A stretch of 64,000 bases of DNA from a phage. The notes beneath the pieces are model-generated. The model was not told where the DNA came from, made no database searches, and worked only from the letters and a program-made list of their open reading frames with translations. The stretch lies in the sequence record PZ386973.1; one strand, given 5' to 3'. The position numbers and the translations under genes were made by a program. Position 1 is the stretch's first letter. Every line of letters begins with the position of its first letter. Positions 1 through 64,000 of the stretch are shown here, piece after piece.

Positions 1-1393
1 TAGTTGTGGACATACGGTCAATAGCACCACGCTTAAAATTAAGCATATCTACAGACTTATCATATTGTCCTGCACTAAATTTCTTAGCATTTGAAGATAC
101 CAGTGCTCGAGTATTGGTAATTGCTAAGAAATTACCATTAATAACTCCTGAATCTAACCAACGCACAACCGCCGTAGTTTTACCTGTACCTAGACTTGCT
201 TTTACAAAAGTCATATAACCTTCTGGTGGTACAGTATTTAATTTCAAGAAGTTATCAGTCTCTAAAGAGTTAGTTTCTAGCTTTTTAAGTGGAATACCTT
301 TTAAAACATCCGGTATATCACGTTTAGAATTATTAACAAACGCTTTCAGAGCCTGTTTACGACCATTATTAAAGTAGTCTTGAATATTACGACTATTATC
401 TTTAGTTGCAATATATTCTGATAAGGCTGGACGAATTTCTTTTTCTAGCCATGCAAAATCAACACCATCCTCTAAAGCCCTGTGATAGAGTTTAGGAATA
501 ATACGTAGATACACTCCATCCTCAGCTTCTTCTAGTTCGCTGATAGTTTCTTCTACTTTATCAGAGGCAGCTTTTTTACCCTTAATTTGGTCGAGTAAAG
601 AGTAGAACTCTTCTTTAAACTCACCTCTAGTTGTTTCATAGTCAACCAGATTATTGGGTAAATTTACTTTAGAACCCTTAACAAATACCAGACGTGAAGC
701 ACCCTCCGCTTTAAACGGATCTACTATACCATCAGTAAATAAAGGATCTGCAAAATAATGGAGCTGTACGGAAGAGTAATAAGCTAAGTCGGCAATATCA
801 AAGCCATACTTTTGTCTACTACTTTCGTTGATAGATGTAAATAAGAATTTGATTTGACCCTGAGTTACTTTAACATTAGATTCTAGTATTAAGTGCATTC
901 GGATACCTGGTTTTAGCCCAGCCGAAGACGATGCATGAGCGATAAACCCTGCATCAAGAGGAAACATATCCTCACTAATACTATTTAACATTCTAATAAT
1001 ATGTCGAGCCATGCCAACAAGATCAAACTTGTTACAACCACCTGTATCTACAATACCATCCACGTCCATTGCAATTATATGGCTTGGATTAGATACATTA
1101 AAGTTGCCCTTCTTACGTCGCACATTATTTTTAGGTGCAAGACATCGACCTCGTACCGCAACGATATGAGGGTCAGACGTTAAACGTCTCATAAGAGGAA
1201 GCATTTCTACTAGGGTTTGAGGATCAACTTCATCAATTACATCAAACTTGAAGGGCATTGAAGCTGGTTTACCTTCAGGATGCTTTGAGGAAAATCTTTT
1301 AGCAAAAAGATAATCTTCTGCTTTAACTTCTCGCCAATTGCCTGTGGCTAAATCGCGATGAAATCCTGCATGACCTTGTAGGATTGAGAACAC
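1..1393 (-). CDS. replication-associated P-loop NTPase (N-terminal part; C-terminus lies beyond position 1)
   Basis: Stop-free minus-strand frame from a GTG at 1393 (AGGAG 7 nt upstream) to the window edge; Walker-A-like SLGTGKTT; absent from the ORF track because it runs off the window. Confidence 0.55.
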   Translation of the reverse strand, partial: MFSILQGHAGFHRDLATGNWREVKAEDYLFAKRFSSKHPEGKPASMPFKFDVIDEVDPQTLVEMLPLMRRLTSDPHIVAVRGRCLAPKNNVRRKKGNFNVSNPSHIIAMDVDGIVDTGGCNKFDLVGMARHIIRMLNSISEDMFPLDAGFIAHASSSAGLKPGIRMHLILESNVKVTQGQIKFLFTSINESSRQKYGFDIADLAYYSSVQLHYFADPLFTDGIVDPFKAEGASRLVFVKGSKVNLPNNLVDYETTRGEFKEEFYSLLDQIKGKKAASDKVEETISELEEAEDGVYLRIIPKLYHRALEDGVDFAWLEKEIRPALSEYIATKDNSRNIQDYFNNGRKQALKAFVNNSKRDIPDVLKGIPLKKLETNSLETDNFLKLNTVPPEGYMTFVKASLGTGKTTAVVRWLDSGVINGNFLAITNTRALVSSNAKKFSAGQYDKSVDMLNFKRGAIDRMSTT

Positions 1394-2016
1394 AACAATA
1401 CTCCTGTGTTGGAAATGAAATAAGTTTTCTTTAGGACTATTCAGAAAGAATAGAACAACTGTTACTGTCAATTTCTCAACAAATTAATCGCAAATACTGA
1501 AGTGGGGTGGCAACTTCCACTTTCACGCTGCGCTGCTGCCTCATTATACCGCACAAATCCTTGAGGATGGCCGCTAAGCCAGATTTGCTCACCTAATGCT
1601 TCATATACTAGCTCATACTAGATGCAATATAACTTACAGAATCACGTCTCGGTAGTTTTTCACTCCTCCCATCTCACTTCACAACCACCTCATACTAGGT
1701 TGCTTCGAGGCCTTACCAGGGTTCCTATGGGACGCAGATCGCTAAGTATTCTATTAACTATTTGTTTAAAAACTAACACGTAACAGTTAAAACAACCCTT
1801 AATGGGGCAGCCTAACTGTTCCGTATCGCGGATTGTAAACAAGAAAAATTAGCAAAATCAATTTTTACTAATGTCTCTCAATTCAATATAAATATTATAT
1901 CAAGATTTTGGGCATCCTGCAAGTAAAATTTTCCGGATGGTGCTATCATTGGTCTTGAGTACGGATAAAACCGAGCCAAAATGACTCGGTAATCAGAGTT
2001 CAGCTAATAAAAATCA

Positions 2017-2406
2017 TTAGTCATTTAGGCCAGGAACATAGATCCCAACACGGTTTAATTGTTCTTTAGCTTCTTTAAGAATATCTGGAGTGTACTCCCA
2101 AACATCATCTTCCACCTGTAAAAGATGGGGCGAACAACCATCATCCGGCACACGACATATGGCCAGACCACGTGGATGGAACAAAGAGAAATTTAGGGCA
2201 ACAATCAAGCCCATAGCAGACAATTCATTCCAATCCAATTCCCATTCCCCGGCATATCCAGACAGGAAAACACCAATGCAGGGATCATCTATTTGCTGCT
2301 CCGGAAAAGTGAAGGAGGCTTGTCTTACCCCCAACCAACGTTGTAGTAGCTTCTCCGCACGTCTCACCAAACTAGGGTCAATCTGACGCCAATATACTTG
2401 TTCCAT
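2017..2406 (-). CDS. hypothetical protein, paralog of 2416-2844
   Basis: Track ORF; shares an MGL(I/V)xALN...(I/V)PGL pattern with the adjacent ORF. Confidence 0.45.
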   Translation of the reverse strand: MEQVYWRQIDPSLVRRAEKLLQRWLGVRQASFTFPEQQIDDPCIGVFLSGYAGEWELDWNELSAMGLIVALNFSLFHPRGLAICRVPDDGCSPHLLQVEDDVWEYTPDILKEAKEQLNRVGIYVPGLND

Positions 2407-2415
2407 TCTGCCCCC

Positions 2416-2844
2416 TTAAGCAGTTAAACCTGGGATCATATACCCGAAACGTCGAAGTTTCTGAATCCCCTCATTTACTTCTTCCGGTGAGTAAGACCAA
2501 CCATAACGTTCATTAACCTGAAAACCAGGGGATTCACTAGTCTTATAGTTAACAACGAGGCGATGCTTAGCAGGCATAAACAGCTTATAGTTTAACGCAA
2601 AAACTAAGCCCATTTCATCTAACTCTTTCCAGCCAACAATTTCTTCAAGACCCTCCTCTACCTGAACAATTAAACCAATACAGAGGGCCTCATCAATATC
2701 ATCTTTAAAAGCAAAGGAGATTTCGTTATTCTCACACCATATTTTCAAGGAATTAATAGCCTCATTATACAGGCTAGCCGGGAGAGTACGCCAAAAGTTA
2801 ACCAAAATTGGGTTAGCTTCTTTAGAGAATACATTATTGAACAT
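2416..2844 (-). CDS. hypothetical protein, paralog of 2017-2406
   Basis: Track ORF; tandem duplicate-like. Confidence 0.45.
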   Translation of the reverse strand: MFNNVFSKEANPILVNFWRTLPASLYNEAINSLKIWCENNEISFAFKDDIDEALCIGLIVQVEEGLEEIVGWKELDEMGLVFALNYKLFMPAKHRLVVNYKTSESPGFQVNERYGWSYSPEEVNEGIQKLRRFGYMIPGLTA

Positions 2845-2846
2845 AC

Positions 2847-3353
2847 TTACACCTTAAATTGTTGTAAGGATTTACACATTTCAAGATCCGGGCTAAATTC
2901 TAGCATATAGCTAACAGCTTTTAAATCTTGAAGATTTATCCCAGTCCTACCGTTGACTATAACTGTTGGATACTGATACATCATAGCACCAGCATCATCA
3001 AGCACACACCAATGTTTGAGCTTATGCTTTTCAACGAAGCGAAGAACAGAATTACCCCTAGATAATCCACCACCAGTAAAATCCGTTGTACCAAGAAAAC
3101 GATCGATAAGACCTAATCCGGTCATAATTCGAACGTTCTCCATTTCATTTTTAACAGAAAACCACGAAGATACCCCAACAATCATTATTGAAGAGGGACG
3201 AATAAAATCCTGAAAAGCCTTGAGAAGTGGCTTAAAAACCCAATCACTTCCGAAGAAGATCTTTTCATCATCCGGCGCATGGTGGTGCGAGATGCTCGAA
3301 TTGAGCACCCCATCAATATCTAGAAAAATAACTGGAGTATTACTTATTTCCAT
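2847..3353 (-). CDS. HAD-superfamily phosphatase-like protein
   Basis: N-terminal FLDIDGVL (DxDG motif I). Confidence 0.55.
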   Translation of the reverse strand: MEISNTPVIFLDIDGVLNSSISHHHAPDDEKIFFGSDWVFKPLLKAFQDFIRPSSIMIVGVSSWFSVKNEMENVRIMTGLGLIDRFLGTTDFTGGGLSRGNSVLRFVEKHKLKHWCVLDDAGAMMYQYPTVIVNGRTGINLQDLKAVSYMLEFSPDLEMCKSLQQFKV

Positions 3354-3522
3354 TTTTGTTCCTTTCTAAGAACGTATCATACTCAACCGTATCAACATAT
3401 ATGACACCATAGTCATCGGATTTATAGTCCATTTCCCACAGCTCACAGCGATAACACCAACTACCATCCGCCCATACAAATATATCATCGGGATGTGTAT
3501 ATACAGATTTAACTATAGACAT
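3340..3522 (-). CDS. hypothetical small protein
   Basis: Track ORF, overlaps its neighbours in operon fashion. Confidence 0.35.
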   Translation of the reverse strand: MSIVKSVYTHPDDIFVWADGSWCYRCELWEMDYKSDDYGVIYVDTVEYDTFLERNKNGNK

Positions 3523-4337
3523 ATTTGTTTCCCTGGCATATAAGGTCTACCCTCTAAATGAGCTTCCACACGAGCAATAAAATCAGGATCACTGAAAGCA
3601 TCTACCGCACCTTTACTCCAGTAAGGGACCCCACGTTCTTCCAGCTGGTACATCTCACTACGAGTCATACCTTGATAGCCGGGCTCCGCTGCTAGAGCAC
3701 TATCATAGTAGTTAACAACCATAAGTTTCGCAGCAGTCAAATTAAGAACAGGAAATAATTCCCAGTAGAAGTTAATTACTTGGTTAGAGCAACCAACTAC
3801 AATAATCATATCTTGACTGGTAATACTGTCAAAAACATTATACATTTCTGCGTATGCAGGAGCATGCTCTCCAAAGAAGATTACATTAGGTTTAGCCCAT
3901 TTATAATCATCCGGATCGATAGAACTGTATCCTACATCAATAATCCGTTTATTGCTACTATTGTATCTATCAGCTACAACAACCTCTTTTAAATATCCGT
4001 GAATGTGCAGAATGTCACTATGTGGAACGCCAGCACGCTCAATAAGGTCATCAACGTTGGTAGTCAAGTTTACTACTTGACCAGGGTATTGTTTATGCCA
4101 TTCACCAATACGCAAATGCGCAAGATTGGGTTCGACAGTTTTTAGCTCTTCACGACGCTTGTTATAAAACATATGGGTTTTATGGTAAAAATTACCACGA
4201 AAGGCATGAATATTACATACTTCTTCTAGATCATAATCATCCCACAATGCTTTACCACTAGCAGTATCAGTACGAAAAGCTCGTACACCACTTTCAACGC
4301 TCAAACCTGCACCGCTAATAATAATTACTCTACGCAT
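3513..4337 (-). CDS. Sir2-like NAD-binding protein
   Basis: GAGLSVESGVRAFR (sirtuin GAGIS..SG motif), TTNVDDL (TQNID-like), HIHG catalytic His; no Zn-ribbon cysteines seen. Confidence 0.6.
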   Translation of the reverse strand: MRRVIIISGAGLSVESGVRAFRTDTASGKALWDDYDLEEVCNIHAFRGNFYHKTHMFYNKRREELKTVEPNLAHLRIGEWHKQYPGQVVNLTTNVDDLIERAGVPHSDILHIHGYLKEVVVADRYNSSNKRIIDVGYSSIDPDDYKWAKPNVIFFGEHAPAYAEMYNVFDSITSQDMIIVVGCSNQVINFYWELFPVLNLTAAKLMVVNYYDSALAAEPGYQGMTRSEMYQLEERGVPYWSKGAVDAFSDPDFIARVEAHLEGRPYMPGKQICL

Positions 4338-4551
4338 TTTTCACCTGTTCTCTGAAGTTTTGCCCAATGCTGTCTAATAGCTCAGCTAATTCTTTATTGC
4401 CTTTCTCCATTAAGGTATTAGCAATAACTTCTAGCATAGTAGCACAGGATTCAACACCATCCTTATAGCCAGTTTCCCACTGCTGCATTAATGCATTTTC
4501 CAAAGCGGCATTTAAACCATTATCTGGTAGCATCGGCTTCGAGAATGCCAT
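4330..4551 (-). CDS. hypothetical protein
   Basis: Track ORF. Confidence 0.4.
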   Translation of the reverse strand: MAFSKPMLPDNGLNAALENALMQQWETGYKDGVESCATMLEVIANTLMEKGNKELAELLDSIGQNFREQVKNA

Positions 4552-4723
4552 AAAGTTTCTCCTCTAGTTCCATAACACGATTTTCATAAGAGGCACGCAA
4601 CTTTTCAATTGCCAGCGCACGCACTGTAACCTCATTAGAATTAATAGCTAATTGGGCCAGGTCTTCTGTTTCCATACGTCCATTGTAAATTAAGCGATAT
4701 TTAAGATGTTTTACGTTTTTCAT
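4520..4723 (-). CDS. hypothetical protein
   Basis: Track ORF. Confidence 0.4.
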   Translation of the reverse strand: MKNVKHLKYRLIYNGRMETEDLAQLAINSNEVTVRALAIEKLRASYENRVMELEEKLYGILEADATR

Positions 4724-4732
4724 TCTTGTTCC

Positions 4733-5014
4733 TTAGTTCTGTACTGTAAATTTATTCTTATCACAGTAAGCATAATAATACCCATACATACGATAAATTT
4801 TCACAGCCTTAGTAGACCCCTTCGATTCTTCATAATCAATCCAGAGCCACTTGTCTTTACCTACATAATGTACCCGAAACTTCTTAACTTTCTTATCATT
4901 CCATGTTGCAACAACACGACGATAATCAAATCCGCCCAACCAATCTAGAGCCTTACGTTCTTCACTAGGCTCTCCAAGATGGGAGACATCTACTTTAGGA
5001 AGCAATTCGCTCAT
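4733..5014 (-). CDS. hypothetical protein
   Basis: Track ORF. Confidence 0.4.
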   Translation of the reverse strand: MSELLPKVDVSHLGEPSEERKALDWLGGFDYRRVVATWNDKKVKKFRVHYVGKDKWLWIDYEESKGSTKAVKIYRMYGYYYAYCDKNKFTVQN

Positions 5015-5113
5015 AGCTTTCTCCTCTCAAATTTATAAATCTATTATATATAAATTTTTGGCTGAAAGCAAATAAAATAAAAGCCAGGTCGACTAGCAAC
5101 CCGGCTGATTAGC

Positions 5114-6991
5114 TTATTTAGCTCGAATATCCTGATGTTTCACTCTGCCCATCACCTCGTGCTGTTTGCCGGGGTTAAATGGACGAGCACCTGGATTTCC
5201 AAGATACCCACAAACTCGACGAGTTACTTCAAGAGTTTCGGGGTCATGATTACCACAGATAGGGCACTTAAATCCATCTTCGGATGCTATTGTTTCACCT
5301 AAGAATCCACATTTACCACAAGAATCCACTGGAGTATTAATACCGAAGTAATGAACCTTACTAGCAGCATAATTAATAACCCATTCCAGTGCATCTGGGA
5401 ATCGTTTCATATCCGGTAGTTCCACATAGGAAATGCATCCACCAGAAGCAATCGGCGTAAAATTAGATTCATAGTCGAACTTCACGTTTGGAGCAACCTT
5501 ACGCTCCACATCTAGGTGGTGCGAGTTAGTGTAGTAACCTTTACTAAGAATATCTTCATGCTCCGGGAAATATTCACGATCTAAACGGCAGAAACGATCA
5601 CATAAGGATTCAGATGGTGTAGCATACAGACTATAGCCTAACTGAGTCTCTTCCTTCTTCTGATCCACTCTATCCCGCATATATTGTAGAACACGTTGTA
5701 CAAACTTAATACAGGTCTCGGACATTGTATCTACATCTTTGCCAAACATAAATTGTAGCATCTCATGGCAACCAATATATCCCAGAGATACAGAAGCACG
5801 GTTATAGAAATGATCAAATACATATTCATCAGGCCCCAAGCGTAGTCCAAAGGCTCCTGACATATAGAGGATGGGTGCGGCTTTAGCTTGAATGTATTTT
5901 AAGCGATCAACTCTCCACTCCAGTGCTTTAAGCGCGGTATCCACACGTAGCTCAAGCAAATCAAAGAATAGATCAATGTTCCCTTCAGCTTCGATAGCAA
6001 TTCTAGGCAAGTTTACAGAAACAACACCTAAGTTATTACGACCGGCAGTTTCTCCATCTTCTGCAGCAGCTAGGAACGAACGGCAGCCCATAGAAACTTT
6101 ATAGTCACCAGTAACTTCCACAACCTTATCATAGCTGATGTAATCAGGATACATACGTTCAGCAGTACATTTCATAGCTAACTTCTTGATGTCATAATTA
6201 ACATCCCCTGGTTTCATATTTACGCCATCACGAAGTACAAATACCAGTTTCGGGAAGATAGCTGTACGTTTATTGATACCTAAACCATCCATGCGTACTT
6301 TCAGTATTGCTTTCTGTACTAGACGTGCTTCCCAAGAAGTTCCTAGACCAAAACCAAAGGTAATAAATGGACTCTGACCATTAGAGTTGAACATGGTATT
6401 GATTTCATATTCTAAACCCTGACAAGCGTCATAGACTTCTTTTTCAGTCATCTCCGTAGCCATTACGGATGCTTTAGCTTCATCCTTAGTCCAACGTTTT
6501 GCAAACGCATGATTTTTGTCATAGGATTTACGAACATAAGGGGCTAATACTTCATCAAGGCGATCTACAGAAGTACCACCATACTGATGGGAGCTAACCT
6601 GAGTAATAATTTGAGCAGTAATAGCCGCCGCAGTAGTGATAGAGTTTGGAGTGCTAATTTCAGCATTACCAACTTTCATACCATTCTTCAACATATCTTC
6701 CAGAGCTACCAGACAACAGTTAGTCATGCCTAATGCAGCATAATCAGCATCATGGAAATGAATATCCCCAATCATATGAGCATTTCGAATCTGAATTGGC
6801 ATTTCTTCTAGAATTAGATACTTACTCAATTCACCTGCAAGCATATCCCTTTGTGTAGGGAAACGTTCTGAGGGTTTATTGGCATTATTAAATAGCAGTT
6901 CTTCATCTGCTGACCCTTCGATAATCTCTTTGCAGTTTCTAATTAACGCCTGCATTTCTTTATATTTTAGTTCTTCATTACGATTCATCAC
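5114..6991 (-). CDS. nrdD: anaerobic ribonucleoside-triphosphate reductase (class III)
   Basis: 625 aa; C-terminal glycyl-radical motif RRVCGYLG preceded by CGKCGF...CPICG zinc ribbon. Confidence 0.88.
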   Translation of the reverse strand: MMNRNEELKYKEMQALIRNCKEIIEGSADEELLFNNANKPSERFPTQRDMLAGELSKYLILEEMPIQIRNAHMIGDIHFHDADYAALGMTNCCLVALEDMLKNGMKVGNAEISTPNSITTAAAITAQIITQVSSHQYGGTSVDRLDEVLAPYVRKSYDKNHAFAKRWTKDEAKASVMATEMTEKEVYDACQGLEYEINTMFNSNGQSPFITFGFGLGTSWEARLVQKAILKVRMDGLGINKRTAIFPKLVFVLRDGVNMKPGDVNYDIKKLAMKCTAERMYPDYISYDKVVEVTGDYKVSMGCRSFLAAAEDGETAGRNNLGVVSVNLPRIAIEAEGNIDLFFDLLELRVDTALKALEWRVDRLKYIQAKAAPILYMSGAFGLRLGPDEYVFDHFYNRASVSLGYIGCHEMLQFMFGKDVDTMSETCIKFVQRVLQYMRDRVDQKKEETQLGYSLYATPSESLCDRFCRLDREYFPEHEDILSKGYYTNSHHLDVERKVAPNVKFDYESNFTPIASGGCISYVELPDMKRFPDALEWVINYAASKVHYFGINTPVDSCGKCGFLGETIASEDGFKCPICGNHDPETLEVTRRVCGYLGNPGARPFNPGKQHEVMGRVKHQDIRAK

Positions 6992-7097
6992 ACCCTCCTT
7001 CTCTAACTAAGACTACTATTATAACTCATTCGAGGGCGGATGTCAACAATATTTTACTATAAAGTTCTGTAACATGATCTGAGTCAAAAAATTTTAT

Positions 7098-7126
7098 TTG
7101 CCAACCTCTATTAAAAATTGTATAAT
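7098..7126 (+). promoter_or_regulatory. sigma70-type promoter (TTGCCA-N17-TATAAT)
   Basis: Hexamers with 17-nt spacer upstream of the phoH-like gene. Confidence 0.5.
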
Positions 7127-7238
7127 CACGCACTCGTGTATGCGATATAAAATGATTGTCTAGTATCACACATCTACCATTAAAAGCAAGCAAATTTTTT
7201 ATTTAAATGCAATATCATAGGCTTATTTAAAATTGTAG

Positions 7239-7267
7239 TTGCTTTTTACTGTATATATTGGTATAAT
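7239..7267 (+). promoter_or_regulatory. sigma70-type promoter (TTGCTT-N17-TATAAT)
   Basis: Second tandem promoter upstream of the phoH-like gene. Confidence 0.5.
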
Positions 7268-7340
7268 ATATTTGTAAGTTGATAAACAAGATCTTTTTGT
7301 TGATCCTCTGTTAGCGAAGTACACTATAGGAGTGTTATTT

Positions 7341-8093
7341 ATGGGAAAAGCACGTCAAAAAAGAGAGAACCGCAATGGTTCAAGAAAGCGTGGCAACAAA
7401 TATGAGAATAACGTAATTCAGGCTGATTTTTCTAATGATTACGCTAACCCAGTTGCTAAATCCCTAGTAGGTAAAAACCGCGAGCAAAAATCATATATCA
7501 ATATGATCAAGAACAACACAGTGACTGTGGGTATCGGTGAGCCAGGTACTGGTAAAACCTTTATTCCGTCTGTTCTTGCAGCTCAGGAACTCGTAGACAT
7601 TCACTCAGATATTGAGCAAGTGATTCTCGTACGTCCTAATGAACCTCTAGGTAAGTCTCTTGGTATGCTTCCTGGTGATCTAGCGGAAAAGCTAGAGCCT
7701 TGGTTGGAGCCAATAGCTGATGGTATGAAATGGGCCATCGGCGACCATGCATATAAAGGATATGTCGAACGTCAGAAAATTAAATTTTTGGCTATCGAAC
7801 ATGCTCGTGGCAGAACTTTCAACAACTCCTATGTAATTGTCGATGAAGCTCAGAATATTTCCGTTGAGGCAATGATTTGTCTCCTAACTCGTGTAGGACA
7901 AGATTGCCGTTTAATTATCTGCGGAGATATAGCTCAGAAAGACATTAAAGGTGACTCAGGTCTAGCACTACTTATGGAAGTCTATGAGAAATACGAAAAT
8001 GCCCCATTCTCAATGATCGAATTGATTGATAACGTTCGTTCTGTTGAGTCTAAAGCATTCTATGATATTTTTAAAGACATGGGGAAGGTGTAA
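7341..8093 (+). CDS. phoH: PhoH-like ATPase
   Basis: Walker A GEPGTGKT and VDEAQN; ATG at 7341 with AGGAG upstream (track start 7332 is a GTG). Confidence 0.8.
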   Translation: MGKARQKRENRNGSRKRGNKYENNVIQADFSNDYANPVAKSLVGKNREQKSYINMIKNNTVTVGIGEPGTGKTFIPSVLAAQELVDIHSDIEQVILVRPNEPLGKSLGMLPGDLAEKLEPWLEPIADGMKWAIGDHAYKGYVERQKIKFLAIEHARGRTFNNSYVIVDEAQNISVEAMICLLTRVGQDCRLIICGDIAQKDIKGDSGLALLMEVYEKYENAPFSMIELIDNVRSVESKAFYDIFKDMGKV

Positions 8094-8094
8094 T

Positions 8095-8316
8095 ATGGGA
8101 AACGTCGTTCATCTGAGCCGTAAAACTAAAATACATCGTACTTCACTGAGTGCTGCTAATATGATTACACGTAGGGAAGGGGAAGAAAGTCCTAAGACAA
8201 CCCTAGCGTGGAAAATTGTAACCTCAAATCCAAATAAACCATTCAATTATAACGAGCTGAGCACCTCCATAGATATTCTATTAAAAGAAGTAGCTAGAGC
8301 TAAAGTAATTGAATAA
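8095..8316 (+). CDS. hypothetical small protein
   Basis: In-frame ATG at 8095 directly after the phoH stop; the longer track ORF overlaps phoH. Confidence 0.4.
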   Translation: MGNVVHLSRKTKIHRTSLSAANMITRREGEESPKTTLAWKIVTSNPNKPFNYNELSTSIDILLKEVARAKVIE

Positions 8317-8458
8317 GCTAAAAAGCTAGACTGACAACACAGAAGGCCTGGGTATGAAAATACTCGGGCCTTTTCTATCAGAAAATTTTATTTGCCTAAT
8401 GACCGATAATAAAGTAGAATATTTCCTAAATCCTGATAACTATAAAAAGGAAAACCAA

Positions 8459-10789
8459 ATGAGCCATCGTATTGAAAAAGTAATTAAACGTGACGGTACT
8501 GTAGAAGACTTTGCTCCTGAAAAAATCAATGGTTGGGCAGAGTATGGTTGCAAAACAGTTGATGTAAGTTGGTCAGCCATTACTATGGCTGCTCAAAAAA
8601 CTCTGCCTAAAGGGGTTGTAGATTCCGACACTCTGATGGACGCATTAATTAAAGCTGCTGAAAGTCTTATCAAAGATAACCCAGCATACGACGTGCCGGC
8701 AAAGGAATTACGTCTTGCGCAAATGCGTAAACGCCTCTATGATTCCTTCGAACCGCCTTCTCTGCGCTTCTTCCATGACCATATGGTTAGCGTAGGTGCA
8801 TGGGAAGACATGAGTGCATGGATTACCGATGAGCAATTTGAAGCTCTGAATCAGGTTATCGACCATGATCGTGATCGTCTTTTTACTAGTGGTGGACTGA
8901 AGCAGTTCTTTGATAAGTATTCCCGTCGTAATATAGCCACTGGTGAAATTTATGAAACCCCGCAATTTGCCTACATGGGTATGGCAATGGCGATGCTATC
9001 TCAACCTAACTGGACAATTCTAGATGCAATCGACCTCTACAACGCAATGTCGCTCCACAAAATCAACGTTCCTACGCCGCCACTGGTTGGTCTGCGCTCT
9101 AGTGACCGCGGATTTGCTAGTTGCTGCCTCGTGGATTCCACTGACACATTGGATTCAATCGACACCGCCGAGCACATCGTCTTCAAAATGGTCGCAGCCA
9201 GAGCGGGAATCGGGTATCATCTTGAAAGCCGATCAATTGCTGATCCGGTGCGAAATGGGGCATTCCCGCATTCCGGAAAACTGCCATATTATCGACACAT
9301 TGATCGATCAGTAAAAGCGAACACTCAGCAAACCCGTGGTGGTTCTGCTACTGTATCTTACCCGTACTTCGATCCTGAAATCATTCAGTTGATGCAGGTT
9401 AAGCAACAACGTGCTACAGACGAGAATAAAATCGACAAGATGGATTATTCTCTGAGCTTCAATAATCTTTTGTTAAAACGTTATCTGAAAAACGAAGATA
9501 TTACGCTAATGTCGTACTTCTATGCCCCAGAAGTTCATGAAGCGTTTTATAGTGATGACGAGGCTAAATTTGAAGAAATCTATGTGGCAGCGGAGAAACG
9601 TGTGGCATCTCTTACAAAGATCGACCACGAAGGAAAAACAGTTCCAGCAGCTCCTAAAGTCTCTGCAAAAGAAATCCTAGATACCTGGCTGCGTATCCGA
9701 ATGGAAACAGGACGTATGTATGCTCATCACATTGGGGAATCTAATCGTCATGGTAACTTCCTTGATCCGATCCGTATGACAAACCTTTGTGTTGAAATTA
9801 CTCAGCCTACACGCCCGTTCCACCATATCACAGAACTGTATAAGACAAAAGAGCAGCTTGATCAAATGAAGCCAGAGGATATTGGTGAAGTATCTCTGTG
9901 TAACTTAGGCGGTGTTGTACTTGGACGCATGGAATCTCTGGCTGAGTGGGAAAAGACTTGCTATATTCTTCTGAAATTCGTTGATACCATCATTGAAATT
10001 CAGGATTATCCATTCCCAACTATGGAATATACGGCTAAGAAACGTCGTAACGTTGGTATTGGTCTGATGAACGCAGCAGGTGCAATGGCAGCGGAAGGTT
10101 TGGCTTATGAAGGCGTTGAAGCGCGTAACTGGATTCATCGTGAAGCTGAAAAACTGTCCTACTTCCTGCATAAAGCCTCTGTACGCCTAGCCAAAGAGCA
10201 AGGTGCATGTGAATGGTTTGACCGTACTAAACCGTCTAAAGGAATACTGGTAATCGACACGTACAAGAAAACTGTTGATGAACTGGTATCAGTAGGTCTA
10301 GAAATGGATTGGGAATCTCTACGTGCAGATATTCTGAAATATGGTATGCGTAACTCTGTTCTGACTGCTCAGATGCCTGGAGAAAGTTCTTCTGTACTGT
10401 TGGGTGTTACTAACTCTATCGAACCGCCTCGTAAGATTGTATCTATCAAGGGTAGTGCGGTGAATAAAGTAATTGCAATTGCTCCAGGTGCAACCGATTG
10501 GGAAACGTTAATGAGCTATAAACTGGCTTATGATGTAGATCGTATCGAGTGGATCAAATGGGTAGCAACTATGCAGAAATTCTTCAGTCAGTCTATCAGT
10601 ACGAATATGTACTATGACTACACCAAGTTTGAGAATGAAATCATTCCTGGCCCAGTAGTAGTTCGTGATTTCATGACTGCTGTTAAGTATGGGTGGAAAA
10701 CTTGGTATTATGCTAACTTCAACACTGCAAATGGTGGAGGTGCTGGAGAAGAAGCAGCCGGTTGTGCATCCGGTGGTTGTACTATTTAA
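8459..10789 (+). CDS. nrdA: ribonucleotide reductase large subunit (class Ia)
   Basis: ATP-cone-like N-terminus (VIKRDGTVEDF), CNLG active-site region, C-terminal Cys pair; ATG 8459 with AAGGA upstream. Confidence 0.88.
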   Translation: MSHRIEKVIKRDGTVEDFAPEKINGWAEYGCKTVDVSWSAITMAAQKTLPKGVVDSDTLMDALIKAAESLIKDNPAYDVPAKELRLAQMRKRLYDSFEPPSLRFFHDHMVSVGAWEDMSAWITDEQFEALNQVIDHDRDRLFTSGGLKQFFDKYSRRNIATGEIYETPQFAYMGMAMAMLSQPNWTILDAIDLYNAMSLHKINVPTPPLVGLRSSDRGFASCCLVDSTDTLDSIDTAEHIVFKMVAARAGIGYHLESRSIADPVRNGAFPHSGKLPYYRHIDRSVKANTQQTRGGSATVSYPYFDPEIIQLMQVKQQRATDENKIDKMDYSLSFNNLLLKRYLKNEDITLMSYFYAPEVHEAFYSDDEAKFEEIYVAAEKRVASLTKIDHEGKTVPAAPKVSAKEILDTWLRIRMETGRMYAHHIGESNRHGNFLDPIRMTNLCVEITQPTRPFHHITELYKTKEQLDQMKPEDIGEVSLCNLGGVVLGRMESLAEWEKTCYILLKFVDTIIEIQDYPFPTMEYTAKKRRNVGIGLMNAAGAMAAEGLAYEGVEARNWIHREAEKLSYFLHKASVRLAKEQGACEWFDRTKPSKGILVIDTYKKTVDELVSVGLEMDWESLRADILKYGMRNSVLTAQMPGESSSVLLGVTNSIEPPRKIVSIKGSAVNKVIAIAPGATDWETLMSYKLAYDVDRIEWIKWVATMQKFFSQSISTNMYYDYTKFENEIIPGPVVVRDFMTAVKYGWKTWYYANFNTANGGGAGEEAAGCASGGCTI

Positions 10790-10796
10790 TAAAAAC

Positions 10797-10826
10797 AAGG
10801 AGATCTTCGGGTCTCCTTTTTCTTTG
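10797..10826 (+). terminator. rho-independent terminator
   Basis: Hairpin AGGAGATCTTCGGGTCTCCT followed by a T-run. Confidence 0.6.
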
Positions 10827-10835
10827 AAATTTTAC

Positions 10836-10864
10836 TTGCTAATCTCTACCAGATTTGCTATAAT
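10836..10864 (+). promoter_or_regulatory. early promoter module (TTGCTA-N17-TATAAT)
   Basis: Member of the repeated promoter family upstream of nrdB. Confidence 0.55.
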
Positions 10865-10895
10865 ATTCCTGAAATAGTGAGAAAGAGGAAAATCA

Positions 10896-12041
10896 ATGAC
10901 TACTTTACTAAACCTGAATTGGGACCATACTAACGCTGACCTTTTCCTGGGAGATTCTCTCGGTGTCGCAGATTATGTACGCGTAGCACATCCAGAACTA
11001 GAACGTCTGGCACTTCTGCAACGCTCTCAATTTTGGACTGAAACTGAAATCAGTCTGGAAGCAGATAAGAAACAATGGCCTAATCTCCCACGTGAAATTC
11101 AGGAAATTACACTCCTGAACTTAGCATGGCAGACTCAAACTGATTCCTTTATCAGTCGTGCCCCTGAAGCAGCTATTATGCCGCTTGTAAGTCGTCCAGA
11201 ATTGGAAGGAATGTTAAAGCAGTGGAGCTACTTCGAAGACCTGCATAGTCGTGCTTATAGTAATATTATTCGTAATGTGTTGACTGACCCAGCAGAATTT
11301 ATTGATTCTGTAACTAAAAACCAAGAAGCATTCGCACGAATCGCTGATTCTGTTGAACTATTCGATGAACTGTACCAGTTAGGTCAGTATTTCATTGCAG
11401 TACGCGATCATCGTGGCGACAATACTTATCCAGAAACTGAGTTCCCTGAAGTTAAACGTGAAACTCAGGCTAAACTATTAGACGCTTACTTTGCTATCTA
11501 TGGTCTGGAAGCAATGCAGTTTTACGCATCATTTGCATGTACCTTTGCATTAGCAGAGAACGATATTCTGCAAGGTATTGCTAAAAATCTGCAATTAATC
11601 GCTAAAGATGAAGCTCTGCACACTCAGATGTCCAAAGCAATCATCCAGATTATGTTCCAGCAGTTTGACAAAGACCTGGTGGATGAAGCAGTGGCTAAAG
11701 CACCAGCACAGCTCCTGAAAACTCTGAAAACTGAAATTGAATGGGGTCATTTCATTTTCAAAGGTCGTAGTCTGATTGGCTTGAATGCAGAACTTCTAGA
11801 AGAATATCTGTACTTTGTGGGGCGTAATGCATTTATGCACATCGGTGTAGAATGGCCTAGTCACTTACCAGTAATCACCAAAAACCCTATTCCGTGGATC
11901 ATGAACTGGTTGGATACTACTTCTCTACAGCCTGCTCCGCAAGAAATCCAGATTGGTGCAGCTTACCGTGTAGGTCAGGTAACTGAGACCTCTACGGATA
12001 CCCTGAAAGATCTGGGTAATGAATTTGGAGATTTCTTATGA
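10896..12041 (+). CDS. nrdB: ribonucleotide reductase small subunit
   Basis: Ferritin-like di-iron protein (EALH motifs); immediately follows nrdA. Confidence 0.85.
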   Translation: MTTLLNLNWDHTNADLFLGDSLGVADYVRVAHPELERLALLQRSQFWTETEISLEADKKQWPNLPREIQEITLLNLAWQTQTDSFISRAPEAAIMPLVSRPELEGMLKQWSYFEDLHSRAYSNIIRNVLTDPAEFIDSVTKNQEAFARIADSVELFDELYQLGQYFIAVRDHRGDNTYPETEFPEVKRETQAKLLDAYFAIYGLEAMQFYASFACTFALAENDILQGIAKNLQLIAKDEALHTQMSKAIIQIMFQQFDKDLVDEAVAKAPAQLLKTLKTEIEWGHFIFKGRSLIGLNAELLEEYLYFVGRNAFMHIGVEWPSHLPVITKNPIPWIMNWLDTTSLQPAPQEIQIGAAYRVGQVTETSTDTLKDLGNEFGDFL

Positions 12042-12571
12042 TTACAGCAATGTATGCAGTTGGGCCGAATGGGGAGTTCGGCCTCCGCGGTAAACTTCCA
12101 TGGGGTTCTTTCAAAGAAGAACTAGATGCTTTCTATTCTCAACTGGACGTGTTGAATCCAGATAACATCATTATTGGTGCGGGTACTTATTTAGCTCTTC
12201 CATACGCCGTTAGGGAACGTATGATTGGAGCCTCCGACCTATTTATTCGTGCAGATCGTCCACTGCCAGACGATATTACACATGATATTTACACCCCAAT
12301 TTCTAGGATTGGGGATACATTGCCCACGTTCTTAAAAGATCAGCAAACAGTAGTTCTAGGCGGAGCTAATCTTCTTTTGGAAATGTACCAGCACGGGCAC
12401 ATAGAAAGTGCTTTTGTATCTACAATCTTTAGCGAACAGAAGCTAGAGGCAGATATACACCTAGATAGCACAATCCTGGATTATAATTATGAATCCACTA
12501 GATTAGTTTATGCAGTTGGCGCTAACAGTGATAACAGCCTGCGATTTGTACAGGAATTGGTTACTTATTAA
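12038..12571 (+). CDS. folA: dihydrofolate reductase
   Basis: N-terminal AVGPNGEFG...LPW pattern; overlaps nrdB stop and thyA start (ATGA). Confidence 0.75.
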   Translation: MITAMYAVGPNGEFGLRGKLPWGSFKEELDAFYSQLDVLNPDNIIIGAGTYLALPYAVRERMIGASDLFIRADRPLPDDITHDIYTPISRIGDTLPTFLKDQQTVVLGGANLLLEMYQHGHIESAFVSTIFSEQKLEADIHLDSTILDYNYESTRLVYAVGANSDNSLRFVQELVTY

Positions 12572-13410
12572 TGCAACAATACTTAAAAATTCTAACAGAT
12601 GTAATTTTATTGGGTGAACCACGTAACGATCGTACGGGAACAGGCACAGTTTCAATTTTCGATTCCTATGCTAAGTTCGACCTACGTGAAGGATTCCCTG
12701 CCGTAACCACTAAACGTCTAGCTTGGAAATCGGTAGTTGGGGAACTCTTATGGTTTTTATCTGGATCTACAAATCTTCATGATCTACGTGTATTCACATT
12801 TGGTCGTGACGAAGGACAGTGGACCATCTGGACTCCAAATTATGAAGACCAAGCTATAAGTATGGGGTATGATAAGGGTAATCTAGGACCAGTATATGGT
12901 AAACAGTGGCGTAACTTTGGTGGACGAGATCAGATTCTAGAACTTATTGAGGGACTCAAGAATAATCCTCATGGCCGCAGACATCTAGTTTCTGCATGGA
13001 ATGTTGCTGAACTTGATAAAATGGCATTACCACCCTGTCACTACGGCTTCCAGTGCTATGTAAGTAACGATGGATACCTAGATCTTAAATGGACACAACG
13101 TTCTGTAGATTGTTTCCTCGGTTTACCTTTCAATATTGCTAGTTATGCTTTATTAACGCATATAATAGCAAAACTGACAGGATTAAAACCTCGTTATCTT
13201 ATCTTTAGTGGCGGTGATACTCATATCTATAATGACCACATGGAACAGGTAGAAGAACAGGTAAAACGTAAACCTCGTCCTTTACCGACTCTAGTAATGC
13301 CAGAATTTGTAGATCTTTACGACTTACTAGAAAATAATACGGCAGCTTGGTCATTCCATTTAGAGGGGTACGATCCTCACCCAGCTCTTAAAGCTAAGAT
13401 GTCTTCTTAA
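12571..13410 (+). CDS. thyA: thymidylate synthase
   Basis: RTGTGT, LPPCH active-site Cys, DxHIY motifs. Confidence 0.9.
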   Translation: MQQYLKILTDVILLGEPRNDRTGTGTVSIFDSYAKFDLREGFPAVTTKRLAWKSVVGELLWFLSGSTNLHDLRVFTFGRDEGQWTIWTPNYEDQAISMGYDKGNLGPVYGKQWRNFGGRDQILELIEGLKNNPHGRRHLVSAWNVAELDKMALPPCHYGFQCYVSNDGYLDLKWTQRSVDCFLGLPFNIASYALLTHIIAKLTGLKPRYLIFSGGDTHIYNDHMEQVEEQVKRKPRPLPTLVMPEFVDLYDLLENNTAAWSFHLEGYDPHPALKAKMSS

Positions 13411-13415
13411 CTCAA

Positions 13416-13440
13416 ATAGCCCTTCGGGGCTATTATATCT
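13416..13440 (+). terminator. terminator hairpin
   Basis: ATAGCCCTTCGGGGCTAT with TTCG tetraloop, then a U-rich stretch. Confidence 0.5.
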
Positions 13441-13449
13441 AAATTTCAT

Positions 13450-13478
13450 TTGCTTACTGAGTGAAATTTAGATATAAT
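13450..13478 (+). promoter_or_regulatory. early promoter module
   Basis: TTGCTT-N17-TATAAT followed by TTTATAAATCGGAGA. Confidence 0.5.
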
Positions 13479-13502
13479 ATATTTTATAAATCGGAGACAA
13501 CT

Positions 13503-13757
13503 ATGGGACTCTTTAAAAAGAAAGTTTATTTAACACAAAGTCAAGAACGTAGGTTCTTAGCTCTGTCTCAGTATTATCACTTACCTTTCGATCATTTTGT
13601 AGAACGGGCGTTAGAACAATTCCTAGAAAAGGAATTAAAGGCAATTAGACCTGAACCGCCAAGAGTACCAAATGATGCACAGAGAGGTCATCCATGTATT
13701 CCTCCTATGCCGCCAATTCCTCCAGCGACTAGGGTAATTATAGAAGGCGAAAACTAA
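13503..13757 (+). CDS. hypothetical protein (Pro-rich C-terminus)
   Basis: ATG 13503 after GGAGA; the track start 13461 lies inside the promoter. Confidence 0.45.
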   Translation: MGLFKKKVYLTQSQERRFLALSQYYHLPFDHFVERALEQFLEKELKAIRPEPPRVPNDAQRGHPCIPPMPPIPPATRVIIEGEN

Positions 13758-14026
13758 TGTCTATTCTTTTATCTGCTTTAGAAGCAAAACAAAATACTAT
13801 TGCTGTTATTAAACAGGAAGTACTTAATCTAGAGTCACTTATTGCCGTAGAGATTGATAAAGCAATCAAAGAAAAAGAATTTAACTGCCATATTCAGGGA
13901 TTAACTGAATATTCAGAAAACGCCAGAAACAGCGTTATGCAACGACTCACTAAACTAGGCTATGTCGTAGAAGCTAAGTATGAGCAGCGTGAAGGTTTTT
14001 GGCTTGAAATTGACTGGAGCAAATAA
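13757..14026 (+). CDS. hypothetical protein
   Basis: Track ORF, ATGA overlap. Confidence 0.45.
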   Translation: MSILLSALEAKQNTIAVIKQEVLNLESLIAVEIDKAIKEKEFNCHIQGLTEYSENARNSVMQRLTKLGYVVEAKYEQREGFWLEIDWSK

Positions 14027-14502
14027 TGTCGGTTTTCCACATTTACACAGATGGTGCTTGTAAGTCTAACCCAGGTCCAGGTGCTTGGGGTTTTATTGTC
14101 TATGATGATAACGACGATCGTTTAGGTTCTAAATCGGGTTATAGTCCTAAAACTACAAATAATGAGATGGAACTCACAGCTATTGTAGAAGCTCTACGTT
14201 GGTCTGTTAAAAAAGATAATAGACCAATTGCTATCTATACTGACTCTGCTTATTGCAAAAATGGCATGGAAAGTTGGATGTTTTCTTGGCAAAGGAAAGG
14301 CTGGAAGAAAGCAGATGGTGAAGTTCCTCTTAATCTAGAACTTTGGCAGGAAGCATTTAGATTAACACAGCAGTATATTAACTTTCATAATACTAACCCT
14401 ACCTTTATTAAGGTTAAAGGACATTCTGGTATTAGTGGTAATGAAGCTGTAGATGCCTTATGTAATACAGTTATTACTGAAGCTGAAATGGCTGAGATGT
14501 AA
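14026..14502 (+). CDS. rnhA: ribonuclease H
   Basis: YTDGAC...ELTA...TDS...GH..GNE...D pattern of RNase HI. Confidence 0.8.
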   Translation: MSVFHIYTDGACKSNPGPGAWGFIVYDDNDDRLGSKSGYSPKTTNNEMELTAIVEALRWSVKKDNRPIAIYTDSAYCKNGMESWMFSWQRKGWKKADGEVPLNLELWQEAFRLTQQYINFHNTNPTFIKVKGHSGISGNEAVDALCNTVITEAEMAEM

Positions 14503-14522
14503 TAAATAAATTAAAAATTCTC

Positions 14523-14551
14523 TTGCTTAAAGCTCTCTAATTTAGTATAAT
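14523..14551 (+). promoter_or_regulatory. early promoter module
   Basis: TTGCTT-N17-TATAAT. Confidence 0.55.
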
Positions 14552-14578
14552 ATTCGTATTGAAAGTGAGGAGGGCTTT

Positions 14579-14863
14579 ATGCGGATTTATAACTCAAATT
14601 CATTAGGATTTAAACCATTGAGAAAACGTGCACAATCACCTCGTCAAATAAGAAAGGCTAATATTGGTGAGCCAGAAACACGTCTTCCACCTCCTCCAGA
14701 ACAACGTTTAGTTTATCTGGACGAAGAATTAGCTGAACGCGAAAGAAAAGCTCAAGAAGAGATTGAGCGTAAGAAAATGTGTACTGCTCCAGCCTACTCC
14801 AAGGGGGCTTATCAGTATATCTATACAGCCGAGGAGGCTAAAGATGCGGGGCGTAAAAAATGA
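14579..14863 (+). CDS. hypothetical protein
   Basis: Track ORF downstream of promoter. Confidence 0.45.
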   Translation: MRIYNSNSLGFKPLRKRAQSPRQIRKANIGEPETRLPPPPEQRLVYLDEELAERERKAQEEIERKKMCTAPAYSKGAYQYIYTAEEAKDAGRKK

Positions 14864-15309
14864 AGATTACTGAATTTAAAGGTACTTATAGTTTCTTATC
14901 TAACTTTTATTTATCACCAATTACTTTCGAATATCTAAATGAGATATGGCATGCTGATACTGTAGAACATGCCTTTCAGGCTATGAAATCCGACCAAAAA
15001 GATGATGTAGCTCATGTACTGCGCTCCCTAAGTGCAGGAGTTGCCAAACGTAGGGGACGTAAATTAACTCTGCGCTCTGACTGGGATAAGGTAAAAGATG
15101 ATGTAATGCTAGAGCTTTTACGGTTAAAGTTTGCAATCCCTGATTTGAGAGACAAACTGTTAGCAACAAAAAATGCAACTTTGGTCGAAGGAAATACCTG
15201 GGGAGATACATATTGGGGTGTTTGCCGAGGCATCGGGGATAATACTTTAGGAGTTCTTTTGATGCAGGTAAGGTCTGAAATTAAAAGAAGCTTACAGTTA
15301 ATAAATTAA
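14860..15309 (+). CDS. NADAR-domain (YbiA-like) protein
   Basis: YSFLSNFY...HAEHAFQAMK...GNTWGDTYWG pattern. Confidence 0.6.
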   Translation: MKITEFKGTYSFLSNFYLSPITFEYLNEIWHADTVEHAFQAMKSDQKDDVAHVLRSLSAGVAKRRGRKLTLRSDWDKVKDDVMLELLRLKFAIPDLRDKLLATKNATLVEGNTWGDTYWGVCRGIGDNTLGVLLMQVRSEIKRSLQLIN

Positions 15310-15317
15310 AAATTCAT

Positions 15318-15346
15318 TTGCTAAACGCTTCAAATTCTCGTATAAT
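15318..15346 (+). promoter_or_regulatory. early promoter module
   Basis: AAAAATTCATTTGCTA...TATAAT...CATAAATTGAT. Confidence 0.6.
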
Positions 15347-15384
15347 ATACTTCATAAATTGATAAACAAAAAGGAAAATAAATA

Positions 15385-15900
15385 ATGGCTAAGCAGAAAA
15401 ACGCAAAAACTCAAGCAGCTCCGGCAGTTAAAACTTTCCCTCAGACTGAGGCTAATCGCAAAGCTCGTCTGGAACGCCACCTGCGCAAGCATCCTACCGA
15501 TGCTCAGGCTGCGCAAGCACTGAATAACCCGGCTCCGATTCGCCAGAAACCTAAGGCTAAGAATACTGCTCGTTCTGTAGCCCGCCTTGTAACCTATGTG
15601 CAGGGTTATGGTCACAAATCTGTTCCAGTAACACTGAGTTTCAATGCTGGGGCTGAATTGTTCCCTCGTAATGGCATGGCTATGAAAGACTATGAGAAGG
15701 CAGTTAACCAGAAGCGTAAACCAACGGCAGATGTACTTCGTGACACTCGTGGCCAGTTTGGTTCTGTTAAACCAAATATTTTTGGCGTAGAATATAGCAA
15801 AGATAACGTTCGTGCTCTGTGCTACGGTGTAGGAATTAAGTTCACCGGCGATTCTGCTCGTAAATCTGCTAAACCAGCTCGCAAGCGTAAAGCGAAGTAA
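15385..15900 (+). CDS. basic, Lys/Arg/Ala-rich protein
   Basis: Track ORF; highly basic termini. Confidence 0.5.
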   Translation: MAKQKNAKTQAAPAVKTFPQTEANRKARLERHLRKHPTDAQAAQALNNPAPIRQKPKAKNTARSVARLVTYVQGYGHKSVPVTLSFNAGAELFPRNGMAMKDYEKAVNQKRKPTADVLRDTRGQFGSVKPNIFGVEYSKDNVRALCYGVGIKFTGDSARKSAKPARKRKAK

Positions 15901-15963
15901 TAGATAAATAGGGGCAGAAGCCCCTACAATCTACTAATTCTCTAACTAATCAAGGATATTTTT

Positions 15964-16179
15964 ATGTTCTCTAAGAAACCACGTTCCGTTACTGAAATCG
16001 TTGCTTCCTTTACCACTATCACTGATGAGCTTCAAGCTCGTATTGAGGCTGATCAAAAAATTGCTGCGGATATTCAGAAACAGCAGGAAGAACTCGCTTT
16101 AAAGTTGGCTGAAACCAACAAGAGTGAAAAATCTGCCCAAACTATTATGGAAAATATCCTTAAACTGCTGGGCAAGTAA
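15964..16179 (+). CDS. hypothetical protein
   Basis: Track ORF. Confidence 0.45.
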   Translation: MFSKKPRSVTEIVASFTTITDELQARIEADQKIAADIQKQQEELALKLAETNKSEKSAQTIMENILKLLGK

Positions 16180-16187
16180 TTTAAATC

Positions 16188-16212
16188 AGGGGGCGAAAGC
16201 CCCTCTTATTTG
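16188..16212 (+). terminator. terminator hairpin
   Basis: AGGGGGCGAAAGCCCCCT then CTTATTT. Confidence 0.5.
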
Positions 16213-16220
16213 GAGAAACT

Positions 16221-16457
16221 ATGCGTAATTTTGTAGCAAAGAATGATTTTAACCGTGCTAGCACCCATAAGTCAGCTAGGGATTATACACGACTTTCTAG
16301 TCATGAGGTAATGGATACCTGTTATGAAGAGCTGGAAGGTAGCTGGAATGAATGGCCCGACTTCTCTATGGAAGAGAACTGGGATGTCAGTGAGGATATG
16401 CTTCCTGGTTTTAAAGACCCCAAGAAGTGGGAGTCTATTAAAGAGACAGCTCTTTAA
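16221..16457 (+). CDS. hypothetical acidic protein
   Basis: Track ORF. Confidence 0.45.
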   Translation: MRNFVAKNDFNRASTHKSARDYTRLSSHEVMDTCYEELEGSWNEWPDFSMEENWDVSEDMLPGFKDPKKWESIKETAL

Positions 16458-16485
16458 TAGTTTTCTACACAATAAAGGATAAGTT

Positions 16486-17187
16486 ATGAAAGTAAAACCA
16501 TTTGGTATGCTAGATATTGAATCTCTAGGAACCCCTGGAGATTGTGGTACTACCCATATCGCAATGCCTTCATTCGCTTTTGTGGCTATGCATGGAATTG
16601 ATAAAGACCCTGATCTAGTATTTGTTACTTTAGATGTACAAGATCAACTTAATTCTGGTGCCAAAGTTACAGCATCTACTCTAGCATTCTGGATGGATCA
16701 GGCTAAACATAGCCCGTCTGCTATTCACATTATGGAAGCTATGAAGGAACGTAATCCAAAACTGATTGCCTTCCAAAATGGTAAACATCATTGCACTAAT
16801 AAATTAGGCTCAAACTATGCTGCCTTCTCTATGGCTCAAAATATTATGGAGTTGGCTCTAGGCGAAAATGCTTTGTATTATGGCAATGGCCCAGAGTTTG
16901 ATATGACTATCTACTCTGCAAACACGTTCCATGCTGGAACCAATGAAGAGGTAGTTCCGTGGAAATTCTGGAATTTGGGTAATGTTCGATCTCTTCGTAA
17001 TCTCTGGATGCAAGCTGGATACAGTTATAAAGCTCTAGAGACAGAAGGTATTAGCTGGGCAATAGCTAAAATGGAGAAGATGGACACTATTCGTTATGGG
17101 ATCTATCCGGTTAAGCATGATCCTGCATTTGATGCCTTAGTTGAAAGCTATTGTGTTGCAGCTATGATCGAAAAAATGAAAATTTGA
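16486..17187 (+). CDS. DEDDh-type 3'-5' exonuclease-like protein
   Basis: MLDIESLG (DxE), internal EFD and C-terminal HDPAFDA. Confidence 0.55.
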   Translation: MKVKPFGMLDIESLGTPGDCGTTHIAMPSFAFVAMHGIDKDPDLVFVTLDVQDQLNSGAKVTASTLAFWMDQAKHSPSAIHIMEAMKERNPKLIAFQNGKHHCTNKLGSNYAAFSMAQNIMELALGENALYYGNGPEFDMTIYSANTFHAGTNEEVVPWKFWNLGNVRSLRNLWMQAGYSYKALETEGISWAIAKMEKMDTIRYGIYPVKHDPAFDALVESYCVAAMIEKMKI

Positions 17188-17188
17188 T

Positions 17189-17217
17189 TTGCCTCCGGCT
17201 CCAAAATTCTGTATAAT
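17189..17217 (+). promoter_or_regulatory. early promoter module
   Basis: TTGCCT-N17-TATAAT. Confidence 0.5.
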
Positions 17218-17257
17218 ATATTCATAAATTTGAGAAAACAATAAAAGGAAAACAAAT

Positions 17258-17440
17258 ATGCCAGTATCTAAAAATGTTCGTAAAAATGGTAAGAAAGCTA
17301 CTCGTAATCTGGGTATCCGTCGTATGGCTGAACGTCAATCAGGTGTCCAGAAAATCTTTGATCTGCTAAATCGTGCTAATCCTAAAATTGATAACAGTAA
17401 CGATACTGTTCTACGCACTCTGCTGGCAATTGGTCTGTAA
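17258..17440 (+). CDS. hypothetical small basic protein
   Basis: Track ORF. Confidence 0.4.
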   Translation: MPVSKNVRKNGKKATRNLGIRRMAERQSGVQKIFDLLNRANPKIDNSNDTVLRTLLAIGL

Positions 17441-17493
17441 TAGACCAAATTTAAACAAATTCAAATCTCAAACCTCATATAAGGAAGCAAATA

Positions 17494-18132
17494 ATGACTA
17501 CTCGTATTTCTAAAACTCGCGCTCTGGCAACTATCAAATCTCTGGAAGCTAAAATCCGTAAAGCTACTGAACAGCAGCTTCTGATCGCTGTTGGTGAAGG
17601 TAAGGATAAAAATAAGGTTGTAGTTGGCGCTGCAATCGAAGTAGACGATCTGTCTGCTCGTATTAAGGCAGATTTCCAATCTCTCCTGGATATGATGTCC
17701 CAGCGTGACCGTATCAAAGCTGCTCTGATTAAGAGCAATGCGGAAACAGTAGTTGAGATTGGTTCTCGTAAGATGACTGTTGCGGAAGCAATTGAAGCTA
17801 AACGTTCTATGGAGCTTAAAGCTCAGCTGCTGGCTAACATGCGTAAGCAGTTCCATGCCGCAACGGTTAAGTTTAATACCCAGAAAGCACAGTTTGATGC
17901 TAAATATGAGCGTTTGCAGGATAGCATGGCTACCCGCGATAAGAAAACTTCCGAAGATGAAGTTAAAATGCAGCTCAACCTGCTGGAACTCAAGAATACC
18001 CCATTCTTGATTGATCCGCTGGAACTGGAGAAGCTGATTAAGCAGCATGACGAGGAATATCAGGACTTTGCAACAAATGTTGACTTTGTTCTGTCCGAGT
18101 CTAACGCCTCTACTTTCATTGAAGTAGAGTAA
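17494..18132 (+). CDS. hypothetical helical protein
   Basis: Track ORF with AAGGA RBS; the antisense 237-aa ORF was rejected. Confidence 0.5.
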   Translation: MTTRISKTRALATIKSLEAKIRKATEQQLLIAVGEGKDKNKVVVGAAIEVDDLSARIKADFQSLLDMMSQRDRIKAALIKSNAETVVEIGSRKMTVAEAIEAKRSMELKAQLLANMRKQFHAATVKFNTQKAQFDAKYERLQDSMATRDKKTSEDEVKMQLNLLELKNTPFLIDPLELEKLIKQHDEEYQDFATNVDFVLSESNASTFIEVE

Positions 18133-18515
18133 TGATTTGAAAGCTAGTAAATCGGTAGACGAAAGCCCAAGCATCTTACCTCGCAGCAGCGGTTGAAATA
18201 CGAGGTTAAATAAGACCGCTGACCATACTATAAAGTATAATCTATTGGAGATTATGTTTATTACACCAGCCTTTTAAGCTGACACGTAAGAACAAAGCGT
18301 CGTTGATATTACCGACACAACTTCAAAGATCAACATTTAAGTATGAAAGCTGAAAAGTTTAAAGAACTCAAACTTCTAAACTTCTAAAGCTAAAAGATGC
18401 AAAGTATTCGTTGATGATTCAAACCCTAGATCAAAGGTACATGGCTCATAAGATATGGCCTGTGGCGCCTCTAGGCTGTTTATCGGTTTACTAGTTTCAC
18501 AATTTAAAAATGTAT

Positions 18516-18544
18516 TTGCTAATTTATTAAGTTATCTGTATAAT
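18516..18544 (+). promoter_or_regulatory. early promoter module
   Basis: TTGCTA-N17-TATAAT. Confidence 0.55.
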
Positions 18545-18574
18545 ATATTTTTAAATTGATGAAACGAGGCTATT

Positions 18575-19396
18575 ATGGGTAAATTACAAAAACAAATACT
18601 ACCATATATAGATTATATTCGAGAAATTATAGAGTATAATCCTTATACCGGTAAATTATTTTATAAGCCTAATAAATACAAGAATAAAACTTGGCACACC
18701 CTATATGCTGGGAGAGAAATATGTAGTAAGAACTCTGATGGGTACATCAGGGTTAGTTTGCTATTAGATAATAAACCCACAATTATTTATGGACACCGAA
18801 TAGCGTGGTTGCTCCATTATGGTGAAGAGCCGCCTTATATGATCGACCATATAAATACCATACCGTGGGATAACAGAATTATTAATCTAAGAGAGACAAA
18901 TTTTAAGTTAAATAGGATTAATACTAGTAAAACCGTAGGTGTAGAACTCCTCCCCGAGGGTTTTGTGTATAGCATTACATTAGGTGGAAAGTTTTTCGTA
19001 TCTCCTGGCTTCACCACTTTCGAACAAGCTAAAGTAGAAAGAGAAAAACTAGTAAATGGTTTATGTAATGCAGAAATTGGGAAGCAGACCAATATTCTAA
19101 TAGACGATGTTAGAGATTTACCTGAAATGTCCATTATTTGTCGTACAGTTATAGGTGCGCTGGAACTATCAGATGTGTTTAGTTTTACAGGATCCTATTT
19201 ATTTATGGACTCAGATTTAGGAGATCCAGAGGTACAAGGAAAAGATTTATTAGATCATATACTATCATTAGGTCAAAGACCCCTAAAAGTGATTCTAGTA
19301 ACATCTAATCCTGTTGACGCAGAGTACATGAGAGGTACTCTTACGTCTTATGGATACCGAGAAAATCCCAATAGATTAGAATATGATCTATTTTAA
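18575..19396 (+). CDS. HNH homing-endonuclease-like protein with C-terminal extension
   Basis: GHRIAWLLHYG...IDHIN...NLRETN HNH-type motif in the N-terminal half. Confidence 0.65.
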   Translation: MGKLQKQILPYIDYIREIIEYNPYTGKLFYKPNKYKNKTWHTLYAGREICSKNSDGYIRVSLLLDNKPTIIYGHRIAWLLHYGEEPPYMIDHINTIPWDNRIINLRETNFKLNRINTSKTVGVELLPEGFVYSITLGGKFFVSPGFTTFEQAKVEREKLVNGLCNAEIGKQTNILIDDVRDLPEMSIICRTVIGALELSDVFSFTGSYLFMDSDLGDPEVQGKDLLDHILSLGQRPLKVILVTSNPVDAEYMRGTLTSYGYRENPNRLEYDLF

Positions 19397-19408
19397 GGAG
19401 TAAAAAGA

Positions 19409-19858
19409 ATGAAGGCAGCTTTGCTTTTAGTAGCTGCCCTTACCTTTAGCTTTAGTAGTCAGGCATCGCACGATGCAAAAGAAATAGATTGCATTGCTAA
19501 AAATATCTATTTCGAAAGTCGTGGTGAGGGCATAAAGGGAATGACGGCGATTGCACACGTTACTAAAAACCGTGTAAACTCCGGTAAATTCCCAGATTCC
19601 TACTGTAAAGTAGTATATCAGTCTAACCAGTTCTCTTGGGTATCTAAGAGACCAAAAGTTGATAAAACTGATGAGGCTTGGCAAACCGCCAAGAATTTAG
19701 CTAGAGTGATATACTACGTTGATTTACCACAAGATCCTACACATGGAGCTTTATACTTCCATAGTGGTAAAGATAAACCGTACTGGACAAAGAAGTTTAA
19801 GAAAACAACTAAGATTAAGGGACATACATTCTATAAACCTGTTGCCACTAAAACTTAA
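19409..19858 (+). CDS. secreted SleB-like cell-wall hydrolase
   Basis: Signal peptide MKAALLLVAALTFSFSSQA; NIYFESRGEG...VTKNRV...QFSW hydrolase pattern. Confidence 0.65.
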   Translation: MKAALLLVAALTFSFSSQASHDAKEIDCIAKNIYFESRGEGIKGMTAIAHVTKNRVNSGKFPDSYCKVVYQSNQFSWVSKRPKVDKTDEAWQTAKNLARVIYYVDLPQDPTHGALYFHSGKDKPYWTKKFKKTTKIKGHTFYKPVATKT

Positions 19859-19866
19859 AAATTTAC

Positions 19867-19895
19867 TTGCTTAAATACTTAAATTTCCGTATAAT
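19867..19895 (+). promoter_or_regulatory. early promoter module
   Basis: TTGCTT-N17-TATAAT. Confidence 0.55.
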
Positions 19896-19926
19896 ACTTC
19901 CATAAATTAATGAGAGGAAGCGAAAT

Positions 19927-20097
19927 ATGAAATCAGTTGTAATTATTGGTGTTAACACTCGCGGTATTCGTACTACGAAAACTGTTAAAACTTCTAACAT
20001 TGCTGAAATCACTACGAACCCTAAAAAGTTTGATTTCGCCAAAGTCTCAGCAGTTATGACAGAACAATCTTTTAACCAAGCATTGGGGATGAAATAA
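19927..20097 (+). CDS. hypothetical small protein
   Basis: ATG after GAGGAAG; about 56 codons; below the track length threshold. Confidence 0.35.
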   Translation: MKSVVIIGVNTRGIRTTKTVKTSNIAEITTNPKKFDFAKVSAVMTEQSFNQALGMK

Positions 20098-20531
20098 TGG
20101 GTACGAACATGATTCGTGTACTACGAGAGTTGATTGAAGATGCTCGTAAACGTGGAGATACTGTATCGGTTAAGCACCTAAGTACGATTCTAGGTGACTT
20201 GCAACGTATTAACAAGGATTGCATAACTAAGCTGGAATTTACTAACTGGCTGAAATCCCAGTTCAAGGCAATTGAGAATACACAGACTGCTGCTGAAAAA
20301 GCAAATGTCGAATATATTCCTGATGATGAATATCTAGATCTTTTAGCAGGTTTAGAGTATGAATACGCTTTGCAACAGCTGACTGAAACCGAAATTCGTA
20401 AATACTTTGCAGAACTAGTTAAATTAAACCCAGGTATTACCAAAGCCCTACTAATGAAAACTATTAAGGCAGAGTTCCCAGGGCGTTATGATGGTAAAAC
20501 AACTGCTTTGATTGCTAGTGAATTTTTCTAA
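20097..20531 (+). CDS. hypothetical protein
   Basis: Track ORF. Confidence 0.5.
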   Translation: MGTNMIRVLRELIEDARKRGDTVSVKHLSTILGDLQRINKDCITKLEFTNWLKSQFKAIENTQTAAEKANVEYIPDDEYLDLLAGLEYEYALQQLTETEIRKYFAELVKLNPGITKALLMKTIKAEFPGRYDGKTTALIASEFF

Positions 20532-20539
20532 AAATTCAT

Positions 20540-20568
20540 TTGCTAAATGCTTATAAATTCTGTATAAT
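20540..20568 (+). promoter_or_regulatory. early promoter module
   Basis: Reads into the 900-nt non-coding RNA region. Confidence 0.55.
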
Positions 20569-20801
20569 ATATTCATAAATTAGAGAACAGCGAGCCGATT
20601 ACGCTGAGTGCAGAATCCCAACCGGAGCGCATTGAATAGAGTCGGTGGGTTAGTTGTAAAACTAGTACACAGGGGGCGGCAATCCCGGTTAGTGGCTAGA
20701 ACGTGTAAAATGGGGCGTCTGAAACCTCTCCCTTAAACTCTTCTCTAATCTATAAATAGTGGGGTGTGGAAATCACTTATGTAGTAACACTGCCGTCCTA
20801 A

Positions 20802-20888
20802 GTTAATTGGTAGACTTCTGCACGCGGAGATTATATCTCCAGATGCGGAAAGTGCAGGTTCGAATCCTGCGGTCGGTAAGAACTGGAT
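20802..20888 (+). tRNA. tRNA-like element (isotype unresolved)
   Basis: GGTTCGAATCC T-loop; acceptor GCCGTCC/GGTCGGT has one mismatch; anticodon arm not resolved. Confidence 0.35.
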
Positions 20889-21380
20889 AACTGGTGCTTT
20901 TAACGTAAAAGCTTCCGAGGTTAGTTGCGCACTGCCTAAACCACGCGGTAGTTGGTTCCAGGCTAACCAACCCGTCTGCTGAATAGTTTTATTACGATTT
21001 AGCTATGTCCAGGCTAAAGAAGAACTTTAGAAGGTATTCTAGGATAGTGAAGTTCTTTCTCCATATCGGAGTAGTTTTTCAGGCTATCCACAAAGTGGGA
21101 AATGCTGACATGAGAGATGTCACTAATGGTGCACAATAGCACAGGTAATTCGCGATAACTCCTGTTGAGTAGCAGCAAAAGGCGGGAAGTCATGACCCCA
21201 AGCCTAACCGAGTCCTCAATATACCGCAGGACATAACCACTAAGTCACCCTGACTTAAACTGGAAAATAATAGACGTTACTGTATTTTGTCTTGAAATAC
21301 TTAATGAGTGAGACTTATGACTCTCCCGGTATCGTCTGTATTTTTAAGAATTTTTACGAGAGTTCTTAAAAATACTTAAA

Positions 21381-21452
21381 CGGGGTGTAGTCTAAGGGAG
21401 AGGCAGGAGTCTTCTAAATTCCTTTATGCAGGTTCGAATCCTGTCACCTCGG
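21381..21452 (+). tRNA. tRNA-Arg (anticodon TCT)
   Basis: 7-bp acceptor, T-arm GCAGG-TTCGAAT-CCTGT, anticodon loop CTTCTAA, encoded CCA. Confidence 0.7.
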
Positions 21453-21489
21453 CCAATTTTATTAACTGTAACTAAAACAAAGGAAATAT

Positions 21490-22437
21490 ATGTTTGCTAC
21501 TAAAAATATGAAAGAACTGACTTCTGAGCAGAAAGTAATTCGTACTATTAAACGTTGGGGTATTGGTGCTGTAGTTGGTTTAGCAGGTTTAATCCTAGCT
21601 TTTAATTCATATACTATTGTTTCTGATGGTACGGTTAAAACCCAAACATTCCTGGGTAAAGTAGACCCTAATCCAGTATTGCCAGGTTTCCATCTTGTAA
21701 ACCCGTTTGCATCTTTCGATACTTTTAGTACAAAAGATATTGCTGTAAAATTAGATAAACTTCAGGTTCCTAGTCAGGATAAGTTTAAATCCACTGTTGA
21801 CCTGACTGTTATGTTGCAGTTTGATGGTTCTAAGGCACCTATTAACCGTATTAATGCGGGTACTCAGGATCAGGCACTAGACAAGTATGTAACTGAAAAA
21901 TTACTATCTACTATTCGTGAGTTTGGTAAGTCTGTACCTAAAGCACAAGATTTGTTTGATGCTAAAATTCAGGCTCAATTGCAAACTGCAATTCAACAGG
22001 AAGTTGAAGAGTATGCACGCCCATATGGTTACACAGTTAAGCAGGTGTTCCTTCAGGATATTACTTTGCCACCGGTAATCATGGAACAGGTACAGAATAC
22101 CAAAGTTCGTGAAGAGCAAGTTAATGCTGCGAAAGCTGAACTGGCTCGTGTTGAACAGGAAGCACAGCAAAAAGTTAAACAAGCAGAAGCAGATCGTGAA
22201 GCTCGCAACAACCAAGCTATTGCTAATGAACGTGACGCAGATGCTAAACTGTACGCAGCTAAGAAAGAAGCTGAAGCTAACGCCGCATTGCAACGTACCA
22301 TTACTCCTGAGATGATTCGCTGGAAGCAACTGGAAGTTGAAATGATTCGTGCTCAGAAATACCAAGGTGGTGTACCACAGACGGTAGTTGGTACTGGTTA
22401 TGATGGCCAGATGATTATGGATATGCGTAACAAGTAA
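21490..22437 (+). CDS. SPFH/band-7 (prohibitin-like) membrane protein
   Basis: N-terminal TM helix, central SPFH-like region, Ala/Glu/Gln-rich coiled coil. Confidence 0.65.
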   Translation: MFATKNMKELTSEQKVIRTIKRWGIGAVVGLAGLILAFNSYTIVSDGTVKTQTFLGKVDPNPVLPGFHLVNPFASFDTFSTKDIAVKLDKLQVPSQDKFKSTVDLTVMLQFDGSKAPINRINAGTQDQALDKYVTEKLLSTIREFGKSVPKAQDLFDAKIQAQLQTAIQQEVEEYARPYGYTVKQVFLQDITLPPVIMEQVQNTKVREEQVNAAKAELARVEQEAQQKVKQAEADREARNNQAIANERDADAKLYAAKKEAEANAALQRTITPEMIRWKQLEVEMIRAQKYQGGVPQTVVGTGYDGQMIMDMRNK

Positions 22438-22514
22438 TAGTTACACGTAATCTTCGAACCAAGCCTGCGTTTCCCTCGAGAGCGCGGGCTTTTCTGTATT
22501 TAAGGCAAAAGAAA

Positions 22515-22549
22515 AAGCCCCTTACCTTTCGGCAGGGGCTTTTGTTTTT
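22515..22549. terminator. bidirectional terminator
   Basis: GCCCCTTACCTTTCGGCAGGGGC flanked by A-run and T-run between convergent genes. Confidence 0.6.
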
Positions 22550-22756
22550 GGTTTAGAACCACACTCTCGGTATACAGCAACCACCCATACGGGAGGCCAA
22601 TCTTGACTGAAAATCTACTCTAGGGGGCAGGATAAGAGTAGGCTTAAAGGCAAACGGATTGAACGCCGGTATTTGCGTAAACATTGCTGGAGAGCAACAA
22701 CGTGCTACAGGCATTGGGCAGCACGAAACAGATTTTCTGCAACACATAATTCCTCC

Positions 22757-23173
22757 TTAGGAGTTATTACCGCTATTTTGAGCTTTTGCAATTTGGCTTT
22801 GGCAGAAGCTATTAAACTTACCCATAAGTGATACAAGCTGCCTCCCATCCTCTGTCTTTGCGAAGTCTTCGAAAAGGGCTAGTACTGCCTGTCCTTCCGC
22901 AGAAACCTGCGGTTGTTGGGTTTGCTGCTGAACTTGCTGCTGAGGCACCTGTTGCTGCATTTGTTGAGGCATTTGCGACTGCCCGCTCATTTGCTGCATC
23001 ATTTGCATAGGACTTACACTTCCAGGGTTTTGCTGGAGTTGTTGCTGCATCTGTTGCGCTTCTGCTAAACGCTGTTGCAATTGTTGTAAGTAGGGGTTAT
23101 CCAGACCCGGAATGGGCTGCTGGGAGCCCATACTTTGATTAAGTCCGTTATTTACAAAACCATATTTACTCAT
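22757..23173 (-). CDS. Gln-rich low-complexity protein
   Basis: Track ORF; GGGGAGGAG RBS; QQLQQ repeats. Confidence 0.5.
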   Translation of the reverse strand: MSKYGFVNNGLNQSMGSQQPIPGLDNPYLQQLQQRLAEAQQMQQQLQQNPGSVSPMQMMQQMSGQSQMPQQMQQQVPQQQVQQQTQQPQVSAEGQAVLALFEDFAKTEDGRQLVSLMGKFNSFCQSQIAKAQNSGNNS

Positions 23174-23194
23174 AATGGGCTCCTCCCCTTAATA

Positions 23195-24181
23195 TTAAGC
23201 CGGCAGTTTAGCCTGCAGACCAGCCAGAGTCTGAGTGATCGCACCAAGACTTACAGCGATTTGATTAATTACCTGACCATTAGCACCGTTACCCGCAGCG
23301 ATTGCCTCACGTAGGCGACATGCATCTAACTCATCCTGAATACGCGCAGTAGTTACACCAGCGATCGCAGTCTGAAGTTCACAGCAACATTCAGAGATCT
23401 GACGTTCCAGAGAATTCTGGTTAGCACACATCTGAGCCTGAACAGCGGCAAACTGGTTATTAGTTTGTAAAGTCTGCTGGAAAGCGATCTGTGCAGAATC
23501 AAACTTATCTTGTGCACGAGCTATCTGGTTAGCTGCGAAAGATTGATCAATCTGGCGAGAAAGATCGAACTGACCCTGAATAACGTTGCGAGTTTCCTGG
23601 CAGATCTGATTAGACAGATTAGCACCTGTACCATAGATCGTAGTTAGTACAGACTGAGTATCACGGCTCTGGTTTTGGGATGTCTGGCTAAAACCATTGT
23701 TAACTGCGCTTAAAACAGCTCCAGTACCCTGGTTAGCTTCTGTACGAGTAGTGTTAATAGCTGCTAGAATACTAGCGGTATCTTGGTTCTGAAGTACTGC
23801 ATCAACTGCGGTACCATCACCAACTACACCACGTCCACCGAATCCACCGAAACCACCGAATCCGCCTGTTAATAGAGCACCGATTAGGATAGCTCCGAAT
23901 AGTCCCATACCTTCACCACCGAAAGCACCTGCGTTTGCTGGGTAACCACCCAGTAGGCCAGGGAGGCCACTAGTAAATACGTTTACTGGTTCTTGCATTT
24001 TATGTTTTCCATATTTATGACAATGTTCATCATCGTCATCTTCTTCATCATCGTGTTCACGATGCTTTTCTTCGTAGGCTCTGACCTTCTCCCACTTTTT
24101 CTTATCTGATTCCTCGTGACGGTGCAGTTCTGCTGCAACGCTAGCGACGGTCTCAGGACTCTTAGCTACTTCTTCTGTCAT
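23195..24181 (-). CDS. acidic, Gly-zipper membrane protein, Q/N/S/T-rich
   Basis: ATG at 24181 after AGGAGG; DDEEDDDDEH stretch; GLFGAILIGALLTGGFGGFGGFGG segment. Confidence 0.5.
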   Translation of the reverse strand: MTEEVAKSPETVASVAAELHRHEESDKKKWEKVRAYEEKHREHDDEEDDDDEHCHKYGKHKMQEPVNVFTSGLPGLLGGYPANAGAFGGEGMGLFGAILIGALLTGGFGGFGGFGGRGVVGDGTAVDAVLQNQDTASILAAINTTRTEANQGTGAVLSAVNNGFSQTSQNQSRDTQSVLTTIYGTGANLSNQICQETRNVIQGQFDLSRQIDQSFAANQIARAQDKFDSAQIAFQQTLQTNNQFAAVQAQMCANQNSLERQISECCCELQTAIAGVTTARIQDELDACRLREAIAAGNGANGQVINQIAVSLGAITQTLAGLQAKLPA

Positions 24182-24243
24182 TTTTTGACACCTCCTAGTA
24201 TATAGAAAATGTGTGTCTCTTTGATCACTCATCCATAACATAT

Positions 24244-24272
24244 ACTTTACACTACCCCAGCGAAAATGTCAA
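24244..24272 (-). promoter_or_regulatory. minus-strand promoter (TTGACA-N17-TAAAGT)
   Basis: Different hexamer type from the plus-strand early promoter family. Confidence 0.4.
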
Positions 24273-24388
24273 GGGGTCTTTAAAAATTGCCCCCGGATTT
24301 TTAGTGGGGTCACAAATTTTGGTCCTCACCACTTATATGCTACCCTTAAGTGCCCTATGATTTTCCTCTAAAAAGTTAAAAAATTTGA

Positions 24389-24417
24389 TTGCTTGAATGC
24401 TAAATTCTCTGTATAAT
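24389..24417 (+). promoter_or_regulatory. early promoter module
   Basis: TTGCTT-N17-TATAAT. Confidence 0.55.
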
Positions 24418-24447
24418 GTATCTATAAATTTGAGAGAGGAACCAAAT

Positions 24448-24966
24448 ATGAATGTTGACGAGCTAACACAGCACCTCTTATCTAGAGGATTTGATACAGA
24501 TAAATATCATTGCTGGTTAAGTCCGGAAGGATGGCTAACAGTCCCGTTGTATGATTTCTCTGGGATGTTGAGGGGCTATCAGACGTATAATCCTTCTGCT
24601 CCAAAAGGTCATGGTAAGTGCCCCTTTGAGGCTAAATATTTTACCTGCTCTACTACACAGTGTGTATGGGGGCTAGAAACTCTCAATGGAGATGAAAAAG
24701 TAGTATTGATCGCTGAATCTGTATTTAAGGCAGTTGCGTTACACAACGCTGGTTATCCAGCCCTGGCAATGTTGGGTTCTTCTCCAGGAAAAGCGTTATT
24801 AAAGCAACTGAAATTATTACCTTTTAAATTGGTAGCTGTCGGAGATAATGATCCTGCGGGTGAAAAATTTGCTAGAAAATTAAACGGCTTTGTTTCTCCC
24901 GTAGATGTGGATGAGATGTCTACCGAAAACTTGAAAAATTTTCTTGCTATGAAGCTAAATTTCTAA
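24448..24966 (+). CDS. Toprim-domain protein
   Basis: LIAESVFKAVAL...VAVGDNDPAGEKFA (E plus DxD Toprim signature); ATG 24448 after the promoter module. Confidence 0.5.
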   Translation: MNVDELTQHLLSRGFDTDKYHCWLSPEGWLTVPLYDFSGMLRGYQTYNPSAPKGHGKCPFEAKYFTCSTTQCVWGLETLNGDEKVVLIAESVFKAVALHNAGYPALAMLGSSPGKALLKQLKLLPFKLVAVGDNDPAGEKFARKLNGFVSPVDVDEMSTENLKNFLAMKLNF

Positions 24967-24972
24967 TATAAT
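24944..24972 (+). promoter_or_regulatory. early promoter overlapping the 3' end of the Toprim gene
   Basis: TTGCTA-N17-TATAAT; -35 lies inside the coding sequence; drives the tRNAs at 24988. Confidence 0.45.
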
Positions 24973-24987
24973 ATATCTTATAAATTC

Positions 24988-25078
24988 GGAAGATTAACCC
25001 TAAAGGTAAGGGAGCTGTTTGCTAAACAGCCAGTAACTGTGGAAACATGGTGTGCCAGTTCGAGTCTGGCATCTTCCT
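24988..25078 (+). tRNA. tRNA-Ser (anticodon GCT)
   Basis: Acceptor GGAAGAT/ATCTTCC, anticodon loop TTGCTAA, long variable arm, T-arm GCCAG-TTCGAGT-CTGGC. Confidence 0.7.
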
Positions 25079-25087
25079 CCAGATTTT

Positions 25088-25162
25088 GGTTCTCAAGCTC
25101 ATATGGTATGAGCACCCGGCTCATAACCGGAAGGTACGTAGGTTCGAATCCTCGGGGAGCCA
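25088..25162 (+). tRNA. tRNA with CAT anticodon (Met or Ile2)
   Basis: Acceptor GGTTCTC/GGGAGCC with G-U pairs, D-stem GCTC/GAGC, loop CTCATAA; T-stem pairing weak. Confidence 0.55.
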
Positions 25163-25383
25163 CCAACTTAATTAGGGGATTACAAGTGGAATTATACATA
25201 GTTTATGTTGTGTTTATTCAAGATAGAGAATACCCGGATGAATATAAAAAAGGATATAGGTTAGCCAGAGCTACCTCTGAGGCCCAAGCTATGGATAAAG
25301 TGGCAGATTATATGATTATGGTAGAAAACGTATACTATATCGACTCCCTTGAAGCCTCAAAAGTAATTGACTAAGGAGACTAT

Positions 25384-25569
25384 ATGTCTAAGTTTCAAGA
25401 ACTCAAGCAAGAGCTAGAAGAATGTGCCTGCCCTGAATGTAGGGGGATTGGTGAAAGTTCTGATGCAGAAGCAGGAGATACTTTTTGCAATATCTGGATT
25501 TGTTCAAATTGCAACGGTACAGGTATTAATCCTAACTGCGGTATTTCCCTAGATATTGAACGAGGATAA
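25384..25569 (+). CDS. small Cys-rich (zinc-ribbon-like) protein
   Basis: CACPEC...CSNCNG. Confidence 0.4.
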   Translation: MSKFQELKQELEECACPECRGIGESSDAEAGDTFCNIWICSNCNGTGINPNCGISLDIERG

Positions 25570-25671
25570 TACCTGTGAAACTAAAAGATTATTATATTGG
25601 TTGGTTTGTGGGACTAGTAGTAGGATTTTCACTAGGCTATAATATGTATCAACTAATAAACTGATTACATG

Positions 25672-25745
25672 GGGGGTGTAATCGAATTGGCATAGGTACT
25701 GGACTTAAAATTCAGGTTTTGTGGGTTCGAATCCCACCACCCCTA
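25672..25745 (+). tRNA. tRNA, anticodon read as TAA (Leu-type) on a class I body
   Basis: Acceptor GGGGGTG/CACCCCT, T-arm GTGGG-TTCGAAT-CCCAC, loop CTTAAAA, A73, short variable loop. Confidence 0.55.
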
Positions 25746-25763
25746 CCAAATTAAGGAATTAAG

Positions 25764-25931
25764 ATGTATAGACCTCCTCCGCCACCAACACGTCGTTCTA
25801 GGGAAGTCATCCTTATGGAATTGACGAAAAACTTCAAGGCGACTCTTGAGGATAGAGACTTAGGCACAGATGAAGACGTTGATTTCATTTGTAAACTATT
25901 AAAAATGAAACTGGAGAAACAACATGGCTAA
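25764..25931 (+). CDS. hypothetical small protein
   Basis: ATG after AAGGA; 55 codons. Confidence 0.4.
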   Translation: MYRPPPPPTRRSREVILMELTKNFKATLEDRDLGTDEDVDFICKLLKMKLEKQHG

Positions 25932-26130
25932 TCCTGAAATTACCATGCAACGACTCATGACTAAAGGCATGATAGCCGAGGCAGGTATTGAACAAGAAGT
26001 AAAAGGCTATTACGAACAGATTAAGACTATTATAGACTCTGCTAAAAACACCGGAGAAAAAGAACACGGTGCAGCAATTATGGCTATAACTCTTATTAGT
26101 CTAGACTTGGCCGAAGAATCTGGAGTTTAG
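25924..26130 (+). CDS. hypothetical protein
   Basis: Track ORF. Confidence 0.45.
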   Translation: MANPEITMQRLMTKGMIAEAGIEQEVKGYYEQIKTIIDSAKNTGEKEHGAAIMAITLISLDLAEESGV

Positions 26131-26160
26131 CTCCTCCAAACAGAATTTTTAAAAATGTAC

Positions 26161-26190
26161 TTGCTTTTTGTCTTAAATTTCTGATATAAT
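26161..26190 (+). promoter_or_regulatory. early promoter module
   Basis: TTGCTT-N18-TATAAT. Confidence 0.5.
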
Positions 26191-26220
26191 AGTCATATAA
26201 ATTGATGAAGGAGTTAACTA

Positions 26221-26496
26221 ATGCAAAATCGTGTTGTAGCAACTGGTATTGAAAGTGCAATCTGTAAATCCTGGGAAGGCTGGGAAGGTGAGATTGAATG
26301 GCTTTATTTCTACGATGTAGAACTCCTGCCGGAAGTTAAAGCTAAATGCGTTGAAGCTGGTATGGCTCCAGATGCAAAAGCTGATATTGATATTTCAATG
26401 TCTGAACTTAAAGGTCGTGTAGTTACCGTTAGTAATGAGGGGGAAGAAGTTTTTGAACTTCCGTTCTCCTTAGCTGTCACTCCTAAGTTCGACTAA
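26221..26496 (+). CDS. hypothetical protein
   Basis: Track ORF. Confidence 0.45.
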   Translation: MQNRVVATGIESAICKSWEGWEGEIEWLYFYDVELLPEVKAKCVEAGMAPDAKADIDISMSELKGRVVTVSNEGEEVFELPFSLAVTPKFD

Positions 26497-26532
26497 CTAA
26501 TACAGCACTGAGCAAGTTCTTCAAAATCTGAC

Positions 26533-26561
26533 TTGCTCAGTGCCCTAAAACTTGATATAAT
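26533..26561 (+). promoter_or_regulatory. early promoter module
   Basis: TTGCTC-N17-TATAAT inside a hairpin-forming region. Confidence 0.5.
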
Positions 26562-26624
26562 AGTTATCTAATTTGGAAACATATTTAAAAGTGTTTAAAC
26601 AAGTATTTGAATGCTTCTAAATAT

Positions 26625-26709
26625 GGGCGTTTATTCCGTAAGTGGTAGCGGAGGGGATTGTAAATCCCTGGTCATTGCGACTCGAGTGGTTCGACTCCAT
26701 TAACGCCCA
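26625..26709 (+). tRNA. tRNA-Tyr (anticodon GTA)
   Basis: Acceptor GGGCGTT/AACGCCC, loop TTGTAAA, long variable arm, encoded CCA. Confidence 0.75.
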
Positions 26710-26720
26710 CCAAATTTAAT

Positions 26721-26792
26721 GCACCTATCGTCTAATGGCTAGGACATCAGGATTTCAATCTGAGAATCGGAGTTCAATTCTCCGTGGGTGTA
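26721..26792 (+). tRNA. tRNA-Glu (anticodon TTC)
   Basis: Full cloverleaf traced (72 nt); loop ATTTCAA; T-arm CGGAG-TTCAATT-CTCCG. Confidence 0.7.
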
Positions 26793-26802
26793 CCAATTTC
26801 TG

Positions 26803-26877
26803 CATTCCTAGAGTGTTACTGGACAGCATGTCGGTCTCCAAAACCGTACGGTCTAGGTTCGAGTCCTAGTGGGTTTG
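26803..26877 (+). tRNA. tRNA-like element (possible Trp, CCA anticodon)
   Basis: T-arm CTAGG-TTCGAGT-CCTAG and loop CTCCAAA present; acceptor pairing not confirmed. Confidence 0.35.
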
Positions 26878-26886
26878 CCAAAATTT

Positions 26887-26958
26887 GCACCTTTAGCTGA
26901 GATGGATTAGCGCTTGCCTGAAGAGCTTGAGAGGTTCGTTCGATTCGAACAGGGTGCA
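26887..26958 (+). tRNA. tRNA-Phe (anticodon GAA)
   Basis: Acceptor GCACCTT/AGGGTGC, D-stem GCTG/TAGC, loop CTGAAGA; two anticodon-stem mismatches. Confidence 0.55.
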
Positions 26959-26978
26959 CCAATTTGAAGGAGATGCTG

Positions 26979-27251
26979 ATGCATCCTGAAAACTTCTTTA
27001 TTTACTGCGCGGATAAGTCGCTGAAACGTAGAATTAACAAAGTCTATCATTATCGTGCTAGTCAACAGCCTTATATATACGCTTTTGACGGTGATCACAT
27101 TCCACTAGAACAATTATCCTGTGATTACATGATATTGAAGAACTTTGACGAGACAAAGATCTCAAGCGTTCATAATCGACAGAATCCATTAACGTGGAAA
27201 TATAAGAAGAAAAAGAAAGGCATCAAATTCTTAAAAAATGTAGTTGCTTAG
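26979..27251 (+). CDS. hypothetical protein
   Basis: ATG with AAGGAG 6 nt upstream. Confidence 0.4.
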   Translation: MHPENFFIYCADKSLKRRINKVYHYRASQQPYIYAFDGDHIPLEQLSCDYMILKNFDETKISSVHNRQNPLTWKYKKKKKGIKFLKNVVA

Positions 27252-27272
27252 TTTCCAAAAGTTCTGTATAAT
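27244..27272 (+). promoter_or_regulatory. early promoter module
   Basis: TTGCTT-N17-TATAAT. Confidence 0.55.
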
Positions 27273-27320
27273 AATTACATAAATTGAACTGGAGAAGCAA
27301 CATGACAGAACAAGATAAAT

Positions 27321-27393
27321 CGACCGTTGGCTGAATGGCTTAGGCGAAGGATTGCAAATCCTTTTTATGTGAGTTCAAATCTCATGCGGTCGT
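27321..27393 (+). tRNA. tRNA-Cys (anticodon GCA)
   Basis: Acceptor CGACCGT/GCGGTCG, anticodon stem AAGGA/TCCTT, loop TTGCAAA. Confidence 0.7.
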
Positions 27394-27548
27394 CCAATTT
27401 GCTGAAAGAATTGTTAAATCAATTCAGGCACGCGTAGGAACACTGTCTCCGTAATTGAAAGATGAGACACGGTTTGGAGAGGTATGCCGCTACACGCTAC
27501 GGTGCTAACTCCGTCTAGGTGAAAATCCTAGTCAGCAATATAAATTTA

Positions 27549-27628
27549 GGGTCGTTAGCCAAGCGGTTTGGCGGTGGACTGTTAATCCATGTCGAAAGAC
27601 AACGTAGGTTCGAATCCTACACGGCCCG
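27549..27628 (+). tRNA. tRNA with GTT anticodon and 13-nt variable arm
   Basis: Acceptor GGGTCGT/ACGGCCC, D-stem GCCA/TGGC, anticodon stem GTGGA/TCCAT, loop CTGTTAA. Confidence 0.55.
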
Positions 27629-27733
27629 CCAAATTCTGTGTAGAGTTAAGTAAACCGGTAGCCAACCAGCTATCATTGCTGACATCGAATTCAGCCACAG
27701 ATACCATTTTCATTAATAACTGAGGAAACAAGC

Positions 27734-27919
27734 ATGTCCAAGAATGTAATTGCGCAGCTAGAAGTTCATCGTGATAGCACTATCAATAATATTGAAGTTG
27801 AGAAGAAATACATCGAAGAACTTAAACATGATATACTAGTAAGTCTCAACCGTCTTAATGTACGAAAAGAGTTTCTTAAAGAACTTAATGCAGCTATTGA
27901 AAAACTCAAAGCTGAGTAA
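27734..27919 (+). CDS. hypothetical small protein
   Basis: Track ORF. Confidence 0.4.
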   Translation: MSKNVIAQLEVHRDSTINNIEVEKKYIEELKHDILVSLNRLNVRKEFLKELNAAIEKLKAE

Positions 27920-27927
27920 ATAAATTA

Positions 27928-28001
27928 TGCGACCGGGGCTGGCTTGGTAATGGTACTCCCCTGTCACGGGAGAGAATGTGGGTTCAAATCCCATCGGTCG
28001 C
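27928..28001 (+). tRNA. tRNA-Asp (anticodon GTC)
   Basis: Acceptor GCGACCG/CGGTCGC, anticodon stem CTCCC/GGGAG, loop CTGTCAC. Confidence 0.75.
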
Positions 28002-28022
28002 GCCAAATAAGGTAGGTTAGCT

Positions 28023-28181
28023 ATGGAACGTAGGGAGTTTACTCCAGAAGAGATAGAGCAGATAAAAGAATCTGCTATGAAAAATGCTAGAATATCTCTG
28101 TCACTGGAAGGTATCATTATTAGTGACGTAAACTTTGAAAAAATCAAAGCCATAGCTGATGAACTGGAAAAAGTAATTTAA
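28023..28181 (+). CDS. hypothetical small protein
   Basis: ATG 28023; 52 codons. Confidence 0.4.
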   Translation: MERREFTPEEIEQIKESAMKNARISLSLEGIIISDVNFEKIKAIADELEKVI

Positions 28182-28182
28182 T

Positions 28183-28255
28183 ACATCCATAGCTCAATGG
28201 TTAGAGCTACCGCCTCTTAAGCGGAGGGTTCTAGGTTCAAGTCCTAGTGGGTGTA
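28183..28255 (+). tRNA. tRNA-Lys (anticodon CTT)
   Basis: Acceptor ACATCCA/TGGGTGT, D-stem GCTC/GAGC, loop CTCTTAA. Confidence 0.65.
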
Positions 28256-28284
28256 CCAAATTAAACTAGCACGAGAAATATGCT

Positions 28285-28632
28285 ATGATTAATGCTAAAG
28301 AAGAGTTGTTACTTGCCCTAAAGAATACTAAGTCTGAAGTTAAGTGTATTAAGATAGAATTCGGTTATTATGGGGATAAAGAAGTTTGGGTATTACCCGT
28401 AGGTTATACAGAAAAAGATATTGAAGATTTTCTAGATAATCTAGACTTTAAATATGATTCTGGTTTCGGCGGACAACTGCTTTATGGTAACGTATGGTTT
28501 ACTGATGGAACTTGGTTAGAACGTGGTGAATATGATGGTTCTGAATGGTGGGAATATAAGACTACACCAGCAATCCCAGAAGAATGCCGAACAATTAATG
28601 GTGAAGTAGATCGTACTTTACTATTAAATTAA
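28285..28632 (+). CDS. hypothetical protein
   Basis: Track ORF. Confidence 0.45.
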   Translation: MINAKEELLLALKNTKSEVKCIKIEFGYYGDKEVWVLPVGYTEKDIEDFLDNLDFKYDSGFGGQLLYGNVWFTDGTWLERGEYDGSEWWEYKTTPAIPEECRTINGEVDRTLLLN

Positions 28633-28640
28633 CAAAATTT

Positions 28641-28741
28641 CAGTGCAGAACACGGAGCTAGCAATTCGGAAGTGCTGACTCATGATAAGCTGCCTATGTA
28701 CTTGCGAAGCGGTCGTGTCCAAGACTCGGACTCTTGCACTG
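28641..28741 (+). ncRNA. candidate structured RNA closed by a long-range stem
   Basis: 5' CAGTGCA (28641-28647) pairs with 3' TGCACTG (28735-28741); no ORF. Confidence 0.3.
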
Positions 28742-28754
28742 AAAACAATCAAAC

Positions 28755-28875
28755 ATTCTAGCGTGGTTGATGGGGAAACCAGCTTGGCTAGGGCAGAAGC
28801 TCGTTCGATTCGAGTGGAAGAATGGTTCTCGTAAGTCCGCACAAGTGATAACAGGTTCGAGTCCTGTCTAGAATG
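28755..28875 (+). tRNA. tRNA-like element with two tandem T-arm hairpins
   Basis: ATTCTAG...CTAGAAT outer pairing; GCTCG-TTCGATT-CGAGT and ACAGG-TTCGAGT-CCTGT; too long for a canonical tRNA. Confidence 0.3.
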
Positions 28876-28884
28876 ACACTATAA

Positions 28885-29010
28885 AGTTTACTTATTGAGT
28901 AGGTTCCGATAGATCGGCGGGTCTATTCTGGCATTTAAGAGAGGTCTCGCAAACTTCTTTGTCAGCCGTGGGGTTCATAGCCTCCAGGTGGCCTACACAA
29001 TAAGTAAATT
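28885..29010 (+). ncRNA. candidate structured RNA closed by a 12-13 bp long-range stem
   Basis: AGTTTACTTATTG (28885-28897) pairs with CAATAAGTAAATT (28998-29010). Confidence 0.3.
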
Positions 29011-29024
29011 TATTAAAAATTCAT

Positions 29025-29053
29025 TTGCTATTCTGCTTAATTATCTGTATAAT
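29025..29053 (+). promoter_or_regulatory. early promoter module
   Basis: AAAAATTCATTTGCTA...TATAAT. Confidence 0.55.
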
Positions 29054-29085
29054 ATATTTTATAAAGTGAAGAGAAGGAAAGCAAA

Positions 29086-29244
29086 ATGAAACACAAGATA
29101 GCTCAAGTTTTTATGGCATTATGGTGTATGCCAATAGCTATAACAGCATTTAATCTAGATACTCTTACTATAGAAGAAAAATGTATCGGATTAGTTAGCG
29201 GCTTTAGTATGCTGGGCTTATCTTTGCTGTGGTTAAAGAAATAA
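29086..29244 (+). CDS. small hydrophobic membrane protein
   Basis: ATG after AGGAAAG; 52 codons with two hydrophobic segments; the overlapping minus-strand track ORF was rejected. Confidence 0.45.
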   Translation: MKHKIAQVFMALWCMPIAITAFNLDTLTIEEKCIGLVSGFSMLGLSLLWLKK

Positions 29245-29248
29245 TATT

Positions 29249-29323
29249 CTCCGTGTAGCTCAGTTTGGCCAGAGCGTTTCGTTTGGGGCGATAGGGTCGG
29301 GGGTTCAAATCCTCCCACGGAGA
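29249..29323 (+). tRNA. tRNA-Pro (anticodon TGG)
   Basis: Acceptor CTCCGTG/CACGGAG, D-arm GCTC...GAGC, loop TTTGGGG. Confidence 0.65.
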
Positions 29324-29333
29324 CCAAACAATT

Positions 29334-29407
29334 GCGGGTTAGATCTCTGGTAGAGATCGCTAGTCTCATAAGCTAGAAAGAGGTAGGTTCGATTCCTGCA
29401 CCCGCTT
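29334..29407 (+). tRNA. tRNA with CAT anticodon (Met, fMet or Ile2)
   Basis: T-arm GTAGG-TTCGATT-CCTGC, loop CTCATAA; acceptor end pairing ambiguous at position 1. Confidence 0.5.
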
Positions 29408-29430
29408 CCATTTTAATAGAGGATTTCGAA

Positions 29431-29598
29431 ATGAAAGTATTTCGATTAGTAGTAAGTGATAAACGTTTAGGTAAGAATACATCAAAATCCTTACTCGCTC
29501 ATTACGGTAAAAATTGGGATGAAGTAATGGTAGAGTTTAGTACTAATCACCCTTACCTGAAAGTTCACTCTATTAAAGAAGTATACAATGGTTACTAA
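29431..29598 (+). CDS. hypothetical small protein
   Basis: ATG 29431; 55 codons. Confidence 0.4.
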   Translation: MKVFRLVVSDKRLGKNTSKSLLAHYGKNWDEVMVEFSTNHPYLKVHSIKEVYNGY

Positions 29599-29599
29599 T

Positions 29600-29675
29600 A
29601 GATCGCTAGCTCAATAGGTTTAGTAGCATCCGACTTTTAATCGGAAGGTTCTGGGTTCAAGTCCCAGGCGATCTA
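29600..29675 (+). tRNA. tRNA-Lys (anticodon TTT)
   Basis: Acceptor AGATCGC/GCGATCT, anticodon stem TCCGA/TCGGA, loop CTTTTAA. Confidence 0.75.
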
Positions 29676-29696
29676 CCAATTTCAAGAAAAACGCAG

Positions 29697-29725
29697 TTGC
29701 TTGATGCTTAATTTCTTGTTATAAT
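29697..29725 (+). promoter_or_regulatory. early promoter module
   Basis: TTGCTT-N17-TATAAT followed by a GATGAGGATTTCTCCTCATC hairpin. Confidence 0.55.
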
Positions 29726-29963
29726 ATTTATATAAATTGATGAGGATTTCTCCTCATCATAGTTCACTAAGGTATTAGCTCGACCTAGGACTGGCTGCCA
29801 AAAAGCACGATCCCTACGATTCGGGAGAAGTTCTAGATTAGTCCACTAGATTCAGCGGCAACTGAATAGTGTATCGGGTTTGCGAGATGACGTAGTTCCT
29901 TCCGCTCGAAGCGAAGGTGCTGTAGTTACGCCGAGCTAATAGCCTTAGTAAATTAAAGAATTT

Positions 29964-30039
29964 GGGGGATGGGTCTGCTAGGAGTGGACACCTCGCTTGC
30001 ACCGAGGACATCAGAACGATTCGAATTCGTTATCCTCCA
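29964..30039 (+). tRNA. tRNA-Ala (anticodon TGC)
   Basis: Acceptor GGGGGAT/ATCCTCC, anticodon stem CCTCG/CGAGG, loop CTTGCAC. Confidence 0.65.
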
Positions 30040-30047
30040 CCAAATAC

Positions 30048-30121
30048 GCGTGATTGATGGAATGGGCATACATACCGTCCTTAGAAGTCGGGTTTTGAGG
30101 GTTCGAATCCCTTGTCACGCA
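30048..30121 (+). tRNA. tRNA, anticodon read as TAG (Leu-type) on a class I body
   Basis: Acceptor GCGTGAT/GTCACGC, T-arm GAGGG-TTCGAAT-CCCTT, loop CTTAGAA, A73; D-arm pairing unclear. Confidence 0.5.
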
Positions 30122-30236
30122 CCAAATTTGATGGTCAGAGTAAATTAAACCTACTATCTCGGTTGAGCTGTTTTAATGGGTTCGAATCCCAGCGAGGCGT
30201 AACTGCCTGGCGTGATAGAGGCATCATCTTATTATT

Positions 30237-30324
30237 GGAAGAGCAAATCGAATTGGCGACGAAAACCGCTTGGAAAGTGGCTGACTGGTAAAACGGCTTG
30301 AGAGTTCAAATCTCTTCTCTTCCG
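30237..30324 (+). tRNA. tRNA-Ser (anticodon GGA)
   Basis: Acceptor GGAAGAG/CTCTTCC, loop TTGGAAA, long variable arm. Confidence 0.6.
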
Positions 30325-30339
30325 CCAAACAATTTATAT

Positions 30340-30431
30340 GGTAGGTCAATCCAAAGGCTGGCGCTGGACTCCGACTTGAAATCGGTTGATCGTAGTGATA
30401 CGGTGTAAGGGTTCGATCCCCTTACCTACCT
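30340..30431 (+). tRNA. tRNA-Ser (anticodon TGA)
   Basis: Acceptor GGTAGGT/ACCTACC, anticodon stem CCGA/TCGG, loop CTTGAAA, long variable arm. Confidence 0.65.
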
Positions 30432-30439
30432 CCAAATCT

Positions 30440-30570
30440 TGGAATATGCCGGAATTAGTAGACGGGACTGCCGAATAGGTTTACTAGGAACATCCACTCC
30501 TAGAAATATACCTTAAAGGCGGTTGAGATAAATGGTCTATCTCGTGAAGGTTCAAGTCCTTCTATTCCTT
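30440..30570 (+). tRNA. tRNA-like element (Leu-type D-arm, over-length)
   Basis: GCCGGAATTAGTAGACGGG resembles a Leu D-arm; T-arm GAAGG-TTCAAGT-CCTTC; 131 nt, no clean cloverleaf. Confidence 0.3.
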
Positions 30571-30684
30571 GATACATCAATGGCTCAAAGTGTAACGGTG
30601 CTATTTGATGCTCTTGGAAAGACTTTCCCGACAGGCGTTCGGGGGTAAGCTTCTGAGGCTAGAATAGAAGAGTTTCTGAGAGCC

Positions 30685-30804
30685 GCCACAATTGAAAATT
30701 CGTACTCGTCTTGAGCTGCGTGCAATAGGAGATAACTTGATTAGTATTCTAGAACATGCTAATTGAGGATGGTTTCGCTAACCCTGCGAGTTTTCAATTG
30801 TGGC
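30685..30804 (+). ncRNA. candidate structured RNA closed by a perfect 14-bp long-range stem
   Basis: GCCACAATTGAAAA (30685-30698) is the exact reverse complement of TTTTCAATTGTGGC (30791-30804). Confidence 0.35.
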
Positions 30805-30873
30805 TATATCATAATTGGTTAATGATCCTGATTGTGAATCAGGCCTATGTGGATTCGAATTCCACTAGCCACC
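30800..30873 (+). tRNA. tRNA-His (anticodon GTG)
   Basis: Acceptor GTGGCTA/TAGCCAC, anticodon stem CCTGA/TCAGG, loop TTGTGAA, C73. Confidence 0.7.
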
Positions 30874-30901
30874 CCAAATTAACTTAAATAGGAAATAAAA
30901 T

Positions 30902-31099
30902 ATGGCTGATTTCTGCAAACAATGCTCTATTGATATGTGGGGCAGAGATACTGGTGATCTTTCTGGTTTGATTACAGAAGCCGAAGTTAAAGAAGGTTAT
31001 GGTGCAGTTGTGATTTGCGAAGGATGCGGAGTTATTCGAGTGGATCATGAAGGCAAACGTTTAGAAGAGCAGGAAAATTTAGGAGAAACAAATGAGTAA
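30902..31099 (+). CDS. small Cys-rich protein
   Basis: CKQC...CEGCG. Confidence 0.45.
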   Translation: MADFCKQCSIDMWGRDTGDLSGLITEAEVKEGYGAVVICEGCGVIRVDHEGKRLEEQENLGETNE

Positions 31100-31328
31100 T
31101 GCCTTAATTAGTGAAATTATGTTAACACGTCTTGCAGAATTACAAACTCTTCGAGATGAATCTCAGAATAACTTAGCCTACCATAAACAGATGGTAGATA
31201 CTCTTACTACTCGTATTGAAACTTACGAGCGCGATATTGCAGCATTACAAGCCCTTTTCTCTGTGTCAGCACCCGATACGTTAGAACAGCCTCCTGTGTC
31301 TCAGCCGGTAGAAACAGCATCTAGTTAA
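31092..31328 (+). CDS. hypothetical protein
   Basis: Track ORF. Confidence 0.45.
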   Translation: MSNALISEIMLTRLAELQTLRDESQNNLAYHKQMVDTLTTRIETYERDIAALQALFSVSAPDTLEQPPVSQPVETASS

Positions 31329-31337
31329 TAGCATTCT

Positions 31338-31410
31338 TGGAGTGTAGATCAATTGGCAGATCGTCGGCCTCTGACTCCGAAGGTTCCTGGTTCGATCCCA
31401 GGCACTCCAG
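31338..31410 (+). tRNA. tRNA-Gln (anticodon CTG, tentative)
   Basis: Acceptor TGGAGTG/CACTCCA, T-arm CCTGG-TTCGATC-CCAGG, loop CTCTGAC. Confidence 0.6.
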
Positions 31411-31419
31411 CCAAACAAT

Positions 31420-31492
31420 TGGAGAGTAGTGTAACGGTTAGCACAACGGCCTTTGACTCCGTTAATGGTAGGTTCGATTCCTCCTTCTCCAG
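31420..31492 (+). tRNA. tRNA-Gln (anticodon TTG)
   Basis: Acceptor TGGAGAG/TTCTCCA, D-stem GTGT/GCAC, loop CTTTGAC. Confidence 0.6.
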
Positions 31493-31503
31493 CCAAATAA
31501 TAG

Positions 31504-31576
31504 GCGGTTAAGCACACGGGTTGTGTCGCAGGCCTTCCAAGCCTCGCTGAGTAGGGTTCGATTCCCTCTAGCCGCT
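31504..31576 (+). tRNA. tRNA-Gly (anticodon TCC)
   Basis: Acceptor GCGGTTA/TAGCCGC, loop CTTCCAA. Confidence 0.6.
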
Positions 31577-31595
31577 CCAACTTTAAGGAAACGTT

Positions 31596-31847
31596 ATGCA
31601 CGTTTTTGAGTTTCGTAATAAAAGTACCGATAAACGAGTTATTGTTATTGGAGAAACATACCGAGCATACGAACAAACTGACGGCTCTGTTATCCTGAAT
31701 GATGAGAAAGGAGGTTTTAGCTTTTATCCAGAAGAACCTTATGAAGAGTTTCGAAAACAATTTAACCTAGACTGGAGAAAGCATTTAAACACTGTTGCTT
31801 CATCTGTAGTATTGCCAACTACCAGTACTGTACCCCCTAATGGCTGA
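31596..31847 (+). CDS. hypothetical protein
   Basis: Track ORF; the minus-strand track ORF 31281-31760 across the tRNAs was rejected. Confidence 0.45.
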   Translation: MHVFEFRNKSTDKRVIVIGETYRAYEQTDGSVILNDEKGGFSFYPEEPYEEFRKQFNLDWRKHLNTVASSVVLPTTSTVPPNG

Positions 31848-32004
31848 CAACCTAAAAGTAAAGATCGATAAACAAAAGAAACGTGTAGAAGTAGAGATTG
31901 GTGAAGAACGTGTAGCCTTCACCTTTGAATTTCTTCAGCAGTTGGCAATGACAGTTATGACTGATAAGTCTCCTGTTATTGAAAAAGAAATCCCGTTGAA
32001 ATAA
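31840..32004 (+). CDS. hypothetical small protein
   Basis: ATG 31840 overlapping the upstream stop; 54 codons. Confidence 0.4.
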   Translation: MADNLKVKIDKQKKRVEVEIGEERVAFTFEFLQQLAMTVMTDKSPVIEKEIPLK

Positions 32005-32012
32005 CGGGTTTT

Positions 32013-32084
32013 GCTCCTAAAGCATTGCTGGCGATGCAGTTGCCTTGTAAGCATCTGAACCGGGTTCGATTCCTGGTGGGAGCA
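32013..32084 (+). tRNA. tRNA-Thr (anticodon TGT)
   Basis: Acceptor GCTCCTA/TGGGAGC, D-stem GCAT/ATGC, loop CTTGTAA. Confidence 0.65.
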
Positions 32085-32102
32085 CCAAATTTAAAAATTC
32101 AT

Positions 32103-32131
32103 TTGCCTTCTCTCTTATTTATTGTTATAAT
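32103..32131 (+). promoter_or_regulatory. early promoter module
   Basis: TTGCCT-N17-TATAAT. Confidence 0.55.
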
Positions 32132-32161
32132 ATTTATATAAATTAATGAGAGGGAAACCAA

Positions 32162-32455
32162 ATGAAACGTTATCTTTCTGTATTATTCCAAGCTGGTGGT
32201 CAACGCTATACTTACGAATTTCCTAGCTCTTGGAAAATAAAAGAAGGTGATCAAGTAGTAGTGTTAACACCACGTGAAGGGTATAAAGTAGTAACGGTTA
32301 AACAAGTATTTCCAAAAGATCATGAACCGGCTAAAGGCATTCGCTATAAGATGATTCATGGTGTGGTTCGTCAAGTACCACGAGCGGAAGTAGAAATCAG
32401 AGTAGATAAAGATGGTAAACTTAAGTATACTTCTTGCTTAGATGAGTTACTATAA
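32162..32455 (+). CDS. hypothetical protein
   Basis: Track ORF. Confidence 0.45.
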   Translation: MKRYLSVLFQAGGQRYTYEFPSSWKIKEGDQVVVLTPREGYKVVTVKQVFPKDHEPAKGIRYKMIHGVVRQVPRAEVEIRVDKDGKLKYTSCLDELL

Positions 32456-32661
32456 TGAGGATTACTTTCACAGAAAAGATCATGAGTAATGGTGTTATGA
32501 TCATTACCGCATGGGATGGTAATCAGTGGTGTAGTGTTTCAGGTATTAAGCCCGAAGAACAAACACTAGAAAATATCTCAAAGATTAAGCGAAGAATGGC
32601 AGAACGTGCACGACTTCCAGGTGCGCCTAGAAATGGTAAACGTTCTGCAATTAAATGTTAA
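32455..32661 (+). CDS. hypothetical protein
   Basis: Track ORF, ATGA overlap. Confidence 0.4.
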   Translation: MRITFTEKIMSNGVMIITAWDGNQWCSVSGIKPEEQTLENISKIKRRMAERARLPGAPRNGKRSAIKC

Positions 32662-32662
32662 T

Positions 32663-32736
32663 GCTTCGGTAGCTTAGCGATCTAAAGCACTCGGCTGATA
32701 ACCGAGAGATCGGGGGTTTAAATCCCTCCCGGAGTA
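32663..32736 (+). tRNA. tRNA-Ile (anticodon GAT)
   Basis: Acceptor GCTTCGG/CCGGAGT, anticodon stem CTCGG/CCGAG, loop CTGATAA; unusual T-loop TTTAAAT. Confidence 0.6.
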
Positions 32737-32835
32737 CCAAATTTAGGAATTAAGACTATGCGTCCAGGAAAGTTTAAAAAAGCTAATTGGTCTAAAGAGT
32801 ATAAAGAATACTTACTTAGTCTAATAAAACATAAT

Positions 32836-32908
32836 AGTTAGTTGGCAGAGTGGTTATGCACCTCCTTCATACGGAGCGACTACAGTGGTTCAAATCCACT
32901 ACTAACTA
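32836..32908 (+). tRNA. tRNA with CAT anticodon (Met or Ile2)
   Basis: Acceptor AGTTAGT/ACTAACT, loop TTCATAC. Confidence 0.6.
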
Positions 32909-32934
32909 CCAAATTCTAACATCGGGGAGATCTA

Positions 32935-33303
32935 ATGAAAGCATATCAAAATCTTAAATCTGGCGTAATTAACCTTGTTCATGAAAATCAGATTATTCAG
33001 CTATACTCCGACAACGGTGAACTTAAACAGAAAGTTCTAGTTGAAGATCTAGAAGGTATCACCCCACAATTCGATCCTGAAGCCTTCCGTGAAGTCAAAG
33101 TGGAAGTCGCCCCTCAAATCGAAGGTGGTCAGCACCTAAATGTCAATGTGTTAAGCCGTGATCAGCTTTTGGATGCGCAGAAACATCCTGAAAAATATCC
33201 TCAGTTGACCATCCGTGTCTCTGGCTACGCTGTTCGATTTAACGCACTGACTCGTGAACAACAGAACGACGTTATTAGTCGTACATTTACTCAGGCGATG
33301 TAA
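32935..33303 (+). CDS. grcA: autonomous glycyl-radical cofactor (GrcA/YfiD-like)
   Basis: C-terminal [27 protein letters not shown] matches the glycyl-radical signature RVSGYAV. Confidence 0.7.
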
Positions 33304-33384
33304 TGGGGTTTGGATACGATTTCTCCGAGCTACATGAGGTAGTCGAGCAAACTCCATTTATCTCCCAAGTTTTAGGAGAAATGT

Positions 33385-33690
33385 GTGGATCGAGCATTAA
33401 GACGCCATCACCGGCAACGTGTGAAGAACAACCGTAAGAAGTATTGGACAGTCTTTCCACATGAAGAAAGCCCTAAGCGGTTAGGTATTATCACTACTAC
33501 TCCTTGCATCTGTTCTTGTTGGATGTGTGGGAACCCTCGCAAATATTATAAGAATAGTAAAGCAGGTATGAAAACCTCGGAGATCAGGAAAATGGAAGCG
33601 ATGATTGCGGACATCACCTATACTGGTGGTATTTCAAATGATGAATTTGATGGCTTCGTAGCGTTCGAAGATGAACGCCCCGATCTGTAA
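33385..33690 (+). CDS. hypothetical basic, Cys-containing protein
   Basis: Track ORF. Confidence 0.45.
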   Translation: MDRALRRHHRQRVKNNRKKYWTVFPHEESPKRLGIITTTPCICSCWMCGNPRKYYKNSKAGMKTSEIRKMEAMIADITYTGGISNDEFDGFVAFEDERPDL

Positions 33691-33699
33691 TTAATAACA

Positions 33700-33736
33700 A
33701 ACCCCAGCTATTGAATAAGTAGTCTGGGGTTTTTCT
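33700..33736 (+). terminator. rho-independent terminator
   Basis: CCCCAG...CTGGGG stem followed by TTTTT. Confidence 0.6.
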
Positions 33737-33811
33737 GTATAAAGGTACATAATATATGTATAATAAAATTCATCCACATTAGGTTAATTTAAAAGACTTA
33801 ATGGAGGTAAT

Positions 33812-34159
33812 ATGAGCCGTACTTATCGTAAACAATCTGGTGATCAGTGGTGGAAGTCTAAAGAACAATTCTCTCAAGAATATTCTTTCCTCAAAGAAAA
33901 TGGCTACTGGATTCGTGTTATTTATGCCAAATCCTGGGACGACATCAAAAAAGAAATGAAGGAAGCAACCATTCGTAATGAGAAAAAGGATGGTTATAAC
34001 TGGAATTCTATTAGTAAGAATGTTAAGTGGCATTCTAATAAAATGGTTCGTCAAGGGAATCGTCAAGAACTCCACCGCGTGATGAAAGATCCAGAAAATT
34101 ATGATTATAATCGCGATCATGACATGCGTAAACGTGGGTTATGGTGGTGCTATGACTAA
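33812..34159 (+). CDS. hypothetical protein
   Basis: Track ORF after GGAGG. Confidence 0.45.
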   Translation: MSRTYRKQSGDQWWKSKEQFSQEYSFLKENGYWIRVIYAKSWDDIKKEMKEATIRNEKKDGYNWNSISKNVKWHSNKMVRQGNRQELHRVMKDPENYDYNRDHDMRKRGLWWCYD

Positions 34160-34176
34160 ATTCTGAAATAATTCAT

Positions 34177-34205
34177 TTGCTAAACCTCTCTTTTCTTGTT
34201 ATAAT
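34177..34205 (+). promoter_or_regulatory. early promoter module
   Basis: TTGCTA-N17-TATAAT. Confidence 0.55.
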
Positions 34206-34235
34206 ATGTTTATAAATTGATGAGAGAGGTTTGAA

Positions 34236-34517
34236 ATGAAAACTCGTCTAGACTGTGCTGTTCATGTTCTTGAACATGATGTTGCGGGAACCTGTATGTC
34301 TTACCACGAAGCAGGTCGTTTAATTAAAGAACGTGTGGCAGATGTGTGCGGATTGAAGATTACTGCTGAGGAAGCTGATGATCTTTTAGGTCAAGCACTG
34401 GAGAAAACCGAAATGTTTCTCTGTGATTCTTGTTCTTGGTGGTGTGAAGCCCACGAACGTTCTTTCAACGATTATGATGTATGTCGTGATTGTAGTGGGG
34501 AGGATGAAGATGAATAA
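34236..34517 (+). CDS. Cys-rich hypothetical protein
   Basis: Track ORF; CDSCSWWC...CRDC. Confidence 0.45.
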   Translation: MKTRLDCAVHVLEHDVAGTCMSYHEAGRLIKERVADVCGLKITAEEADDLLGQALEKTEMFLCDSCSWWCEAHERSFNDYDVCRDCSGEDEDE

Positions 34518-34809
34518 GTTTATTATTGCACTGATGATCTCCGCAGTTAGTTTCGGTTCTCTGGCGTCTACCAAAGTTTCTATGAAAAATGGTAATGTTA
34601 AAGTCCAACAGAACGGCATTATTACCGAGTATGGTAAAGTTCGTGATGTTAAGGAACGTAATGGTAAAGTAGAAATATATACTAATAAAAACTTCTCTAC
34701 TCCAGCCGTTACTATTAGCAAACGCGGTGAAATAACCACTCAACGTACTAATAGCTCCAGTTCTTTTACTTGTCGTTATGATTGCGACTTTGAAGGTGAA
34801 GATGAATAA
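34510..34809 (+). CDS. secreted small protein
   Basis: ATG 34510; signal-peptide-like MNKFIIALMISAVSFGSLAS. Confidence 0.45.
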   Translation: MNKFIIALMISAVSFGSLASTKVSMKNGNVKVQQNGIITEYGKVRDVKERNGKVEIYTNKNFSTPAVTISKRGEITTQRTNSSSSFTCRYDCDFEGEDE

Positions 34810-35221
34810 TTTAGACCCTAGAATTAAATTTGCAATTACAGAAATCCAAGATCAAATTGATGAGGACTTCACCGTTTGGTCAAGGTCTGGTAATGGAGAA
34901 TATTGCCAGCTTTATAGCCTGAAAATGGGTATCTCAATTGAGCTTAATATCAACTCTGAAGGTAGAGTAGAGGCCCAACCCATGTTCAGTGTTCCAGGCT
35001 TCTCTGGATTTGTTGCAGGTATAAAATTGTGTCTACCAAATAACCATCTTCATCGAGTTATTTGTCAGTTAGAGACTATTAAGCATTTCTTGCCAGAAGG
35101 TAATATTAATGACTACTACCATGAAGTTGTAGCAGCTCATATGATGAAAGAAAGTAAACGTCGGAGAGAAGAACGTGAAAAGACTAAACATCAACAGCAC
35201 AGTGCAGATTCCAGCAACTAA
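34802..35221 (+). CDS. hypothetical protein
   Basis: In-frame ATG 34802. Confidence 0.45.
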   Translation: MNNLDPRIKFAITEIQDQIDEDFTVWSRSGNGEYCQLYSLKMGISIELNINSEGRVEAQPMFSVPGFSGFVAGIKLCLPNNHLHRVICQLETIKHFLPEGNINDYYHEVVAAHMMKESKRRREEREKTKHQQHSADSSN

Positions 35222-35471
35222 GGATGTTCTAACATTCCTACGTAGTGAGAATACCCAGTTTTGGCATGACTATATTCAGGAAAATAAAAATAATCCAGAT
35301 GTAGTTGCTTTTGCCAAAAAACGTATTGGTGAATATAAAGATCCAGAGATTAAAGATGGGATGATTACCATGCAATTATGGATAGCTATGAAAACCTTTG
35401 GACCCACTATGAGTCTAGGATTTACTCCACTGTTTACTAATATTCTAGTTAATGAAAAGGATCTGAAATGA
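35175..35471 (+). CDS. hypothetical protein
   Basis: Track ORF. Confidence 0.4.
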   Translation: MKRLNINSTVQIPATKDVLTFLRSENTQFWHDYIQENKNNPDVVAFAKKRIGEYKDPEIKDGMITMQLWIAMKTFGPTMSLGFTPLFTNILVNEKDLK

Positions 35472-35752
35472 TTATCTCTCCATTTGCTCTTTGGTTCGTC
35501 ATTGGATCTGTGGTTGCTATTTACAGCTTGATTGATGATCTGTATATTTCTAAGAATAAAGATGTAATATTATACGTTATACATAAAACTCGACCGTTAG
35601 ATCTGCCACCTCTTGATGATAAAACATTACTCAGATGTGCTAGATCTATGATATTTATTGTGGATATTCTTCTAGGCCCAACATCTGTGTTTTTCTTTTA
35701 TAGAAAAACTCGTAATATGAAAAAATTTAAAGCTGAAATGCAGAATACCTAA
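35468..35752 (+). CDS. hypothetical membrane protein
   Basis: Track ORF with hydrophobic N-terminus. Confidence 0.45.
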   Translation: MIISPFALWFVIGSVVAIYSLIDDLYISKNKDVILYVIHKTRPLDLPPLDDKTLLRCARSMIFIVDILLGPTSVFFFYRKTRNMKKFKAEMQNT

Positions 35753-35862
35753 AGAACTCGCGTAGGACCGAGTTGCGTCACCTGCAACTGTTACGGATAA
35801 GGGAGTCGTGCCCCTTAGTGCGGTAAGTGGTGAGGTGGCTGCTAGCCCTAACTGGAGATAAT

Positions 35863-36207
35863 ATGACTATATTACTAATTCTTGTTACAACTTGGTTTTT
35901 AATTGGTGCTGGATATGCGATAGCTATTATTAGACATTTGGACGAATACTCTGCTGAATGGTTTGTTAAGTATCTACGTATTGATGATCAAGAGCAGAAG
36001 TTTAAAGATGAAAAGCAGAAAAAAGCAGTAAATAATATGACAGCCAAAGAATGCTTGTTCTACATGCGTATTGTAGGGTTCTTTGGACTATTAGTTGCTG
36101 GCCCAATTGGTTCTACCATTGCCCCATATAAAGAAACAGTTGCTGACATCAAATTGTGGAGAAATGCAGGGGTACTACGCAAAGCTAGAGAAACTAATAT
36201 TACATAA
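35863..36207 (+). CDS. hypothetical membrane protein
   Basis: ATG 35863 after GGAGA; two predicted TM helices. Confidence 0.45.
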   Translation: MTILLILVTTWFLIGAGYAIAIIRHLDEYSAEWFVKYLRIDDQEQKFKDEKQKKAVNNMTAKECLFYMRIVGFFGLLVAGPIGSTIAPYKETVADIKLWRNAGVLRKARETNIT

Positions 36208-36250
36208 GATTGATGCTAAATCAACTTACTAGCAAAAGCAAATAATGACA

Positions 36251-36288
36251 AAGCCCAGCCTGCACTTTTGCGACTGGGCTATTTTTAT
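36251..36288 (+). terminator. rho-independent terminator
   Basis: AGCCCAG...CTGGGCT stem followed by ATTTTT. Confidence 0.55.
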
Positions 36289-36301
36289 AATAAAATTTTA
36301 G

Positions 36302-36330
36302 TTGCTTAGATGCCCAAACTTTTGTATAAT
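36302..36330 (+). promoter_or_regulatory. early promoter module
   Basis: TTGCTT-N17-TATAAT. Confidence 0.55.
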
Positions 36331-36361
36331 ATGTTTATAGATTGAGGCAAGAGGATTAAAT

Positions 36362-37060
36362 ATGAGGATTATTTCTAAGTTCGCCGATGTGTATGATTTG
36401 CAGAACAGTTTGTTCGACCCAGATCGTGTGTGGGAACGTAAAACTGAGGAGTTGCTGGTTAAAGTAACCGATGACGCAGAAAAGAACATTGTGCATACTC
36501 GCCAGGTATTTCGTGATGGTTCGCTATCTTTCCGTGGTGATTTCGAATATTTTGTAAACCCACTATTTGTTGCAGGTGAGGTTTACTGGTTACACGAGCT
36601 GTACTGCTGGCATCCAGCATTTAGCTTCAAAACGTTTAATCTCGACACTATGTTTGATAAAATGGAAGAGATGGGATTACATGCTCGCTCTTACTTAATG
36701 GATAAGAGTCGCGGAGATGTTCGTGAAACAATGCGTGATTTGCTCGCTGAAGCAAAACCTAAAGCAGAACGTATCTTATCCGAACTGCGTGTACCGATTG
36801 CATATGTGAAAGGTATTAAAAAGAACGATAACGATGATGTTCGTAACTTCGTAATTCAGACTAACATTCGTTTCCATCAGTCCGGTATTCCGTGGCAGGA
36901 AATTGAAAGTAACTTATACCGTTTACACCAAGTTCTCGAACAGTATATCTTCGGTGTACTAGGAACTGGTGAGCCTGATATGATTAAAGTATCAGATAAA
37001 GACAGGTTAGCAGCGCATGGATTTGATACAAAAACTTCTTTCAGGAATATGGCACGGTAA
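36362..37060 (+). CDS. hypothetical protein
   Basis: Track ORF. Confidence 0.5.
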   Translation: MRIISKFADVYDLQNSLFDPDRVWERKTEELLVKVTDDAEKNIVHTRQVFRDGSLSFRGDFEYFVNPLFVAGEVYWLHELYCWHPAFSFKTFNLDTMFDKMEEMGLHARSYLMDKSRGDVRETMRDLLAEAKPKAERILSELRVPIAYVKGIKKNDNDDVRNFVIQTNIRFHQSGIPWQEIESNLYRLHQVLEQYIFGVLGTGEPDMIKVSDKDRLAAHGFDTKTSFRNMAR

Positions 37061-37466
37061 GTGGTATATCCTGGGAGCAGGTCTAGCGATAGGCATCGGA
37101 TTCGGTGCTTATCACTTAGTAGATAAAGTGGAGACTTTAGCCGGAGATCTTGCGGTAGCTACTAAAAAGATCTCTTCTCTAGAAACTTCCCTTAATAAGG
37201 TGAAAGCTGAGAGCGAACTTCGTGAGACTAGAATGAATCAGTATTTCACAATGAATAATATTTCGCAAGCAGATCTAGACAAAAAGATTAAGCAGTTAGA
37301 TAAAGCGCTTAGTCGCCAAGATATTATAGCTGCAAAGCCTGGATTGGTAACATTAATTGCTAAAAAGCAGAGTAAAGAGTTCGAGGAAAGATTAGCGTGT
37401 TTAACTGGAAACTTGGAATACTGCTCGCAGCCGCAATCACAATCACAGGCTGTGCAGAAGAAATAA
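37017..37466 (+). CDS. hypothetical membrane-anchored coiled-coil protein
   Basis: Track ORF; start uncertain. Confidence 0.4.
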   Translation: MDLIQKLLSGIWHGKWYILGAGLAIGIGFGAYHLVDKVETLAGDLAVATKKISSLETSLNKVKAESELRETRMNQYFTMNNISQADLDKKIKQLDKALSRQDIIAAKPGLVTLIAKKQSKEFEERLACLTGNLEYCSQPQSQSQAVQKK

Positions 37467-37750
37467 AACCAGAGCCATCTCATGAGTTAAAGCAAGCTCA
37501 TGTAGACTGGCCTAAAGGACTTCAACCTTGTAGCTTTAACTTTAGGTTTGAAAAGAAATTAGCTACAAATGGAGAAGATGGCGTAGTAGTTGTTATACCA
37601 TACAAAGATTGGAATGCAAAAGCAAAATGTGAGGAAGCAGTTTACTCTTACATTTCACGACTGACTGGTATGGTCTGCTTCTATCGTCAAGATTTACAAG
37701 AAAAACGTTGCTTAGTTTACTATCCACCCATTACAAATAGGAAAGATTAA
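37397..37750 (+). CDS. putative lipoprotein
   Basis: Lipobox-like LAAAITITGC near the N-terminus. Confidence 0.45.
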   Translation: MFNWKLGILLAAAITITGCAEEIKPEPSHELKQAHVDWPKGLQPCSFNFRFEKKLATNGEDGVVVVIPYKDWNAKAKCEEAVYSYISRLTGMVCFYRQDLQEKRCLVYYPPITNRKD

Positions 37751-38502
37751 TGTCAGTATTAGTCGGTTTACATGGTGAAGCTGGTTCGGGAAAAGATACC
37801 GTTGCAAAATTAATTATCGATTGGTGTAGTGACACGTATCCAACGTGTTTATCCCGTCGTTACAGTTTTGCTAAGCCCGTTTATGAACTTGCATCCGTAA
37901 TCCTCGGTGTAACTCCAGAGTTTCTAGGAGAGCGCAGGGGAAAAGAGATTGATCAATGGTTTACGGTCACACAATCTCAATTGGAGCGAGCCAGAGATGT
38001 GTGGTTTAAGTACGGTATCGATAAGTTTGAAGACTTCTCGTACGTTTGGCCTATTTTTGAGGAAAAATATCTTAATCCTCAACAACTTATCTCAGAGAGT
38101 AAAGAAGACGGACTTTATAGTTTATTTATTTCTCCGAGAAAAATGTTACAGCTCGTAGGAACAGAGCTAGGAAGGCAGCTGGTGCATGAACGCATTTGGC
38201 TCATAATTCTGGAGCAATCCATCGCTAAAGACGACCCAGACGTCGCCATAATAACAGATGTTAGATTCCCCAATGAAGGAGAGCTACTCAGAGAAACAAA
38301 CCATTTAGATATGGATTCTTTGATAGTAAATGTAGTACCCGCTGAGCAGAAGTTCACTATTAAATCAGATCATCCATCTGAAAGTGGTATTCCTGCAAAA
38401 TATATTACTCACGAATTAGTTAATAAATTCGATGGTATCAATAACCTTAAACTAGAAGTTTATAACTTCTGTGACTTAGAGCTAGAACCACTAGTTGGAT
38501 AA
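37750..38502 (+). CDS. deoxynucleoside monophosphate kinase-like P-loop kinase
   Basis: N-terminal GLHGEAGSGKDT P-loop; about 250 aa. Confidence 0.6.
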   Translation: MSVLVGLHGEAGSGKDTVAKLIIDWCSDTYPTCLSRRYSFAKPVYELASVILGVTPEFLGERRGKEIDQWFTVTQSQLERARDVWFKYGIDKFEDFSYVWPIFEEKYLNPQQLISESKEDGLYSLFISPRKMLQLVGTELGRQLVHERIWLIILEQSIAKDDPDVAIITDVRFPNEGELLRETNHLDMDSLIVNVVPAEQKFTIKSDHPSESGIPAKYITHELVNKFDGINNLKLEVYNFCDLELEPLVG

Positions 38503-38514
38503 TCAAGGATCGCT

Positions 38515-39114
38515 ATGACTAATAAAAAAGAAGAAAAGACTAACCTGTTTCACTCCATTCGCCAATCTAACGAGTATACCTTTTTCTTTGATGAAGAGTT
38601 AGGCCCGCCGGATGAATACCGTGATTTATCAATGGTACTTATGCAGGCACATGAGGACGACGAAATTAATCTGATGATTAATGGCCCGGGTGGTTATGTT
38701 GATACTGCTGCACAGTTATCTAACTTAATTGCTAATTGCCGTGGAACAGTTATAGGACACCTGATTGGTCCTAGTGCTTCTGCTTACTGCACAATTTTCC
38801 TATCCTGTCATGGATGGGTAGTACATCCACATGCTACGCTAATGGGACACACGTTCTCTGGCGGATTCTGTGAGAAGGGTCAAGAAATCAAGAAAGCCTA
38901 TGAATCTTACAACAAGTTCGTAGAAGATATGATGCTAGATGTCTACTATCCGTTCTTCTCAATAGACGAAATCGACGAGATGGTAAAAGACAACAAAAAT
39001 ATCTATCTAGATAGCAAAGAAATCCATAAGCGTATTGAAATCTTGGCAAAATATCGATCTGAGCAATATAATAAAGCCCAGTTACCTCAATCAGAGGAGC
39101 ATAACGAAGAGTAA
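38515..39114 (+). CDS. ClpP/S49-like serine peptidase-like protein
   Basis: INGPGG and GPSASAY motifs. Confidence 0.45.
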   Translation: MTNKKEEKTNLFHSIRQSNEYTFFFDEELGPPDEYRDLSMVLMQAHEDDEINLMINGPGGYVDTAAQLSNLIANCRGTVIGHLIGPSASAYCTIFLSCHGWVVHPHATLMGHTFSGGFCEKGQEIKKAYESYNKFVEDMMLDVYYPFFSIDEIDEMVKDNKNIYLDSKEIHKRIEILAKYRSEQYNKAQLPQSEEHNEE

Positions 39115-39123
39115 GTAATTTTA

Positions 39124-39156
39124 AGCCAGGGTTTAACGACCCTGGCTTTTCTTTTA
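39124..39156 (+). terminator. rho-independent terminator
   Basis: GCCAGGGT...ACCCTGGC stem followed by TTTTCTTTT. Confidence 0.6.
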
Positions 39157-39217
39157 TCTAAAATTCTTCTTGACAACGACAAAATTTTATGCTCCAGAAG
39201 TGATCTTTAAAAACACA

Positions 39218-39246
39218 TTGTAATTTTCCTCCAAAATTAGTATAAT
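39218..39246 (+). promoter_or_regulatory. sigma70-type promoter (TTGTAA-N17-TATAAT)
   Basis: Upstream of the holin and endolysin pair; an additional TTGACA lies at 39170. Confidence 0.45.
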
Positions 39247-39270
39247 GGTACTGGTTAGAGGAGGTTACAA

Positions 39271-39927
39271 TTGGAAAAGTTCTTACAATTATTAACGGTA
39301 CTGCTCCAAGAAGCGAAAGATCCAGCATCGCTTCTTAAACGTCTGCTAACTATCTTAGTTGCTGTCATTATTTTCTTATTTGTTAGTAATACTAGCGAGG
39401 TGATGTCATTCTTAAAGACTTTCTCCACGTCTGCGGTTCTACAGGATGTTCAAACTCAAAGGATAGATAACTTTCCTAATGTAGCTAGAGAAAAGAGCAT
39501 GGTACTTTTTTCTCAAACGGGTGCGGATGCTGTTTTTGTCGTCAAGTATAAACCAGATGCTATTAATGATTATTCTAACATTATTGCATGGGAAAGCAAT
39601 GCGCAATTAGATAGGGCTGACTTGGCCGATAAAGCGGTAAATAAAACGTCTGAGCTATATAGACGTCACTTGGAGGGCTTTAACTACGCATCGGATTTAA
39701 GTGTAAAAGTAAATAAATACATGGGGTTAAATATACCTGCGTTTAAGAACGTTACTTTTAATTACATATACACTTGTCCGTATTTCAATCTAAACAATAT
39801 CTATGCTGGATATATTGGTATTGCTTGGAAAGATAACCCTGTAGATGCAGCCGATTCTGAGAAATTTAAGGAATATTTAACAAAGCTCTGTTCACCACAA
39901 CAGAGATCTTTAGGTAGATCAATATGA
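39271..39927 (+). CDS. holin-like membrane protein
   Basis: TTG start after GAGGAGG; 218 aa with a TM segment; directly precedes the endolysin. Confidence 0.55.
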   Translation: MEKFLQLLTVLLQEAKDPASLLKRLLTILVAVIIFLFVSNTSEVMSFLKTFSTSAVLQDVQTQRIDNFPNVAREKSMVLFSQTGADAVFVVKYKPDAINDYSNIIAWESNAQLDRADLADKAVNKTSELYRRHLEGFNYASDLSVKVNKYMGLNIPAFKNVTFNYIYTCPYFNLNNIYAGYIGIAWKDNPVDAADSEKFKEYLTKLCSPQQRSLGRSI

Positions 39928-40337
39928 GTTTTAAATTTGGTAAAAATAGCGAAAAACAATTAGCTACCGTTAAGCCAGAGCTACAAAAAGTAGCTCGTAG
40001 AGCTTTAGAATTATCTCCATATGATTTCACGATCGTACAGGGTATTCGTACAGTAGCACAAAGTGCCCAGAATATTGCTAATGGTACTTCATTTTTAAAA
40101 GATCCTAGTAAAAGCAAGCATATTACTGGGGATGCCCTTGATTTTGCTCCATACATTAATGGCAAAATTGATTGGAATGATTTAGAAGCATTTTGGGCAG
40201 TTAAAAAGGCTTTTGAACAAGCTGGTAAAGAACTGGGCATTAAACTTCGCTTTGGTGCTGATTGGAATGCTTCGGGGGATTATCACGATGAAATAAAACG
40301 TGGTACCTATGATGGCGGTCATGTCGAACTAGTTTAA
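39924..40337 (+). CDS. endolysin (L-alanyl-D-glutamate peptidase-like)
   Basis: 137 aa; size and position match the T5-type endolysin as recalled; HITGDALD and GGHVE suggest metallopeptidase ligands. Confidence 0.6.
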   Translation: MSFKFGKNSEKQLATVKPELQKVARRALELSPYDFTIVQGIRTVAQSAQNIANGTSFLKDPSKSKHITGDALDFAPYINGKIDWNDLEAFWAVKKAFEQAGKELGIKLRFGADWNASGDYHDEIKRGTYDGGHVELV

Positions 40338-40348
40338 TTAATAACTTA

Positions 40349-40371
40349 GGCGGGAATATTCCCGCCTTTTT
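40349..40371 (+). terminator. rho-independent terminator
   Basis: GGCGGGAATATTCCCGCC followed by TTTTT. Confidence 0.65.
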
Positions 40372-40414
40372 AGGCAAAGGGGGCTTTAATAATTTTTGAA
40401 GATAGGAGAAAGCC

Positions 40415-40831
40415 ATGTTTGCAGAACTATTCACTATGATGCTGCTAGGTATCTGGAAAATAAGTCTAGTAGTATTCATTTTAATGATAGTCTTTACTAT
40501 CATTGCATTAACTACCCGAAATAGCTTATTAATAAAGGTTATTCACGGACTAGAGTATATAATTATGGGTTCATTCGGCGTTTGTAAATGCAATTGCCAT
40601 AGAGATACGAAATATTGTTGGTTATGGATGGAACTAGAGAATCCTATATCCATAGCTTTGGCTGTTTCATTCGGCATGATTCTTATGGCCCTTACTCTAG
40701 CATTAATACCTTTGATGTTAGCTGGGGGAGTTACAGCGTATTTCACCCTTTTCTCCCCGATACTTATGTACTCAATTTACCCAATAACTATGTATCTAGT
40801 TAGGAAAAGATTTATACATGCAGTAGATTAA
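40415..40831 (+). CDS. polytopic membrane protein
   Basis: Track ORF; several hydrophobic helices. Confidence 0.45.
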   Translation: MFAELFTMMLLGIWKISLVVFILMIVFTIIALTTRNSLLIKVIHGLEYIIMGSFGVCKCNCHRDTKYCWLWMELENPISIALAVSFGMILMALTLALIPLMLAGGVTAYFTLFSPILMYSIYPITMYLVRKRFIHAVD

Positions 40832-40844
40832 GATAAAAAAGTAG

Positions 40845-40873
40845 TTGACTTTTAGCCCTAGTTATTATATAAT
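40845..40873 (+). promoter_or_regulatory. early promoter module (TTGACT-N17-TATAAT)
   Basis: Followed by CATAAATTAGTTAAGAGAGG. Confidence 0.5.
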
Positions 40874-40906
40874 ATATACATAAATTAGTTAAGAGAGGTA
40901 TATATT

Positions 40907-41338
40907 ATGTCTGATCGTTTCTATACTCAAATGGCGGAACATTTTCGTATACCACATTACGAGCTAAACATTGCACTCCGTGATCATGACTCTCCTGAGT
41001 ACAAAAAGCTCGAAAAGAAAGCGGAAAAATCTATTGATACAAAGGTAGGTGCATCTATGTCTAAGGGCAAAAAGTTAACTCGTCTTGATCTTAATAAAAT
41101 TTTAACTGAACTTTTGGGTACTGATATTGAAGGTGCTAAATTACCGCTTCTTGTACTAGAGACTATGATTAAAAAGGTCAAAAATAAAGAATATAAGAAA
41201 GTAGAAGTCCCAGAAGGCAGATTAAAGGCTCCTTATCAGGAAGCATTAACCGAGTGTTTGGGTGTAAATCTTGATCTGAGCACCGCAACCGTAAAAACTA
41301 TGAAAAACTTCTTAGAGGCCATTAATAACTATGAGTAA
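40907..41338 (+). CDS. hypothetical protein
   Basis: Track ORF. Confidence 0.45.
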   Translation: MSDRFYTQMAEHFRIPHYELNIALRDHDSPEYKKLEKKAEKSIDTKVGASMSKGKKLTRLDLNKILTELLGTDIEGAKLPLLVLETMIKKVKNKEYKKVEVPEGRLKAPYQEALTECLGVNLDLSTATVKTMKNFLEAINNYE

Positions 41339-41621
41339 ACTAGTATATCTATTGAAAGGTTCCACTTGCAACCCTTGCAAAATGTTTGAGCCAGTATTTG
41401 ATAAAGTAGTCAGTGACTATAATTTGGAAATCCATAAAGAGACTGATAATACAGAATTAATGCAGAAATTTGGTGTACGCCAAGTTCCTGTAGTAGTTCT
41501 GGCGGATCGCTTACCTAATGGTCGAGTAGAAGCTAATCATATTCTGATTGGACGTCAGCTTCGTAAAGAAACTATGCACGAAGCTATTAAAAATTTCCTG
41601 GATGATAATCCAGAGGATTAA
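41331..41621 (+). CDS. thioredoxin/glutaredoxin-like protein
   Basis: CNPC redox motif near the N-terminus; about 96 aa. Confidence 0.5.
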   Translation: MSKLVYLLKGSTCNPCKMFEPVFDKVVSDYNLEIHKETDNTELMQKFGVRQVPVVVLADRLPNGRVEANHILIGRQLRKETMHEAIKNFLDDNPED

Positions 41622-41627
41622 TAAACC

Positions 41628-41660
41628 AAGCCTGATCTTAGCTGATCAGGCTTTTATTTT
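41628..41660 (+). terminator. rho-independent terminator
   Basis: AAGCCTGATC...GATCAGGCTT stem followed by a T-run. Confidence 0.6.
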
Positions 41661-41662
41661 AC

Positions 41663-41691
41663 TTGCTTTTTGCTAAAAATTTTGGTATAAT
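41663..41691 (+). promoter_or_regulatory. early promoter module
   Basis: TTGCTT-N17-TATAAT. Confidence 0.55.
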
Positions 41692-41718
41692 ATTTATATA
41701 AATTGATTGGAGGATTAA

Positions 41719-41964
41719 ATGTTAGCGGAACAAGCAAAACGTTTAGCTAGGATAAATAGAGCTGCTCTTCTCAAGAGCAGAAAGAAGCCGTATAGATACG
41801 TTAAAAGGCGGATTCTAGCTTCTGTAGAGGCTGGGGGTTCTTTTATACAATTTAATCGTGATGAAATTAGTTATGAAGCTATAAAAGCTCTTAATAAAGA
41901 GGGTTATACTCTAAAACTATCAAATAATTATGGTACAACTATTTTAAATGTTATTTGGGAATAA
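41719..41964 (+). CDS. hypothetical protein
   Basis: Track ORF. Confidence 0.4.
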   Translation: MLAEQAKRLARINRAALLKSRKKPYRYVKRRILASVEAGGSFIQFNRDEISYEAIKALNKEGYTLKLSNNYGTTILNVIWE

Positions 41965-41966
41965 TT

Positions 41967-42830
41967 ATGAAAAAAGAATTTAATGTACATAAAACACTAG
42001 TAGTACCTGATGATGTTAACCTATTCTTTGTTGGTGATATTCATGGATGCAACGATTTACTAGAAGATGCACTACAATTAGCTGCTTATAACGGCAAGAA
42101 AGATTGTGTTGTATGTGTGGGGGACTTAATTGACCGAGGCACACAAAACTTACAAGTTTTAGCCAAATTCTTATATAACCCACGCTTTATCAGTGTCCGT
42201 GGAAACCATGACCAGTTTATGATTGTAGGGGATTGGGCTAACTGGATGTATAACGGTGGTATGTGGGCTATGAATGAGCTAGATTCTGATACCATTACTA
42301 ATATAGCTAAGGATATGGCTGAAAAACTTCCAGTATTCCTGACCGTACTACATCGTGGTAAGAAATATGGTGTTGTTCATGGTGGTGTACCTTTTACATA
42401 CAAAGAATGTGGTAATGAAGTAGAAACCCCAGTATGGGATAATCTTATTGCACAAGTAGAAGCAGCCAAGGAAGACCCACGTGACCATCCTGGATACCAT
42501 ATTGAACCTTATTTATGGGATCGAGATGTAATCCAAGAAATAGGCTTCTACTTATCCAAAAATGGCGAGGAACATCCGTATTTCCAGCGTTATGCAGGAT
42601 TTAAGGAAAAATATATGGTAGAAGTGCCAGAAGTTAAAGGGGTAGATTATGTGTTTCATGGGCATACTGGAGTACCTTACCCGATTTTATACCAGAACCG
42701 TGTTTATCTTGATACTGGCGGTGTTTTCAACGGGCAGTTGACGGTTGCGCAAGTTAATGATGAAACTGGCAAAATCACCACATTTACCACGCTTCGAGAA
42801 GATAGCTGTGGTGTACAGAGGATTCTTTAA
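41967..42830 (+). CDS. Ser/Thr protein phosphatase (PPP-family metallophosphatase)
   Basis: GDIHG, GDLIDRG and GNHD motifs. Confidence 0.8.
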   Translation: MKKEFNVHKTLVVPDDVNLFFVGDIHGCNDLLEDALQLAAYNGKKDCVVCVGDLIDRGTQNLQVLAKFLYNPRFISVRGNHDQFMIVGDWANWMYNGGMWAMNELDSDTITNIAKDMAEKLPVFLTVLHRGKKYGVVHGGVPFTYKECGNEVETPVWDNLIAQVEAAKEDPRDHPGYHIEPYLWDRDVIQEIGFYLSKNGEEHPYFQRYAGFKEKYMVEVPEVKGVDYVFHGHTGVPYPILYQNRVYLDTGGVFNGQLTVAQVNDETGKITTFTTLREDSCGVQRIL

Positions 42831-43117
42831 TGAATGATAGAATGAAAGAAGTACAAGAAGAATTACGAGCAATGCGTATTGATGCCCTTCGTTGGAGGGC
42901 ATTAGTTAATGCTTTCGTCAAAGGAGATACCGGAGTAATATATTCTGGAATAGCAGTCAATTTTTGTTTTAATTCTCCTGCTGAAATAGAGATAGAAACA
43001 AGGCTTACTACCTACCTTAGTGAGGTAGACCTTAAGGAAGGAGAGACTTCCGAGGAGTTTAAAACTAGAGTATTAACTACCTGGGTTGATAATTTAATAC
43101 AAAAAAGGAGTAAGTGA
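42830..43117 (+). CDS. hypothetical protein
   Basis: Track ORF. Confidence 0.45.
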   Translation: MNDRMKEVQEELRAMRIDALRWRALVNAFVKGDTGVIYSGIAVNFCFNSPAEIEIETRLTTYLSEVDLKEGETSEEFKTRVLTTWVDNLIQKRSK

Positions 43118-43707
43118 TGAAGGTTAAATTCTGGTCAGACTTGCACTTAGACCACCCTGGAGCACTACGTTTCCGTCCGTGGTTTAAGAACATGAAAGAG
43201 CACGATGAGTATATTCTAGATACTTTATCCAAGCATATTGGTAAACGAACAAAACTTATTTTGCTAGGAGATATTGCAGTAGGTCGTGAAGGTCTGGCCA
43301 AATTAAAGTCGGTTATCCACAATGTCCCTAATCAACTCATTATGGGTAATCATGATGCGGAGCGTCAAGGACTGAGTATCAGGGACTTAGCGGAAGTTTA
43401 TGACGATATTCAAGCTCTAGGCAAACAGACTGGAGGTGGCAAAAAGTTTTGGCTATCTCACTGCCCTTTGCACCCTAATGAACTTCGTGGCAAACTAAAT
43501 ATTCACGGACATGTACATACTACTTCTTTACGTGATCCACGTTATATTAATGTCTCATTTGAAATGAGTAGAACTCCAATTCCACTAGAGGATATTGTGT
43601 CTGGTAAGTTTACTAGTTACGATAGAGTGGTTAATTGTACTACCGGCGAGGTATTACAAATAGGAGAAGACGTAGCTGCTGTATTGCGTGGCGATATAAA
43701 TGTCTAA
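43114..43707 (+). CDS. calcineurin-like metallophosphoesterase
   Basis: SDLHLDHP, LLGDIAVG, GNHD and HGHVH motifs. Confidence 0.6.
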   Translation: MMKVKFWSDLHLDHPGALRFRPWFKNMKEHDEYILDTLSKHIGKRTKLILLGDIAVGREGLAKLKSVIHNVPNQLIMGNHDAERQGLSIRDLAEVYDDIQALGKQTGGGKKFWLSHCPLHPNELRGKLNIHGHVHTTSLRDPRYINVSFEMSRTPIPLEDIVSGKFTSYDRVVNCTTGEVLQIGEDVAAVLRGDINV

Positions 43708-43815
43708 GTATATAGCTGAGGTTATTATTAAACGAATCATACAGGCGATAGCAATACTTATAATCATTTGTATTGCTATTGGCACAGGATTAGGCATTTT
43801 AATTGAAAGTTTTAT

Positions 43816-43844
43816 TTGCTAAAATGCTTAAGTTTCTGTATAAT
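43816..43844 (+). promoter_or_regulatory. early promoter module
   Basis: TTGCTA-N17-TATAAT. Confidence 0.55.
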
Positions 43845-43874
43845 TACTTTATAAATTGATGAGAAGGAATCAAA

Positions 43875-44306
43875 ATGAACAAAGTTGATAAAGCTCTAGT
43901 TTTCGCAGCAGCAGATAAGTTTGAACAAGTTAAGGCAACTTTCCAAACCTTGTTCCAGTCTTACGTTCAAGATAAGTCTAATCCTATTTCTGAACGCTTA
44001 ATGGTTTGGGAATGTCATGCTTGCAATGCCCTGCTAATTGCGGATTATCGTAGTGATATAGATAAAGATCTCTGTGAAATCCTCATCCCTGAGGAAGCAG
44101 AACGTTATCAGCTAATCTCTTTTCAAGATTTGGCAGAGCATATTATTCCTGATGATCTTTGGGACAAGTATTACGGAGACCCTGAGGATGAGGGGATGAC
44201 TCCAGAAGCATGTATTGAGTTAATCTGTAAGGATCATCCTGAAATTGCAGAAAAATTTGAAAAAGTTTTTGCTTCTGAGTTCTCTGGTGTTGTTAACGAT
44301 TGGTAA
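43875..44306 (+). CDS. hypothetical acidic protein
   Basis: Track ORF. Confidence 0.45.
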   Translation: MNKVDKALVFAAADKFEQVKATFQTLFQSYVQDKSNPISERLMVWECHACNALLIADYRSDIDKDLCEILIPEEAERYQLISFQDLAEHIIPDDLWDKYYGDPEDEGMTPEACIELICKDHPEIAEKFEKVFASEFSGVVNDW

Positions 44307-44324
44307 GTAATTAAAAAAATTCAG

Positions 44325-44353
44325 TTGCTTTAAGCCTTAAAATTCTGTATAAT
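44325..44353 (+). promoter_or_regulatory. early promoter module
   Basis: TTGCTT-N17-TATAAT. Confidence 0.55.
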
Positions 44354-44385
44354 AAGTTCATAAATTAATGAGAGAGGAAATTCTA

Positions 44386-44637
44386 ATGGAAAACATGACT
44401 AAAAATGAAATGGCTAACGTTCTGGCAATTCTCCTCGACATGCAGGGTTTTGAGGGTCAGCTCATGAAGATGTCTATTCCGGCAATGAAAAAGATGTATG
44501 ATTCTCTGAATAAGAATGCTATGGCATTCAACCTTGCAAAACAGGAAGCACGTTTTGCTAAAGAGCATCAAGCGACTGCCGAGCGTCGTGCAGCATCTTT
44601 TGAGCGTGAAGTTAAGCAACTGAAAGGTAAGAAATAA
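44386..44637 (+). CDS. hypothetical protein
   Basis: ATG 44386 after GAGAGAGG; the track ATG 44368 lies inside the promoter module. Confidence 0.45.
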   Translation: MENMTKNEMANVLAILLDMQGFEGQLMKMSIPAMKKMYDSLNKNAMAFNLAKQEARFAKEHQATAERRAASFEREVKQLKGKK

Positions 44638-44659
44638 GGACTAAGGGAGTATATAATTA

Positions 44660-44941
44660 ATGTTAATTGAAATTCTCATTGGGTTGCTAGTGCTTATGAC
44701 ACTAGTAGCGATTGGTGGGGTTATTGGTATTGTAAGCATGCGAAAAAATATAGAGAGTATGCTTACTACTAATAGTGGACTTCACTGCCGATTAATAGAA
44801 CAAGAACAAGATATTGAACTAGCACAGAGACGCTCAGATATTCTAAAAGAAAAACTAAACAATATTGAAGCAATAGTTGGGAATAATAAATTACCTGCTA
44901 AAGTAATGCGTACACAGATAATCACGGAGATTAAAAAATGA
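44660..44941 (+). CDS. membrane protein
   Basis: Track ORF with N-terminal TM helix. Confidence 0.45.
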   Translation: MLIEILIGLLVLMTLVAIGGVIGIVSMRKNIESMLTTNSGLHCRLIEQEQDIELAQRRSDILKEKLNNIEAIVGNNKLPAKVMRTQIITEIKK

Positions 44942-45183
44942 TGATGTTTATTCTAGCGTTTTATCTAATTGTGGTTGGTGTACTGGTTACTAAGTATCAC
45001 ACATGGGCACCAAAGAATGTAGGTAAGGTAGCACTGTTTGTTATCCCAGTTCCGCTTATTATCTTTTCTATGTTACTGGTGATGTTAATTGGTAAAGTAA
45101 CAAAAACTGATATTAAACGTATTGCTGATGAATTGCAACAGTCTTGTGATATGGTAGAGGATATTATTAAAGATGAAGCTTAA
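44938..45183 (+). CDS. membrane protein
   Basis: Track ORF with two TM helices. Confidence 0.45.
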   Translation: MMMFILAFYLIVVGVLVTKYHTWAPKNVGKVALFVIPVPLIIFSMLLVMLIGKVTKTDIKRIADELQQSCDMVEDIIKDEA

Positions 45184-45499
45184 TTTTAATGAATTAAATA
45201 CCTTACATGAGATATTACAATTTGTGAATAATAATATTAGTATTCCAGATGATACTCTAGAAGTTCTCATGTTAATCGAGAAAAAGGTAGGAATTGAAAT
45301 TGAGGACTCTTGGAAACCACTTTCTGTATTAACACCTCTTAATATGAAAGTGATTGTTAAAAATATTGATACTGGTGAAGAGTGTGAAATGATTCGTAAA
45401 GAACTAGCTAATAGCTATTCACCAAAGTCTGTAGTAATGTACCATGATGATACCGCTAAGACTCTACAGACAGCTAATTACGTATGGCGTCTTCCATGA
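45173..45499 (+). CDS. hypothetical protein
   Basis: Track ORF. Confidence 0.45.
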   Translation: MKLNFNELNTLHEILQFVNNNISIPDDTLEVLMLIEKKVGIEIEDSWKPLSVLTPLNMKVIVKNIDTGEECEMIRKELANSYSPKSVVMYHDDTAKTLQTANYVWRLP

Positions 45500-45598
45500 T
45501 TGATTTAGTACCAATTACTGCGGGGCTAATAGCACTATTAGTGCTTGCAGTTTTTATTATTGTGGAGCAGGCCAAAGTAATAAGGAGACTTAAAAACA

Positions 45599-45799
45599 AT
45601 GATAAAACGTCTTGTTTATCAAGCACCAAAGATTGTAACTGAGTATTTTGTATTACTGCCTCAGATTGTATTTCTAACAGCATTATTTAATATACTTTTC
45701 CGACATCTAGGAGTAACAGAAAACGTATTTTACACTTCTGAATTACTTCCTTTTATGTACGAAGGCATTATCACGGCGTTTAATGGGGTTCGTAAATGA
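45599..45799 (+). CDS. hypothetical small membrane protein
   Basis: Track ORF. Confidence 0.4.
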   Translation: MIKRLVYQAPKIVTEYFVLLPQIVFLTALFNILFRHLGVTENVFYTSELLPFMYEGIITAFNGVRK

Positions 45800-46257
45800 C
45801 AGCACTACAACAACTACAGAATTACTGGTTTGATAACCAATTTAATGATCTCTTCATCCAGTTGTTTGTCGAAACGAACGGGCGTTTTAACTACCGATTC
45901 TTTAATAAGTTTCATGAAACAAAATTCTCGCATACAGAAATTAACGCTGCAATTCAGGACTTAACAGGTTCTAAGGTAGTTCAGTATCGTGAAGTAGACT
46001 TTACACCAGATTGTTTTGGATTTGAATTGTTTAAGAAAGCGTATAAATTTGGCAAGTTTGAGGATGCTCGTCAATGGGTTCATGATTTCTGGTATAATAC
46101 TGATATTGTTCCTAGTCGTGTGCTGATTCTTAACTGGATTGCTAAACAACACCCACCTAAAGCTCAATCGTCCTTCTTACCAACTGACACAGGAAACCTT
46201 TACCATGACAGAAAAGAAAAATCCATTGCTGGAGCAGATGAAGGAATGGGAGAGTAA
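45796..46257 (+). CDS. hypothetical protein
   Basis: Track ORF. Confidence 0.45.
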   Translation: MTALQQLQNYWFDNQFNDLFIQLFVETNGRFNYRFFNKFHETKFSHTEINAAIQDLTGSKVVQYREVDFTPDCFGFELFKKAYKFGKFEDARQWVHDFWYNTDIVPSRVLILNWIAKQHPPKAQSSFLPTDTGNLYHDRKEKSIAGADEGMGE

Positions 46258-46576
46258 TATTGAATCTGGTCTAGTAGACGGAGAAGATATTGTTAACTCT
46301 ATGCTAGAAGTAACAGTGGATAATATTAACCCTATTTTGGCCGGAGAAACTTCAGATCTTATAGGACTTTCTAGTACCTTCGATTCTTTGGCTAAATTAG
46401 CTTTAGACGATGAAGAGATAACCAAAGAAGATCTCGCTACAGCTATGAATATGGCTATTAACGCTTACATTGGCAAACGTACCGATGAACTCGACAAACA
46501 AATCAAAAAGCGGGATACAACGTTAAATCTTATGGAAATGGCCACTATGTTAAGAAGTGGTAAACAACTTCATTAA
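46205..46576 (+). CDS. hypothetical protein
   Basis: Internal ATG of track ORF 46139-46576. Confidence 0.4.
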   Translation: MTEKKNPLLEQMKEWESNIESGLVDGEDIVNSMLEVTVDNINPILAGETSDLIGLSSTFDSLAKLALDDEEITKEDLATAMNMAINAYIGKRTDELDKQIKKRDTTLNLMEMATMLRSGKQLH

Positions 46577-46583
46577 TTTTAGA

Positions 46584-46612
46584 GGCCAGGACTTAATTGT
46601 TCTGGCCTTTTG
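46584..46612 (+). terminator. rho-independent terminator
   Basis: GGCCAG...CTGGCC stem followed by TTTTG. Confidence 0.55.
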
Positions 46613-46620
46613 TGTATATT

Positions 46621-47067
46621 ATGAGAGAAAAAGTAAATGAATTATTAATCGAGGAAGCTAACAACTTCCCAGTAAATAGATTCATCAAATCAGATGGATC
46701 TATTAATAGAACTAAGATTAAGCAGCTACATCCCGACTTTCAACAAGAAGCGCTAAACCTTATATTTATCAAGAAAGCTGTTGCAGCTCATGGGGCTTTC
46801 TTTGGGTATGAGCGTGTAAATTATAAAACAATGCAACAGCAGGTTGAGATCTATTGTCCAGACCACGATGGTTATTACTGGCAAACTGCTAGATCTCATT
46901 TAGAAGGGCATGGTTGTCGACTGTGCGCACACAAGGTTGTGCAGCGTGTCACGGATTATGGAACTTATACCGTACCAGCATGTTATCATAAATTTGTAAT
47001 TGACGATAATCATATAATTTGGTATAATAAGTTTTCAAAGTTAAGAATGGAGATAAATAGTGAGTAG
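46621..47067 (+). CDS. hypothetical Cys/His-containing protein
   Basis: ATG 46621 after the terminator; the track start 46597 lies inside the hairpin. Confidence 0.45.
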   Translation: MREKVNELLIEEANNFPVNRFIKSDGSINRTKIKQLHPDFQQEALNLIFIKKAVAAHGAFFGYERVNYKTMQQQVEIYCPDHDGYYWQTARSHLEGHGCRLCAHKVVQRVTDYGTYTVPACYHKFVIDDNHIIWYNKFSKLRMEINSE

Positions 47068-47353
47068 CTATATTGTATGGTCAAATCCATTAGCCGCACT
47101 TAGTAATAAACTATTTAAAACAGAATGGGGTAAAAACGAAATAGACTTAAGTAGTCGTCCAATACCAAACAAGCACCCATTAGTCCCTGAGCTATATAGG
47201 GTGGTTATAAATGACACAGAGTATTTGGTCGATAAATTTGATAGAAAACGTTTACTAGAGGGTATCTATGATAATTCTACATCAATGGATGAATTAATAG
47301 AGCATGCCCAAATATATGATAAAAGCTGGATGTTAATATGGAGATCATACTAA
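47060..47353 (+). CDS. hypothetical protein
   Basis: Track ORF. Confidence 0.45.
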   Translation: MSSYIVWSNPLAALSNKLFKTEWGKNEIDLSSRPIPNKHPLVPELYRVVINDTEYLVDKFDRKRLLEGIYDNSTSMDELIEHAQIYDKSWMLIWRSY

Positions 47354-47571
47354 TTATTTTAGGAGTTATGCTATTTATTGTAGCATTTGTATATTTTGCT
47401 ATTATGAGTAGAGCCAGAGAGTTAGAAAAAGATCTAACAAAATTACGAGGTGAGTTGGCAGCCCTTAAATTACAGCGTGAGGCTTTAAAGTTGTTTGTGG
47501 TTCAAGGTAGTGTAGAACATACACCAGAAGACTTCATTGCGTGTCTCAAACGTTATATGGGAATTAAATAA
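47338..47571 (+). CDS. membrane-anchored small protein
   Basis: Track ORF. Confidence 0.4.
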   Translation: MEIILIILGVMLFIVAFVYFAIMSRARELEKDLTKLRGELAALKLQREALKLFVVQGSVEHTPEDFIACLKRYMGIK

Positions 47572-47756
47572 TGGAAACACTTTTTCTTTTAATGCTCGTA
47601 GGTTCGTTAGTAGTTATATTAGCACTCCTATTAATCTGTAATATTCTTAATAATAAGAATTTAGGACTAAAGTGTGAAAACCAAATCCTCAACCGTGAAC
47701 TTAAACAATATAATCTAGCAGCACATAAGCTGCTAGACAAACTGGAGAATAAGTAA
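47571..47756 (+). CDS. membrane-anchored small protein
   Basis: Track ORF. Confidence 0.4.
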   Translation: METLFLLMLVGSLVVILALLLICNILNNKNLGLKCENQILNRELKQYNLAAHKLLDKLENK

Positions 47757-48361
47757 TGACTTTATATGCACAACAACCTGTTCAAGTAGTACCAGACCAT
47801 GAGTTAAATACTTGGGATTATAGCTTCAAAGATTTAACTGCTACTGTACAGTTCAAATCTATGAAATTAACCTTTGCACATACTGATATTAAAGCATGTA
47901 AAGATTTTGAAGGTAAACTAAAAGAAGCTCGTAAGATTTTTGGCAGGGCTCGCATCCCAGCTGATAATCTAATTAATACACTAATCGATGCTGGCTATAA
48001 ACTCGTGAAGACCGAGGTGAACCGTCCTGATACTCCTATAACTGTTGGAGGTTACTGGGCTAAAAGTGGTATAGCATTTAATCCTAAAATAACGTCGGAA
48101 ATGCACAATGTTCCATGCGGTGGCAATATAGAAAATAGTTCCTCATATCGAGTTGGTGAAGATTACGGCCCATCTGTACAGTTGAAACATACTCAAGAGG
48201 CTTTTGAATCTGACATGAAAAGCGTAGCACCTGCGGATACTAAAGGTTTTAGAAGTCCCATCTATGTTACTCACTTTAATAATCTTAGGCCTGGGAGTAT
48301 AAATGATACTATCCTTGAAGCGTTGGGAGCTGCTCTTAATGAAGATAAGAGAGGTAGTTAA
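47756..48361 (+). CDS. hypothetical protein
   Basis: Track ORF. Confidence 0.45.
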   Translation: MTLYAQQPVQVVPDHELNTWDYSFKDLTATVQFKSMKLTFAHTDIKACKDFEGKLKEARKIFGRARIPADNLINTLIDAGYKLVKTEVNRPDTPITVGGYWAKSGIAFNPKITSEMHNVPCGGNIENSSSYRVGEDYGPSVQLKHTQEAFESDMKSVAPADTKGFRSPIYVTHFNNLRPGSINDTILEALGAALNEDKRGS

Positions 48362-49092
48362 TGAAAGATTTGGCTGTAAAGTTTAAGAATATTCTAGCCC
48401 TCGCTAAGGGGGCTGATCATCGCTGTTTCTCTGATTTAACCACTGAAGAGAAACATGCAGTAATGTTTGTTTGCGAAATGTTCCCAGCTAGATGGGAGGG
48501 TGGTAAGATTAAGTATGATAACAAAGCAGCAAAAGCTGACCTTGCTTATTCTTACGTTGATATGAATAAACTCCTAAAGTCTTTAGACCCCACTGCTAAA
48601 GGTCACATGGGAAACTATATTCATGTTATCATTGATGAACCTCTCCCGGCTTATAGAGAAACATCCGCTAGAGAAGCATTAGAAGCATATCCAGAACAAT
48701 TATACATTCCGCCTAAGAAATGTAAGTTCGATCATCTTCCAGCGTTAGCATTTGAAACTAGTATCACGTTTGAAGATATTTATAGAACGATTGGAGCTGT
48801 AGTAGCACGGATTGCAGTGGCACATCATCGTGGCATAGAACTTACTACAGCGGAAGATTATATTCTATACGCTATCCATGATGAAAAGGACTCCTTCAAA
48901 CGTCTAATGGATGCTCTAGGATTAGGCAGTCTCACAGCGCTTGTGCTTAACCAGGCTCCTAGAACCAAGCGTTATGCAAAAGGATCTATTACTCTTGAAG
49001 AAACAGGGTCTACATCTTCATTCCTTGCTACATATATTTATTTAGCATCTAAAGGAATCTATCTAAAGGCTAGAAAGAATGTCACTATATAA
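48361..49092 (+). CDS. hypothetical protein
   Basis: Track ORF. Confidence 0.45.
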   Translation: MKDLAVKFKNILALAKGADHRCFSDLTTEEKHAVMFVCEMFPARWEGGKIKYDNKAAKADLAYSYVDMNKLLKSLDPTAKGHMGNYIHVIIDEPLPAYRETSAREALEAYPEQLYIPPKKCKFDHLPALAFETSITFEDIYRTIGAVVARIAVAHHRGIELTTAEDYILYAIHDEKDSFKRLMDALGLGSLTALVLNQAPRTKRYAKGSITLEETGSTSSFLATYIYLASKGIYLKARKNVTI

Positions 49093-49435
49093 AGTATATA
49101 TTCTTGCAAACAGGGATCTGACAAAGATCCCTAAGAGAACAAAGATCGGTATTAGCATGAATCCACATAATAGGATTCAAACACTAAACTTAGATAAGAT
49201 AGTCTATCGAGGTTTTGACGATTTATACGTGTATGGGGTCTATGAAACCCATAATCCTAGAGATCTAGAAGCCGCTGCTCATATCTACTTTAAGAAATAC
49301 CGTTGTAATTTAAAGGGATTCGAAGGATGTACAGAGTTCTTTGATATTCACCCACAACTTGCAGAACGATTCCTATTAAATACAGGAGCCAAGAAGATTT
49401 ACGATCCCAATACCAATCTCGAAGGAGATGTATAA
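49079..49435 (+). CDS. T5orf172/GIY-YIG-like domain protein
   Basis: YKVYILANRD...KIGISMNPHNRIQTL resembles the T5orf172 pattern as recalled. Confidence 0.45.
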   Translation: MSLYKVYILANRDLTKIPKRTKIGISMNPHNRIQTLNLDKIVYRGFDDLYVYGVYETHNPRDLEAAAHIYFKKYRCNLKGFEGCTEFFDIHPQLAERFLLNTGAKKIYDPNTNLEGDV

Positions 49436-49452
49436 ACATTAACAAAATCTTC

Positions 49453-49482
49453 TTGACAACTCATTGCGGCACATGTTATAAT
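49453..49482 (+). promoter_or_regulatory. consensus sigma70 promoter (TTGACA-N18-TATAAT) reading into the repeat field
   Basis: Canonical hexamers; no ORF downstream for about 1.4 kb. Confidence 0.5.
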
Positions 49483-49835
49483 AATCTCATAGATTAAAAA
49501 CAACTCTTGTTTTGAACTCTAGGGGCGATGATTATTACACTTAGTATTACGTCTATACGTTGCGACAGCACGAGTATAGATCTAATTACTAAGTCTTCCG
49601 TAATACTCACGCGCCCCACGAGTAAGCTCTCATGAAATGGGGGGACTATTTACTTTTAAAATATATGAAAATATTTAAAGGCAATATCTGTGTTCAAGAT
49701 GGTACACCTGTTGCCGCTCTTCTGCTAGGATGGCACAACACTTTCTTCTAGACTCCTAAGTTTATCACGAAATACCACACTTCTAGTGGGCGGTTCTCCT
49801 AAGTTTCTAGGAACATATACTAGGCGGTTAATACA

Positions 49836-49880
49836 GGGCGGTTATAGGGAGGGCGGTTATAGGGAGGGCGGTTATTTCTA
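49836..49880. repeat. tandem repeat, 3 copies of GGGCGGTTAT(A)GGGA
   Basis: Three adjacent copies read directly. Confidence 0.8.
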
Positions 49881-49917
49881 GAAGACATTTTTTGAAAACA
49901 CATTTCCAGAAATTACT

Positions 49918-50517
49918 GTCGGATTTGCACACTGCATTTCTAGAAATTTATGGTCGGATTTGCACAAACGCCTAAGTTTTTAGGAACATATAATCTCTTG
50001 AAAATAGCAGCATTATTTCGGGCCGAAGGCCCATGATTGCCTGAGTTTTTAGAGCCACAGAAATTTTCCCTTGTCAAGCTATTTTGCCACATTTAGCTAA
50101 TAAAATTTTACTTTTTCTGCACCTATCTCAAATCTTCTCCAATTATCTCAACTCTTCCCCAAAATCCCGGCAAATCTGGTGCTCCGCACCAACCATGCGC
50201 CCACATCCCTCTAGTCCCCAAAATTTCTTCGTTCTCTCAACTTCTCTCCAAACCTATACAATCACACACCCTCTAATCGAAGTCATAAAAATCTTGTCGG
50301 ATTCGCACATCTTAATCCTAGAAAAACCGTGTCGGATTTGCACATACCCCACAGGATTCGAACGCAGTTCGTGATTGCTGGAGTTTTTGGGAAAATTCAT
50401 TGTCGGATTCGCACACTATAAAAATTTTTAGGGTCGGATTTGCACACTACCAAAAATTGTCGGATTCGCACATACACGCCAGCACGTAACCCGTGGAGCA
50501 AATGTCGGATTTGCACA
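49918..50517. repeat. iteron array: 8 direct copies of GTCGGATT(T/C)GCACA
   Basis: Copies at 49918, 49963, 50296, 50331, 50402, 50433, 50459, 50504, all same orientation. Confidence 0.85.
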
Positions 50518-50522
50518 AAAGC

Positions 50523-50700
50523 GCAGGGCAATTGCCCTGCTAGTTTGAATGCGAATAAAAATGAGAATCATTATCATTTAAAAAGCGGAATGCGAATGAG
50601 AATCATTATCATTTACGAAAGGGAATGAGAACTATTCAGGAAGTGAAACGATTCTCATTTAGATAGTGAAATGCGAATGATAATGATTCGCATTTAAAAA
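50523..50700. repeat. 18-bp palindrome GCAGGGCAATTGCCCTGC plus direct and inverted copies of a GAATGCGAATGAGAATCATTATCATTTA unit
   Basis: Palindrome 50523-50540; repeat copies around 50547-50615 and inverted or palindromic copies 50646-50696. Confidence 0.75.
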
Positions 50701-50727
50701 CGGAAGTGAGAAACACTGTTATTTAAG

Positions 50728-50819
50728 TTATCCACAGACTTATCAACAGCACGATTTGACTTGACAAAATCCTAGCCATTTTGAGGCGTTATTAACAGAC
50801 TTATCCACAGCTTATCCTA
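50728..50819. promoter_or_regulatory. cluster of DnaA-box-like 9-mers (TTATCCACA and variants)
   Basis: TTATCCACA at 50728 and 50801; variants TTATCAACA, TTATTAACA, TTATCCTAC. Confidence 0.6.
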
Positions 50820-50835
50820 CTGTATAAATATACAG
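50796..50835. repeat. left arm of a 40-bp inverted repeat (partner 54682-54721)
   Basis: CAGACTTATCCACAGCTTATCCTACTGTATAAATATACAG; reverse complement matches the right arm at 39 of 40. Confidence 0.8.
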
Positions 50836-50986
50836 TATTCCTACGCAGTGAATAGTTCTAATATAGCGTTAAAACGTCCTAGATCGCATTCTAACGCGTT
50901 TAATTTTGGTGGGGATACTAAAACAAGGGGGTATTTATCTGGAGGGAGAAAAACGGGGATCAGATCCCCGTCGATTATTAGAAAAG

Positions 50987-51100
50987 AGGGCAATTATCCC
51001 GCTTTGCCATTTCGCGCCACTCATCCTGATGCCTAGACTTGCGACGGCGTACTAAAAACCGTTTATACCAGTGATTAAACCATCGTTTCATAAATCCTCC
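50987..51100 (-). CDS. small basic protein
   Basis: ATG after GAGGAGG; 37 codons; below track threshold. Confidence 0.3.
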
Positions 51101-51291
51101 TCAGGTAGTCGATGCGTGATCTTCTCCTCTTCCCCATAGGAATCGACCAAATGTTGATAATAACCATCGGCATCATAAATCACTTTATCATATTCGCCAC
51201 GCTCGACCGCTTGCCGATTCTCAGGTGTATCCGGCACATAGAAAACATCAACCATTGTGGTAGTTTTGGTCACAATAATTTTATTGCTCAT
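51088..51291 (-). CDS. hypothetical acidic protein
   Basis: Track ORF. Confidence 0.4.
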   Translation of the reverse strand: MSNKIIVTKTTTMVDVFYVPDTPENRQAVERGEYDKVIYDADGYYQHLVDSYGEEEKITHRLPEEDL

Positions 51292-51514
51292 AATAACGCT
51301 CCGTTATTAAAAATCCCCATATATTCCCGGCCAAATTTTACTAGTAACATAAGTTACTATCCCGGCAACAATTACGCTATAAACTATTAATAAGGTAAAC
51401 ATTAAACCAGACATAATAACTCCTAGTAAATATATTTTTGCCAATAGTGGCGAACGTTATCGCCACCAGCGGAATCATTAGCTGCCTCAGCATTACCAAC
51501 GAAAATATATAATC

Positions 51515-51874
51515 TCATTGTGCCACCTTTCGGAATGCTGTTTCAATACTATCCGCAGTGGATTGAATATATGCGCCTTTCATTATCAGGCGCTCAGTGC
51601 ACACCTTACGGAAGATATTAATAAAATCATCTTCATTTTCTGCGATTAATGCCTCCCCCATGACCTGAATATCACAAGATGCGAAAGTCAAAAATTGAAA
51701 CGCTAGTTCACGGGCAACGACCGCATTGATTTTATAATGCGCCTTGCCCTCATAAATATTAATAACGCCCTTGTAAGCCGGGGAAAGCTGATTTAAGTAG
51801 TTTGCTAACACTGCCGGACGGCAATTAGTAACAAAGCGATTGCCTTCATAAATTATCATTTGCATAGCTCCCAA
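51515..51874 (-). CDS. hypothetical protein
   Basis: Track ORF. Confidence 0.45.
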   Translation of the reverse strand: MGAMQMIIYEGNRFVTNCRPAVLANYLNQLSPAYKGVINIYEGKAHYKINAVVARELAFQFLTFASCDIQVMGEALIAENEDDFINIFRKVCTERLIMKGAYIQSTADSIETAFRKVAQ

Positions 51875-52101
51875 ATAGTTCCGCCGATAATCATTAGCTG
51901 ACTAATGATTATCAGAATAAAACCGATTGAAGGCAGGACGCCCCAATATTGGAACGCCCTTTTAATTTGTTGAATCATTTGTTAGCCTCCCAATTAGATA
52001 GCCAGATAATAACATAAAGATCCCCAGTAAAAGGGGATCATTTTTAAATAAGGTGGCGGTAAAACCGCCAACCATTGCAAGGGTAATAATAATAACGCTT
52101 T

Positions 52102-52314
52102 TCATAGTACCCCACGAAAGGCCGCGTAAAAGGTGGCAAAGTGTTTAACCGTTTCAGCGATCACGTTGCCGCGCTTATCAAATTTCTTTTCGGTAACACG
52201 AAAGGCATTTTTGTTACGTGCTACATATTCGATTTTACAATCAGGACGCTCAAACGTGTTTACATCCACCAGCTTAAAGCCTTTCGAACGTGCAAGAGAA
52301 ACGTTGCGAATCAT
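52102..52314 (-). CDS. hypothetical basic protein
   Basis: Track ORF. Confidence 0.4.
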   Translation of the reverse strand: MIRNVSLARSKGFKLVDVNTFERPDCKIEYVARNKNAFRVTEKKFDKRGNVIAETVKHFATFYAAFRGVL

Positions 52315-52317
52315 TTT

Positions 52318-52470
52318 TTATTCTCCTTTACTAGTCATGCAGCCCAGCAGATAAGAAAATGCAGCGATACCCGCGCCAATAATAACCGCGTGGACACCGA
52401 AAGCTATTGCAAAAAGGGATAAAATAGCGCCCAAGATACCTGCTAGAATAGCTCGAAAAATAACCATTTT
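52318..52470 (-). CDS. small hydrophobic membrane peptide
   Basis: 50 codons, two hydrophobic segments; one of several sub-threshold TM mini-ORFs between 51303 and 52470. Confidence 0.35.
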   Translation of the reverse strand, partial: KMVIFRAILAGILGAILSLFAIAFGVHAVIIGAGIAAFSYLLGCMTSKGE

Positions 52471-52513
52471 CATTCTCCTAGTTAGTGGGGCGAAAGTAAC
52501 GCCCCATTATTAA

Positions 52514-52746
52514 TTACATTAAAACAATTTTAGCGGCTTGTTTTTTGGTGCAATGTTCCGCTTTCAGGGTATCCAGCAAAAAGCCAGCCGTTTGCTGATC
52601 GATTTTATCGGCATTATATAGTTCCTGAATGGTGTTATAGGTTTTAGCAATGCCGAACTCCTGCACCATTTCATGAATGATGACGCGATTAGATACCCAA
52701 CCTTGCGCGGTGAACAGATGACTAGCAGAAGAATATGCAACCATTT
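52514..52746 (-). CDS. hypothetical protein
   Basis: Internal ATG with GGAGG RBS. Confidence 0.4.
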
Positions 52747-52811
52747 TAAGCCTCCAAATTTTTGGGAAAATTTTCAACCGTCCTCAAACGGTGTAAAGGC
52801 ATTATAACAAA

Positions 52812-52838
52812 AAAGGCCGCCATAATAGGCGGCCTTTA
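52812..52838 (-). terminator. intra-operon terminator/attenuator hairpin
   Basis: AAAGGCCGCCATAATAGGCGGCCTTT with a T-run on the minus strand. Confidence 0.45.
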
Positions 52839-52850
52839 CAAAACTTTACA

Positions 52851-53345
52851 TTAAACTACTTGTAAGGATTCAACATTGAAACATCGTTTTAATTCGTCAT
52901 GCAAAACAGCGTATTCCTCCCATCGGGTACTATCAGGAATATAAACAAGCTGTTTTAATCGGTTTGCATATATTACCGCTTTGTTATCAATTATCTCGAC
53001 GCCACCATATTTAATAACTAATTTCATGACGGAATTAATAGGATCGCCGCCGTTTACATATGTGCCGGACTTACTCAATTGATAATGATAAAGGCTTGCA
53101 TACACGTTGTCATTTTCAACCCATTCGCCAGTATCCTCATCTTCATACCCATCGCTACCAAAACGAGAAGCATTATCAATAGCCATTTCCTGAGCGAAAG
53201 CGTCGAGATCTGTACCAGCAGGAACAAAATATTCTTCGGTGTTCCCTTCCCCGCAGTACCCAGTATGGCAATCGACCAAAATGATCATATCGTGTTTTGC
53301 CGTGCTCACTTCTCCCAGTGAGAAGCCATATTTTTCCTCAGCCAT
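52851..53345 (-). CDS. hypothetical acidic protein
   Basis: Track ORF. Confidence 0.5.
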   Translation of the reverse strand: MAEEKYGFSLGEVSTAKHDMIILVDCHTGYCGEGNTEEYFVPAGTDLDAFAQEMAIDNASRFGSDGYEDEDTGEWVENDNVYASLYHYQLSKSGTYVNGGDPINSVMKLVIKYGGVEIIDNKAVIYANRLKQLVYIPDSTRWEEYAVLHDELKRCFNVESLQVV

Positions 53346-53410
53346 TTATTATCCTCCTATTAATTAATCAGGGAATAGTAAAGCGGGGAAACAATCCCCG
53401 CTAGATATTA

Positions 53411-54415
53411 TTATTCGCTTTCGGTGCTAGTGGTGAAGGTAGAAATATCGATACCTTTTACCATTTCATCAATCATTTCAGCGATGTTAAAACTTTGCAC
53501 CATTTCCAACATTGCCGCTTCCATAGCTGCCCCTGCTACCGCTTTCGCTTTCTGATTGCTTGGGGCATACTGGTCAACCGCTACGCTCAGCAGGTTGGCA
53601 ATTACTACTCGACCAATCGGCGTATCAATATAACCTTTAATCATGAACGGTGCTTTTTTAGCCGCTACTTTCGTAATTTGAGTCAGTGCAATTTTACCCG
53701 CTTCCAGTTTTGCAGCGTTTACAACAGCGGATTTATTAGCGGCAACAATATTAGCGATCTTGGTCATAGTATTTTTTCCTTTGTTTTCAGTAGTTTGAGT
53801 ATTAACGCTTTGAGTGTTAGAATTTACAACATGGTTTTCTGTATTGTCAACTGGTTTTAGCGTAAATCCAGCATTTGCAACATTTGATTCATTCCCATAC
53901 TCTAAATAATCGCTAGGGATCAACATGTTACCCGTTGACTTTTCAAAACACAAAACACCAGTTGTTTCTATTGCGTAACTATCCGCACCTTTATAGTTTG
54001 ATGATAGTTCACGCCAGATACTATTTAGTAACGATTCGACACTATCAAGCCTGATATTATTTATTTTTGTTGCTATTACCTGCTCTTTTTCTTGCACGTT
54101 ATATAATCGCGCAATGTAACCATTATTCGGCTCACTGTAACCAACAATGATAAAATCAATATCAGTTCCCCGACTGTTACGGAAAACGTGATAATCACGG
54201 TTGAAAATTACTAGTACCCTTGTCTGGTCTAGTAGTAATATGAAATCATTGACTGAATAATGAGTATCATTACTGTCTAAAATTTCATCATGAATCTTTT
54301 CAACCATGCTAGCGGTATGTTGTACACTTGCCGCGCTACTACCATCTAGCAGGTTGCGCAAACTACCCTTTACAATAGTTGCGTTTGCTGGTACTGCAAT
54401 TCTAGTAAAAGACAT
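53411..54415 (-). CDS. hypothetical two-domain protein with low-complexity linker
   Basis: Track ORF; first gene of the minus-strand cassette. Confidence 0.5.
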   Translation of the reverse strand: MSFTRIAVPANATIVKGSLRNLLDGSSAASVQHTASMVEKIHDEILDSNDTHYSVNDFILLLDQTRVLVIFNRDYHVFRNSRGTDIDFIIVGYSEPNNGYIARLYNVQEKEQVIATKINNIRLDSVESLLNSIWRELSSNYKGADSYAIETTGVLCFEKSTGNMLIPSDYLEYGNESNVANAGFTLKPVDNTENHVVNSNTQSVNTQTTENKGKNTMTKIANIVAANKSAVVNAAKLEAGKIALTQITKVAAKKAPFMIKGYIDTPIGRVVIANLLSVAVDQYAPSNQKAKAVAGAAMEAAMLEMVQSFNIAEMIDEMVKGIDISTFTTSTESE

Positions 54416-54681
54416 TCTCTTGTCTCCCTCGTTAATCGGTGAGTGAATGATAAAGGTATTTTCTTTCTAGGGGCAAATATTATTTTACCTTTTTATTTTC
54501 CTTGCCTAACGCCTAGTTTTATGCTAACCGCGCAGCGGTGCAATAAAGAGCAAACCACGGCGAAGCCACCAGGCCGACGCATCGAGGCTTTACTTTAATA
54601 TTACCCCACCGCATTTAGCTCGTTAGAAAGCGTTTTAGGCGGCCTAAAATTGATTGCAGTTGTTAACACTACCTTTTTACC

Positions 54682-54721
54682 CTGTATATTTATACAGTAG
54701 GATAACCTGTGGATAAGTCTG
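54682..54721. repeat. right arm of the 40-bp inverted repeat (partner 50796-50835)
   Basis: CTGTATATTTATACAGTAGGATAACCTGTGGATAAGTCTG. Confidence 0.8.
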
Positions 54722-54789
54722 TGTAAAACTCCTTATATCGCCGCCTATCGTGTCAAATTATTTTGTGCTGTGGATAACGTTGTGGATAA
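54699..54789. promoter_or_regulatory. cluster of DnaA-box-like 9-mers (TGTGGATAA orientation)
   Basis: TGTGGATAA at 54708, 54769, 54781; TAGGATAAC at 54699. Confidence 0.6.
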
Positions 54790-55150
54790 CTTAAATGATA
54801 GTGGTTCTCACTTAGGCCGATAGTTTCTTATAGTTATTATTTCTATCGGTTACGATTTCTTATAATTATTATTTCTCACTAATTTATATGTATATTATAT
54901 ATTATAGAATAGTTAGTTGGCTAATGAGATTTTCCGTGATTAATAGTCTGCTAATAGTTTAAGCCGTTACAATCCACCAGCATGATTATCATCCTAGCAA
55001 TTATTAGTCTGCTATCTTTCCGATGCATACTAACAAATAAAAGTCAATTAATTTAGTTCATAAAATAAGTAGTTATCCACTGGAAAATAAAAGTCAAGTG
55101 GATAACTAGGAAAATTTCATTTTTGCTTTTGGGGATAAGTTATCAACAAG
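54790..55150. promoter_or_regulatory. AT-rich region with an inverted DnaA-box pair (origin-like)
   Basis: Long A/T-rich tracts; TTATCCACT at 55073 and AGTGGATAA at 55097; no ORF. Confidence 0.4.
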
Positions 55151-55493
55151 GCTAGAATGCGCCTAAAACGCCCTAGAATGCGATGAAAGTTTTAGTCATG
55201 CCATTGCATTGCCTACCCTCGTTTATCTCTACCACGAGCTTTTTAGGTTTTGTCAAGTAGGGCAAAGCAAATATAAATGAAAAAATTACTTGCCTATCTG
55301 CTATGTTTTGTGGTATTCGCGCGCCCGTTTCTTTTAATTTTAGTGCGCCGCGCCCAGGTCGCCGCACGCCGTCCGGTGAATCGTGTCTTTACATTTCTTT
55401 ACAAAAATAAGGTTGCGCCATTTTCGGGAATCCCCTATTATTTATCACGTAGGGCGGCAATGACGAACTACACGGCGGGAAGTTTACCGCCAC

Positions 55494-55532
55494 GCTCTTT
55501 AAAAATTGGGTACATCTTAAAGCCTATCGGCG
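55494..55532. repeat. left arm of an imperfect inverted repeat flanking ORF 55564-55767
   Basis: TGGGTACATCTTAAAGCCTATCGGC core; partner 55773-55813. Confidence 0.65.
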
Positions 55533-55563
55533 GTAAACTTATACATTATAAGGAATCGACGAT

Positions 55564-55767
55564 ATGAAACAAACTTTATTGATCACTGGCAAGCCTAGCA
55601 AGGCACTAGATAGCAAAACAAAAAATTTGTTGACAGTAGCGCAAAGATCGGTAAAATACCGATTCAAGCAATACAAGAAAGGCCGCCAGCAAGGTCTAGA
55701 AATGATCTGGCGAAATATTATGATTGACTTGAAAGAAAATCATAAAAAATCTCAAAAAATTGTTTGA
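55564..55767 (+). CDS. small basic protein flanked by inverted repeats
   Basis: Track ORF; AAGGA RBS; Lys/Arg-rich. Confidence 0.4.
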   Translation: MKQTLLITGKPSKALDSKTKNLLTVAQRSVKYRFKQYKKGRQQGLEMIWRNIMIDLKENHKKSQKIV

Positions 55768-55772
55768 CAACC

Positions 55773-55813
55773 TAGCCGATAGGTTTTAAGATGTACCCAG
55801 TTCGATAAGAGCG
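55773..55813. repeat. right arm of the inverted repeat flanking ORF 55564-55767
   Basis: GCCGATAGGTTTTAAGATGTACCCAG core. Confidence 0.65.
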
Positions 55814-55997
55814 ATAACTTGATAAAATTTGACGGTCGGTGCTTACCATAATGCATCCCGCCCCCTAACTGGGATATAGCGGCCTACGTGGAGTTCTTTA
55901 AATTGATTTAACTGGCGAGCGGATTGTTACTTATTACCTGCTACTGTTTTCTAGCAGGTAATGCGGAACAATCCTCAAATAACTAGGAGTTTATATT

Positions 55998-56249
55998 ATG
56001 CAAAACGTTATCACCGCGCCGAAAGTTGGTCAGTCTGTTTTTATTCCTTTCGTTACCAAAACGGATGAATTAACCGGAAAGGCCGAACGTATTAAAGGTG
56101 CGGCGCTTATGCCGTTTGATACAATCGACGCGGTATATGCTGAAAATGAACGCAGTAACAACGGCAAACCCGTTTTTAACGTTCGTGTTAAATCCGGCGA
56201 CGTTGTAAAGGTTGTTCAACGCAACGAAAAATGGGAAGCTGTATTATAA
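55998..56249 (+). CDS. hypothetical protein
   Basis: Track ORF after AGGAG. Confidence 0.45.
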   Translation: MQNVITAPKVGQSVFIPFVTKTDELTGKAERIKGAALMPFDTIDAVYAENERSNNGKPVFNVRVKSGDVVKVVQRNEKWEAVL

Positions 56250-56350
56250 TCTAGTGTTAACTTTATATTCCCCTGAAATATGGGGAATATAACGATTAAC
56301 ATTAAGTTAATCATTAAATCCCTTAAATTAAACAAATAGGAGTTTTTACC

Positions 56351-56758
56351 ATGACTAACGTTAAAACCGCAAAATTCGCTTGGAATGAAGAAAACACTCA
56401 GAAAGCTGTTTCTATGTACCAGCAGTTAATCAATGAAAACGGTTTAGATTTCGCAAATAGTGACGGCCTGAAAGAAATTGCAAAAGCAGTTGGCGCGGCT
56501 TCTCCCGTATCCGTTCGGTCAAAATTGACCAGCGCGAAAGCGTATCAGAAAAGCGATAAGCCGCGCAAAGTTGGCGGTGGTAGCTCAATCCGCAAAGCGC
56601 ATTATGTACGCGTTATTGCTAAACATGCTATTGATTCCGGCATTATCAAAGACGCCGATGATCTGGCAAGCCTTGAAAGTGCTAAACTTGAAACGCTGGA
56701 CGCCGTGGCGCAACTGTTAGGCGTTGCCGATGAAGTGAAACAAGCCGCAGGAGAATAA
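56351..56758 (+). CDS. pre-early-region protein, possible A2 counterpart
   Basis: Track ORF after AGGAG; sits immediately upstream of the A1-like gene; assignment by position and size only. Confidence 0.4.
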   Translation: MTNVKTAKFAWNEENTQKAVSMYQQLINENGLDFANSDGLKEIAKAVGAASPVSVRSKLTSAKAYQKSDKPRKVGGGSSIRKAHYVRVIAKHAIDSGIIKDADDLASLESAKLETLDAVAQLLGVADEVKQAAGE

Positions 56759-56846
56759 TTATATACATTGCCCTTCCTAGTGGGAGGGCAATAATATAAC
56801 TGTTTAGCGATAGTTATTTTCTTCCCTTAAATCAGGAGTTTTAAAA

Positions 56847-57044
56847 ATGATTTTCTTTCCTACTGAGTCATTAATTTTAGGCTTGTTTATTATGGCGGCC
56901 TCGTTATTACTCGCTTATTTTCAAAATGATTTAGATTCATATTATTTTAAACGTAAATCTAAGTTAGCAAAGCGTTTAGGTCTGATTTGTTTTATTGCCG
57001 CCGTTGCTTGTGGTGTTAGTTCTAGCCTTATGCCTTTAAATTAA
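56847..57044 (+). CDS. small membrane protein
   Basis: Track ORF with hydrophobic helices. Confidence 0.3.
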   Translation: MIFFPTESLILGLFIMAASLLLAYFQNDLDSYYFKRKSKLAKRLGLICFIAAVACGVSSSLMPLN

Positions 57045-57118
57045 TGTTGCAAATTATAACGCCTATTATTCAAGGCGTTATATTTGGCAATATTGCCGTT
57101 ATTAACTTAATCCCTTTA

Positions 57119-58798
57119 ATGGAGTTTATTACTATGATTATTTCCGCAGAAAAACAAACCGTTATCCTGAAAATGGCCGCTGACTTTAATTTCTATGGTA
57201 AACGTCTGCGCGCCACTAAACTGGAGGTCTGCGACGATATATCAAAAGCGGTCTACGATACAACAAAACACTCGACCGCTATCTGCGACTGGCTGGAAGC
57301 AAATAAACCAGTTAAACCGAAAGCGGCGAAAGTAGCAAAAGCCATTAAAAACGATGAGCGTCCAGAAGCGGCGGGGATTGTTTCTAGCACGGTTGAACAG
57401 TGGGAAGTAAAACAAGGCAAACGCTTTATTATTACGTCGATTCAGAATAATACTTTCCCGCATAAAAACTTTTTAGCCTCATTGGAAAAATTCGCTGAAT
57501 ATATCGGTGCTGATTTGCTTGTTTCTAAGTATATTTATAATAAAAACGGCTTCCAAAATGGCGAGGGTGCGGATGGAATCAAATATGATTCCGCGTTCGA
57601 TAAATATATTTGCAGCAAAAACGTGTTTTTAAATAACCGCCGTTTTGCTTTCATGGCTGAAATTAATGTTTTGCCAACAGCAGACTATCCGCTTTCTGGA
57701 TTCGCTGAAACTGCAACGGCGCTTAATCTGGAAGGTCTGGCAATCGGTCATGCTAAAATCACCGCTGAAAGCGTGCCAGCTCTCAAAGGTGAAGTAGTAC
57801 GCCGCATGTATTCAACCGGAACGGCAACGCTCAAAAACTACATTCAGCAGAAAGCAGGGCAAAAAGCGGAAGCGCTTCATAACTTTGGTGCGCTGATTGT
57901 CGAGTTCGACGAGGACGGGGAGTTTTTTGTTCGCCAGCTTGAAACTATGGATGAAAGCGGGGTGTTTTATGATCTGAATGTTTGCGCTACTCCCGCCGGA
58001 TGCTATGAAACAACGGGGCATGTTTTAGGCTTGCAATATGGTGACATACACGCCGAAAAATTGGATGATGATTGTGCCGTTGCGTCATGGGCTGGCGAAA
58101 ATAGCTTGCTTGATATTCTTAAACCAAAATATCAGTTTGTGCATGATGTGCATGATTTTACATCGCGCAACCATCACAACCGCGCTTCGGGTGTATTCCT
58201 AGCAAAACAATATGCCGCCGGACGTGATAAAGTTCTGGATGATCTTATCGATACGGGGCGCGTGCTGGAATCGATGGAACGAGATTTTAGCCAAACAATC
58301 ATTGTTGAATCTAATCACGATCTGGCGCTATCCCGCTGGCTTGATGATCGTAATGCTAACATTAAAGACGATCCAGCAAACGCGGAACTATATCACCGCC
58401 TGAATGCCGAGATTTATGGAGCTATTGCAGAAAAAGACGATACTTTCAACGTGCTAGATTATGCATTGCGCAAGGTTGCAGGTTGTGAGTTTAACGCCAT
58501 TTTCCTAACAACTGACCAATCATTTAAAATTGCAGGCATCGAGTGTGGCGTACACGGTCACAACGGCATTAACGGCAGCCGTGGCAATCCTAAACAATTT
58601 AAGAAATTGGGCAAATTGAACACCGGACACACTCACACCGCCAGCATTTACGGCGGGGTATATACCGCTGGCGTTGCTGGTAGTCTCGATATGGGTTACA
58701 ACGTTGGCGCGTCAAGCTGGACGCAAACGCATTTAATTACCTATGCAAACGGGCAGCGCACTTTGATCGATTTTAAGAATGGTAAATTCTTTGCGTAA
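57119..58798 (+). CDS. A1: A1-like pre-early protein with metallophosphoesterase domain
   Basis: GDIHA, GHNG and GHTHT metallophosphatase motifs; about 555 aa from the internal ATG; matches T5 A1 as recalled. Confidence 0.6.
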   Translation: MEFITMIISAEKQTVILKMAADFNFYGKRLRATKLEVCDDISKAVYDTTKHSTAICDWLEANKPVKPKAAKVAKAIKNDERPEAAGIVSSTVEQWEVKQGKRFIITSIQNNTFPHKNFLASLEKFAEYIGADLLVSKYIYNKNGFQNGEGADGIKYDSAFDKYICSKNVFLNNRRFAFMAEINVLPTADYPLSGFAETATALNLEGLAIGHAKITAESVPALKGEVVRRMYSTGTATLKNYIQQKAGQKAEALHNFGALIVEFDEDGEFFVRQLETMDESGVFYDLNVCATPAGCYETTGHVLGLQYGDIHAEKLDDDCAVASWAGENSLLDILKPKYQFVHDVHDFTSRNHHNRASGVFLAKQYAAGRDKVLDDLIDTGRVLESMERDFSQTIIVESNHDLALSRWLDDRNANIKDDPANAELYHRLNAEIYGAIAEKDDTFNVLDYALRKVAGCEFNAIFLTTDQSFKIAGIECGVHGHNGINGSRGNPKQFKKLGKLNTGHTHTASIYGGVYTAGVAGSLDMGYNVGASSWTQTHLITYANGQRTLIDFKNGKFFA

Positions 58799-58851
58799 TT
58801 AAATTATTCCCTAGCGGCTTGAAATATAGCCGCTATTACAGGAGTCAAAAA

Positions 58852-59109
58852 ATGAAAGTTACATTACCCAAAACATTGGACGAAAAAGTATTCATTTCAC
58901 CGGATGAAATGGAATCTGATAAAGTTTACAGCTTCGGGCCTATCCTAGCCGCCAAAACTAATACGGATGGAATTATTACAGTCGATTATCGTGATAATGA
59001 TGTTGTCCCCTTTGACGATGATGACGCTTTTTATGAATGGTTGAGCGATAATAATTTACCCGTAAATGGTGAATTAACGCCGTATCAAATGCAAATTATT
59101 ATTAAATAA
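58852..59109 (+). CDS. hypothetical acidic protein
   Basis: ATG 58852 after CAGGAG. Confidence 0.4.
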   Translation: MKVTLPKTLDEKVFISPDEMESDKVYSFGPILAAKTNTDGIITVDYRDNDVVPFDDDDAFYEWLSDNNLPVNGELTPYQMQIIIK

Positions 59110-59147
59110 ATTAAATCCCCTATTAAACTAATTGGAGTTTTATAAAT

Positions 59148-59540
59148 ATGAAAAAGCAAAATATCCCATTCGATCGCGCTCAGTCCTCAATTGTTCTGGT
59201 TTATTCTAATGGCGAACGTTACCACGTCGAGGCGGGGCATGTTATTGATGACCTATTAGATTTCAATGACGCTGTGCAGGTTACTACCTTTGCCTATACA
59301 CAAGGCAAACTAACCAGCCATATTAAGGCAAAAGGCGTTTATGTTGACACGGTGAAACAAGAAACGATTATCATCGATGCCGTAAAATCCGGCCTAGCCT
59401 TTGCAGTTGTCGCGCCTTGCCTCGCTTGCCTTGATGATCAATTGATTAGTGCAAAGGTCTACACATGTGCGGGGATTCGTTCTAGCGTATCCGGTGAGGA
59501 TGTTAGTTTTATCGCTGATGCGTTGGCTTATGGTCTTTAA
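59148..59540 (+). CDS. hypothetical protein
   Basis: Track ORF. Confidence 0.45.
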   Translation: MKKQNIPFDRAQSSIVLVYSNGERYHVEAGHVIDDLLDFNDAVQVTTFAYTQGKLTSHIKAKGVYVDTVKQETIIIDAVKSGLAFAVVAPCLACLDDQLISAKVYTCAGIRSSVSGEDVSFIADALAYGL

Positions 59541-59627
59541 TAGTTGATTGAACACAGCCCGCTGATAAAGTATCATTAGTGGGCTGGATTGAATTAACTT
59601 AATCCCTTAAATGGAGAATGCAACAAA

Positions 59628-60362
59628 ATGAATCAAGTTAAAACGAATATTACCCGTAATTTCCCGCATATTTCCCGCGTTATGATTTGGGATCTGGACG
59701 GCACTATCATTAATTCTTTCCATCGTGTAGCGCCTTGTTTTGATAGCGAGGGCAATTTAGATTTAAATAAGTATAAAAATGAAGCCTGCAAACATCATTT
59801 AATAATGCAGGATTCATTATTGCCATTAGTTGAATATATGCGCCAGTGCATGAATGACGCTAACACGCTAAACATTATTTGCACCGCTCGACTAATGAGC
59901 AAATCAGATTATTATTTCTTGCGTAAACAAGGATTGCGAGGGCGTGGAAATAGTAATATCCGCGTGTTTTCCCGCGATACCCTGCACAAATACTTTAAAG
60001 CTGATAAGGTTAGCGAAATATACCACAGCAAGGACGCAGTATATAAAAGCCATTATTTTGAATTATTTAAACAATTATATCCGAACGCTGATTTTACAAT
60101 GATTGATGATCATAAAGGCGTGTTAGCGGCGGCGGCATCATACGGATTTAAAACGCTAGACGCGCAAGCCGTTAATGATATTCTATCAATCGGTGTTACA
60201 TTGATTGGTGAAACCTTTATTGATGAATCGCTCGACGATGATAATGATTATCAGTTCCTGGCCGACCGCCTGCAATTATGTTGGGAAGGTATGACCGAGG
60301 AAGAACGCGCAGAATATAGTTGCAGCCCGCAACAATATATTGAGAAATTAAAAGTTGCGTAA
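59628..60362 (+). CDS. dmp: HAD-family 5'-deoxyribonucleotidase-like protein
   Basis: MIWDLDGTIINS (DxDGT motif I); 244 aa; matches T5 dmp as recalled. Confidence 0.6.
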   Translation: MNQVKTNITRNFPHISRVMIWDLDGTIINSFHRVAPCFDSEGNLDLNKYKNEACKHHLIMQDSLLPLVEYMRQCMNDANTLNIICTARLMSKSDYYFLRKQGLRGRGNSNIRVFSRDTLHKYFKADKVSEIYHSKDAVYKSHYFELFKQLYPNADFTMIDDHKGVLAAAASYGFKTLDAQAVNDILSIGVTLIGETFIDESLDDDNDYQFLADRLQLCWEGMTEEERAEYSCSPQQYIEKLKVA

Positions 60363-60380
60363 TAATTAAAGTTGAAATAG

Positions 60381-60417
60381 TTTCATCCTGCAATTAAAAT
60401 GGTTGCAGGATGAAACA
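60381..60417. terminator. bidirectional terminator hairpin
   Basis: GTTTCATCCTGCAA...TTGCAGGATGAAAC 14-bp stem between convergent genes. Confidence 0.55.
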
Positions 60418-60527
60418 ATTACCCTGCTAATAGTAACGGGGTGTGGCGGTTAGCAGACTAAGTATTTTCCCCCAACCCACTGGACACACCTCCATGTGTA
60501 ATCTTATGAAATTTGGCAAAAGGTTAA

Positions 60528-60773
60528 TTAGCGCATAGAAGGGTCATCAAACCGATGTTCGGGTCTAAACTCACGAAATCTCTTCCGCGACGCCCGAGAA
60601 CCGTCCGCCCACTCCCGTTCAAACTCCGCACGTTTTTCATCAAACCTCTGCTCCCTTTCCGCAATCTCCCGCGATACTTCCGCAATATATTTGCGATGCT
60701 TGTTAATGGCCGCAGTCATTCCGAAAACTCCCGCGATTATTCCGATAATAAAAGCAATTACAATACTAAACAT
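60528..60773 (-). CDS. small membrane protein
   Basis: Track ORF with N-terminal TM helix. Confidence 0.4.
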   Translation of the reverse strand: MFSIVIAFIIGIIAGVFGMTAAINKHRKYIAEVSREIAEREQRFDEKRAEFEREWADGSRASRKRFREFRPEHRFDDPSMR

Positions 60774-60960
60774 CTAGTTCTCTCTCAATTTGCAGAATAC
60801 GAGTGCTATCACAACGTTGCAGTTTTACTGATTTTTCTATAGCTAATTGTTGTTGTTTTACTCTGGCTTCTAGAGTTTTTAGGCGAACATACTCGGTATA
60901 AGAAACAAGGAAAATTGCCCGGACTAATATTACTATTAGTGTAGCTGCCAATTCCATCAT
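60766..60960 (-). CDS. small membrane protein
   Basis: Track ORF; followed by two more sub-threshold TM mini-ORFs around 60960-61207. Confidence 0.4.
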   Translation of the reverse strand: MMELAATLIVILVRAIFLVSYTEYVRLKTLEARVKQQQLAIEKSVKLQRCDSTRILQIERELDV

Positions 60961-61368
60961 TTACGTTTCTCCGTTAATAACGTTTCAATTCTAGCCAGGT
61001 GGTTATCTAAAATACATTGCCCAATAATCACAATCCCTAGTAGTGCAATAATTACCCATTCCATTAAATCCACCCCGCCATAGCTGCTAACCAAAAACCT
61101 ACGAAAATAAAGAATAGGATAGTCCCAAGTCCAAAACTATTAATCCAGCTATCATACACCTCTCCGCGTCTGCTCTTTCTTTTGTTTGACATATCTTTCA
61201 TGCTCCTATAAGTGTGGTATTTAAAATAGTCTATAATTTGTACACAACCAACCGTGCTTATAGACTCCTAGAAGGACTTCTACTTTTCCTACCTAGTGGT
61301 TTCTGCCAGTACACCATCCAAGAAATAAAAAATTTAGTTTACTTGGATGTCTTTTTGTTTTATACTAA

Positions 61369-61635
61369 TTACAAGTAATTAGATTGTTCTAGTTTAAATT
61401 TACAGTCACCATATTTAAGGTCAAACTGACTGAGATCCCACCACCCAAACTTAGTACGGAGCTGTACTACTGGAAAGCGATCTCCCTTAATACGAACTTT
61501 TTGAACCTTGAGGCCGTAATGTTCTTCTCCCGCACCCCCAAAAGATTTTACAAATCCCGTACAAAATGGTTTAGGAGCAGGTGCACAACCAGATAACATA
61601 ACTGCGGCAACTAGTGCAATCACAAACTTTTTCAT
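61369..61635 (-). CDS. llp: small lipoprotein, Llp-like (candidate receptor-blocking protein)
   Basis: Lipobox MKKFVIALVAAVMLSGC; divergent from and adjacent to the receptor-binding-like gene. Confidence 0.55.
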   Translation of the reverse strand: MKKFVIALVAAVMLSGCAPAPKPFCTGFVKSFGGAGEEHYGLKVQKVRIKGDRFPVVQLRTKFGWWDLSQFDLKYGDCKFKLEQSNYL

Positions 61636-61720
61636 ATTTATCTCTCCATTTCTAATTTATGAATCTATTATAGCAAAATAGAGAGATAAAAGCAAATACA
61701 TTTTTATAATAGGAGATTAT

Positions 61721-63508
61721 ATGGGTTTTTTCGCTGGAAAATATAGTGATGGTAAAACTGTATTATCACTAAACAAAGTGAATGGTGGGGATATTAATGC
61801 CCACAAAACTCCTAATGCCAATACTATATTTCACTCTGATATGCCATTTGTTCTAGTTGAGAGTACTTATGAAAGTGCACTTTCTAATGCTGGAAATGGC
61901 TTTTTTGTATGTCAGATGCCTTCTGTGATAGCTAACCTAAAAAGTAATGATCCTGGTAGGGTTATACTAACCGCTGTTGAGATAAATGGTACACATAGAG
62001 CTTTTCTTAACGGTACTCAATCCCAGGTTGGGCAATTTCTTGCATTTTTTGAAGATCCCCCTATTGGTAGGGCTGGTGCTGAACTAGGCCTTACGTCAGC
62101 TTTTGCATCTGGTAATAGTTTGGCACATGGTACTTACACTTATAACTCCAGTCTAGGCCATGAAGAGTCAATAGCTAGACAAGGTACTGGTGGTACTATA
62201 TCACAGGCTTCTGGATTTAACTTATACAGACCTGGAGGGGCATATGCCGGTGAAGCTATCGGTAGAGCATGGACTTTAGCAGGATTTCCAGCTGGAGCAT
62301 CTAAAGTATCGATAAATAGTGGTAATGTTGACTTCTGGCACCCTAATTGGCAAGCTCCTATAGGGGCTGGGAAAAGGGGTCATAATTGGTTTTATGTTTG
62401 TAATTCCAATATACGTGGGTATGCAGGTAAAAAAGGTACTACGCCAAGTAATGTTAGTGTCCTATATAATTCTTCAACCTATCCAAATAAGGTTTATGTA
62501 TGCAGAGGCTCGACATCTAACTTAGCATCACAAGCAGCAAAGAAGATGTATGTGCAGGATAGTTATAATGTTACTCCTACCAAAGTTATTTGGTATGTGC
62601 TGAATCTTAGATACTCTAATGGTAGTATGAGCGTTGCTAGTAATCCCTTTACTGGATCCGATATTCTTATAAGCCCCTCTAATTTTACTATAAAAGGTGT
62701 TAGTCTTCCAAATACTAGTTACAAATTCATTAATCAGAATGCTTTTGGTAACTTATCGTCTAGACCTGATATGGAGTACATTGGTAATAACGTTGCTTAT
62801 ACCGGAGTCTTTGGAGACACTACAGCAAGATGCGAGATTGTAGGTTCTAACAAAGGCTCTTTATGGTCTCCGGTAAATTATGGGGGCTCTAAATCTCAGA
62901 TAAGTATTTACAAATTTTCTGCTGGTAAACAATGGTATGTTAATTCCAATAATAATACTATAGGTAATGAGCATGGGGTTGTTTGGGGACCTTCTTCAGT
63001 ACCTTTACGATTACTGCCAAATAACGTAGCTAGTACTTACATAGGTGATGATATAAACCCCTCTTATCCAGGTACAGGAAATAAGTACGTAGGGCTATCT
63101 ACCGTAGGCCTTGGATTACCTAATGCAAACTCTACAGTAATCCTAACTACTGAGGTAGTTGCCGGAAATCTTAATACAGCAGGAGGTCCTATACGAACAT
63201 ATGGTGGCACTGCGTGGCAGGTGCAAGGTAGAAGACAACAAAGTTATACAGGTGGTGATGGGGTATTCCATCAAATATTAACTTTACCACCTAATCAGTT
63301 GGTGCCCTTCCATACTACAGCTTCTTATAGCTATACACAGCAGTGGGCTAGTCGACCTGATGATTTAACATTTACTAGAAGTGGATTTATTTATACTATT
63401 AAAAATTTGGGTAACGGTAACGCTGAGTTAGGTGTAGTTATACATGCAAATGAATCCGCCGCAGTTTTCTTACCGAGATTACGAGTAACAGTTCAACGCC
63501 TTACCTAA
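61721..63508 (+). CDS. receptor-binding tail protein-like (pb5/oad-like)
   Basis: 595 aa, Gly/Asn/Ser/Thr-rich; position next to the lipoprotein gene. Confidence 0.5.
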
Positions 63509-63528
63509 AGGAGGAAATATGGCAAATG

Positions 63529-64000
63529 ATGTATTAGTACCAGATCTTATGTCCCCTGAAGGGATGGATGTGATTGAAGCTTATTTACAGTGTGGCAGTG
63601 ATGTGCCTTCTGCCGCACGTAGCCTTGGAATGTCCGAAATTGCTTTCCGAGATATTATGAATCGTAGTGAAGTTAAGAACTACTTAAACGATATTTTTAT
63701 GGAGAGTGGATTCCGTAATAGGGATCGTTTGTTCGGTGTTCTAGATGAAGTTATTAAACGTAAACTAGAGGAGCTAGAAGAAACTGGCATGGGTTCTGAC
63801 CAGGATATTATGGATATTCTATGGAAGGCACACAAAATGAAGATGGAAGAAATGAAAATGATGGTAGAGTTAGAAAAAGCTAAAGCTGCTGTCCGTGCTC
63901 CTGCTAATCAGACCAATATCCAGAATAACATTATTGCTGGAGCTGGGGATCAAAACTACATGGACTTAATTACTTCCCTAGCTACTGGAGGTAAGAAGTA
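63529..64000 (+). CDS. hypothetical DNA-binding-like protein (possibly terminase small subunit; 3' end beyond window)
   Basis: ATG after AGGAGG; helical protein; no stop before the window edge. Confidence 0.4.

What the first reader, a model, noticed from the sequence alone, without database searches (positions are those of the whole stretch)
27549..27628. tRNA with GUU anticodon and a 13-nt variable arm
The cloverleaf pairs well (acceptor GGGTCGT/ACGGCCC, D-stem GCCA/TGGC, anticodon stem GTGGA/TCCAT) but carries a GTCGAAAGACAAC variable arm, which is unusual for an Asn-type anticodon.
Basis: seen in the sequence. Interest (0 to 1): 0.45.

Follow-up and report, generated by a model that had tools for sequence, protein, structure and literature searches.

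The report
Phage asparagine tRNA with extra arm
This T5-like phage encodes a genuine asparagine tRNA with an extra hairpin arm normally found only on leucine, serine and tyrosine tRNAs; such tRNAs are common in phages, almost absent from cells, and may help phage tRNAs escape bacterial tRNA-cutting defences.

Summary
Window 27549-27631 (+) is a well-formed tRNA with anticodon GUU, discriminator G73, an encoded CCA and a 13-nt variable region (GUC/GAC stem, GAAA loop, AAC linker). ARAGORN, Rfam (59 bits) and the MFE fold all agree on it.

The arm is not a one-off:
- 95 distinct long-arm tRNA-Asn(GUU) sequences occur in viral contigs and in at least five unrelated phage lineages.
- The arm helix shows strong compensatory covariation, and 56% of loops are GNRA.
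- Roughly 16-29% of phage tRNA-Asn genes in an unbiased sample are long-arm.
- A scan of 185,579 bacterial and archaeal species found only 16 real cases, mostly in accessory tRNA arrays. None of 5,426 E. coli genomes has one.
- The literature I could search does not describe it.

It carries the full AsnRS identity set, so it most likely decodes Asn. Phage T5 itself carries a different allele at this locus (class I, mutated anticodon stem).

Why the arm exists is inferred. My best guess is that it is a remodelled tRNA core that evades shape-reading defence tRNases such as PARIS AriB. The support is circumstantial: published Bas33 rescue data, the reciprocal allele pattern, and paired class I/long-arm isodecoders. 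Rivals are a structural legacy, a handle for another factor, and Ser mischarging.

The parts
27549..27631 (+). Complete tRNA-Asn(GUU) gene, 83 nt including the encoded 3' CCA
   Evidence: ARAGORN; Rfam RF00005 at 59 bits, E=3.3e-10; MFE cloverleaf
27549..27555 (+). Acceptor stem 5' strand GGGTCGT. It pairs with 27621-27627 as G1-C72, G2-C71, G3-C70, U4.G69, C5-G68, G6-C67 and U7-A66.
   Evidence: Sequence; CM alignment. The same acceptor stem occurs in Epseptimavirus, Klebsiella T4-like and Marfa phage homologues.
27558..27572 (+). D arm: stem GCCA/TGGC (4 bp) with loop AGCGGTT (7 nt). This is class I-like geometry and includes C11-G24.
   Evidence: Most relatives in other phage families instead have a class II-like D arm such as GCTGAGAGGGTAAGC.
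27574..27590 (+). Anticodon arm: stem GTGGA/TCCAT, loop CTGTTAA. It differs from E. coli tRNA-Asn only at pair 28:42 (U-A instead of C-G) and keeps the UAAUC|C sequence at the published AriB cleavage site.
   Evidence: PMC12409363
27581..27583 (+). Anticodon GTT (G34 U35 U36), followed by A37
   Evidence: These are AsnRS identity elements according to PMC9976931.
27591..27603 (+). Variable arm, 13 nt: 3-bp stem GTC/GAC (27591-27593 with 27598-27600), GAAA tetraloop (27594-27597), and 3-nt 3' linker AAC (27601-27603)
   Evidence: covariation in homologues; geometry statistics
27604..27620 (+). T arm: stem GTAGG/CCTAC, loop TTCGAAT
27621..27627 (+). Acceptor stem 3' strand ACGGCCC
27628..27628 (+). 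Discriminator G73, an AsnRS identity element
   Evidence: 129 of 133 long-arm homologues have G73; PMC9976931
27629..27631 (+). Genome-encoded CCA 3' end

Best explanation
This is a functional, phage-encoded tRNA that reads the Asn codons AAC/AAU and is charged with asparagine by the host AsnRS. The identity set G34-U35-U36 plus G73 is shown in the sequence, but charging itself is inferred. It differs from every cellular tRNA-Asn in carrying a small class II-type extra arm (3-4 bp stem, usually a GNRA loop, about 3 unpaired nucleotides on the 3' side). That arm is under purifying selection as an RNA helix, which is shown. My proposed reason for the arm is inferred and not demonstrated. Together with an altered D arm, it remodels the tRNA core next to the 3' strand of the anticodon stem. 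Defence nucleases that recognise host tRNA-Asn by shape and by D-loop or anticodon-stem contacts, such as PARIS AriB, would then no longer bind or cut the tRNA productively. The anticodon stem-loop that AsnRS and the ribosome need can meanwhile stay host-like. On this view the long-arm allele is an alternative to the solution used by phage T5, whose class I tRNA-Asn instead carries mutations in the anticodon stem at the cleavage site.
For: tRNA and Asn identity:
- The tRNA is real.
- It has GUU, A37 and G73. Per PMC9976931, transplanting the anticodon and G73 is enough to transfer Asn identity.
- G73 is kept in 129 of 133 long-arm homologues despite very different acceptor stems.

The arm is selected:
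- All 4 arm pairs show changes on both sides, the inner three pairs are 97-100% paired, 0 of 500 shuffles reach the observed covariation, and the slid controls collapse.
- 50 of 90 loops are GNRA.

It is phage-specific and recurrent:
- It occurs in Demerecviridae, Straboviridae, Marfavirus, Phapecoctavirus and a phiKZ-like jumbo phage.
- 92% of these genes lie in tRNA arrays.
- Only 16 real cases were found in 185,579 cellular species genomes, and 10 of those are in large accessory tRNA arrays.
- No E. coli genome has one.

The core behaves as a module:
- Some long/short pairs have identical acceptor, anticodon and T arms and differ only in the D arm and variable region.

The arm is not a neutral relic:
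- Some phages keep a class I copy and a long-arm copy of the same anticodon side by side, for Asn, Cys, Pro, Asp, Ile and Thr. All of these copies pass the Rfam threshold.

Link to defence:
- Its modelled dimer also contacts D-loop nucleotides 16-17, and contacts outside the anticodon stem-loop matter for cleavage (PMC12409363).
- Within Tequintavirus, Asn and Thr(UGU) each exist either as a class I allele with a mutated anticodon stem (T5) or as a long-arm allele with the host-like UAAUC| site (window; Bas33).
- Bas33 carries long-arm Asn and long-arm Thr(UGU) and lacks Lys(UUU). It was rescued from PARIS by T5 tRNA-Lys alone, whereas T7 needed Lys plus Thr.
- All 11 long-arm Thr tRNAs in the dataset are UGU.
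Against: - No experiment has tested this allele against any nuclease. The PARIS rescue work used the T5 class I allele, which has a different sequence.
- The Bas33 argument is indirect. High expression of the phage tRNA, or low dependence on Asn, would explain it equally well; T4 and T7 were rescued without any tRNA-Asn.
- tRNA-Lys(UUU), the prime AriB and PrrC target, never carries a long arm in my sample (0 of 96).
- Long arms also occur on Cys, Trp, Pro and Asp tRNAs, for which I know of no matching nuclease.
- Natural long-arm tRNAs are themselves nuclease targets: PtuAB of retron-Eco7 depletes tRNA-Tyr.
- The window's own D arm is class I-like, so its core remodelling is milder than in other lineages.
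- I had no RNA-protein 3D modelling, so steric exclusion is conjecture.
- AsnRS is a class IIb enzyme and, from my own knowledge of the AspRS complex, approaches tRNA from the variable-loop side. The arm must therefore be tolerated by AsnRS, and this is untested.
Confidence: 0.45

Rival explanations
1. Structural legacy. The long-arm tRNA-Asn arose by an anticodon shift or by recombination from a class II scaffold. tRNA-Tyr GUA to GUU plus A73G is one route; tRNA-Ser GCU to GUU by C35U is another, since Ser already has G73 and A37. Once the core is built around the arm, the arm is kept only because the fold needs it. The lineage then spread among phages by horizontal transfer, and the arm has no function of its own.
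For: - The arm geometry matches phage tRNA-Tyr (3-bp stem, 0-1 nt 5' linker, 3 nt 3' linker).
- D arms of long-arm Asn tRNAs are closest to Ser (26), Tyr (9) and Leu (4) out of 90, whereas class II tRNAs are not among the leading nearest classes for the short-arm Asn controls.
- Horizontal transfer is clear. An identical acceptor stem is shared by siphovirus and myovirus families, and the window and Serratia phage CBH8 share an identical variable arm and T arm.
- Compensatory changes alone show selection for the fold, not for an extra function.
Against: - Outside the D arm and variable region the body is Asn-like: a short-arm Asn is at least as close as any non-Asn tRNA in 65 of 90 cases.
- Some pairs differ only in the D-arm-plus-variable-region module. 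Together with 36 divergent clusters, this suggests repeated conversion rather than a single accident.
- Class I and long-arm copies of the same anticodon coexist in the same array.
- The same arm type recurs on Thr, Cys, Trp, Pro, Asp and Ile tRNAs.
- The Ser(GCU) signal is weak: GCU is the nearest Ser in 50% of cases against a 36% background.
- The window's own D arm is not class II-like.
Confidence: 0.25
2. Recognition handle. The arm marks phage tRNAs for a dedicated partner. Candidates are a phage or host modification or processing enzyme, a tRNA repair or protection factor, or a non-ribosomal use of Asn-tRNA. In effect this would create a private, shape-tagged tRNA pool.
For: - GNRA tetraloops, which are frequent docking motifs, are strongly enriched (56%, with GAAA at 43%).
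- The linker lengths are conserved, implying a fixed arm orientation.
- Paired tagged and untagged isodecoders occur in the same arrays.
- tRNA-dependent non-ribosomal reactions exist in phages, according to the title and abstract of PMC13219725.
Against: - No conserved protein gene accompanies the tRNA across the unrelated phage families that carry it.
- GNRA loops are about as common in ordinary phage Ser (52%) and Leu (43%) arms, so they may simply be stable caps.
- The loop sequence is not invariant; UUAG, UUCG and longer loops also occur.
Confidence: 0.1
3. Altered or dual identity. Because it has a long arm plus G73, G1-C72, G2-C71, C11-G24 and G30-C40, the tRNA is charged partly or wholly with serine by SerRS, which ignores the anticodon. 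Ser would then be inserted at Asn codons.
For: - The window tRNA has most of the bacterial SerRS identity elements listed in PMC9976931 (sequence).
- There is precedent for class II tRNAs with 'wrong' anticodons that are charged according to their body: nev-tRNAs (PMC3333845) and allo-tRNAs (PMC5389517).
Against: - The arm is short (3-4 bp) with a 3-nt 3' linker. Phage tRNA-Ser arms have 5-7 bp stems and 0-1 nt linkers, and SerRS reads arm size and orientation and the tertiary structure.
- R4-Y69 is absent; the window has U4.G69.
- Across the family the acceptor stems are not Ser-like, and many have U1-A72 and C2-G71 as in cellular tRNA-Asn, while GUU and G73 are almost universal.
- Proteome-wide Asn-to-Ser replacement would be costly.
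Confidence: 0.07
4. It is a decaying or non-functional tRNA gene whose variable loop happens to have acquired an insertion.
For: - Defective chimeric copies do exist. The Bas34 copy has the long-arm 5' part fused to a foreign 3' acceptor strand, which breaks 3 of 7 acceptor pairs.
- One cellular hit, Azoarcus L281, looks like a tandem duplication in the variable loop.
Against: - The window copy has a perfect cloverleaf, canonical T and D loop motifs and an encoded CCA.
- 208 phage records are at least 99% identical to it.
- The arm shows strong compensatory covariation across 34 distinct sequences.
Confidence: 0.03

Closest known systems
Canonical bacterial tRNA-Asn(GUU), e.g. E. coli asnT
   Same: Both have anticodon loop CUGUUAA, a nearly identical anticodon stem (one base pair differs), G26, G73, a T loop of the UUCGAnU type and an encoded CCA. 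The AsnRS identity set is therefore the same.
   Different: E. coli has a 5-nt variable loop (AUGUC), whereas the window has a 13-nt hairpin arm. The acceptor stem is unrelated (G1-C72, G2-C71 in the window; U1-A72, C2-G71 in E. coli). The D stem and D loop differ. BLAST finds no significant similarity to any of 5,426 E. coli genomes.
Bacterial and phage class II tRNA-Tyr(GUA)
   Same: The arm geometry is the same: a 3-bp stem, a 0-1 nt 5' linker, a 3-nt 3' linker and about 13 nt in total. The anticodon differs at one position only (GUA vs GUU).
   Different: Tyr has A73 and A36, both needed by TyrRS; this tRNA has G73 and U36. Tyr arms rarely have GNRA loops (5% vs 56%). The window's D arm has a 4-bp stem and is class I-like.
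Phage T5 anti-PARIS tRNAs: Lys(UUU), Thr(UGU) and Asn(GUU) (PMC12409363)
   Same: It has the same anticodon and the same genomic locus (Cys - Asn - small ORF - Asp) in the same phage genus, so a counter-defence role is plausible.
   Different: The T5 tRNA-Asn is a different molecule: 78 nt, class I, with a mismatched and mutated anticodon stem (GCATC/GTTGA) and loop UUGUUAA. The window allele keeps the host-like UAAUC|C site and has the extra arm instead. The main text of the paper never mentions variable arms.
nev-tRNAs: nematode-specific V-arm tRNAs with Gly or Ile anticodons (PMC3333845)
   Same: These are class II-type tRNAs whose anticodon belongs to an amino acid that normally uses class I tRNAs (abstract).
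   Different: According to the title and abstract, nev-tRNAs are tied to an alternative genetic code for leucine, so their identity follows the tRNA body. Here the anticodon and discriminator match the AsnRS identity set and the arm is unlike a Ser arm, so faithful Asn decoding is expected. They also come from a different domain of life.
allo-tRNAs (PMC5389517)
   Same: They are non-canonical tRNAs with long variable arms and diverse anticodons, found in metagenomes and in some phages.
   Different: allo-tRNAs are defined by an 8/4 or 9/3 acceptor/T-stem architecture and by Ser or Ala identity. This tRNA has the standard 7/5 architecture.
Type I (short-arm) tRNA-Leu of Streptomyces coelicolor (PMC6614811)
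   Same: It is a precedent for an isotype crossing the class I/class II boundary while still being charged by its cognate synthetase (abstract).
   Different: The direction is opposite (loss of the arm), and it occurs in a cellular genome. The same loss is seen in this window's two 77-nt tRNA-Leu genes.

Membership tests
tRNA (Rfam RF00005) | Cloverleaf with a 7-bp acceptor stem, D arm with GG, 5-bp anticodon stem with a 7-nt loop, and T arm with a UUCGAAU-type loop, scoring above the curated threshold | tested here: met
   59.0 bits against a gathering score of 29, E=3.3e-10, full-length match to model positions 1-71. ARAGORN agrees.
Bacterial tRNA-Asn (AsnRS substrate) | Anticodon G34-U35-U36 (with A37) and discriminator G73 | tested here: met
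   GTT at 27581-27583, A at 27584 and G at 27628. The identity set is taken from PMC9976931.
Bacterial tRNA-Asn (AsnRS substrate) | Actual aminoacylation with asparagine | not testable with these tools
   This needs in vitro charging or analysis of acylated tRNA from infected cells.
Bacterial tRNA-Asn (AsnRS substrate) | Class I architecture with a 4-5 nt variable loop, as in all cellular tRNA-Asn | tested here: not met
   The variable region is 13 nt, whereas E. coli asnT has 5 nt.
Class II (type II) tRNA architecture | Variable region of 10 nt or more forming a stem-loop | tested here: met
   13 nt, consisting of a GUC/GAC stem and a GAAA loop. The helix is supported by covariation. The definition comes from PMC7609411.
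Class II (type II) tRNA architecture | Class II-type D arm: a 3-bp D stem with a non-Watson-Crick 13:22 pair and an enlarged D loop | tested here: not met
   The window has four Watson-Crick D-stem pairs (GCCA/TGGC) and a 7-nt loop, and its D arm is nearest to class I tRNAs. Many homologues in other phages do meet this feature, for example GCTGAGAGGGTAAGC and CCCGAGTTGGTAGCAGGG.
Bacterial tRNA-Ser (SerRS substrate) | G73, G1-C72, G2-C71, C11-G24 and G30-C40 | tested here: met
   All are present in the window sequence. The element list is from PMC9976931.
Bacterial tRNA-Ser (SerRS substrate) | R4-Y69, and a large variable arm of Ser-type size and orientation | tested here: not met
   The window has U4.G69. 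Its arm has a 3-bp stem and a 3-nt 3' linker, whereas 122 phage tRNA-Ser have 5-7 bp stems and 0-1 nt linkers.
Bacterial tRNA-Tyr (TyrRS substrate) | Discriminator A73, plus U35 in a GUA anticodon | tested here: not met
   The window has G73 and U36. The requirement is from PMC9976931.
allo-tRNA | 8/4 or 9/3 acceptor/T-stem configuration | tested here: not met
   The configuration here is the standard 7/5.
T5-type AriB-resistant tRNA variants (PMC12409363) | Nucleotide substitutions at or next to the AriB cleavage site (positions 39-41) | tested here: not met
   The window has U39-C40-C41, identical to E. coli tRNA-Asn, and only pair 28:42 differs. The T5 allele does carry the substitutions.
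T5-type AriB-resistant tRNA variants (PMC12409363) | Resistance to AriB cleavage, or rescue of infection under PARIS | not testable with these tools
   The only evidence is indirect. Bas33, which has long-arm Asn and Thr alleles, was rescued by T5 tRNA-Lys alone.

The most novel reading that the evidence does not exclude
Phage tRNA arrays encode a parallel set of shape-altered isodecoders. A small Tyr-like extra arm and a remodelled D arm are grafted onto tRNAs that are class I in all cells: Asn above all, but also Thr(UGU), Cys, Trp, Pro, Asp, Ile and Met. These copies often sit next to an ordinary copy with the same anticodon. The reverse change, tRNA-Leu stripped of its arm, also occurs. 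This would be a general and previously unrecognised counter-defence strategy: changing the tRNA's silhouette rather than its anticodon loop, so that shape-reading immune tRNases or other tRNA-binding effectors miss it. It would mean the class I/class II division of tRNAs is an evolvable trait in the phage-host arms race.
Probability: 0.25. Interest if true: 0.85.

Novelty: new variant of a known kind. Interest (0 to 1): 0.62.

Why it matters
Textbooks restrict long variable arms to tRNA-Leu, tRNA-Ser, bacterial tRNA-Tyr and tRNA-Sec. A common class II-like tRNA-Asn that is essentially phage-restricted breaks that rule. In my sample, 16-29% of phage tRNA-Asn genes matching the search words are long-arm.

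Work so far on how phage tRNAs evade tRNA-targeting immunity has focused on point mutations in the anticodon stem-loop. If the arm is an evasion device, it reveals a second route: remodelling of the tRNA core. It would also predict which defence nucleases read tRNA shape.

The idea can be tested directly with existing reagents: purified AriB, the T5 and BASEL phages, and in vitro transcripts.

There are practical consequences as well:
- Isotype-specific tRNA models and annotation pipelines may mis-score these genes.
- The arm is a compact natural example of an insertion that the translation machinery tolerates, which is useful for tRNA engineering.
- The arm may serve as a marker for phage-derived tRNA arrays in bacterial genomes.

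Tried and rejected
1. **Assuming this is the T5 tRNA-Asn used in the PARIS study.** Rejected. T5 proper has a different 78-nt class I allele at the same locus, with an identical 3' flank.

2. **Using Bas34's PARIS sensitivity as evidence against arm-mediated protection.** Rejected. The Bas34 copy is a chimera: the long-arm 5' part is joined to a foreign 3' acceptor strand, so 3 of 7 acceptor pairs are broken and a fourth is a G.U wobble. It is probably non-functional.

3. **Origin from tRNA-Ser(GCU) by a single C35U change.** The support is weak. GCU is the nearest Ser isoacceptor in 45 of 90 cases against a background of 44 of 122, and the window's own D arm is class I-like. I kept it only as part of the legacy rival.

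4. **Looking for a host counterpart.** BLAST against 5,426 E. coli genomes gave nothing significant; the best matches had E of 0.7 or more and were to tRNA-Lys.

5. **Literature.** Eight full-text searches and targeted reads found no description of a long-arm tRNA-Asn. The reads covered the tRNA identity review, the non-canonical tRNA review, the AriB, retron/PrrC and Schlafen papers, the eLife anticodon-loop paper and the Sf14 tRNA paper. The Sargen and Helaine 2024 paper is not held, and the supplements of the AriB paper are not held.

6. **A possible tRNA-binding partner.** The window ORF at 20097-20531 matches PHROG 1460, named 'tRNA amidotransferase'. It has no Pfam or PDB sequence match, and the single-sequence AlphaFold model has pLDDT 59, too poor for a fold search. 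T5, which has the class I allele, carries the same gene, so I dropped it.

I substituted nearest-neighbour comparisons.

8. **A denominator for normal tRNA-Asn genes in the cellular genome collection.**
Full report
**1. What is there**

Window 27549-27631 (+) reads GGGTCGT TA GCCA AGCGGTT TGGC G GTGGA CTGTTAA TCCAT GTCGAAAGACAAC GTAGG TTCGAAT CCTAC ACGGCCC G CCA. ARAGORN calls it tRNA-Asn(gtt). Rfam's tRNA model scores it at 59.0 bits against a gathering score of 29 (E=3.3e-10) and places a 10-nt insertion exactly in the variable region. An unconstrained fold returns the cloverleaf plus a fifth hairpin, GUC-GAAA-GAC (-30.5 kcal/mol, z=-2.3). No tool proposed another anticodon.

**2. Genomic setting**

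The window is the tRNA region of a T5-like phage (Demerecviridae, Tequintavirus). The 601 bases around the tRNA are 99.0-99.5% identical to Salmonella phages Kenya-K16 and Th1 and to several Escherichia phages. ARAGORN finds 22 co-oriented tRNA genes, and Rfam adds two that ARAGORN misses while missing two that ARAGORN calls. The order here is tRNA-Cys, a 152-nt spacer, tRNA-Asn, a 61-aa DUF7337 ORF, then tRNA-Asp.

**3. The arm is a conserved, selected structure found in many unrelated phages**

BLAST of the 83-nt gene against 50,697 phage records finds 535 records where the match covers at least 80% of the gene. Fetching a spread of these shows tRNA-Asn(GUU) genes of 83-87 nt in the following groups:
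- Tequintavirus, Epseptimavirus and Novosibvirus (Demerecviridae)
- T4-like Straboviridae infecting Serratia, Klebsiella, Citrobacter, Enterobacter and Cronobacter
- Marfavirus
- Phapecoctavirus
- A phiKZ-like Pseudomonas jumbo phage

The arms differ by compensatory changes: GUC/GAC, GUUC/GAAC, AUCC/GGAU, GUCA/UGAC, GUCG/CGAC and GGC/GCC. They are capped by GAAA, GUAA or GCAA.

From those loci I extracted 95 distinct long-arm tRNA-Asn sequences. The variable region is 9-24 nt, with a mode of 15 nt, and G73 is present in 129 of 133.

On a gap-free alignment of the 34 distinct sequences with a 15-nt arm:
- All four arm pairs show changes on both sides.
- The inner three pairs are 97-100% paired, with 3-4 pair types each.
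- No shuffle out of 500 reaches the observed covariation.
- Sliding the partner strand collapses pairing to 31-42%.

GNRA tetraloops cap 50 of 90 arms, and 39 of them are GAAA.

**4. It is essentially restricted to phages**

With one pattern covering both gap sizes, 13 of the 80 rows shown are long-arm. After calling the tRNAs, the split is 14 long to 58 short. Among genes embedded in tRNA arrays, which are clearly phage-encoded, it is 12 of 42, or 29%. Of all long-arm genes, 92% lie in arrays, against 57% of short-arm ones.

The same long-gap pattern scanned over one genome for each of 185,579 bacterial and archaeal species gave 30 matches. Only 16 are real long-arm tRNA-Asn genes. Ten of those lie in dense arrays of 7-36 tRNA genes, such as the Micromonospora and Verrucosispora arrays and several MAG contigs. 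No E. coli genome out of 5,426, prophages included, has anything similar. I could not count normal tRNA-Asn genes in that collection because only one scan was allowed. The four E. coli K-12 asn genes match the short-gap form of the pattern.

**5. What it most likely does**

Per the tRNA identity review PMC9976931, bacterial Asn identity rests on the three anticodon bases and G73, and transplanting these is enough to transfer Asn identity to another tRNA. The window tRNA has all of them plus A37. Its anticodon arm differs from E. coli's at one base pair only. G73 and GUU are kept across a family whose acceptor stems are otherwise highly diverse. I therefore infer normal Asn charging and decoding.

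TyrRS needs A73, which is absent here.

SerRS is a more serious alternative. G73, G1-C72, G2-C71, C11-G24 and G30-C40 are all present. However, R4-Y69 is missing, and the arm is Tyr-like in geometry (3-4 bp stem, 3-nt 3' linker) rather than Ser-like (5-7 bp stem, 0-1 nt linker). Many family members also have Asn-type U1-A72 and C2-G71 acceptor stems.

**6. Why the arm? Evidence bearing on a counter-defence role**

Belukhina et al. (PMC12409363) report the following:
- The T5 Lys, Thr and Asn tRNAs together neutralise PARIS.
- The modelled AriB dimer spans the anticodon stem and D-loop nucleotides 16-17.
- Elements outside the anticodon stem-loop matter for cleavage.

The word 'variable' does not occur in that paper's main text.

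T5 proper carries a different tRNA-Asn at this locus. It is 78 nt and class I, with a mismatched anticodon stem mutated at the cleavage site, and it has the same 3' flank as the window. In INPHARED about 134 records carry the T5 allele at 95% identity or more, and about 269 carry the window-type allele.

Bas33 (HildyBeyeler, MZ501074) has the window's gene order. It carries a long-arm Asn allele (arm AUCCGCAAGGAUAAA) and also a long-arm tRNA-Thr(UGU) (87 nt, arm AGGAGUAAUCCCGUU) that retains the exact host UAAUC|A site. It lacks tRNA-Lys(UUU). In the published experiments Bas33 was rescued from PARIS by T5 tRNA-Lys alone, whereas T7 needed Lys plus Thr.

So for two AriB targets, the same phage genus shows two alternative designs:
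- A mutated cleavage site on a class I body (T5; the window's own Thr).
- A host-like cleavage site on a long-arm body (the window's Asn; the Bas33 Asn and Thr).

All 11 long-arm Thr tRNAs in my dataset are UGU.

This evidence is suggestive but circumstantial. Bas34, which still needed T5 tRNA-Asn, tells us nothing, because its copy is a chimera with a disrupted acceptor stem.

**7. Evidence that the arm is more than a relic**

- Some long-arm and short-arm Asn tRNAs share identical acceptor, anticodon and T arms and differ only in the D arm and variable region, for example L054 and L227. The core therefore appears to be exchanged or remodelled as a unit. The long-arm genes fall into 36 clusters at 80% body identity.
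- D arms of long-arm Asn tRNAs most resemble class II tRNAs in 39 of 90 cases, while the rest of the body stays Asn-like.
- Several arrays hold a class I copy and a long-arm copy of the same anticodon, often adjacent. In L048 these are Asn 72/89 nt, Cys 75/89, Pro 76/87 and Asp 73/90. In L052 they are Asn 73/87, Ile 75/86 and Thr-UGU 74/85. All pass Rfam's threshold.
- Horizontal spread is also evident. The acceptor stem GGGUCGU/ACGGCCC is shared by Tequintavirus, Epseptimavirus, a Klebsiella T4-like phage and Marfa. The window and Serratia phage CBH8 share an identical variable arm and T arm.

**8. Caveats**

- No long arm was seen on any of 96 phage tRNA-Lys, although Lys is the main target of AriB and PrrC.
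- Arms also occur on isotypes with no known matching nuclease.
- Natural class II tRNAs can themselves be nuclease targets: tRNA-Tyr is depleted by retron-Eco7 PtuAB.
- The window's own D arm is class I-like.
- I could not model RNA-protein complexes.
- The prevalence figures apply only to tRNA-Asn genes containing the words GGACTGTTAATCC and GGTTCGA. The T5 allele, for example, is invisible to that pattern.

**9. Comparison with what is known, and novelty**

The gene is annotated simply as tRNA-Asn in hundreds of GenBank records. Eight full-text searches and targeted reading of the most relevant papers found no description of a class II-like tRNA-Asn or of variable-arm gain in phage tRNAs.

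The nearest precedents are:
- nev-tRNAs and allo-tRNAs, which are class II bodies with unexpected anticodons whose identity follows the body.
- Type I tRNA-Leu in Streptomyces, which crosses the class boundary in the opposite direction.

I rate this a new variant of a known kind. It is a real and ordinary-looking gene whose architecture breaks a textbook rule in a systematic, phage-specific way, and it comes with a testable link to tRNA-targeting immunity.

Noticed in passing
window 25672-25748 and 30048-30124: Both tRNA-Leu genes (UAA and UAG) are 77 nt with a 5-nt variable loop (GTTTT), A73 and a Leu-like D arm. They are class I-like tRNA-Leu. T5's tRNA-Leu(UAG) at the equivalent position is 85 nt and class II. 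Across the sampled phage loci, 41% of tRNA-Leu lack the long arm. According to PMC9976931, E. coli LeuRS does not need the arm.
   Followed up: partly
L287 5953-6525 (phage T5, NC_005859.1 33952-34524): T5 proper has a different tRNA-Asn allele at this locus: 78 nt, class I, with a mutated anticodon stem. It is overlapped by ORF T5.069, which other records annotate as a T5orf172-domain protein or putative homing endonuclease. The 3' flank is identical to the window, which suggests cassette replacement, perhaps driven by the endonuclease.
   Followed up: partly
L290 16775-16861 (Escherichia phage HildyBeyeler / Bas33): This is a long-arm tRNA-Thr(UGU), 87 nt, with variable region AGGAGTAATCCCGTT and a class II-like D arm. 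It retains the host-like UAAUC|A AriB site. The window's own tRNA-Thr(UGU) at 32013-32087 is the 75-nt T5 type with a mutated anticodon stem.
   Followed up: partly
L289 17599-17681 (Escherichia phage SelmaRatti / Bas34): This is a chimeric tRNA-Asn. The long-arm allele runs through the variable arm and is joined to a foreign T-stem and acceptor 3' strand (ACCCGCT), leaving 3 of 7 acceptor pairs broken. It is probably a deletion junction, since this phage has only 12 tRNAs. It may explain why Bas34 needed T5 tRNA-Asn in the PARIS study.
   Followed up: yes
L048 2862-13240; L052 130-3169; L077 610-4320: These metagenomic phage tRNA arrays carry paired isodecoders: one class I copy and one long-arm copy with the same anticodon, often adjacent. 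The isotypes are Asn, Cys, Pro, Asp, Ile, Thr-UGU and Met. All copies pass the Rfam tRNA threshold.
   Followed up: partly
L254, L255, L259, L278 (Verrucosispora / Micromonospora genomes): These are dense accessory arrays of 23-36 tRNA genes within 5-8 kb. Each contains an 89-90 nt long-arm tRNA-Asn(GUU) with a U1-A72 acceptor stem. They account for much of the rare cellular occurrence of the architecture.
   Followed up: no
window 27632-27712: The conserved sequence immediately downstream of tRNA-Asn corresponds to T5 'RNA3, putative tRNA-like RNA'. It folds into an acceptor-like stem (UCUGUG/CACAGA), two hairpins including a T-arm-like one, and ends in UACCA. It has no D arm. The fold has z=-2.6.
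   Followed up: partly
window 20792-20878: Rfam reports a tRNA hit at 42 bits that ARAGORN does not call. It is 87 nt with normal acceptor, D and T arms, but a long composite hairpin (about 40 nt) replaces the anticodon arm. It lies in the region T5 annotates as stable RNA X.
   Followed up: no
window 25088-25162: Rfam reports a tRNA hit at 40.3 bits that ARAGORN misses. It has a CAU anticodon and is positioned like T5 tRNA-Ile2(CAU), next to tRNA-Ser(GCU).
   Followed up: no
window 29600-29678: The window's tRNA-Lys(UUU) is 79 nt with anticodon stem TCCGA/TCGGA. It is a different allele from T5's AriB-resistant tRNA-Lys (CTGGT/ACCAT), keeps U39-C40 and has G41. Several tRNAs in this cluster therefore exist as alternative alleles among T5-like phages (PMC12409363).
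   Followed up: no
window 20097-20531: This 144-aa ORF next to the tRNA cluster matches PHROG 1460, named 'tRNA amidotransferase' (E=1e-37), and is the homologue of T5.081. It has no Pfam or PDB sequence match, and the single-sequence AlphaFold model is all-helical but low confidence (pLDDT 59). The functional name is unverified.
   Followed up: partly
viral loci (e.g. tRNA-Ile entries): 16 of 90 phage tRNA-Ile have apparent variable regions, mostly of 21-26 nt (two are 14-15 nt), with few GNRA loops. They may be a different kind of insertion, or an artefact of my simple parser.
   Followed up: no
L281 114-200 (Azoarcus sp. L1K30): This otherwise ordinary cellular tRNA-Asn has an 87-nt gene in which the variable/T-stem segment CCGTAGGTC is tandemly duplicated two bases apart (CCGTAGGTCATCCGTAGGTCC). 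It is an example of how an insertion at this site can arise.
   Followed up: no

What the first reader, a model, noticed from the sequence alone, without database searches (positions are those of the whole stretch)
28641..29010. Two stem-closed RNA domains and a tandem T-arm element between tRNA genes
28641-28741 is closed by CAGTGCA and TGCACTG. 28755-28875 has an ATTCTAG/CTAGAAT outer pairing and two T-arm-like hairpins but is too long for a canonical tRNA. 28885-29010 is closed by a 12-13 bp stem. None is coding. They may be pseudo-tRNAs or novel small RNAs.
Basis: seen in the sequence. Interest (0 to 1): 0.55.

Follow-up and report, generated by a model that had tools for sequence, protein, structure and literature searches.

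The report
Known T5 stable RNAs: RNA2, RNAIV
The 370-base gap between tRNA genes of this T5-like phage holds two structured RNAs already annotated in phages T5 and BF23 (tRNA-like "RNA2" and "RNA IV", function still unknown) plus one unannotated element that is as conserved as a tRNA gene.

Summary
The window is the tRNA-gene region of a Tequintavirus (T5-like phage). The three stem-closed modules are really there.

**Module 2 (28754-28878)** is the ortholog (95% identical) of the GenBank feature rna2, "tRNA-like stable RNA with unknown functions", of T5 and BF23.

**Module 3 (mature 28897-28999)** is the ortholog of rnaIV, "stable RNA with unknown functions". So the core of the finding is already known, and neither is an ordinary tRNA.

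What I add:
- **RNA2:** it has a full tRNA frame (acceptor, D stem, anticodon-type stem, T arm) proven by covariation. About 55 nt replace the anticodon loop. This insert holds a second T-arm-like hairpin and an invariant CUCGUAA-N-UCCGCA. The family spans several Demerecviridae genera and uncultured phages, and is absent from Rfam.
- **RNAIV:** it is an oversized cloverleaf. Its roughly 20-bp closing helix lies partly outside the mature RNA, which suggests an RNase III-type processing stem. Its central hairpin carries a similar CUCGCAA loop.
- **Module 1 (28638-28744):** it is unannotated, closed by a perfect 10-bp stem, and 99.4% conserved next to an ORF that is only 91% conserved. Its structure is unproven.

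The region is dispensable in the laboratory. Function is unknown; the tRNA-mimic or decoy idea is inference only.

The parts
28183..28258 (+). tRNA-Lys(CTT), the upstream flanking tRNA gene
   Evidence: ARAGORN; Rfam RF00005 at 64.8 bits.
28285..28632 (+). ORF, 115 aa, ortholog of T5.067 (PHROG 3972, unknown function). It separates tRNA-Lys from module 1.
   Evidence: The ORF is absent in Epseptimaviruses that still carry module 1, so module 1 does not depend on it.
28638..28744 (+). Module 1 ('el1'): an unannotated element closed by a perfect 10-bp stem (28638-28647 with 28735-28744). Its loops contain the palindromes GCTAGC and TCATGA, and it has a small hairpin GTCC-AAGACTC-GGAC.
   Evidence: - **Repeat:** inverted repeat I3.
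- **Conservation:** 99.4% mean identity against 90.8% for the neighbouring ORF; 220 phage records match, 155 of them at >= 99%.
- **Annotation:** not annotated in T5 or BF23.
- **Structure:** no covariation is available. Substitutions avoid predicted pairs only marginally (p = 0.05) and do so equally on either strand.
28754..28878 (+). RNA2: a 125-nt tRNA-like stable RNA, ortholog of T5/BF23 rna2.
   Evidence: 95.2% identical to T5 rna2 over 125/125 nt. Covariance model R1 scores 145 bits. Structure is supported by covariation.
28755..28761 (+). RNA2 acceptor stem, 5' strand. It pairs with 28868-28874. C28754 can also pair with G28875, giving 8 bp.
   Evidence: All 7 pairs change on both sides across the family. 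Inverted repeat I6.
28764..28781 (+). RNA2 D arm: stem TGGTT/AACCA with loop GATGGGGA, which contains the GG.
   Evidence: 4 of 5 pairs covary.
28782..28846 (+). RNA2 anticodon-type stem (28782-28786 with 28842-28846) enclosing a 55-nt insert (28787-28841) in place of a 7-nt anticodon loop.
   Evidence: 5 of 5 stem pairs covary: CUUG/CAAG, CCAU/GUGG, CCUG/CAGG, CCUC/GAGG, CUCCA/UGGAG.
28799..28815 (+). Inner T-arm-like hairpin of the insert: GCTCG-TTCGATT-CGAGT.
   Evidence: The stem covaries (CUCG/CGAG, UACGG/CCGUA, CUGG/CCAG, AUGGG/CCCAU) while the loop stays GGUUCGAUUCC-like.
28828..28841 (+). Invariant CTCGTAA-G-TCCGCA block of the insert. CTCGTAA at 28828-28834 is an anticodon-loop-like heptamer.
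   Evidence: Invariant columns in alignment A3; position confirmed. Caveat: the metagenomic members were retrieved with a pattern that requires this block. The My1, KPN4 and Slocum copies were found by blastn alone and also carry it.
28851..28867 (+). RNA2 T arm: ACAGG-TTCGAGT-CCTGT.
   Evidence: 3 of 5 pairs covary and the loop is a canonical TTCRANY.
28884..29011 (+). RNAIV precursor module: a long closing helix. It has 12 bp (28886-28897 with 28998-29009), one A/A mismatch, then 9 bp (28899-28907 with 28987-28996).
   Evidence: z = -5.49; inverted repeat I1. There are compensatory changes in the My1 and L040 homologs, e.g. U-A to C-G, C-G to U-A, G-C to A-U.
28897..28999 (+). Mature RNAIV (103 nt) as annotated in T5/BF23. 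It has three hairpins:
- H1: 28908-28927, loop GGCG.
- H2: 28938-28960, loop CTCGCAA at 28946-28952, sitting on stem 28929-28932 with 28965-28968.
- H3: 28969-28986, T-arm-like, GGGG-TTCATAG-CCTC.
   Evidence: Mapping. 97% of cells are paired across 23 variants, with many wobble-preserving changes. The H1 and H2 stems covary in distant homologs while their loops are kept.
29025..29053 (+). Promoter P13a (TTGCTA-17-TATAAT), which starts the next transcription unit (small ORF, tRNA-Pro, tRNA-fMet).
   Evidence: Best promoter match in the scan, 10/12. Annotated as promoter P13a in T5 and BF23.
29249..29326 (+). tRNA-Pro(TGG), the downstream flanking tRNA gene.

Best explanation
The interval 28638-29011 is the distal, non-coding end of one transcription unit of a T5-type tRNA operon, on the + strand. 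It is packed almost base for base with three stem-closed RNA modules.

**Identity (shown).** Two modules are the long-known T5/BF23 stable RNAs: RNA2 (125 nt, tRNA-like) and RNA IV (103 nt). The first (el1) is an unannotated element conserved at the level of a tRNA gene.

**Structure (shown).**
- RNA2 keeps a complete tRNA frame: acceptor, D arm, anticodon-type stem and T arm.
- Its anticodon loop is replaced by a conserved insert of about 55 nt. The insert has a second T-loop hairpin and an exposed CUCGUAA-N-UCCGCA.
- RNAIV is an oversized cloverleaf whose central hairpin shows a similar 7-nt loop, CUCGCAA.

**Processing (inferred).**
- The modules are co-transcribed with the tRNAs from an upstream promoter.
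- Host tRNA-processing nucleases cut them out: RNase P at the 5' end of RNA2's acceptor stem, and a double-strand-specific (RNase III-type) cut in RNAIV's roughly 20-bp closing helix.
- That cut would leave the annotated ends, which lie opposite each other in the helix.
- The compact tRNA-like folds then make the products stable. The tRNA frame of RNA2 acts as a natural 'tRNA scaffold' for its insert.

**Function (inferred, weakest step).** The RNAs act in trans as tRNA mimics. They would present anticodon-loop-like CUCGYAA loops and T-loop elbows to a tRNA-binding host or phage factor, for example as a decoy or sponge for a tRNA-targeting enzyme. This role is accessory and is not needed on laboratory hosts.
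For: **Identity**
- The GenBank features rna2 and rnaIV of T5 and BF23 map exactly onto 28754-28878 and 28897-28999.
- The window is 98.6% identical to Tequintaviruses here.

**Not a tRNA or a known family**
- No ARAGORN call and no Rfam hit.

**RNA2 structure**
- 96.8% of cells are paired, 23 of 31 pairs change on both sides, 0 of 500 shuffles reach this, and slid controls give 31-44%.
- Members occur in Tequintavirus, Epseptimavirus, Myunavirus My1, Sugarlandvirus KPN4, Serratia phage Slocum and uncultured phages.
- In distant members the insert stays 80-84% identical while the frame diverges.
- None was found among 95 bacterial-genome pattern hits or in E. coli genomes.

**RNAIV structure**
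- z = -5.49.
- Homologs in My1 and L040 score 43 and 38 bits and carry compensatory changes in the outer helix, H1 and H2. The loops GGCG and CUCGCA(A/C) are conserved.

**Operon context**
- RNA2-like genes sit 3-6 nt after a tRNA in KPN4 and L084.
- Promoter P13a follows RNAIV directly.

**Processing stem**
- The annotated mature ends (28897 and 28999) lie one pair apart inside the long helix.

**el1**
- 99.4% identity, against 90.8% for the adjacent ORF.
- Present without that ORF in TrudiGerster and SB9.

**Dispensability**
- T5Mos lacks 30661-38625, which covers all three elements, and is viable (PMC11464382).
- The del-1 tRNA region is a deletion hotspot (PMC12483538).
Against: - **No expression or processing data were examined here.** 'Stable RNA' rests on the depositors' annotation. 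The RNase P and RNase III steps are inferred from shape alone, and the annotated 3' overhang would be 1 nt rather than RNase III's 2 nt.
- **The trans-acting mimic or decoy function has no direct support.** No partner was identified. A test of linkage with a YqeY/GatB-like protein was negative in 3 of 4 other lineages.
- **The shared CUCGYAA motif could be coincidence.** The heptamer occurs 22 times in the window against 12.7 expected. Its invariance in the metagenomic RNA2 members is partly forced by the search pattern.
- **The RNAIV covariation comes from an alignment fitted to the model, and from only two distant sequences.**
- **For el1 nothing shows that it works as RNA.** The fold z-score is -0.19. 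There is no covariation. The substitution pattern is only marginal and is the same on both strands.
Confidence: 0.55

Rival explanations
1. The modules work only in cis. They would be punctuation, stability or termination elements of the polycistronic tRNA/mRNA precursor. They could give nucleases defined entry points, protect the 3' end of the transcription unit that ends before promoter P13a, or insulate it from the next unit. The excised pieces would be by-products.
For: - The three modules fill the whole gap between the last ORF and the next promoter, with 7-10 nt spacers.
- RNAIV with its long helix is the last element before P13a.
- RNA2-like genes directly abut tRNAs or ORF stops in other phages.
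- Loss of the region has no phenotype in the laboratory.
Against: - A cis spacer would not need an invariant 14-nt single-stranded block, two conserved T-loops and conserved GGCG and CUCGCAA loops across genera while its stems drift.
- RNA2-like genes keep the insert in phages with a quite different gene context (L099).
- The depositors describe the products as stable RNAs.
Confidence: 0.2
2. They are decaying tRNA pseudogenes or duplication remnants with no function, carried along in a recombination-prone region.
For: - The region is dispensable and a deletion hotspot.
- RNA2 has tRNA parts, and part of its sequence looks like a partial duplication: AGAAT at 28819-28823 can pair with the 5' acceptor strand (inverted repeat I5).
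- tRNA finders reject it.
Against: - 23 of 31 RNA2 pairs are maintained by double changes over several genera.
- The insert is nearly invariant.
- RNAIV helices are compensated in My1 and L040.
- el1 is 99.4% conserved beside a 91% conserved ORF.

All of this indicates purifying selection, not decay.
Confidence: 0.05
3. Module 1 (el1) is not an RNA gene but a DNA-level site. It could be a protein-binding, recombination or homing-target sequence whose inverted repeat and internal palindromes are read as double-stranded DNA. Its uniformity could then come from gene conversion rather than from selection on an RNA.
For: - Near-identity in 155 of 220 records, with no thermodynamic signal (z = -0.19 on the + strand, -0.85 on the - strand).
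- It contains the 6-bp palindromes GCTAGC and TCATGA. In TrudiGerster TCATGA becomes CGCGCG, another palindrome.
- The substitution pattern fits both strands equally.
- T5-type tRNA regions carry HNH homing endonucleases.
Against: - No endonuclease gene is adjacent in the window.
- The element lies on the transcribed strand between processed RNAs. It is framed just as RNAIV is, by a terminal stem, with tRNA-style spacing to its neighbours.
- Real tRNA genes here show the same level of conservation.
Confidence: 0.15
4. RNA2 is a chargeable tRNA relative. It would be aminoacylated after CCA addition and used as a non-decoding aminoacyl donor, as a tmRNA-like rescue RNA, or as a tRNA whose insert is spliced out.
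For: - It has a complete acceptor/T-arm minihelix and a D loop with GG.
- The KPN4 copy encodes a discriminator plus CCA.
- CUCGUAA followed by CCGCA resembles a stretch of E. coli tmRNA pseudoknot 1. This comes from my memory of that sequence and was not tested.
Against: - ARAGORN finds no tmRNA or tRNA, and Rfam gives no tmRNA or tRNA hit at E <= 10.
- The acceptor stem and discriminator vary freely (A1-U72, U1-A72, G1-C72; discriminator G, U or A). CCA is not encoded in the T5-type copies. No identity set is therefore conserved.
- The position that would be U33 is an invariant C, and the would-be anticodon differs (UAG, GAG, UUG) between members. This rules out a canonical intron.
- The pseudoknot pairings needed for a tmRNA-like fold are absent in KPN4 (read).
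Confidence: 0.05

Closest known systems
T5 / BF23 'RNA2' (misc_RNA rna2; AY543070 32959-33083, AJ604530 5701-5825)
   Same: It is the same gene. Identity is 95-97%, the length is the same (125 nt), and the neighbours are the same (T5.067 ORF upstream, RNAIV and promoter P13a downstream).
   Different: Nothing essential. The window copy has a few substitutions, including G28817, which is an A in the other copies aligned. BF23 and many Epseptimaviruses carry a tRNA-Gly(GCC) plus about 147 nt between RNA2 and RNAIV that the window lacks.
T5 / BF23 'RNA IV' (misc_RNA rnaIV; AY543070 32838-32940)
   Same: It is the same gene: 96% identity, same position before promoter P13a, same 103-nt mature span.
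   Different: The third hairpin varies between relatives. Epseptimaviruses replace it with a different small hairpin.
Phage T4 species 1 and species 2 RNAs (rnaC, rnaD)
   Same: They are small stable RNAs of unknown function encoded inside a phage tRNA gene cluster and co-processed with tRNAs. rnaC ends in a T arm plus acceptor-like stem.
   Different: They are not homologous. The RNA2 model gives only 17 bits on rnaC, below the T4 tRNAs themselves. There is no CUCGUAA-UCCGCA block.
Engineered 'tRNA scaffold' RNAs, in which a foreign RNA is inserted in the anticodon stem of a tRNA for stable expression in E. coli (from my own knowledge of that method)
   Same: The architecture is the same: an intact acceptor, D and T frame, with a foreign structured insert replacing the anticodon loop. 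The frame recruits tRNA processing and gives stability.
   Different: This one is natural, and its insert is the conserved part. That the frame plays this scaffold role here is inferred, not tested.
Bacterial tRNA-like Y RNAs (YrlA) and the tmRNA tRNA-like domain
   Same: They are non-decoding RNAs that mimic part of a tRNA (T arm, D-loop elbow) in order to engage tRNA-binding proteins.
   Different: There is no Rfam hit to any Y RNA or tmRNA family. In RNA2 the 5' and 3' ends form the acceptor stem, which is not the case in YrlA. There is no tag reading frame and no alanine identity pair.

Membership tests
T5/BF23 stable RNA 'RNA2' | Sequence orthology with the annotated rna2 feature over its full length | tested here: met
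   125/125 nt aligned at 95.2% to T5 rna2. Model R1 gives 143-148 bits for T5, BF23 and the window.
T5/BF23 stable RNA 'RNA2' | Same genomic neighbourhood (after the T5.067 ORF, before RNAIV and promoter P13a) | tested here: met
T5/BF23 stable RNA 'RNA2' | Accumulates as a discrete stable RNA in infected cells | not testable with these tools
   Known only from the depositors' annotation, 'stable RNA'.
T5/BF23 stable RNA 'RNA IV' | Sequence orthology and position relative to promoter P13a | tested here: met
   96% identity to T5 rnaIV. Model R2 gives 153-155 bits. The promoter lies at 29025-29053.
Canonical tRNA | Recognised by tRNA detectors (ARAGORN; Rfam RF00005 at its gathering score) | tested here: not met
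   There is no call in 28641-29010, and no RF00005 match at E <= 10.
Canonical tRNA | Acceptor stem, D arm and T arm with a T-loop consensus | tested here: met
   For RNA2, all three helices covary and the loop is TTCGAGT. RNAIV and el1 do not have canonical dimensions.
Canonical tRNA | 7-nt anticodon loop with U33 closing a 5-bp anticodon stem | tested here: not met
   The 5-bp stem encloses 55 nt (28787-28841). The second loop position is an invariant C.
Canonical tRNA | 3' CCA, encoded as in the other tRNAs of this phage | tested here: not met
   RNA2 ends in ...CTAGAAT-G-ACA. The neighbouring tRNAs encode CCA. Only the KPN4-type copy encodes CCA. Addition after transcription is not testable here.
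tRNA with an intron | Conserved exon-derived anticodon loop (U33, fixed anticodon) once the insert is removed | tested here: not met
   The would-be position 33 is C, and the would-be anticodon varies (UAG, GAG, UUG) among members. There is no group I intron hit in Rfam.
tmRNA | Detected by ARAGORN or Rfam tmRNA models; tag reading frame; G3-U70 alanine identity pair | tested here: not met
   The third acceptor pair is U-A in the window and varies among members.
RNase III processing stem (as in rRNA, T7 and T4 precursors) | Roughly two turns (about 20 bp) of double-stranded RNA bracketing the mature ends | tested here: met
   For RNAIV: 12 bp, a 1x1 mismatch, then 9 bp. The annotated ends 28897 and 28999 lie opposite each other inside it. 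The helix is kept by compensatory changes in My1 and L040.
RNase III processing stem (as in rRNA, T7 and T4 precursors) | Cleavage depends on RNase III and leaves a 2-nt 3' overhang | not testable with these tools
   The annotated ends imply a 1-nt overhang. There are no enzymatic data.
Any Rfam 15 family | Covariance-model match | tested here: not met
   The only match touching the interval at E <= 10 is a chance-level sRNA162 hit at 28965-29110, with E = 7.1.

The most novel reading that the evidence does not exclude
RNA2-type RNAs would be a phage-specific class of 'tRNA-scaffolded' effector RNAs that nobody has curated. The conserved insert (a second T-loop elbow plus the CUCGUAA-N-UCCGCA strand) and the CUCGCAA loop of RNAIV would bind and neutralise a tRNA-directed host factor, such as a defence nuclease or a modification enzyme. 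Module 1 would be a third, so far overlooked, structured RNA of the same operon, conserved at the level of a tRNA gene.
Probability: 0.15. Interest if true: 0.7.

Novelty: already known. Interest (0 to 1): 0.3.

Why it matters
T5's tRNA region has recently proved to be an arsenal against tRNA-targeting immunity; for example, the T5 tRNA-Lys neutralises PARIS (PMC11464382).

The non-tRNA stable RNAs in the same operons have had no assigned function since they were annotated. No Rfam model matches RNA2 or RNAIV, and I found no open paper on them.

This work shows three things:
- RNA2 is a covariation-supported family that reaches beyond T5.
- Its conserved part is the insert, not the tRNA frame.
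- RNAIV shares a similar exposed loop.

Together these give concrete mutational targets and two covariance models (R1, R2) for finding more members.

For genome annotation, these intervals in hundreds of T5-like records are left blank or given spurious 'hypothetical proteins'. They should be annotated as ncRNA.

Tried and rejected
rejected.
- **tmRNA-like pseudoknot.** The idea was CGAG pairing with CUCG and GUGGA pairing with UCCGC, prompted by a remembered similarity to E. coli tmRNA PK1. Neither pairing is conserved: KPN4 has neither, the window lacks the first, and T5 weakens the second (read). Rejected.
- **Spliced tRNA intron:** rejected, because there is no U33 and the would-be anticodon varies.
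- **Homology with T4 rnaC or rnaD:** rejected.
- **Host origin:** no match in 5,426 E. coli genomes. No RNA2 member was found among 95 bacterial-genome pattern hits.
- **Linkage of RNA2 with a YqeY/GatB-like tRNA-binding protein.**
  - The protein is adjacent in L099/L096 and is present in the window at 20097-20531 (PHROG 1460).
  - Three other phage lineages with this protein have no RNA2-like RNA within 6 kb.
  - The link is not supported as a rule.
- **el1 as a companion of the T5.067 ORF:** rejected. Distant ORF homologs have nothing similar downstream, and some Epseptimaviruses have el1 without the ORF.
- **el1 structure from the substitution pattern.**
  - The RNAalifold-based test gave p = 0.0017, but it is circular.
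  - The independent single-sequence test gives p = 0.05, with the same value for the opposite strand.
  - Inconclusive.
- **The loose metagenome and genome pattern scans** returned mostly chance hits and had to be filtered with model R1.
- **Literature searches** found no open paper on RNA2 or RNAIV.
Full report
**What the window is.** The 1.1 kb around the finding is 98.6% identical to Escherichia phage Baret and Salmonella phage PMBT29, and it matches 433 T5-like phage records. ARAGORN finds 22 tRNA genes, all on the + strand, between 21381 and 32911. Rfam adds two more. The finding therefore lies in the tRNA-gene region of a Tequintavirus, between tRNA-Lys(CTT) at 28183-28258 and tRNA-Pro at 29249-29326. 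A 115-aa ORF at 28285-28632 sits upstream, and a strong sigma-70 promoter (TTGCTA-17-TATAAT, 29025-29053) sits downstream.

**Checking the observation.** All three descriptions are correct.

Module 1 is closed by a perfect 10-bp inverted repeat, not just 7 bp: 28638-28647 with 28735-28744.

Module 2 has the ATTCTAG/CTAGAAT pairing (28755-28761 with 28868-28874). It also has two T-arm-like hairpins, at 28799-28815 and 28851-28867.

Module 3 has a 12-bp stem that continues, after one mismatch, into nine more pairs.

Thermodynamics singles out only module 3, with z = -5.49. Modules 1 and 2 fold no better than shuffles, at z = -0.19 and -0.13.

No tRNA finder or Rfam model matches anything in 28641-29010, even at E <= 10.

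**Two of the three are already annotated.** The GenBank records of T5 (AY543070) and BF23 (AJ604530) carry misc_RNA features from the laboratory that sequenced these tRNA regions. They are rna2, "tRNA-like stable RNA with unknown functions" (125 nt), and rnaIV, "stable RNA with unknown functions" (103 nt), followed by promoter P13a. By alignment and BLAST these map to window 28754-28878 (95.2% identity) and 28897-28999 (96%).

The same records annotate further stable RNAs that are also present in the window: RNA3, RNA2H, RNA1, RNAI, RNAIII and RNAX. The 121 bp between the T5.067 ORF and rna2, which is module 1, is left unannotated in both records.

**RNA2 in detail.** Blastn at low stringency found copies well outside Tequintavirus. 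They occur in Pectobacterium phage My1, Klebsiella phage KPN4 and Serratia phage Slocum. Pattern scans filtered with a covariance model added Epseptimaviruses and four uncultured lineages: L084, L096/L127, L099 and L160.

On the 23 distinct sequences, 96.8% of cells form standard pairs and 23 of 31 pairs show changes on both sides. Versions of the structure slid by 1-3 columns pair at only 31-44%.

The supported helices are:
- a 7-bp acceptor stem;
- a 5-bp D stem;
- a 5-bp anticodon-type stem;
- a 5-bp T stem;
- a 5-bp inner hairpin.

The acceptor and anticodon-type stems are completely different in sequence between genera. The insert that replaces the anticodon loop, by contrast, is nearly invariant. 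It reads GGG ... GG-UUCGAUU-CC ... (A)UGG ... CUCGUAA-N-UCCGCA. The most distant member, L160, matches Demerecviridae only across this insert, at 80-84%.

Two alternative pairings for UCC(G) are possible in every member. One is with the invariant GGG, which RNAalifold predicts and in which one pair covaries C-G to U-A. The other is with the nearby UGG. I could not decide between them.

The acceptor stem, the discriminator base and the presence of CCA all vary. A conserved aminoacylation identity is therefore unlikely. The second loop position is C rather than U33, and the would-be anticodon varies, so a spliced tRNA is excluded.

RNA2-like genes lie 3-6 nt after a tRNA in KPN4 and L084. In L099 the gene lies directly after an ORF stop and is followed by C5U7. 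No member turned up in bacterial genomes.

The picture is a tRNA frame that carries a conserved functional insert. It is a natural counterpart of the engineered 'tRNA scaffold'.

**RNAIV in detail.** Among 23 close variants the four-way-junction fold stays 97% paired. Many changes preserve pairing through wobble (A-U/G-U/G-C at one pair, U-G/C-G at another). One pair at the inner end (junction side) of the 12-bp outer stem changes on both sides, G-C to A-U.

A model built on this set found distant homologs in My1 (43 bits) and in a related contig, L040 (38 bits). In those homologs the outer helix, hairpin 1 and hairpin 2 are rebuilt with different base pairs. The loops GGCG and CUCGCA(A/C) and the T-arm-like third hairpin are retained. 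This alignment was fitted to the model, so it leans towards the structure. Even so, the number of double changes is large.

Epseptimaviruses replace hairpin 3 with another small hairpin.

The annotated mature ends lie inside the long helix, one pair apart: the 5' end at G28897 and the 3' end at A28999. The outer 12 bp are therefore precursor-only sequence. This is the geometry of an RNase III-type processing stalk, although the implied overhang is 1 nt rather than 2. The mature RNA is an oversized cloverleaf.

Its central 7-nt loop, CUCGCAA, differs by one base from the CUCGUAA of RNA2. Both read like anticodon loops (C32 U33 ... A37 A38). This link is suggestive only, because the heptamer is not rare in the window: 22 occurrences against 12.7 expected.

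**Module 1 (el1).** Its mean identity to 19 related genomes is 99.4%. The comparison values are 90.8% for the ORF just upstream, 97.4% for RNA2, 96.1% for RNAIV and 99.6-99.7% for true tRNA genes. Of 220 GenBank records with a match, 155 are at least 99% identical.

It does not belong to the ORF. Distant homologs of the ORF have nothing similar downstream. The Epseptimaviruses TrudiGerster and SB9 carry el1 without the ORF. In those phages it follows yet another tRNA-like sequence of about 95 nt that ends in CCA.

There is too little variation for covariation analysis. Substitutions avoid predicted pairs at p = 0.0017 when the RNAalifold structure is used, but that test is circular. With the independent single-sequence fold the value is p = 0.05, and it is identical for the opposite strand.

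In TrudiGerster the loop palindrome TCATGA is replaced by CGCGCG. That would fit either a kissing loop or a DNA-level site.

I rate el1 as a real, selected element, probably a third processed RNA. This is not shown.

**Function.** Two papers show that the region is dispensable on laboratory hosts. T5Mos lacks 30661-38625, which covers rna2, rnaIV and el1 if that paper uses the same coordinate system as AY543070, and it is viable (PMC11464382). The 'del-1' tRNA region is a deletion hotspot (PMC12483538).

The same literature shows that T5 tRNAs counter tRNA-targeting immunity. That makes a tRNA-mimic or decoy role for the tRNA-like RNAs an attractive hypothesis, but it remains untested.

I tested one possible partner. 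A YqeY/GatB-like protein (PHROG 1460) lies 470 nt upstream of the RNA2-like gene in L099/L096, and one is also encoded in the window at 20097-20531. Three other phage lineages with this protein show no RNA2-like RNA within 6 kb. The association is not general.

**Verdict.** The main objects, however, are the already annotated T5 RNAs RNA2 and RNA IV, so the finding is not novel.

What remains of value is threefold:
- the covariation-backed structural models and family range of RNA2 and RNAIV;
- the shared CUCGYAA loop;
- the unannotated, tRNA-grade-conserved module 1.

Noticed in passing
window 31504-31579: This stretch is 100% identical to T5 tRNA-Gly1(UCC), which the T5 record notes can be converted into an effective amber suppressor. 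Neither ARAGORN nor Rfam (gathering threshold) called it in the window.
   Followed up: partly
window 30237-30327 and about 30344-30435: These are two tRNA-Ser-like sequences of about 90 nt, with anticodon loops TTGGAAA and CTTGAAA and ends ...CTTCCGCCA and ...CCTACCTCCA. They lie where T5 has tRNA-Ser2(GGA) and tRNA-Ser1(UGA). ARAGORN and Rfam missed both, and only the 3' part of Ser1 is similar to T5. The HNH endonuclease gene that T5 has here (hegC) is absent.
   Followed up: partly
window 20792-20878 and 25088-25162: Rfam tRNA hits (42 and 40 bits) that ARAGORN did not call. The second is T5 tRNA-Ile2(CAU). The first lies inside the ortholog of the 719-nt 'RNAX stable RNA' of T5 (about 20730-21380), so RNAX contains a tRNA-like domain.
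   Followed up: partly
window 27634-27706, 29773-29944, 30438-30581, 30582-30688, 30693-30798: These are orthologs of the other T5 stable RNAs of unknown function: RNA3, RNA2H, RNA1 (tRNA-like, 144 nt, with a T arm GAAGG-TTCAAGT-CCTTC), RNAI and RNAIII. None matches the RNA2 or RNAIV models.
   Followed up: partly
window 20097-20531 (+): A 144-aa protein (T5.081 ortholog) belongs to PHROG 1460, 'tRNA amidotransferase' (E = 1e-37). This is the same family as a Pfam YqeY-domain protein next to the RNA2-like gene of L099. Pfam itself does not detect the window protein. It is probably a GatB/YqeY-type tRNA-binding protein at the head of the tRNA region.
   Followed up: partly
L283 about 613-705 and L284 about 613-705 (Epseptimavirus TrudiGerster, SB9): Between tRNA-Lys and el1 these phages carry an unannotated tRNA-like sequence of about 95 nt (GGGGTCT...AGACTCC-A-CCA). 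It has an acceptor stem, a D arm and an encoded CCA, but no canonical T arm.
   Followed up: no
L001 2752-2972 (BF23), and many Epseptimaviruses: A tRNA-Gly(GCC) plus an uncharacterised spacer of about 147 nt is inserted between RNA2 and RNAIV. The window and T5 lack it, so RNA2 and RNAIV are separable modules.
   Followed up: no
window 29738-29759: A perfect 9-bp hairpin, TGATGAGGA-TTTC-TCCTCATCA, lies a few bases downstream of a TATAAT promoter box (T5 promoter P13b) and just upstream of the RNA2H ortholog.
   Followed up: no
L099 11863-12000: In this uncultured freshwater-sediment phage the RNA2-like gene starts inside the stop codon of the preceding ORF. It is followed by CCCCC-TTTTTTT and has no tRNA nearby. 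The family therefore also exists outside large tRNA arrays.
   Followed up: partly
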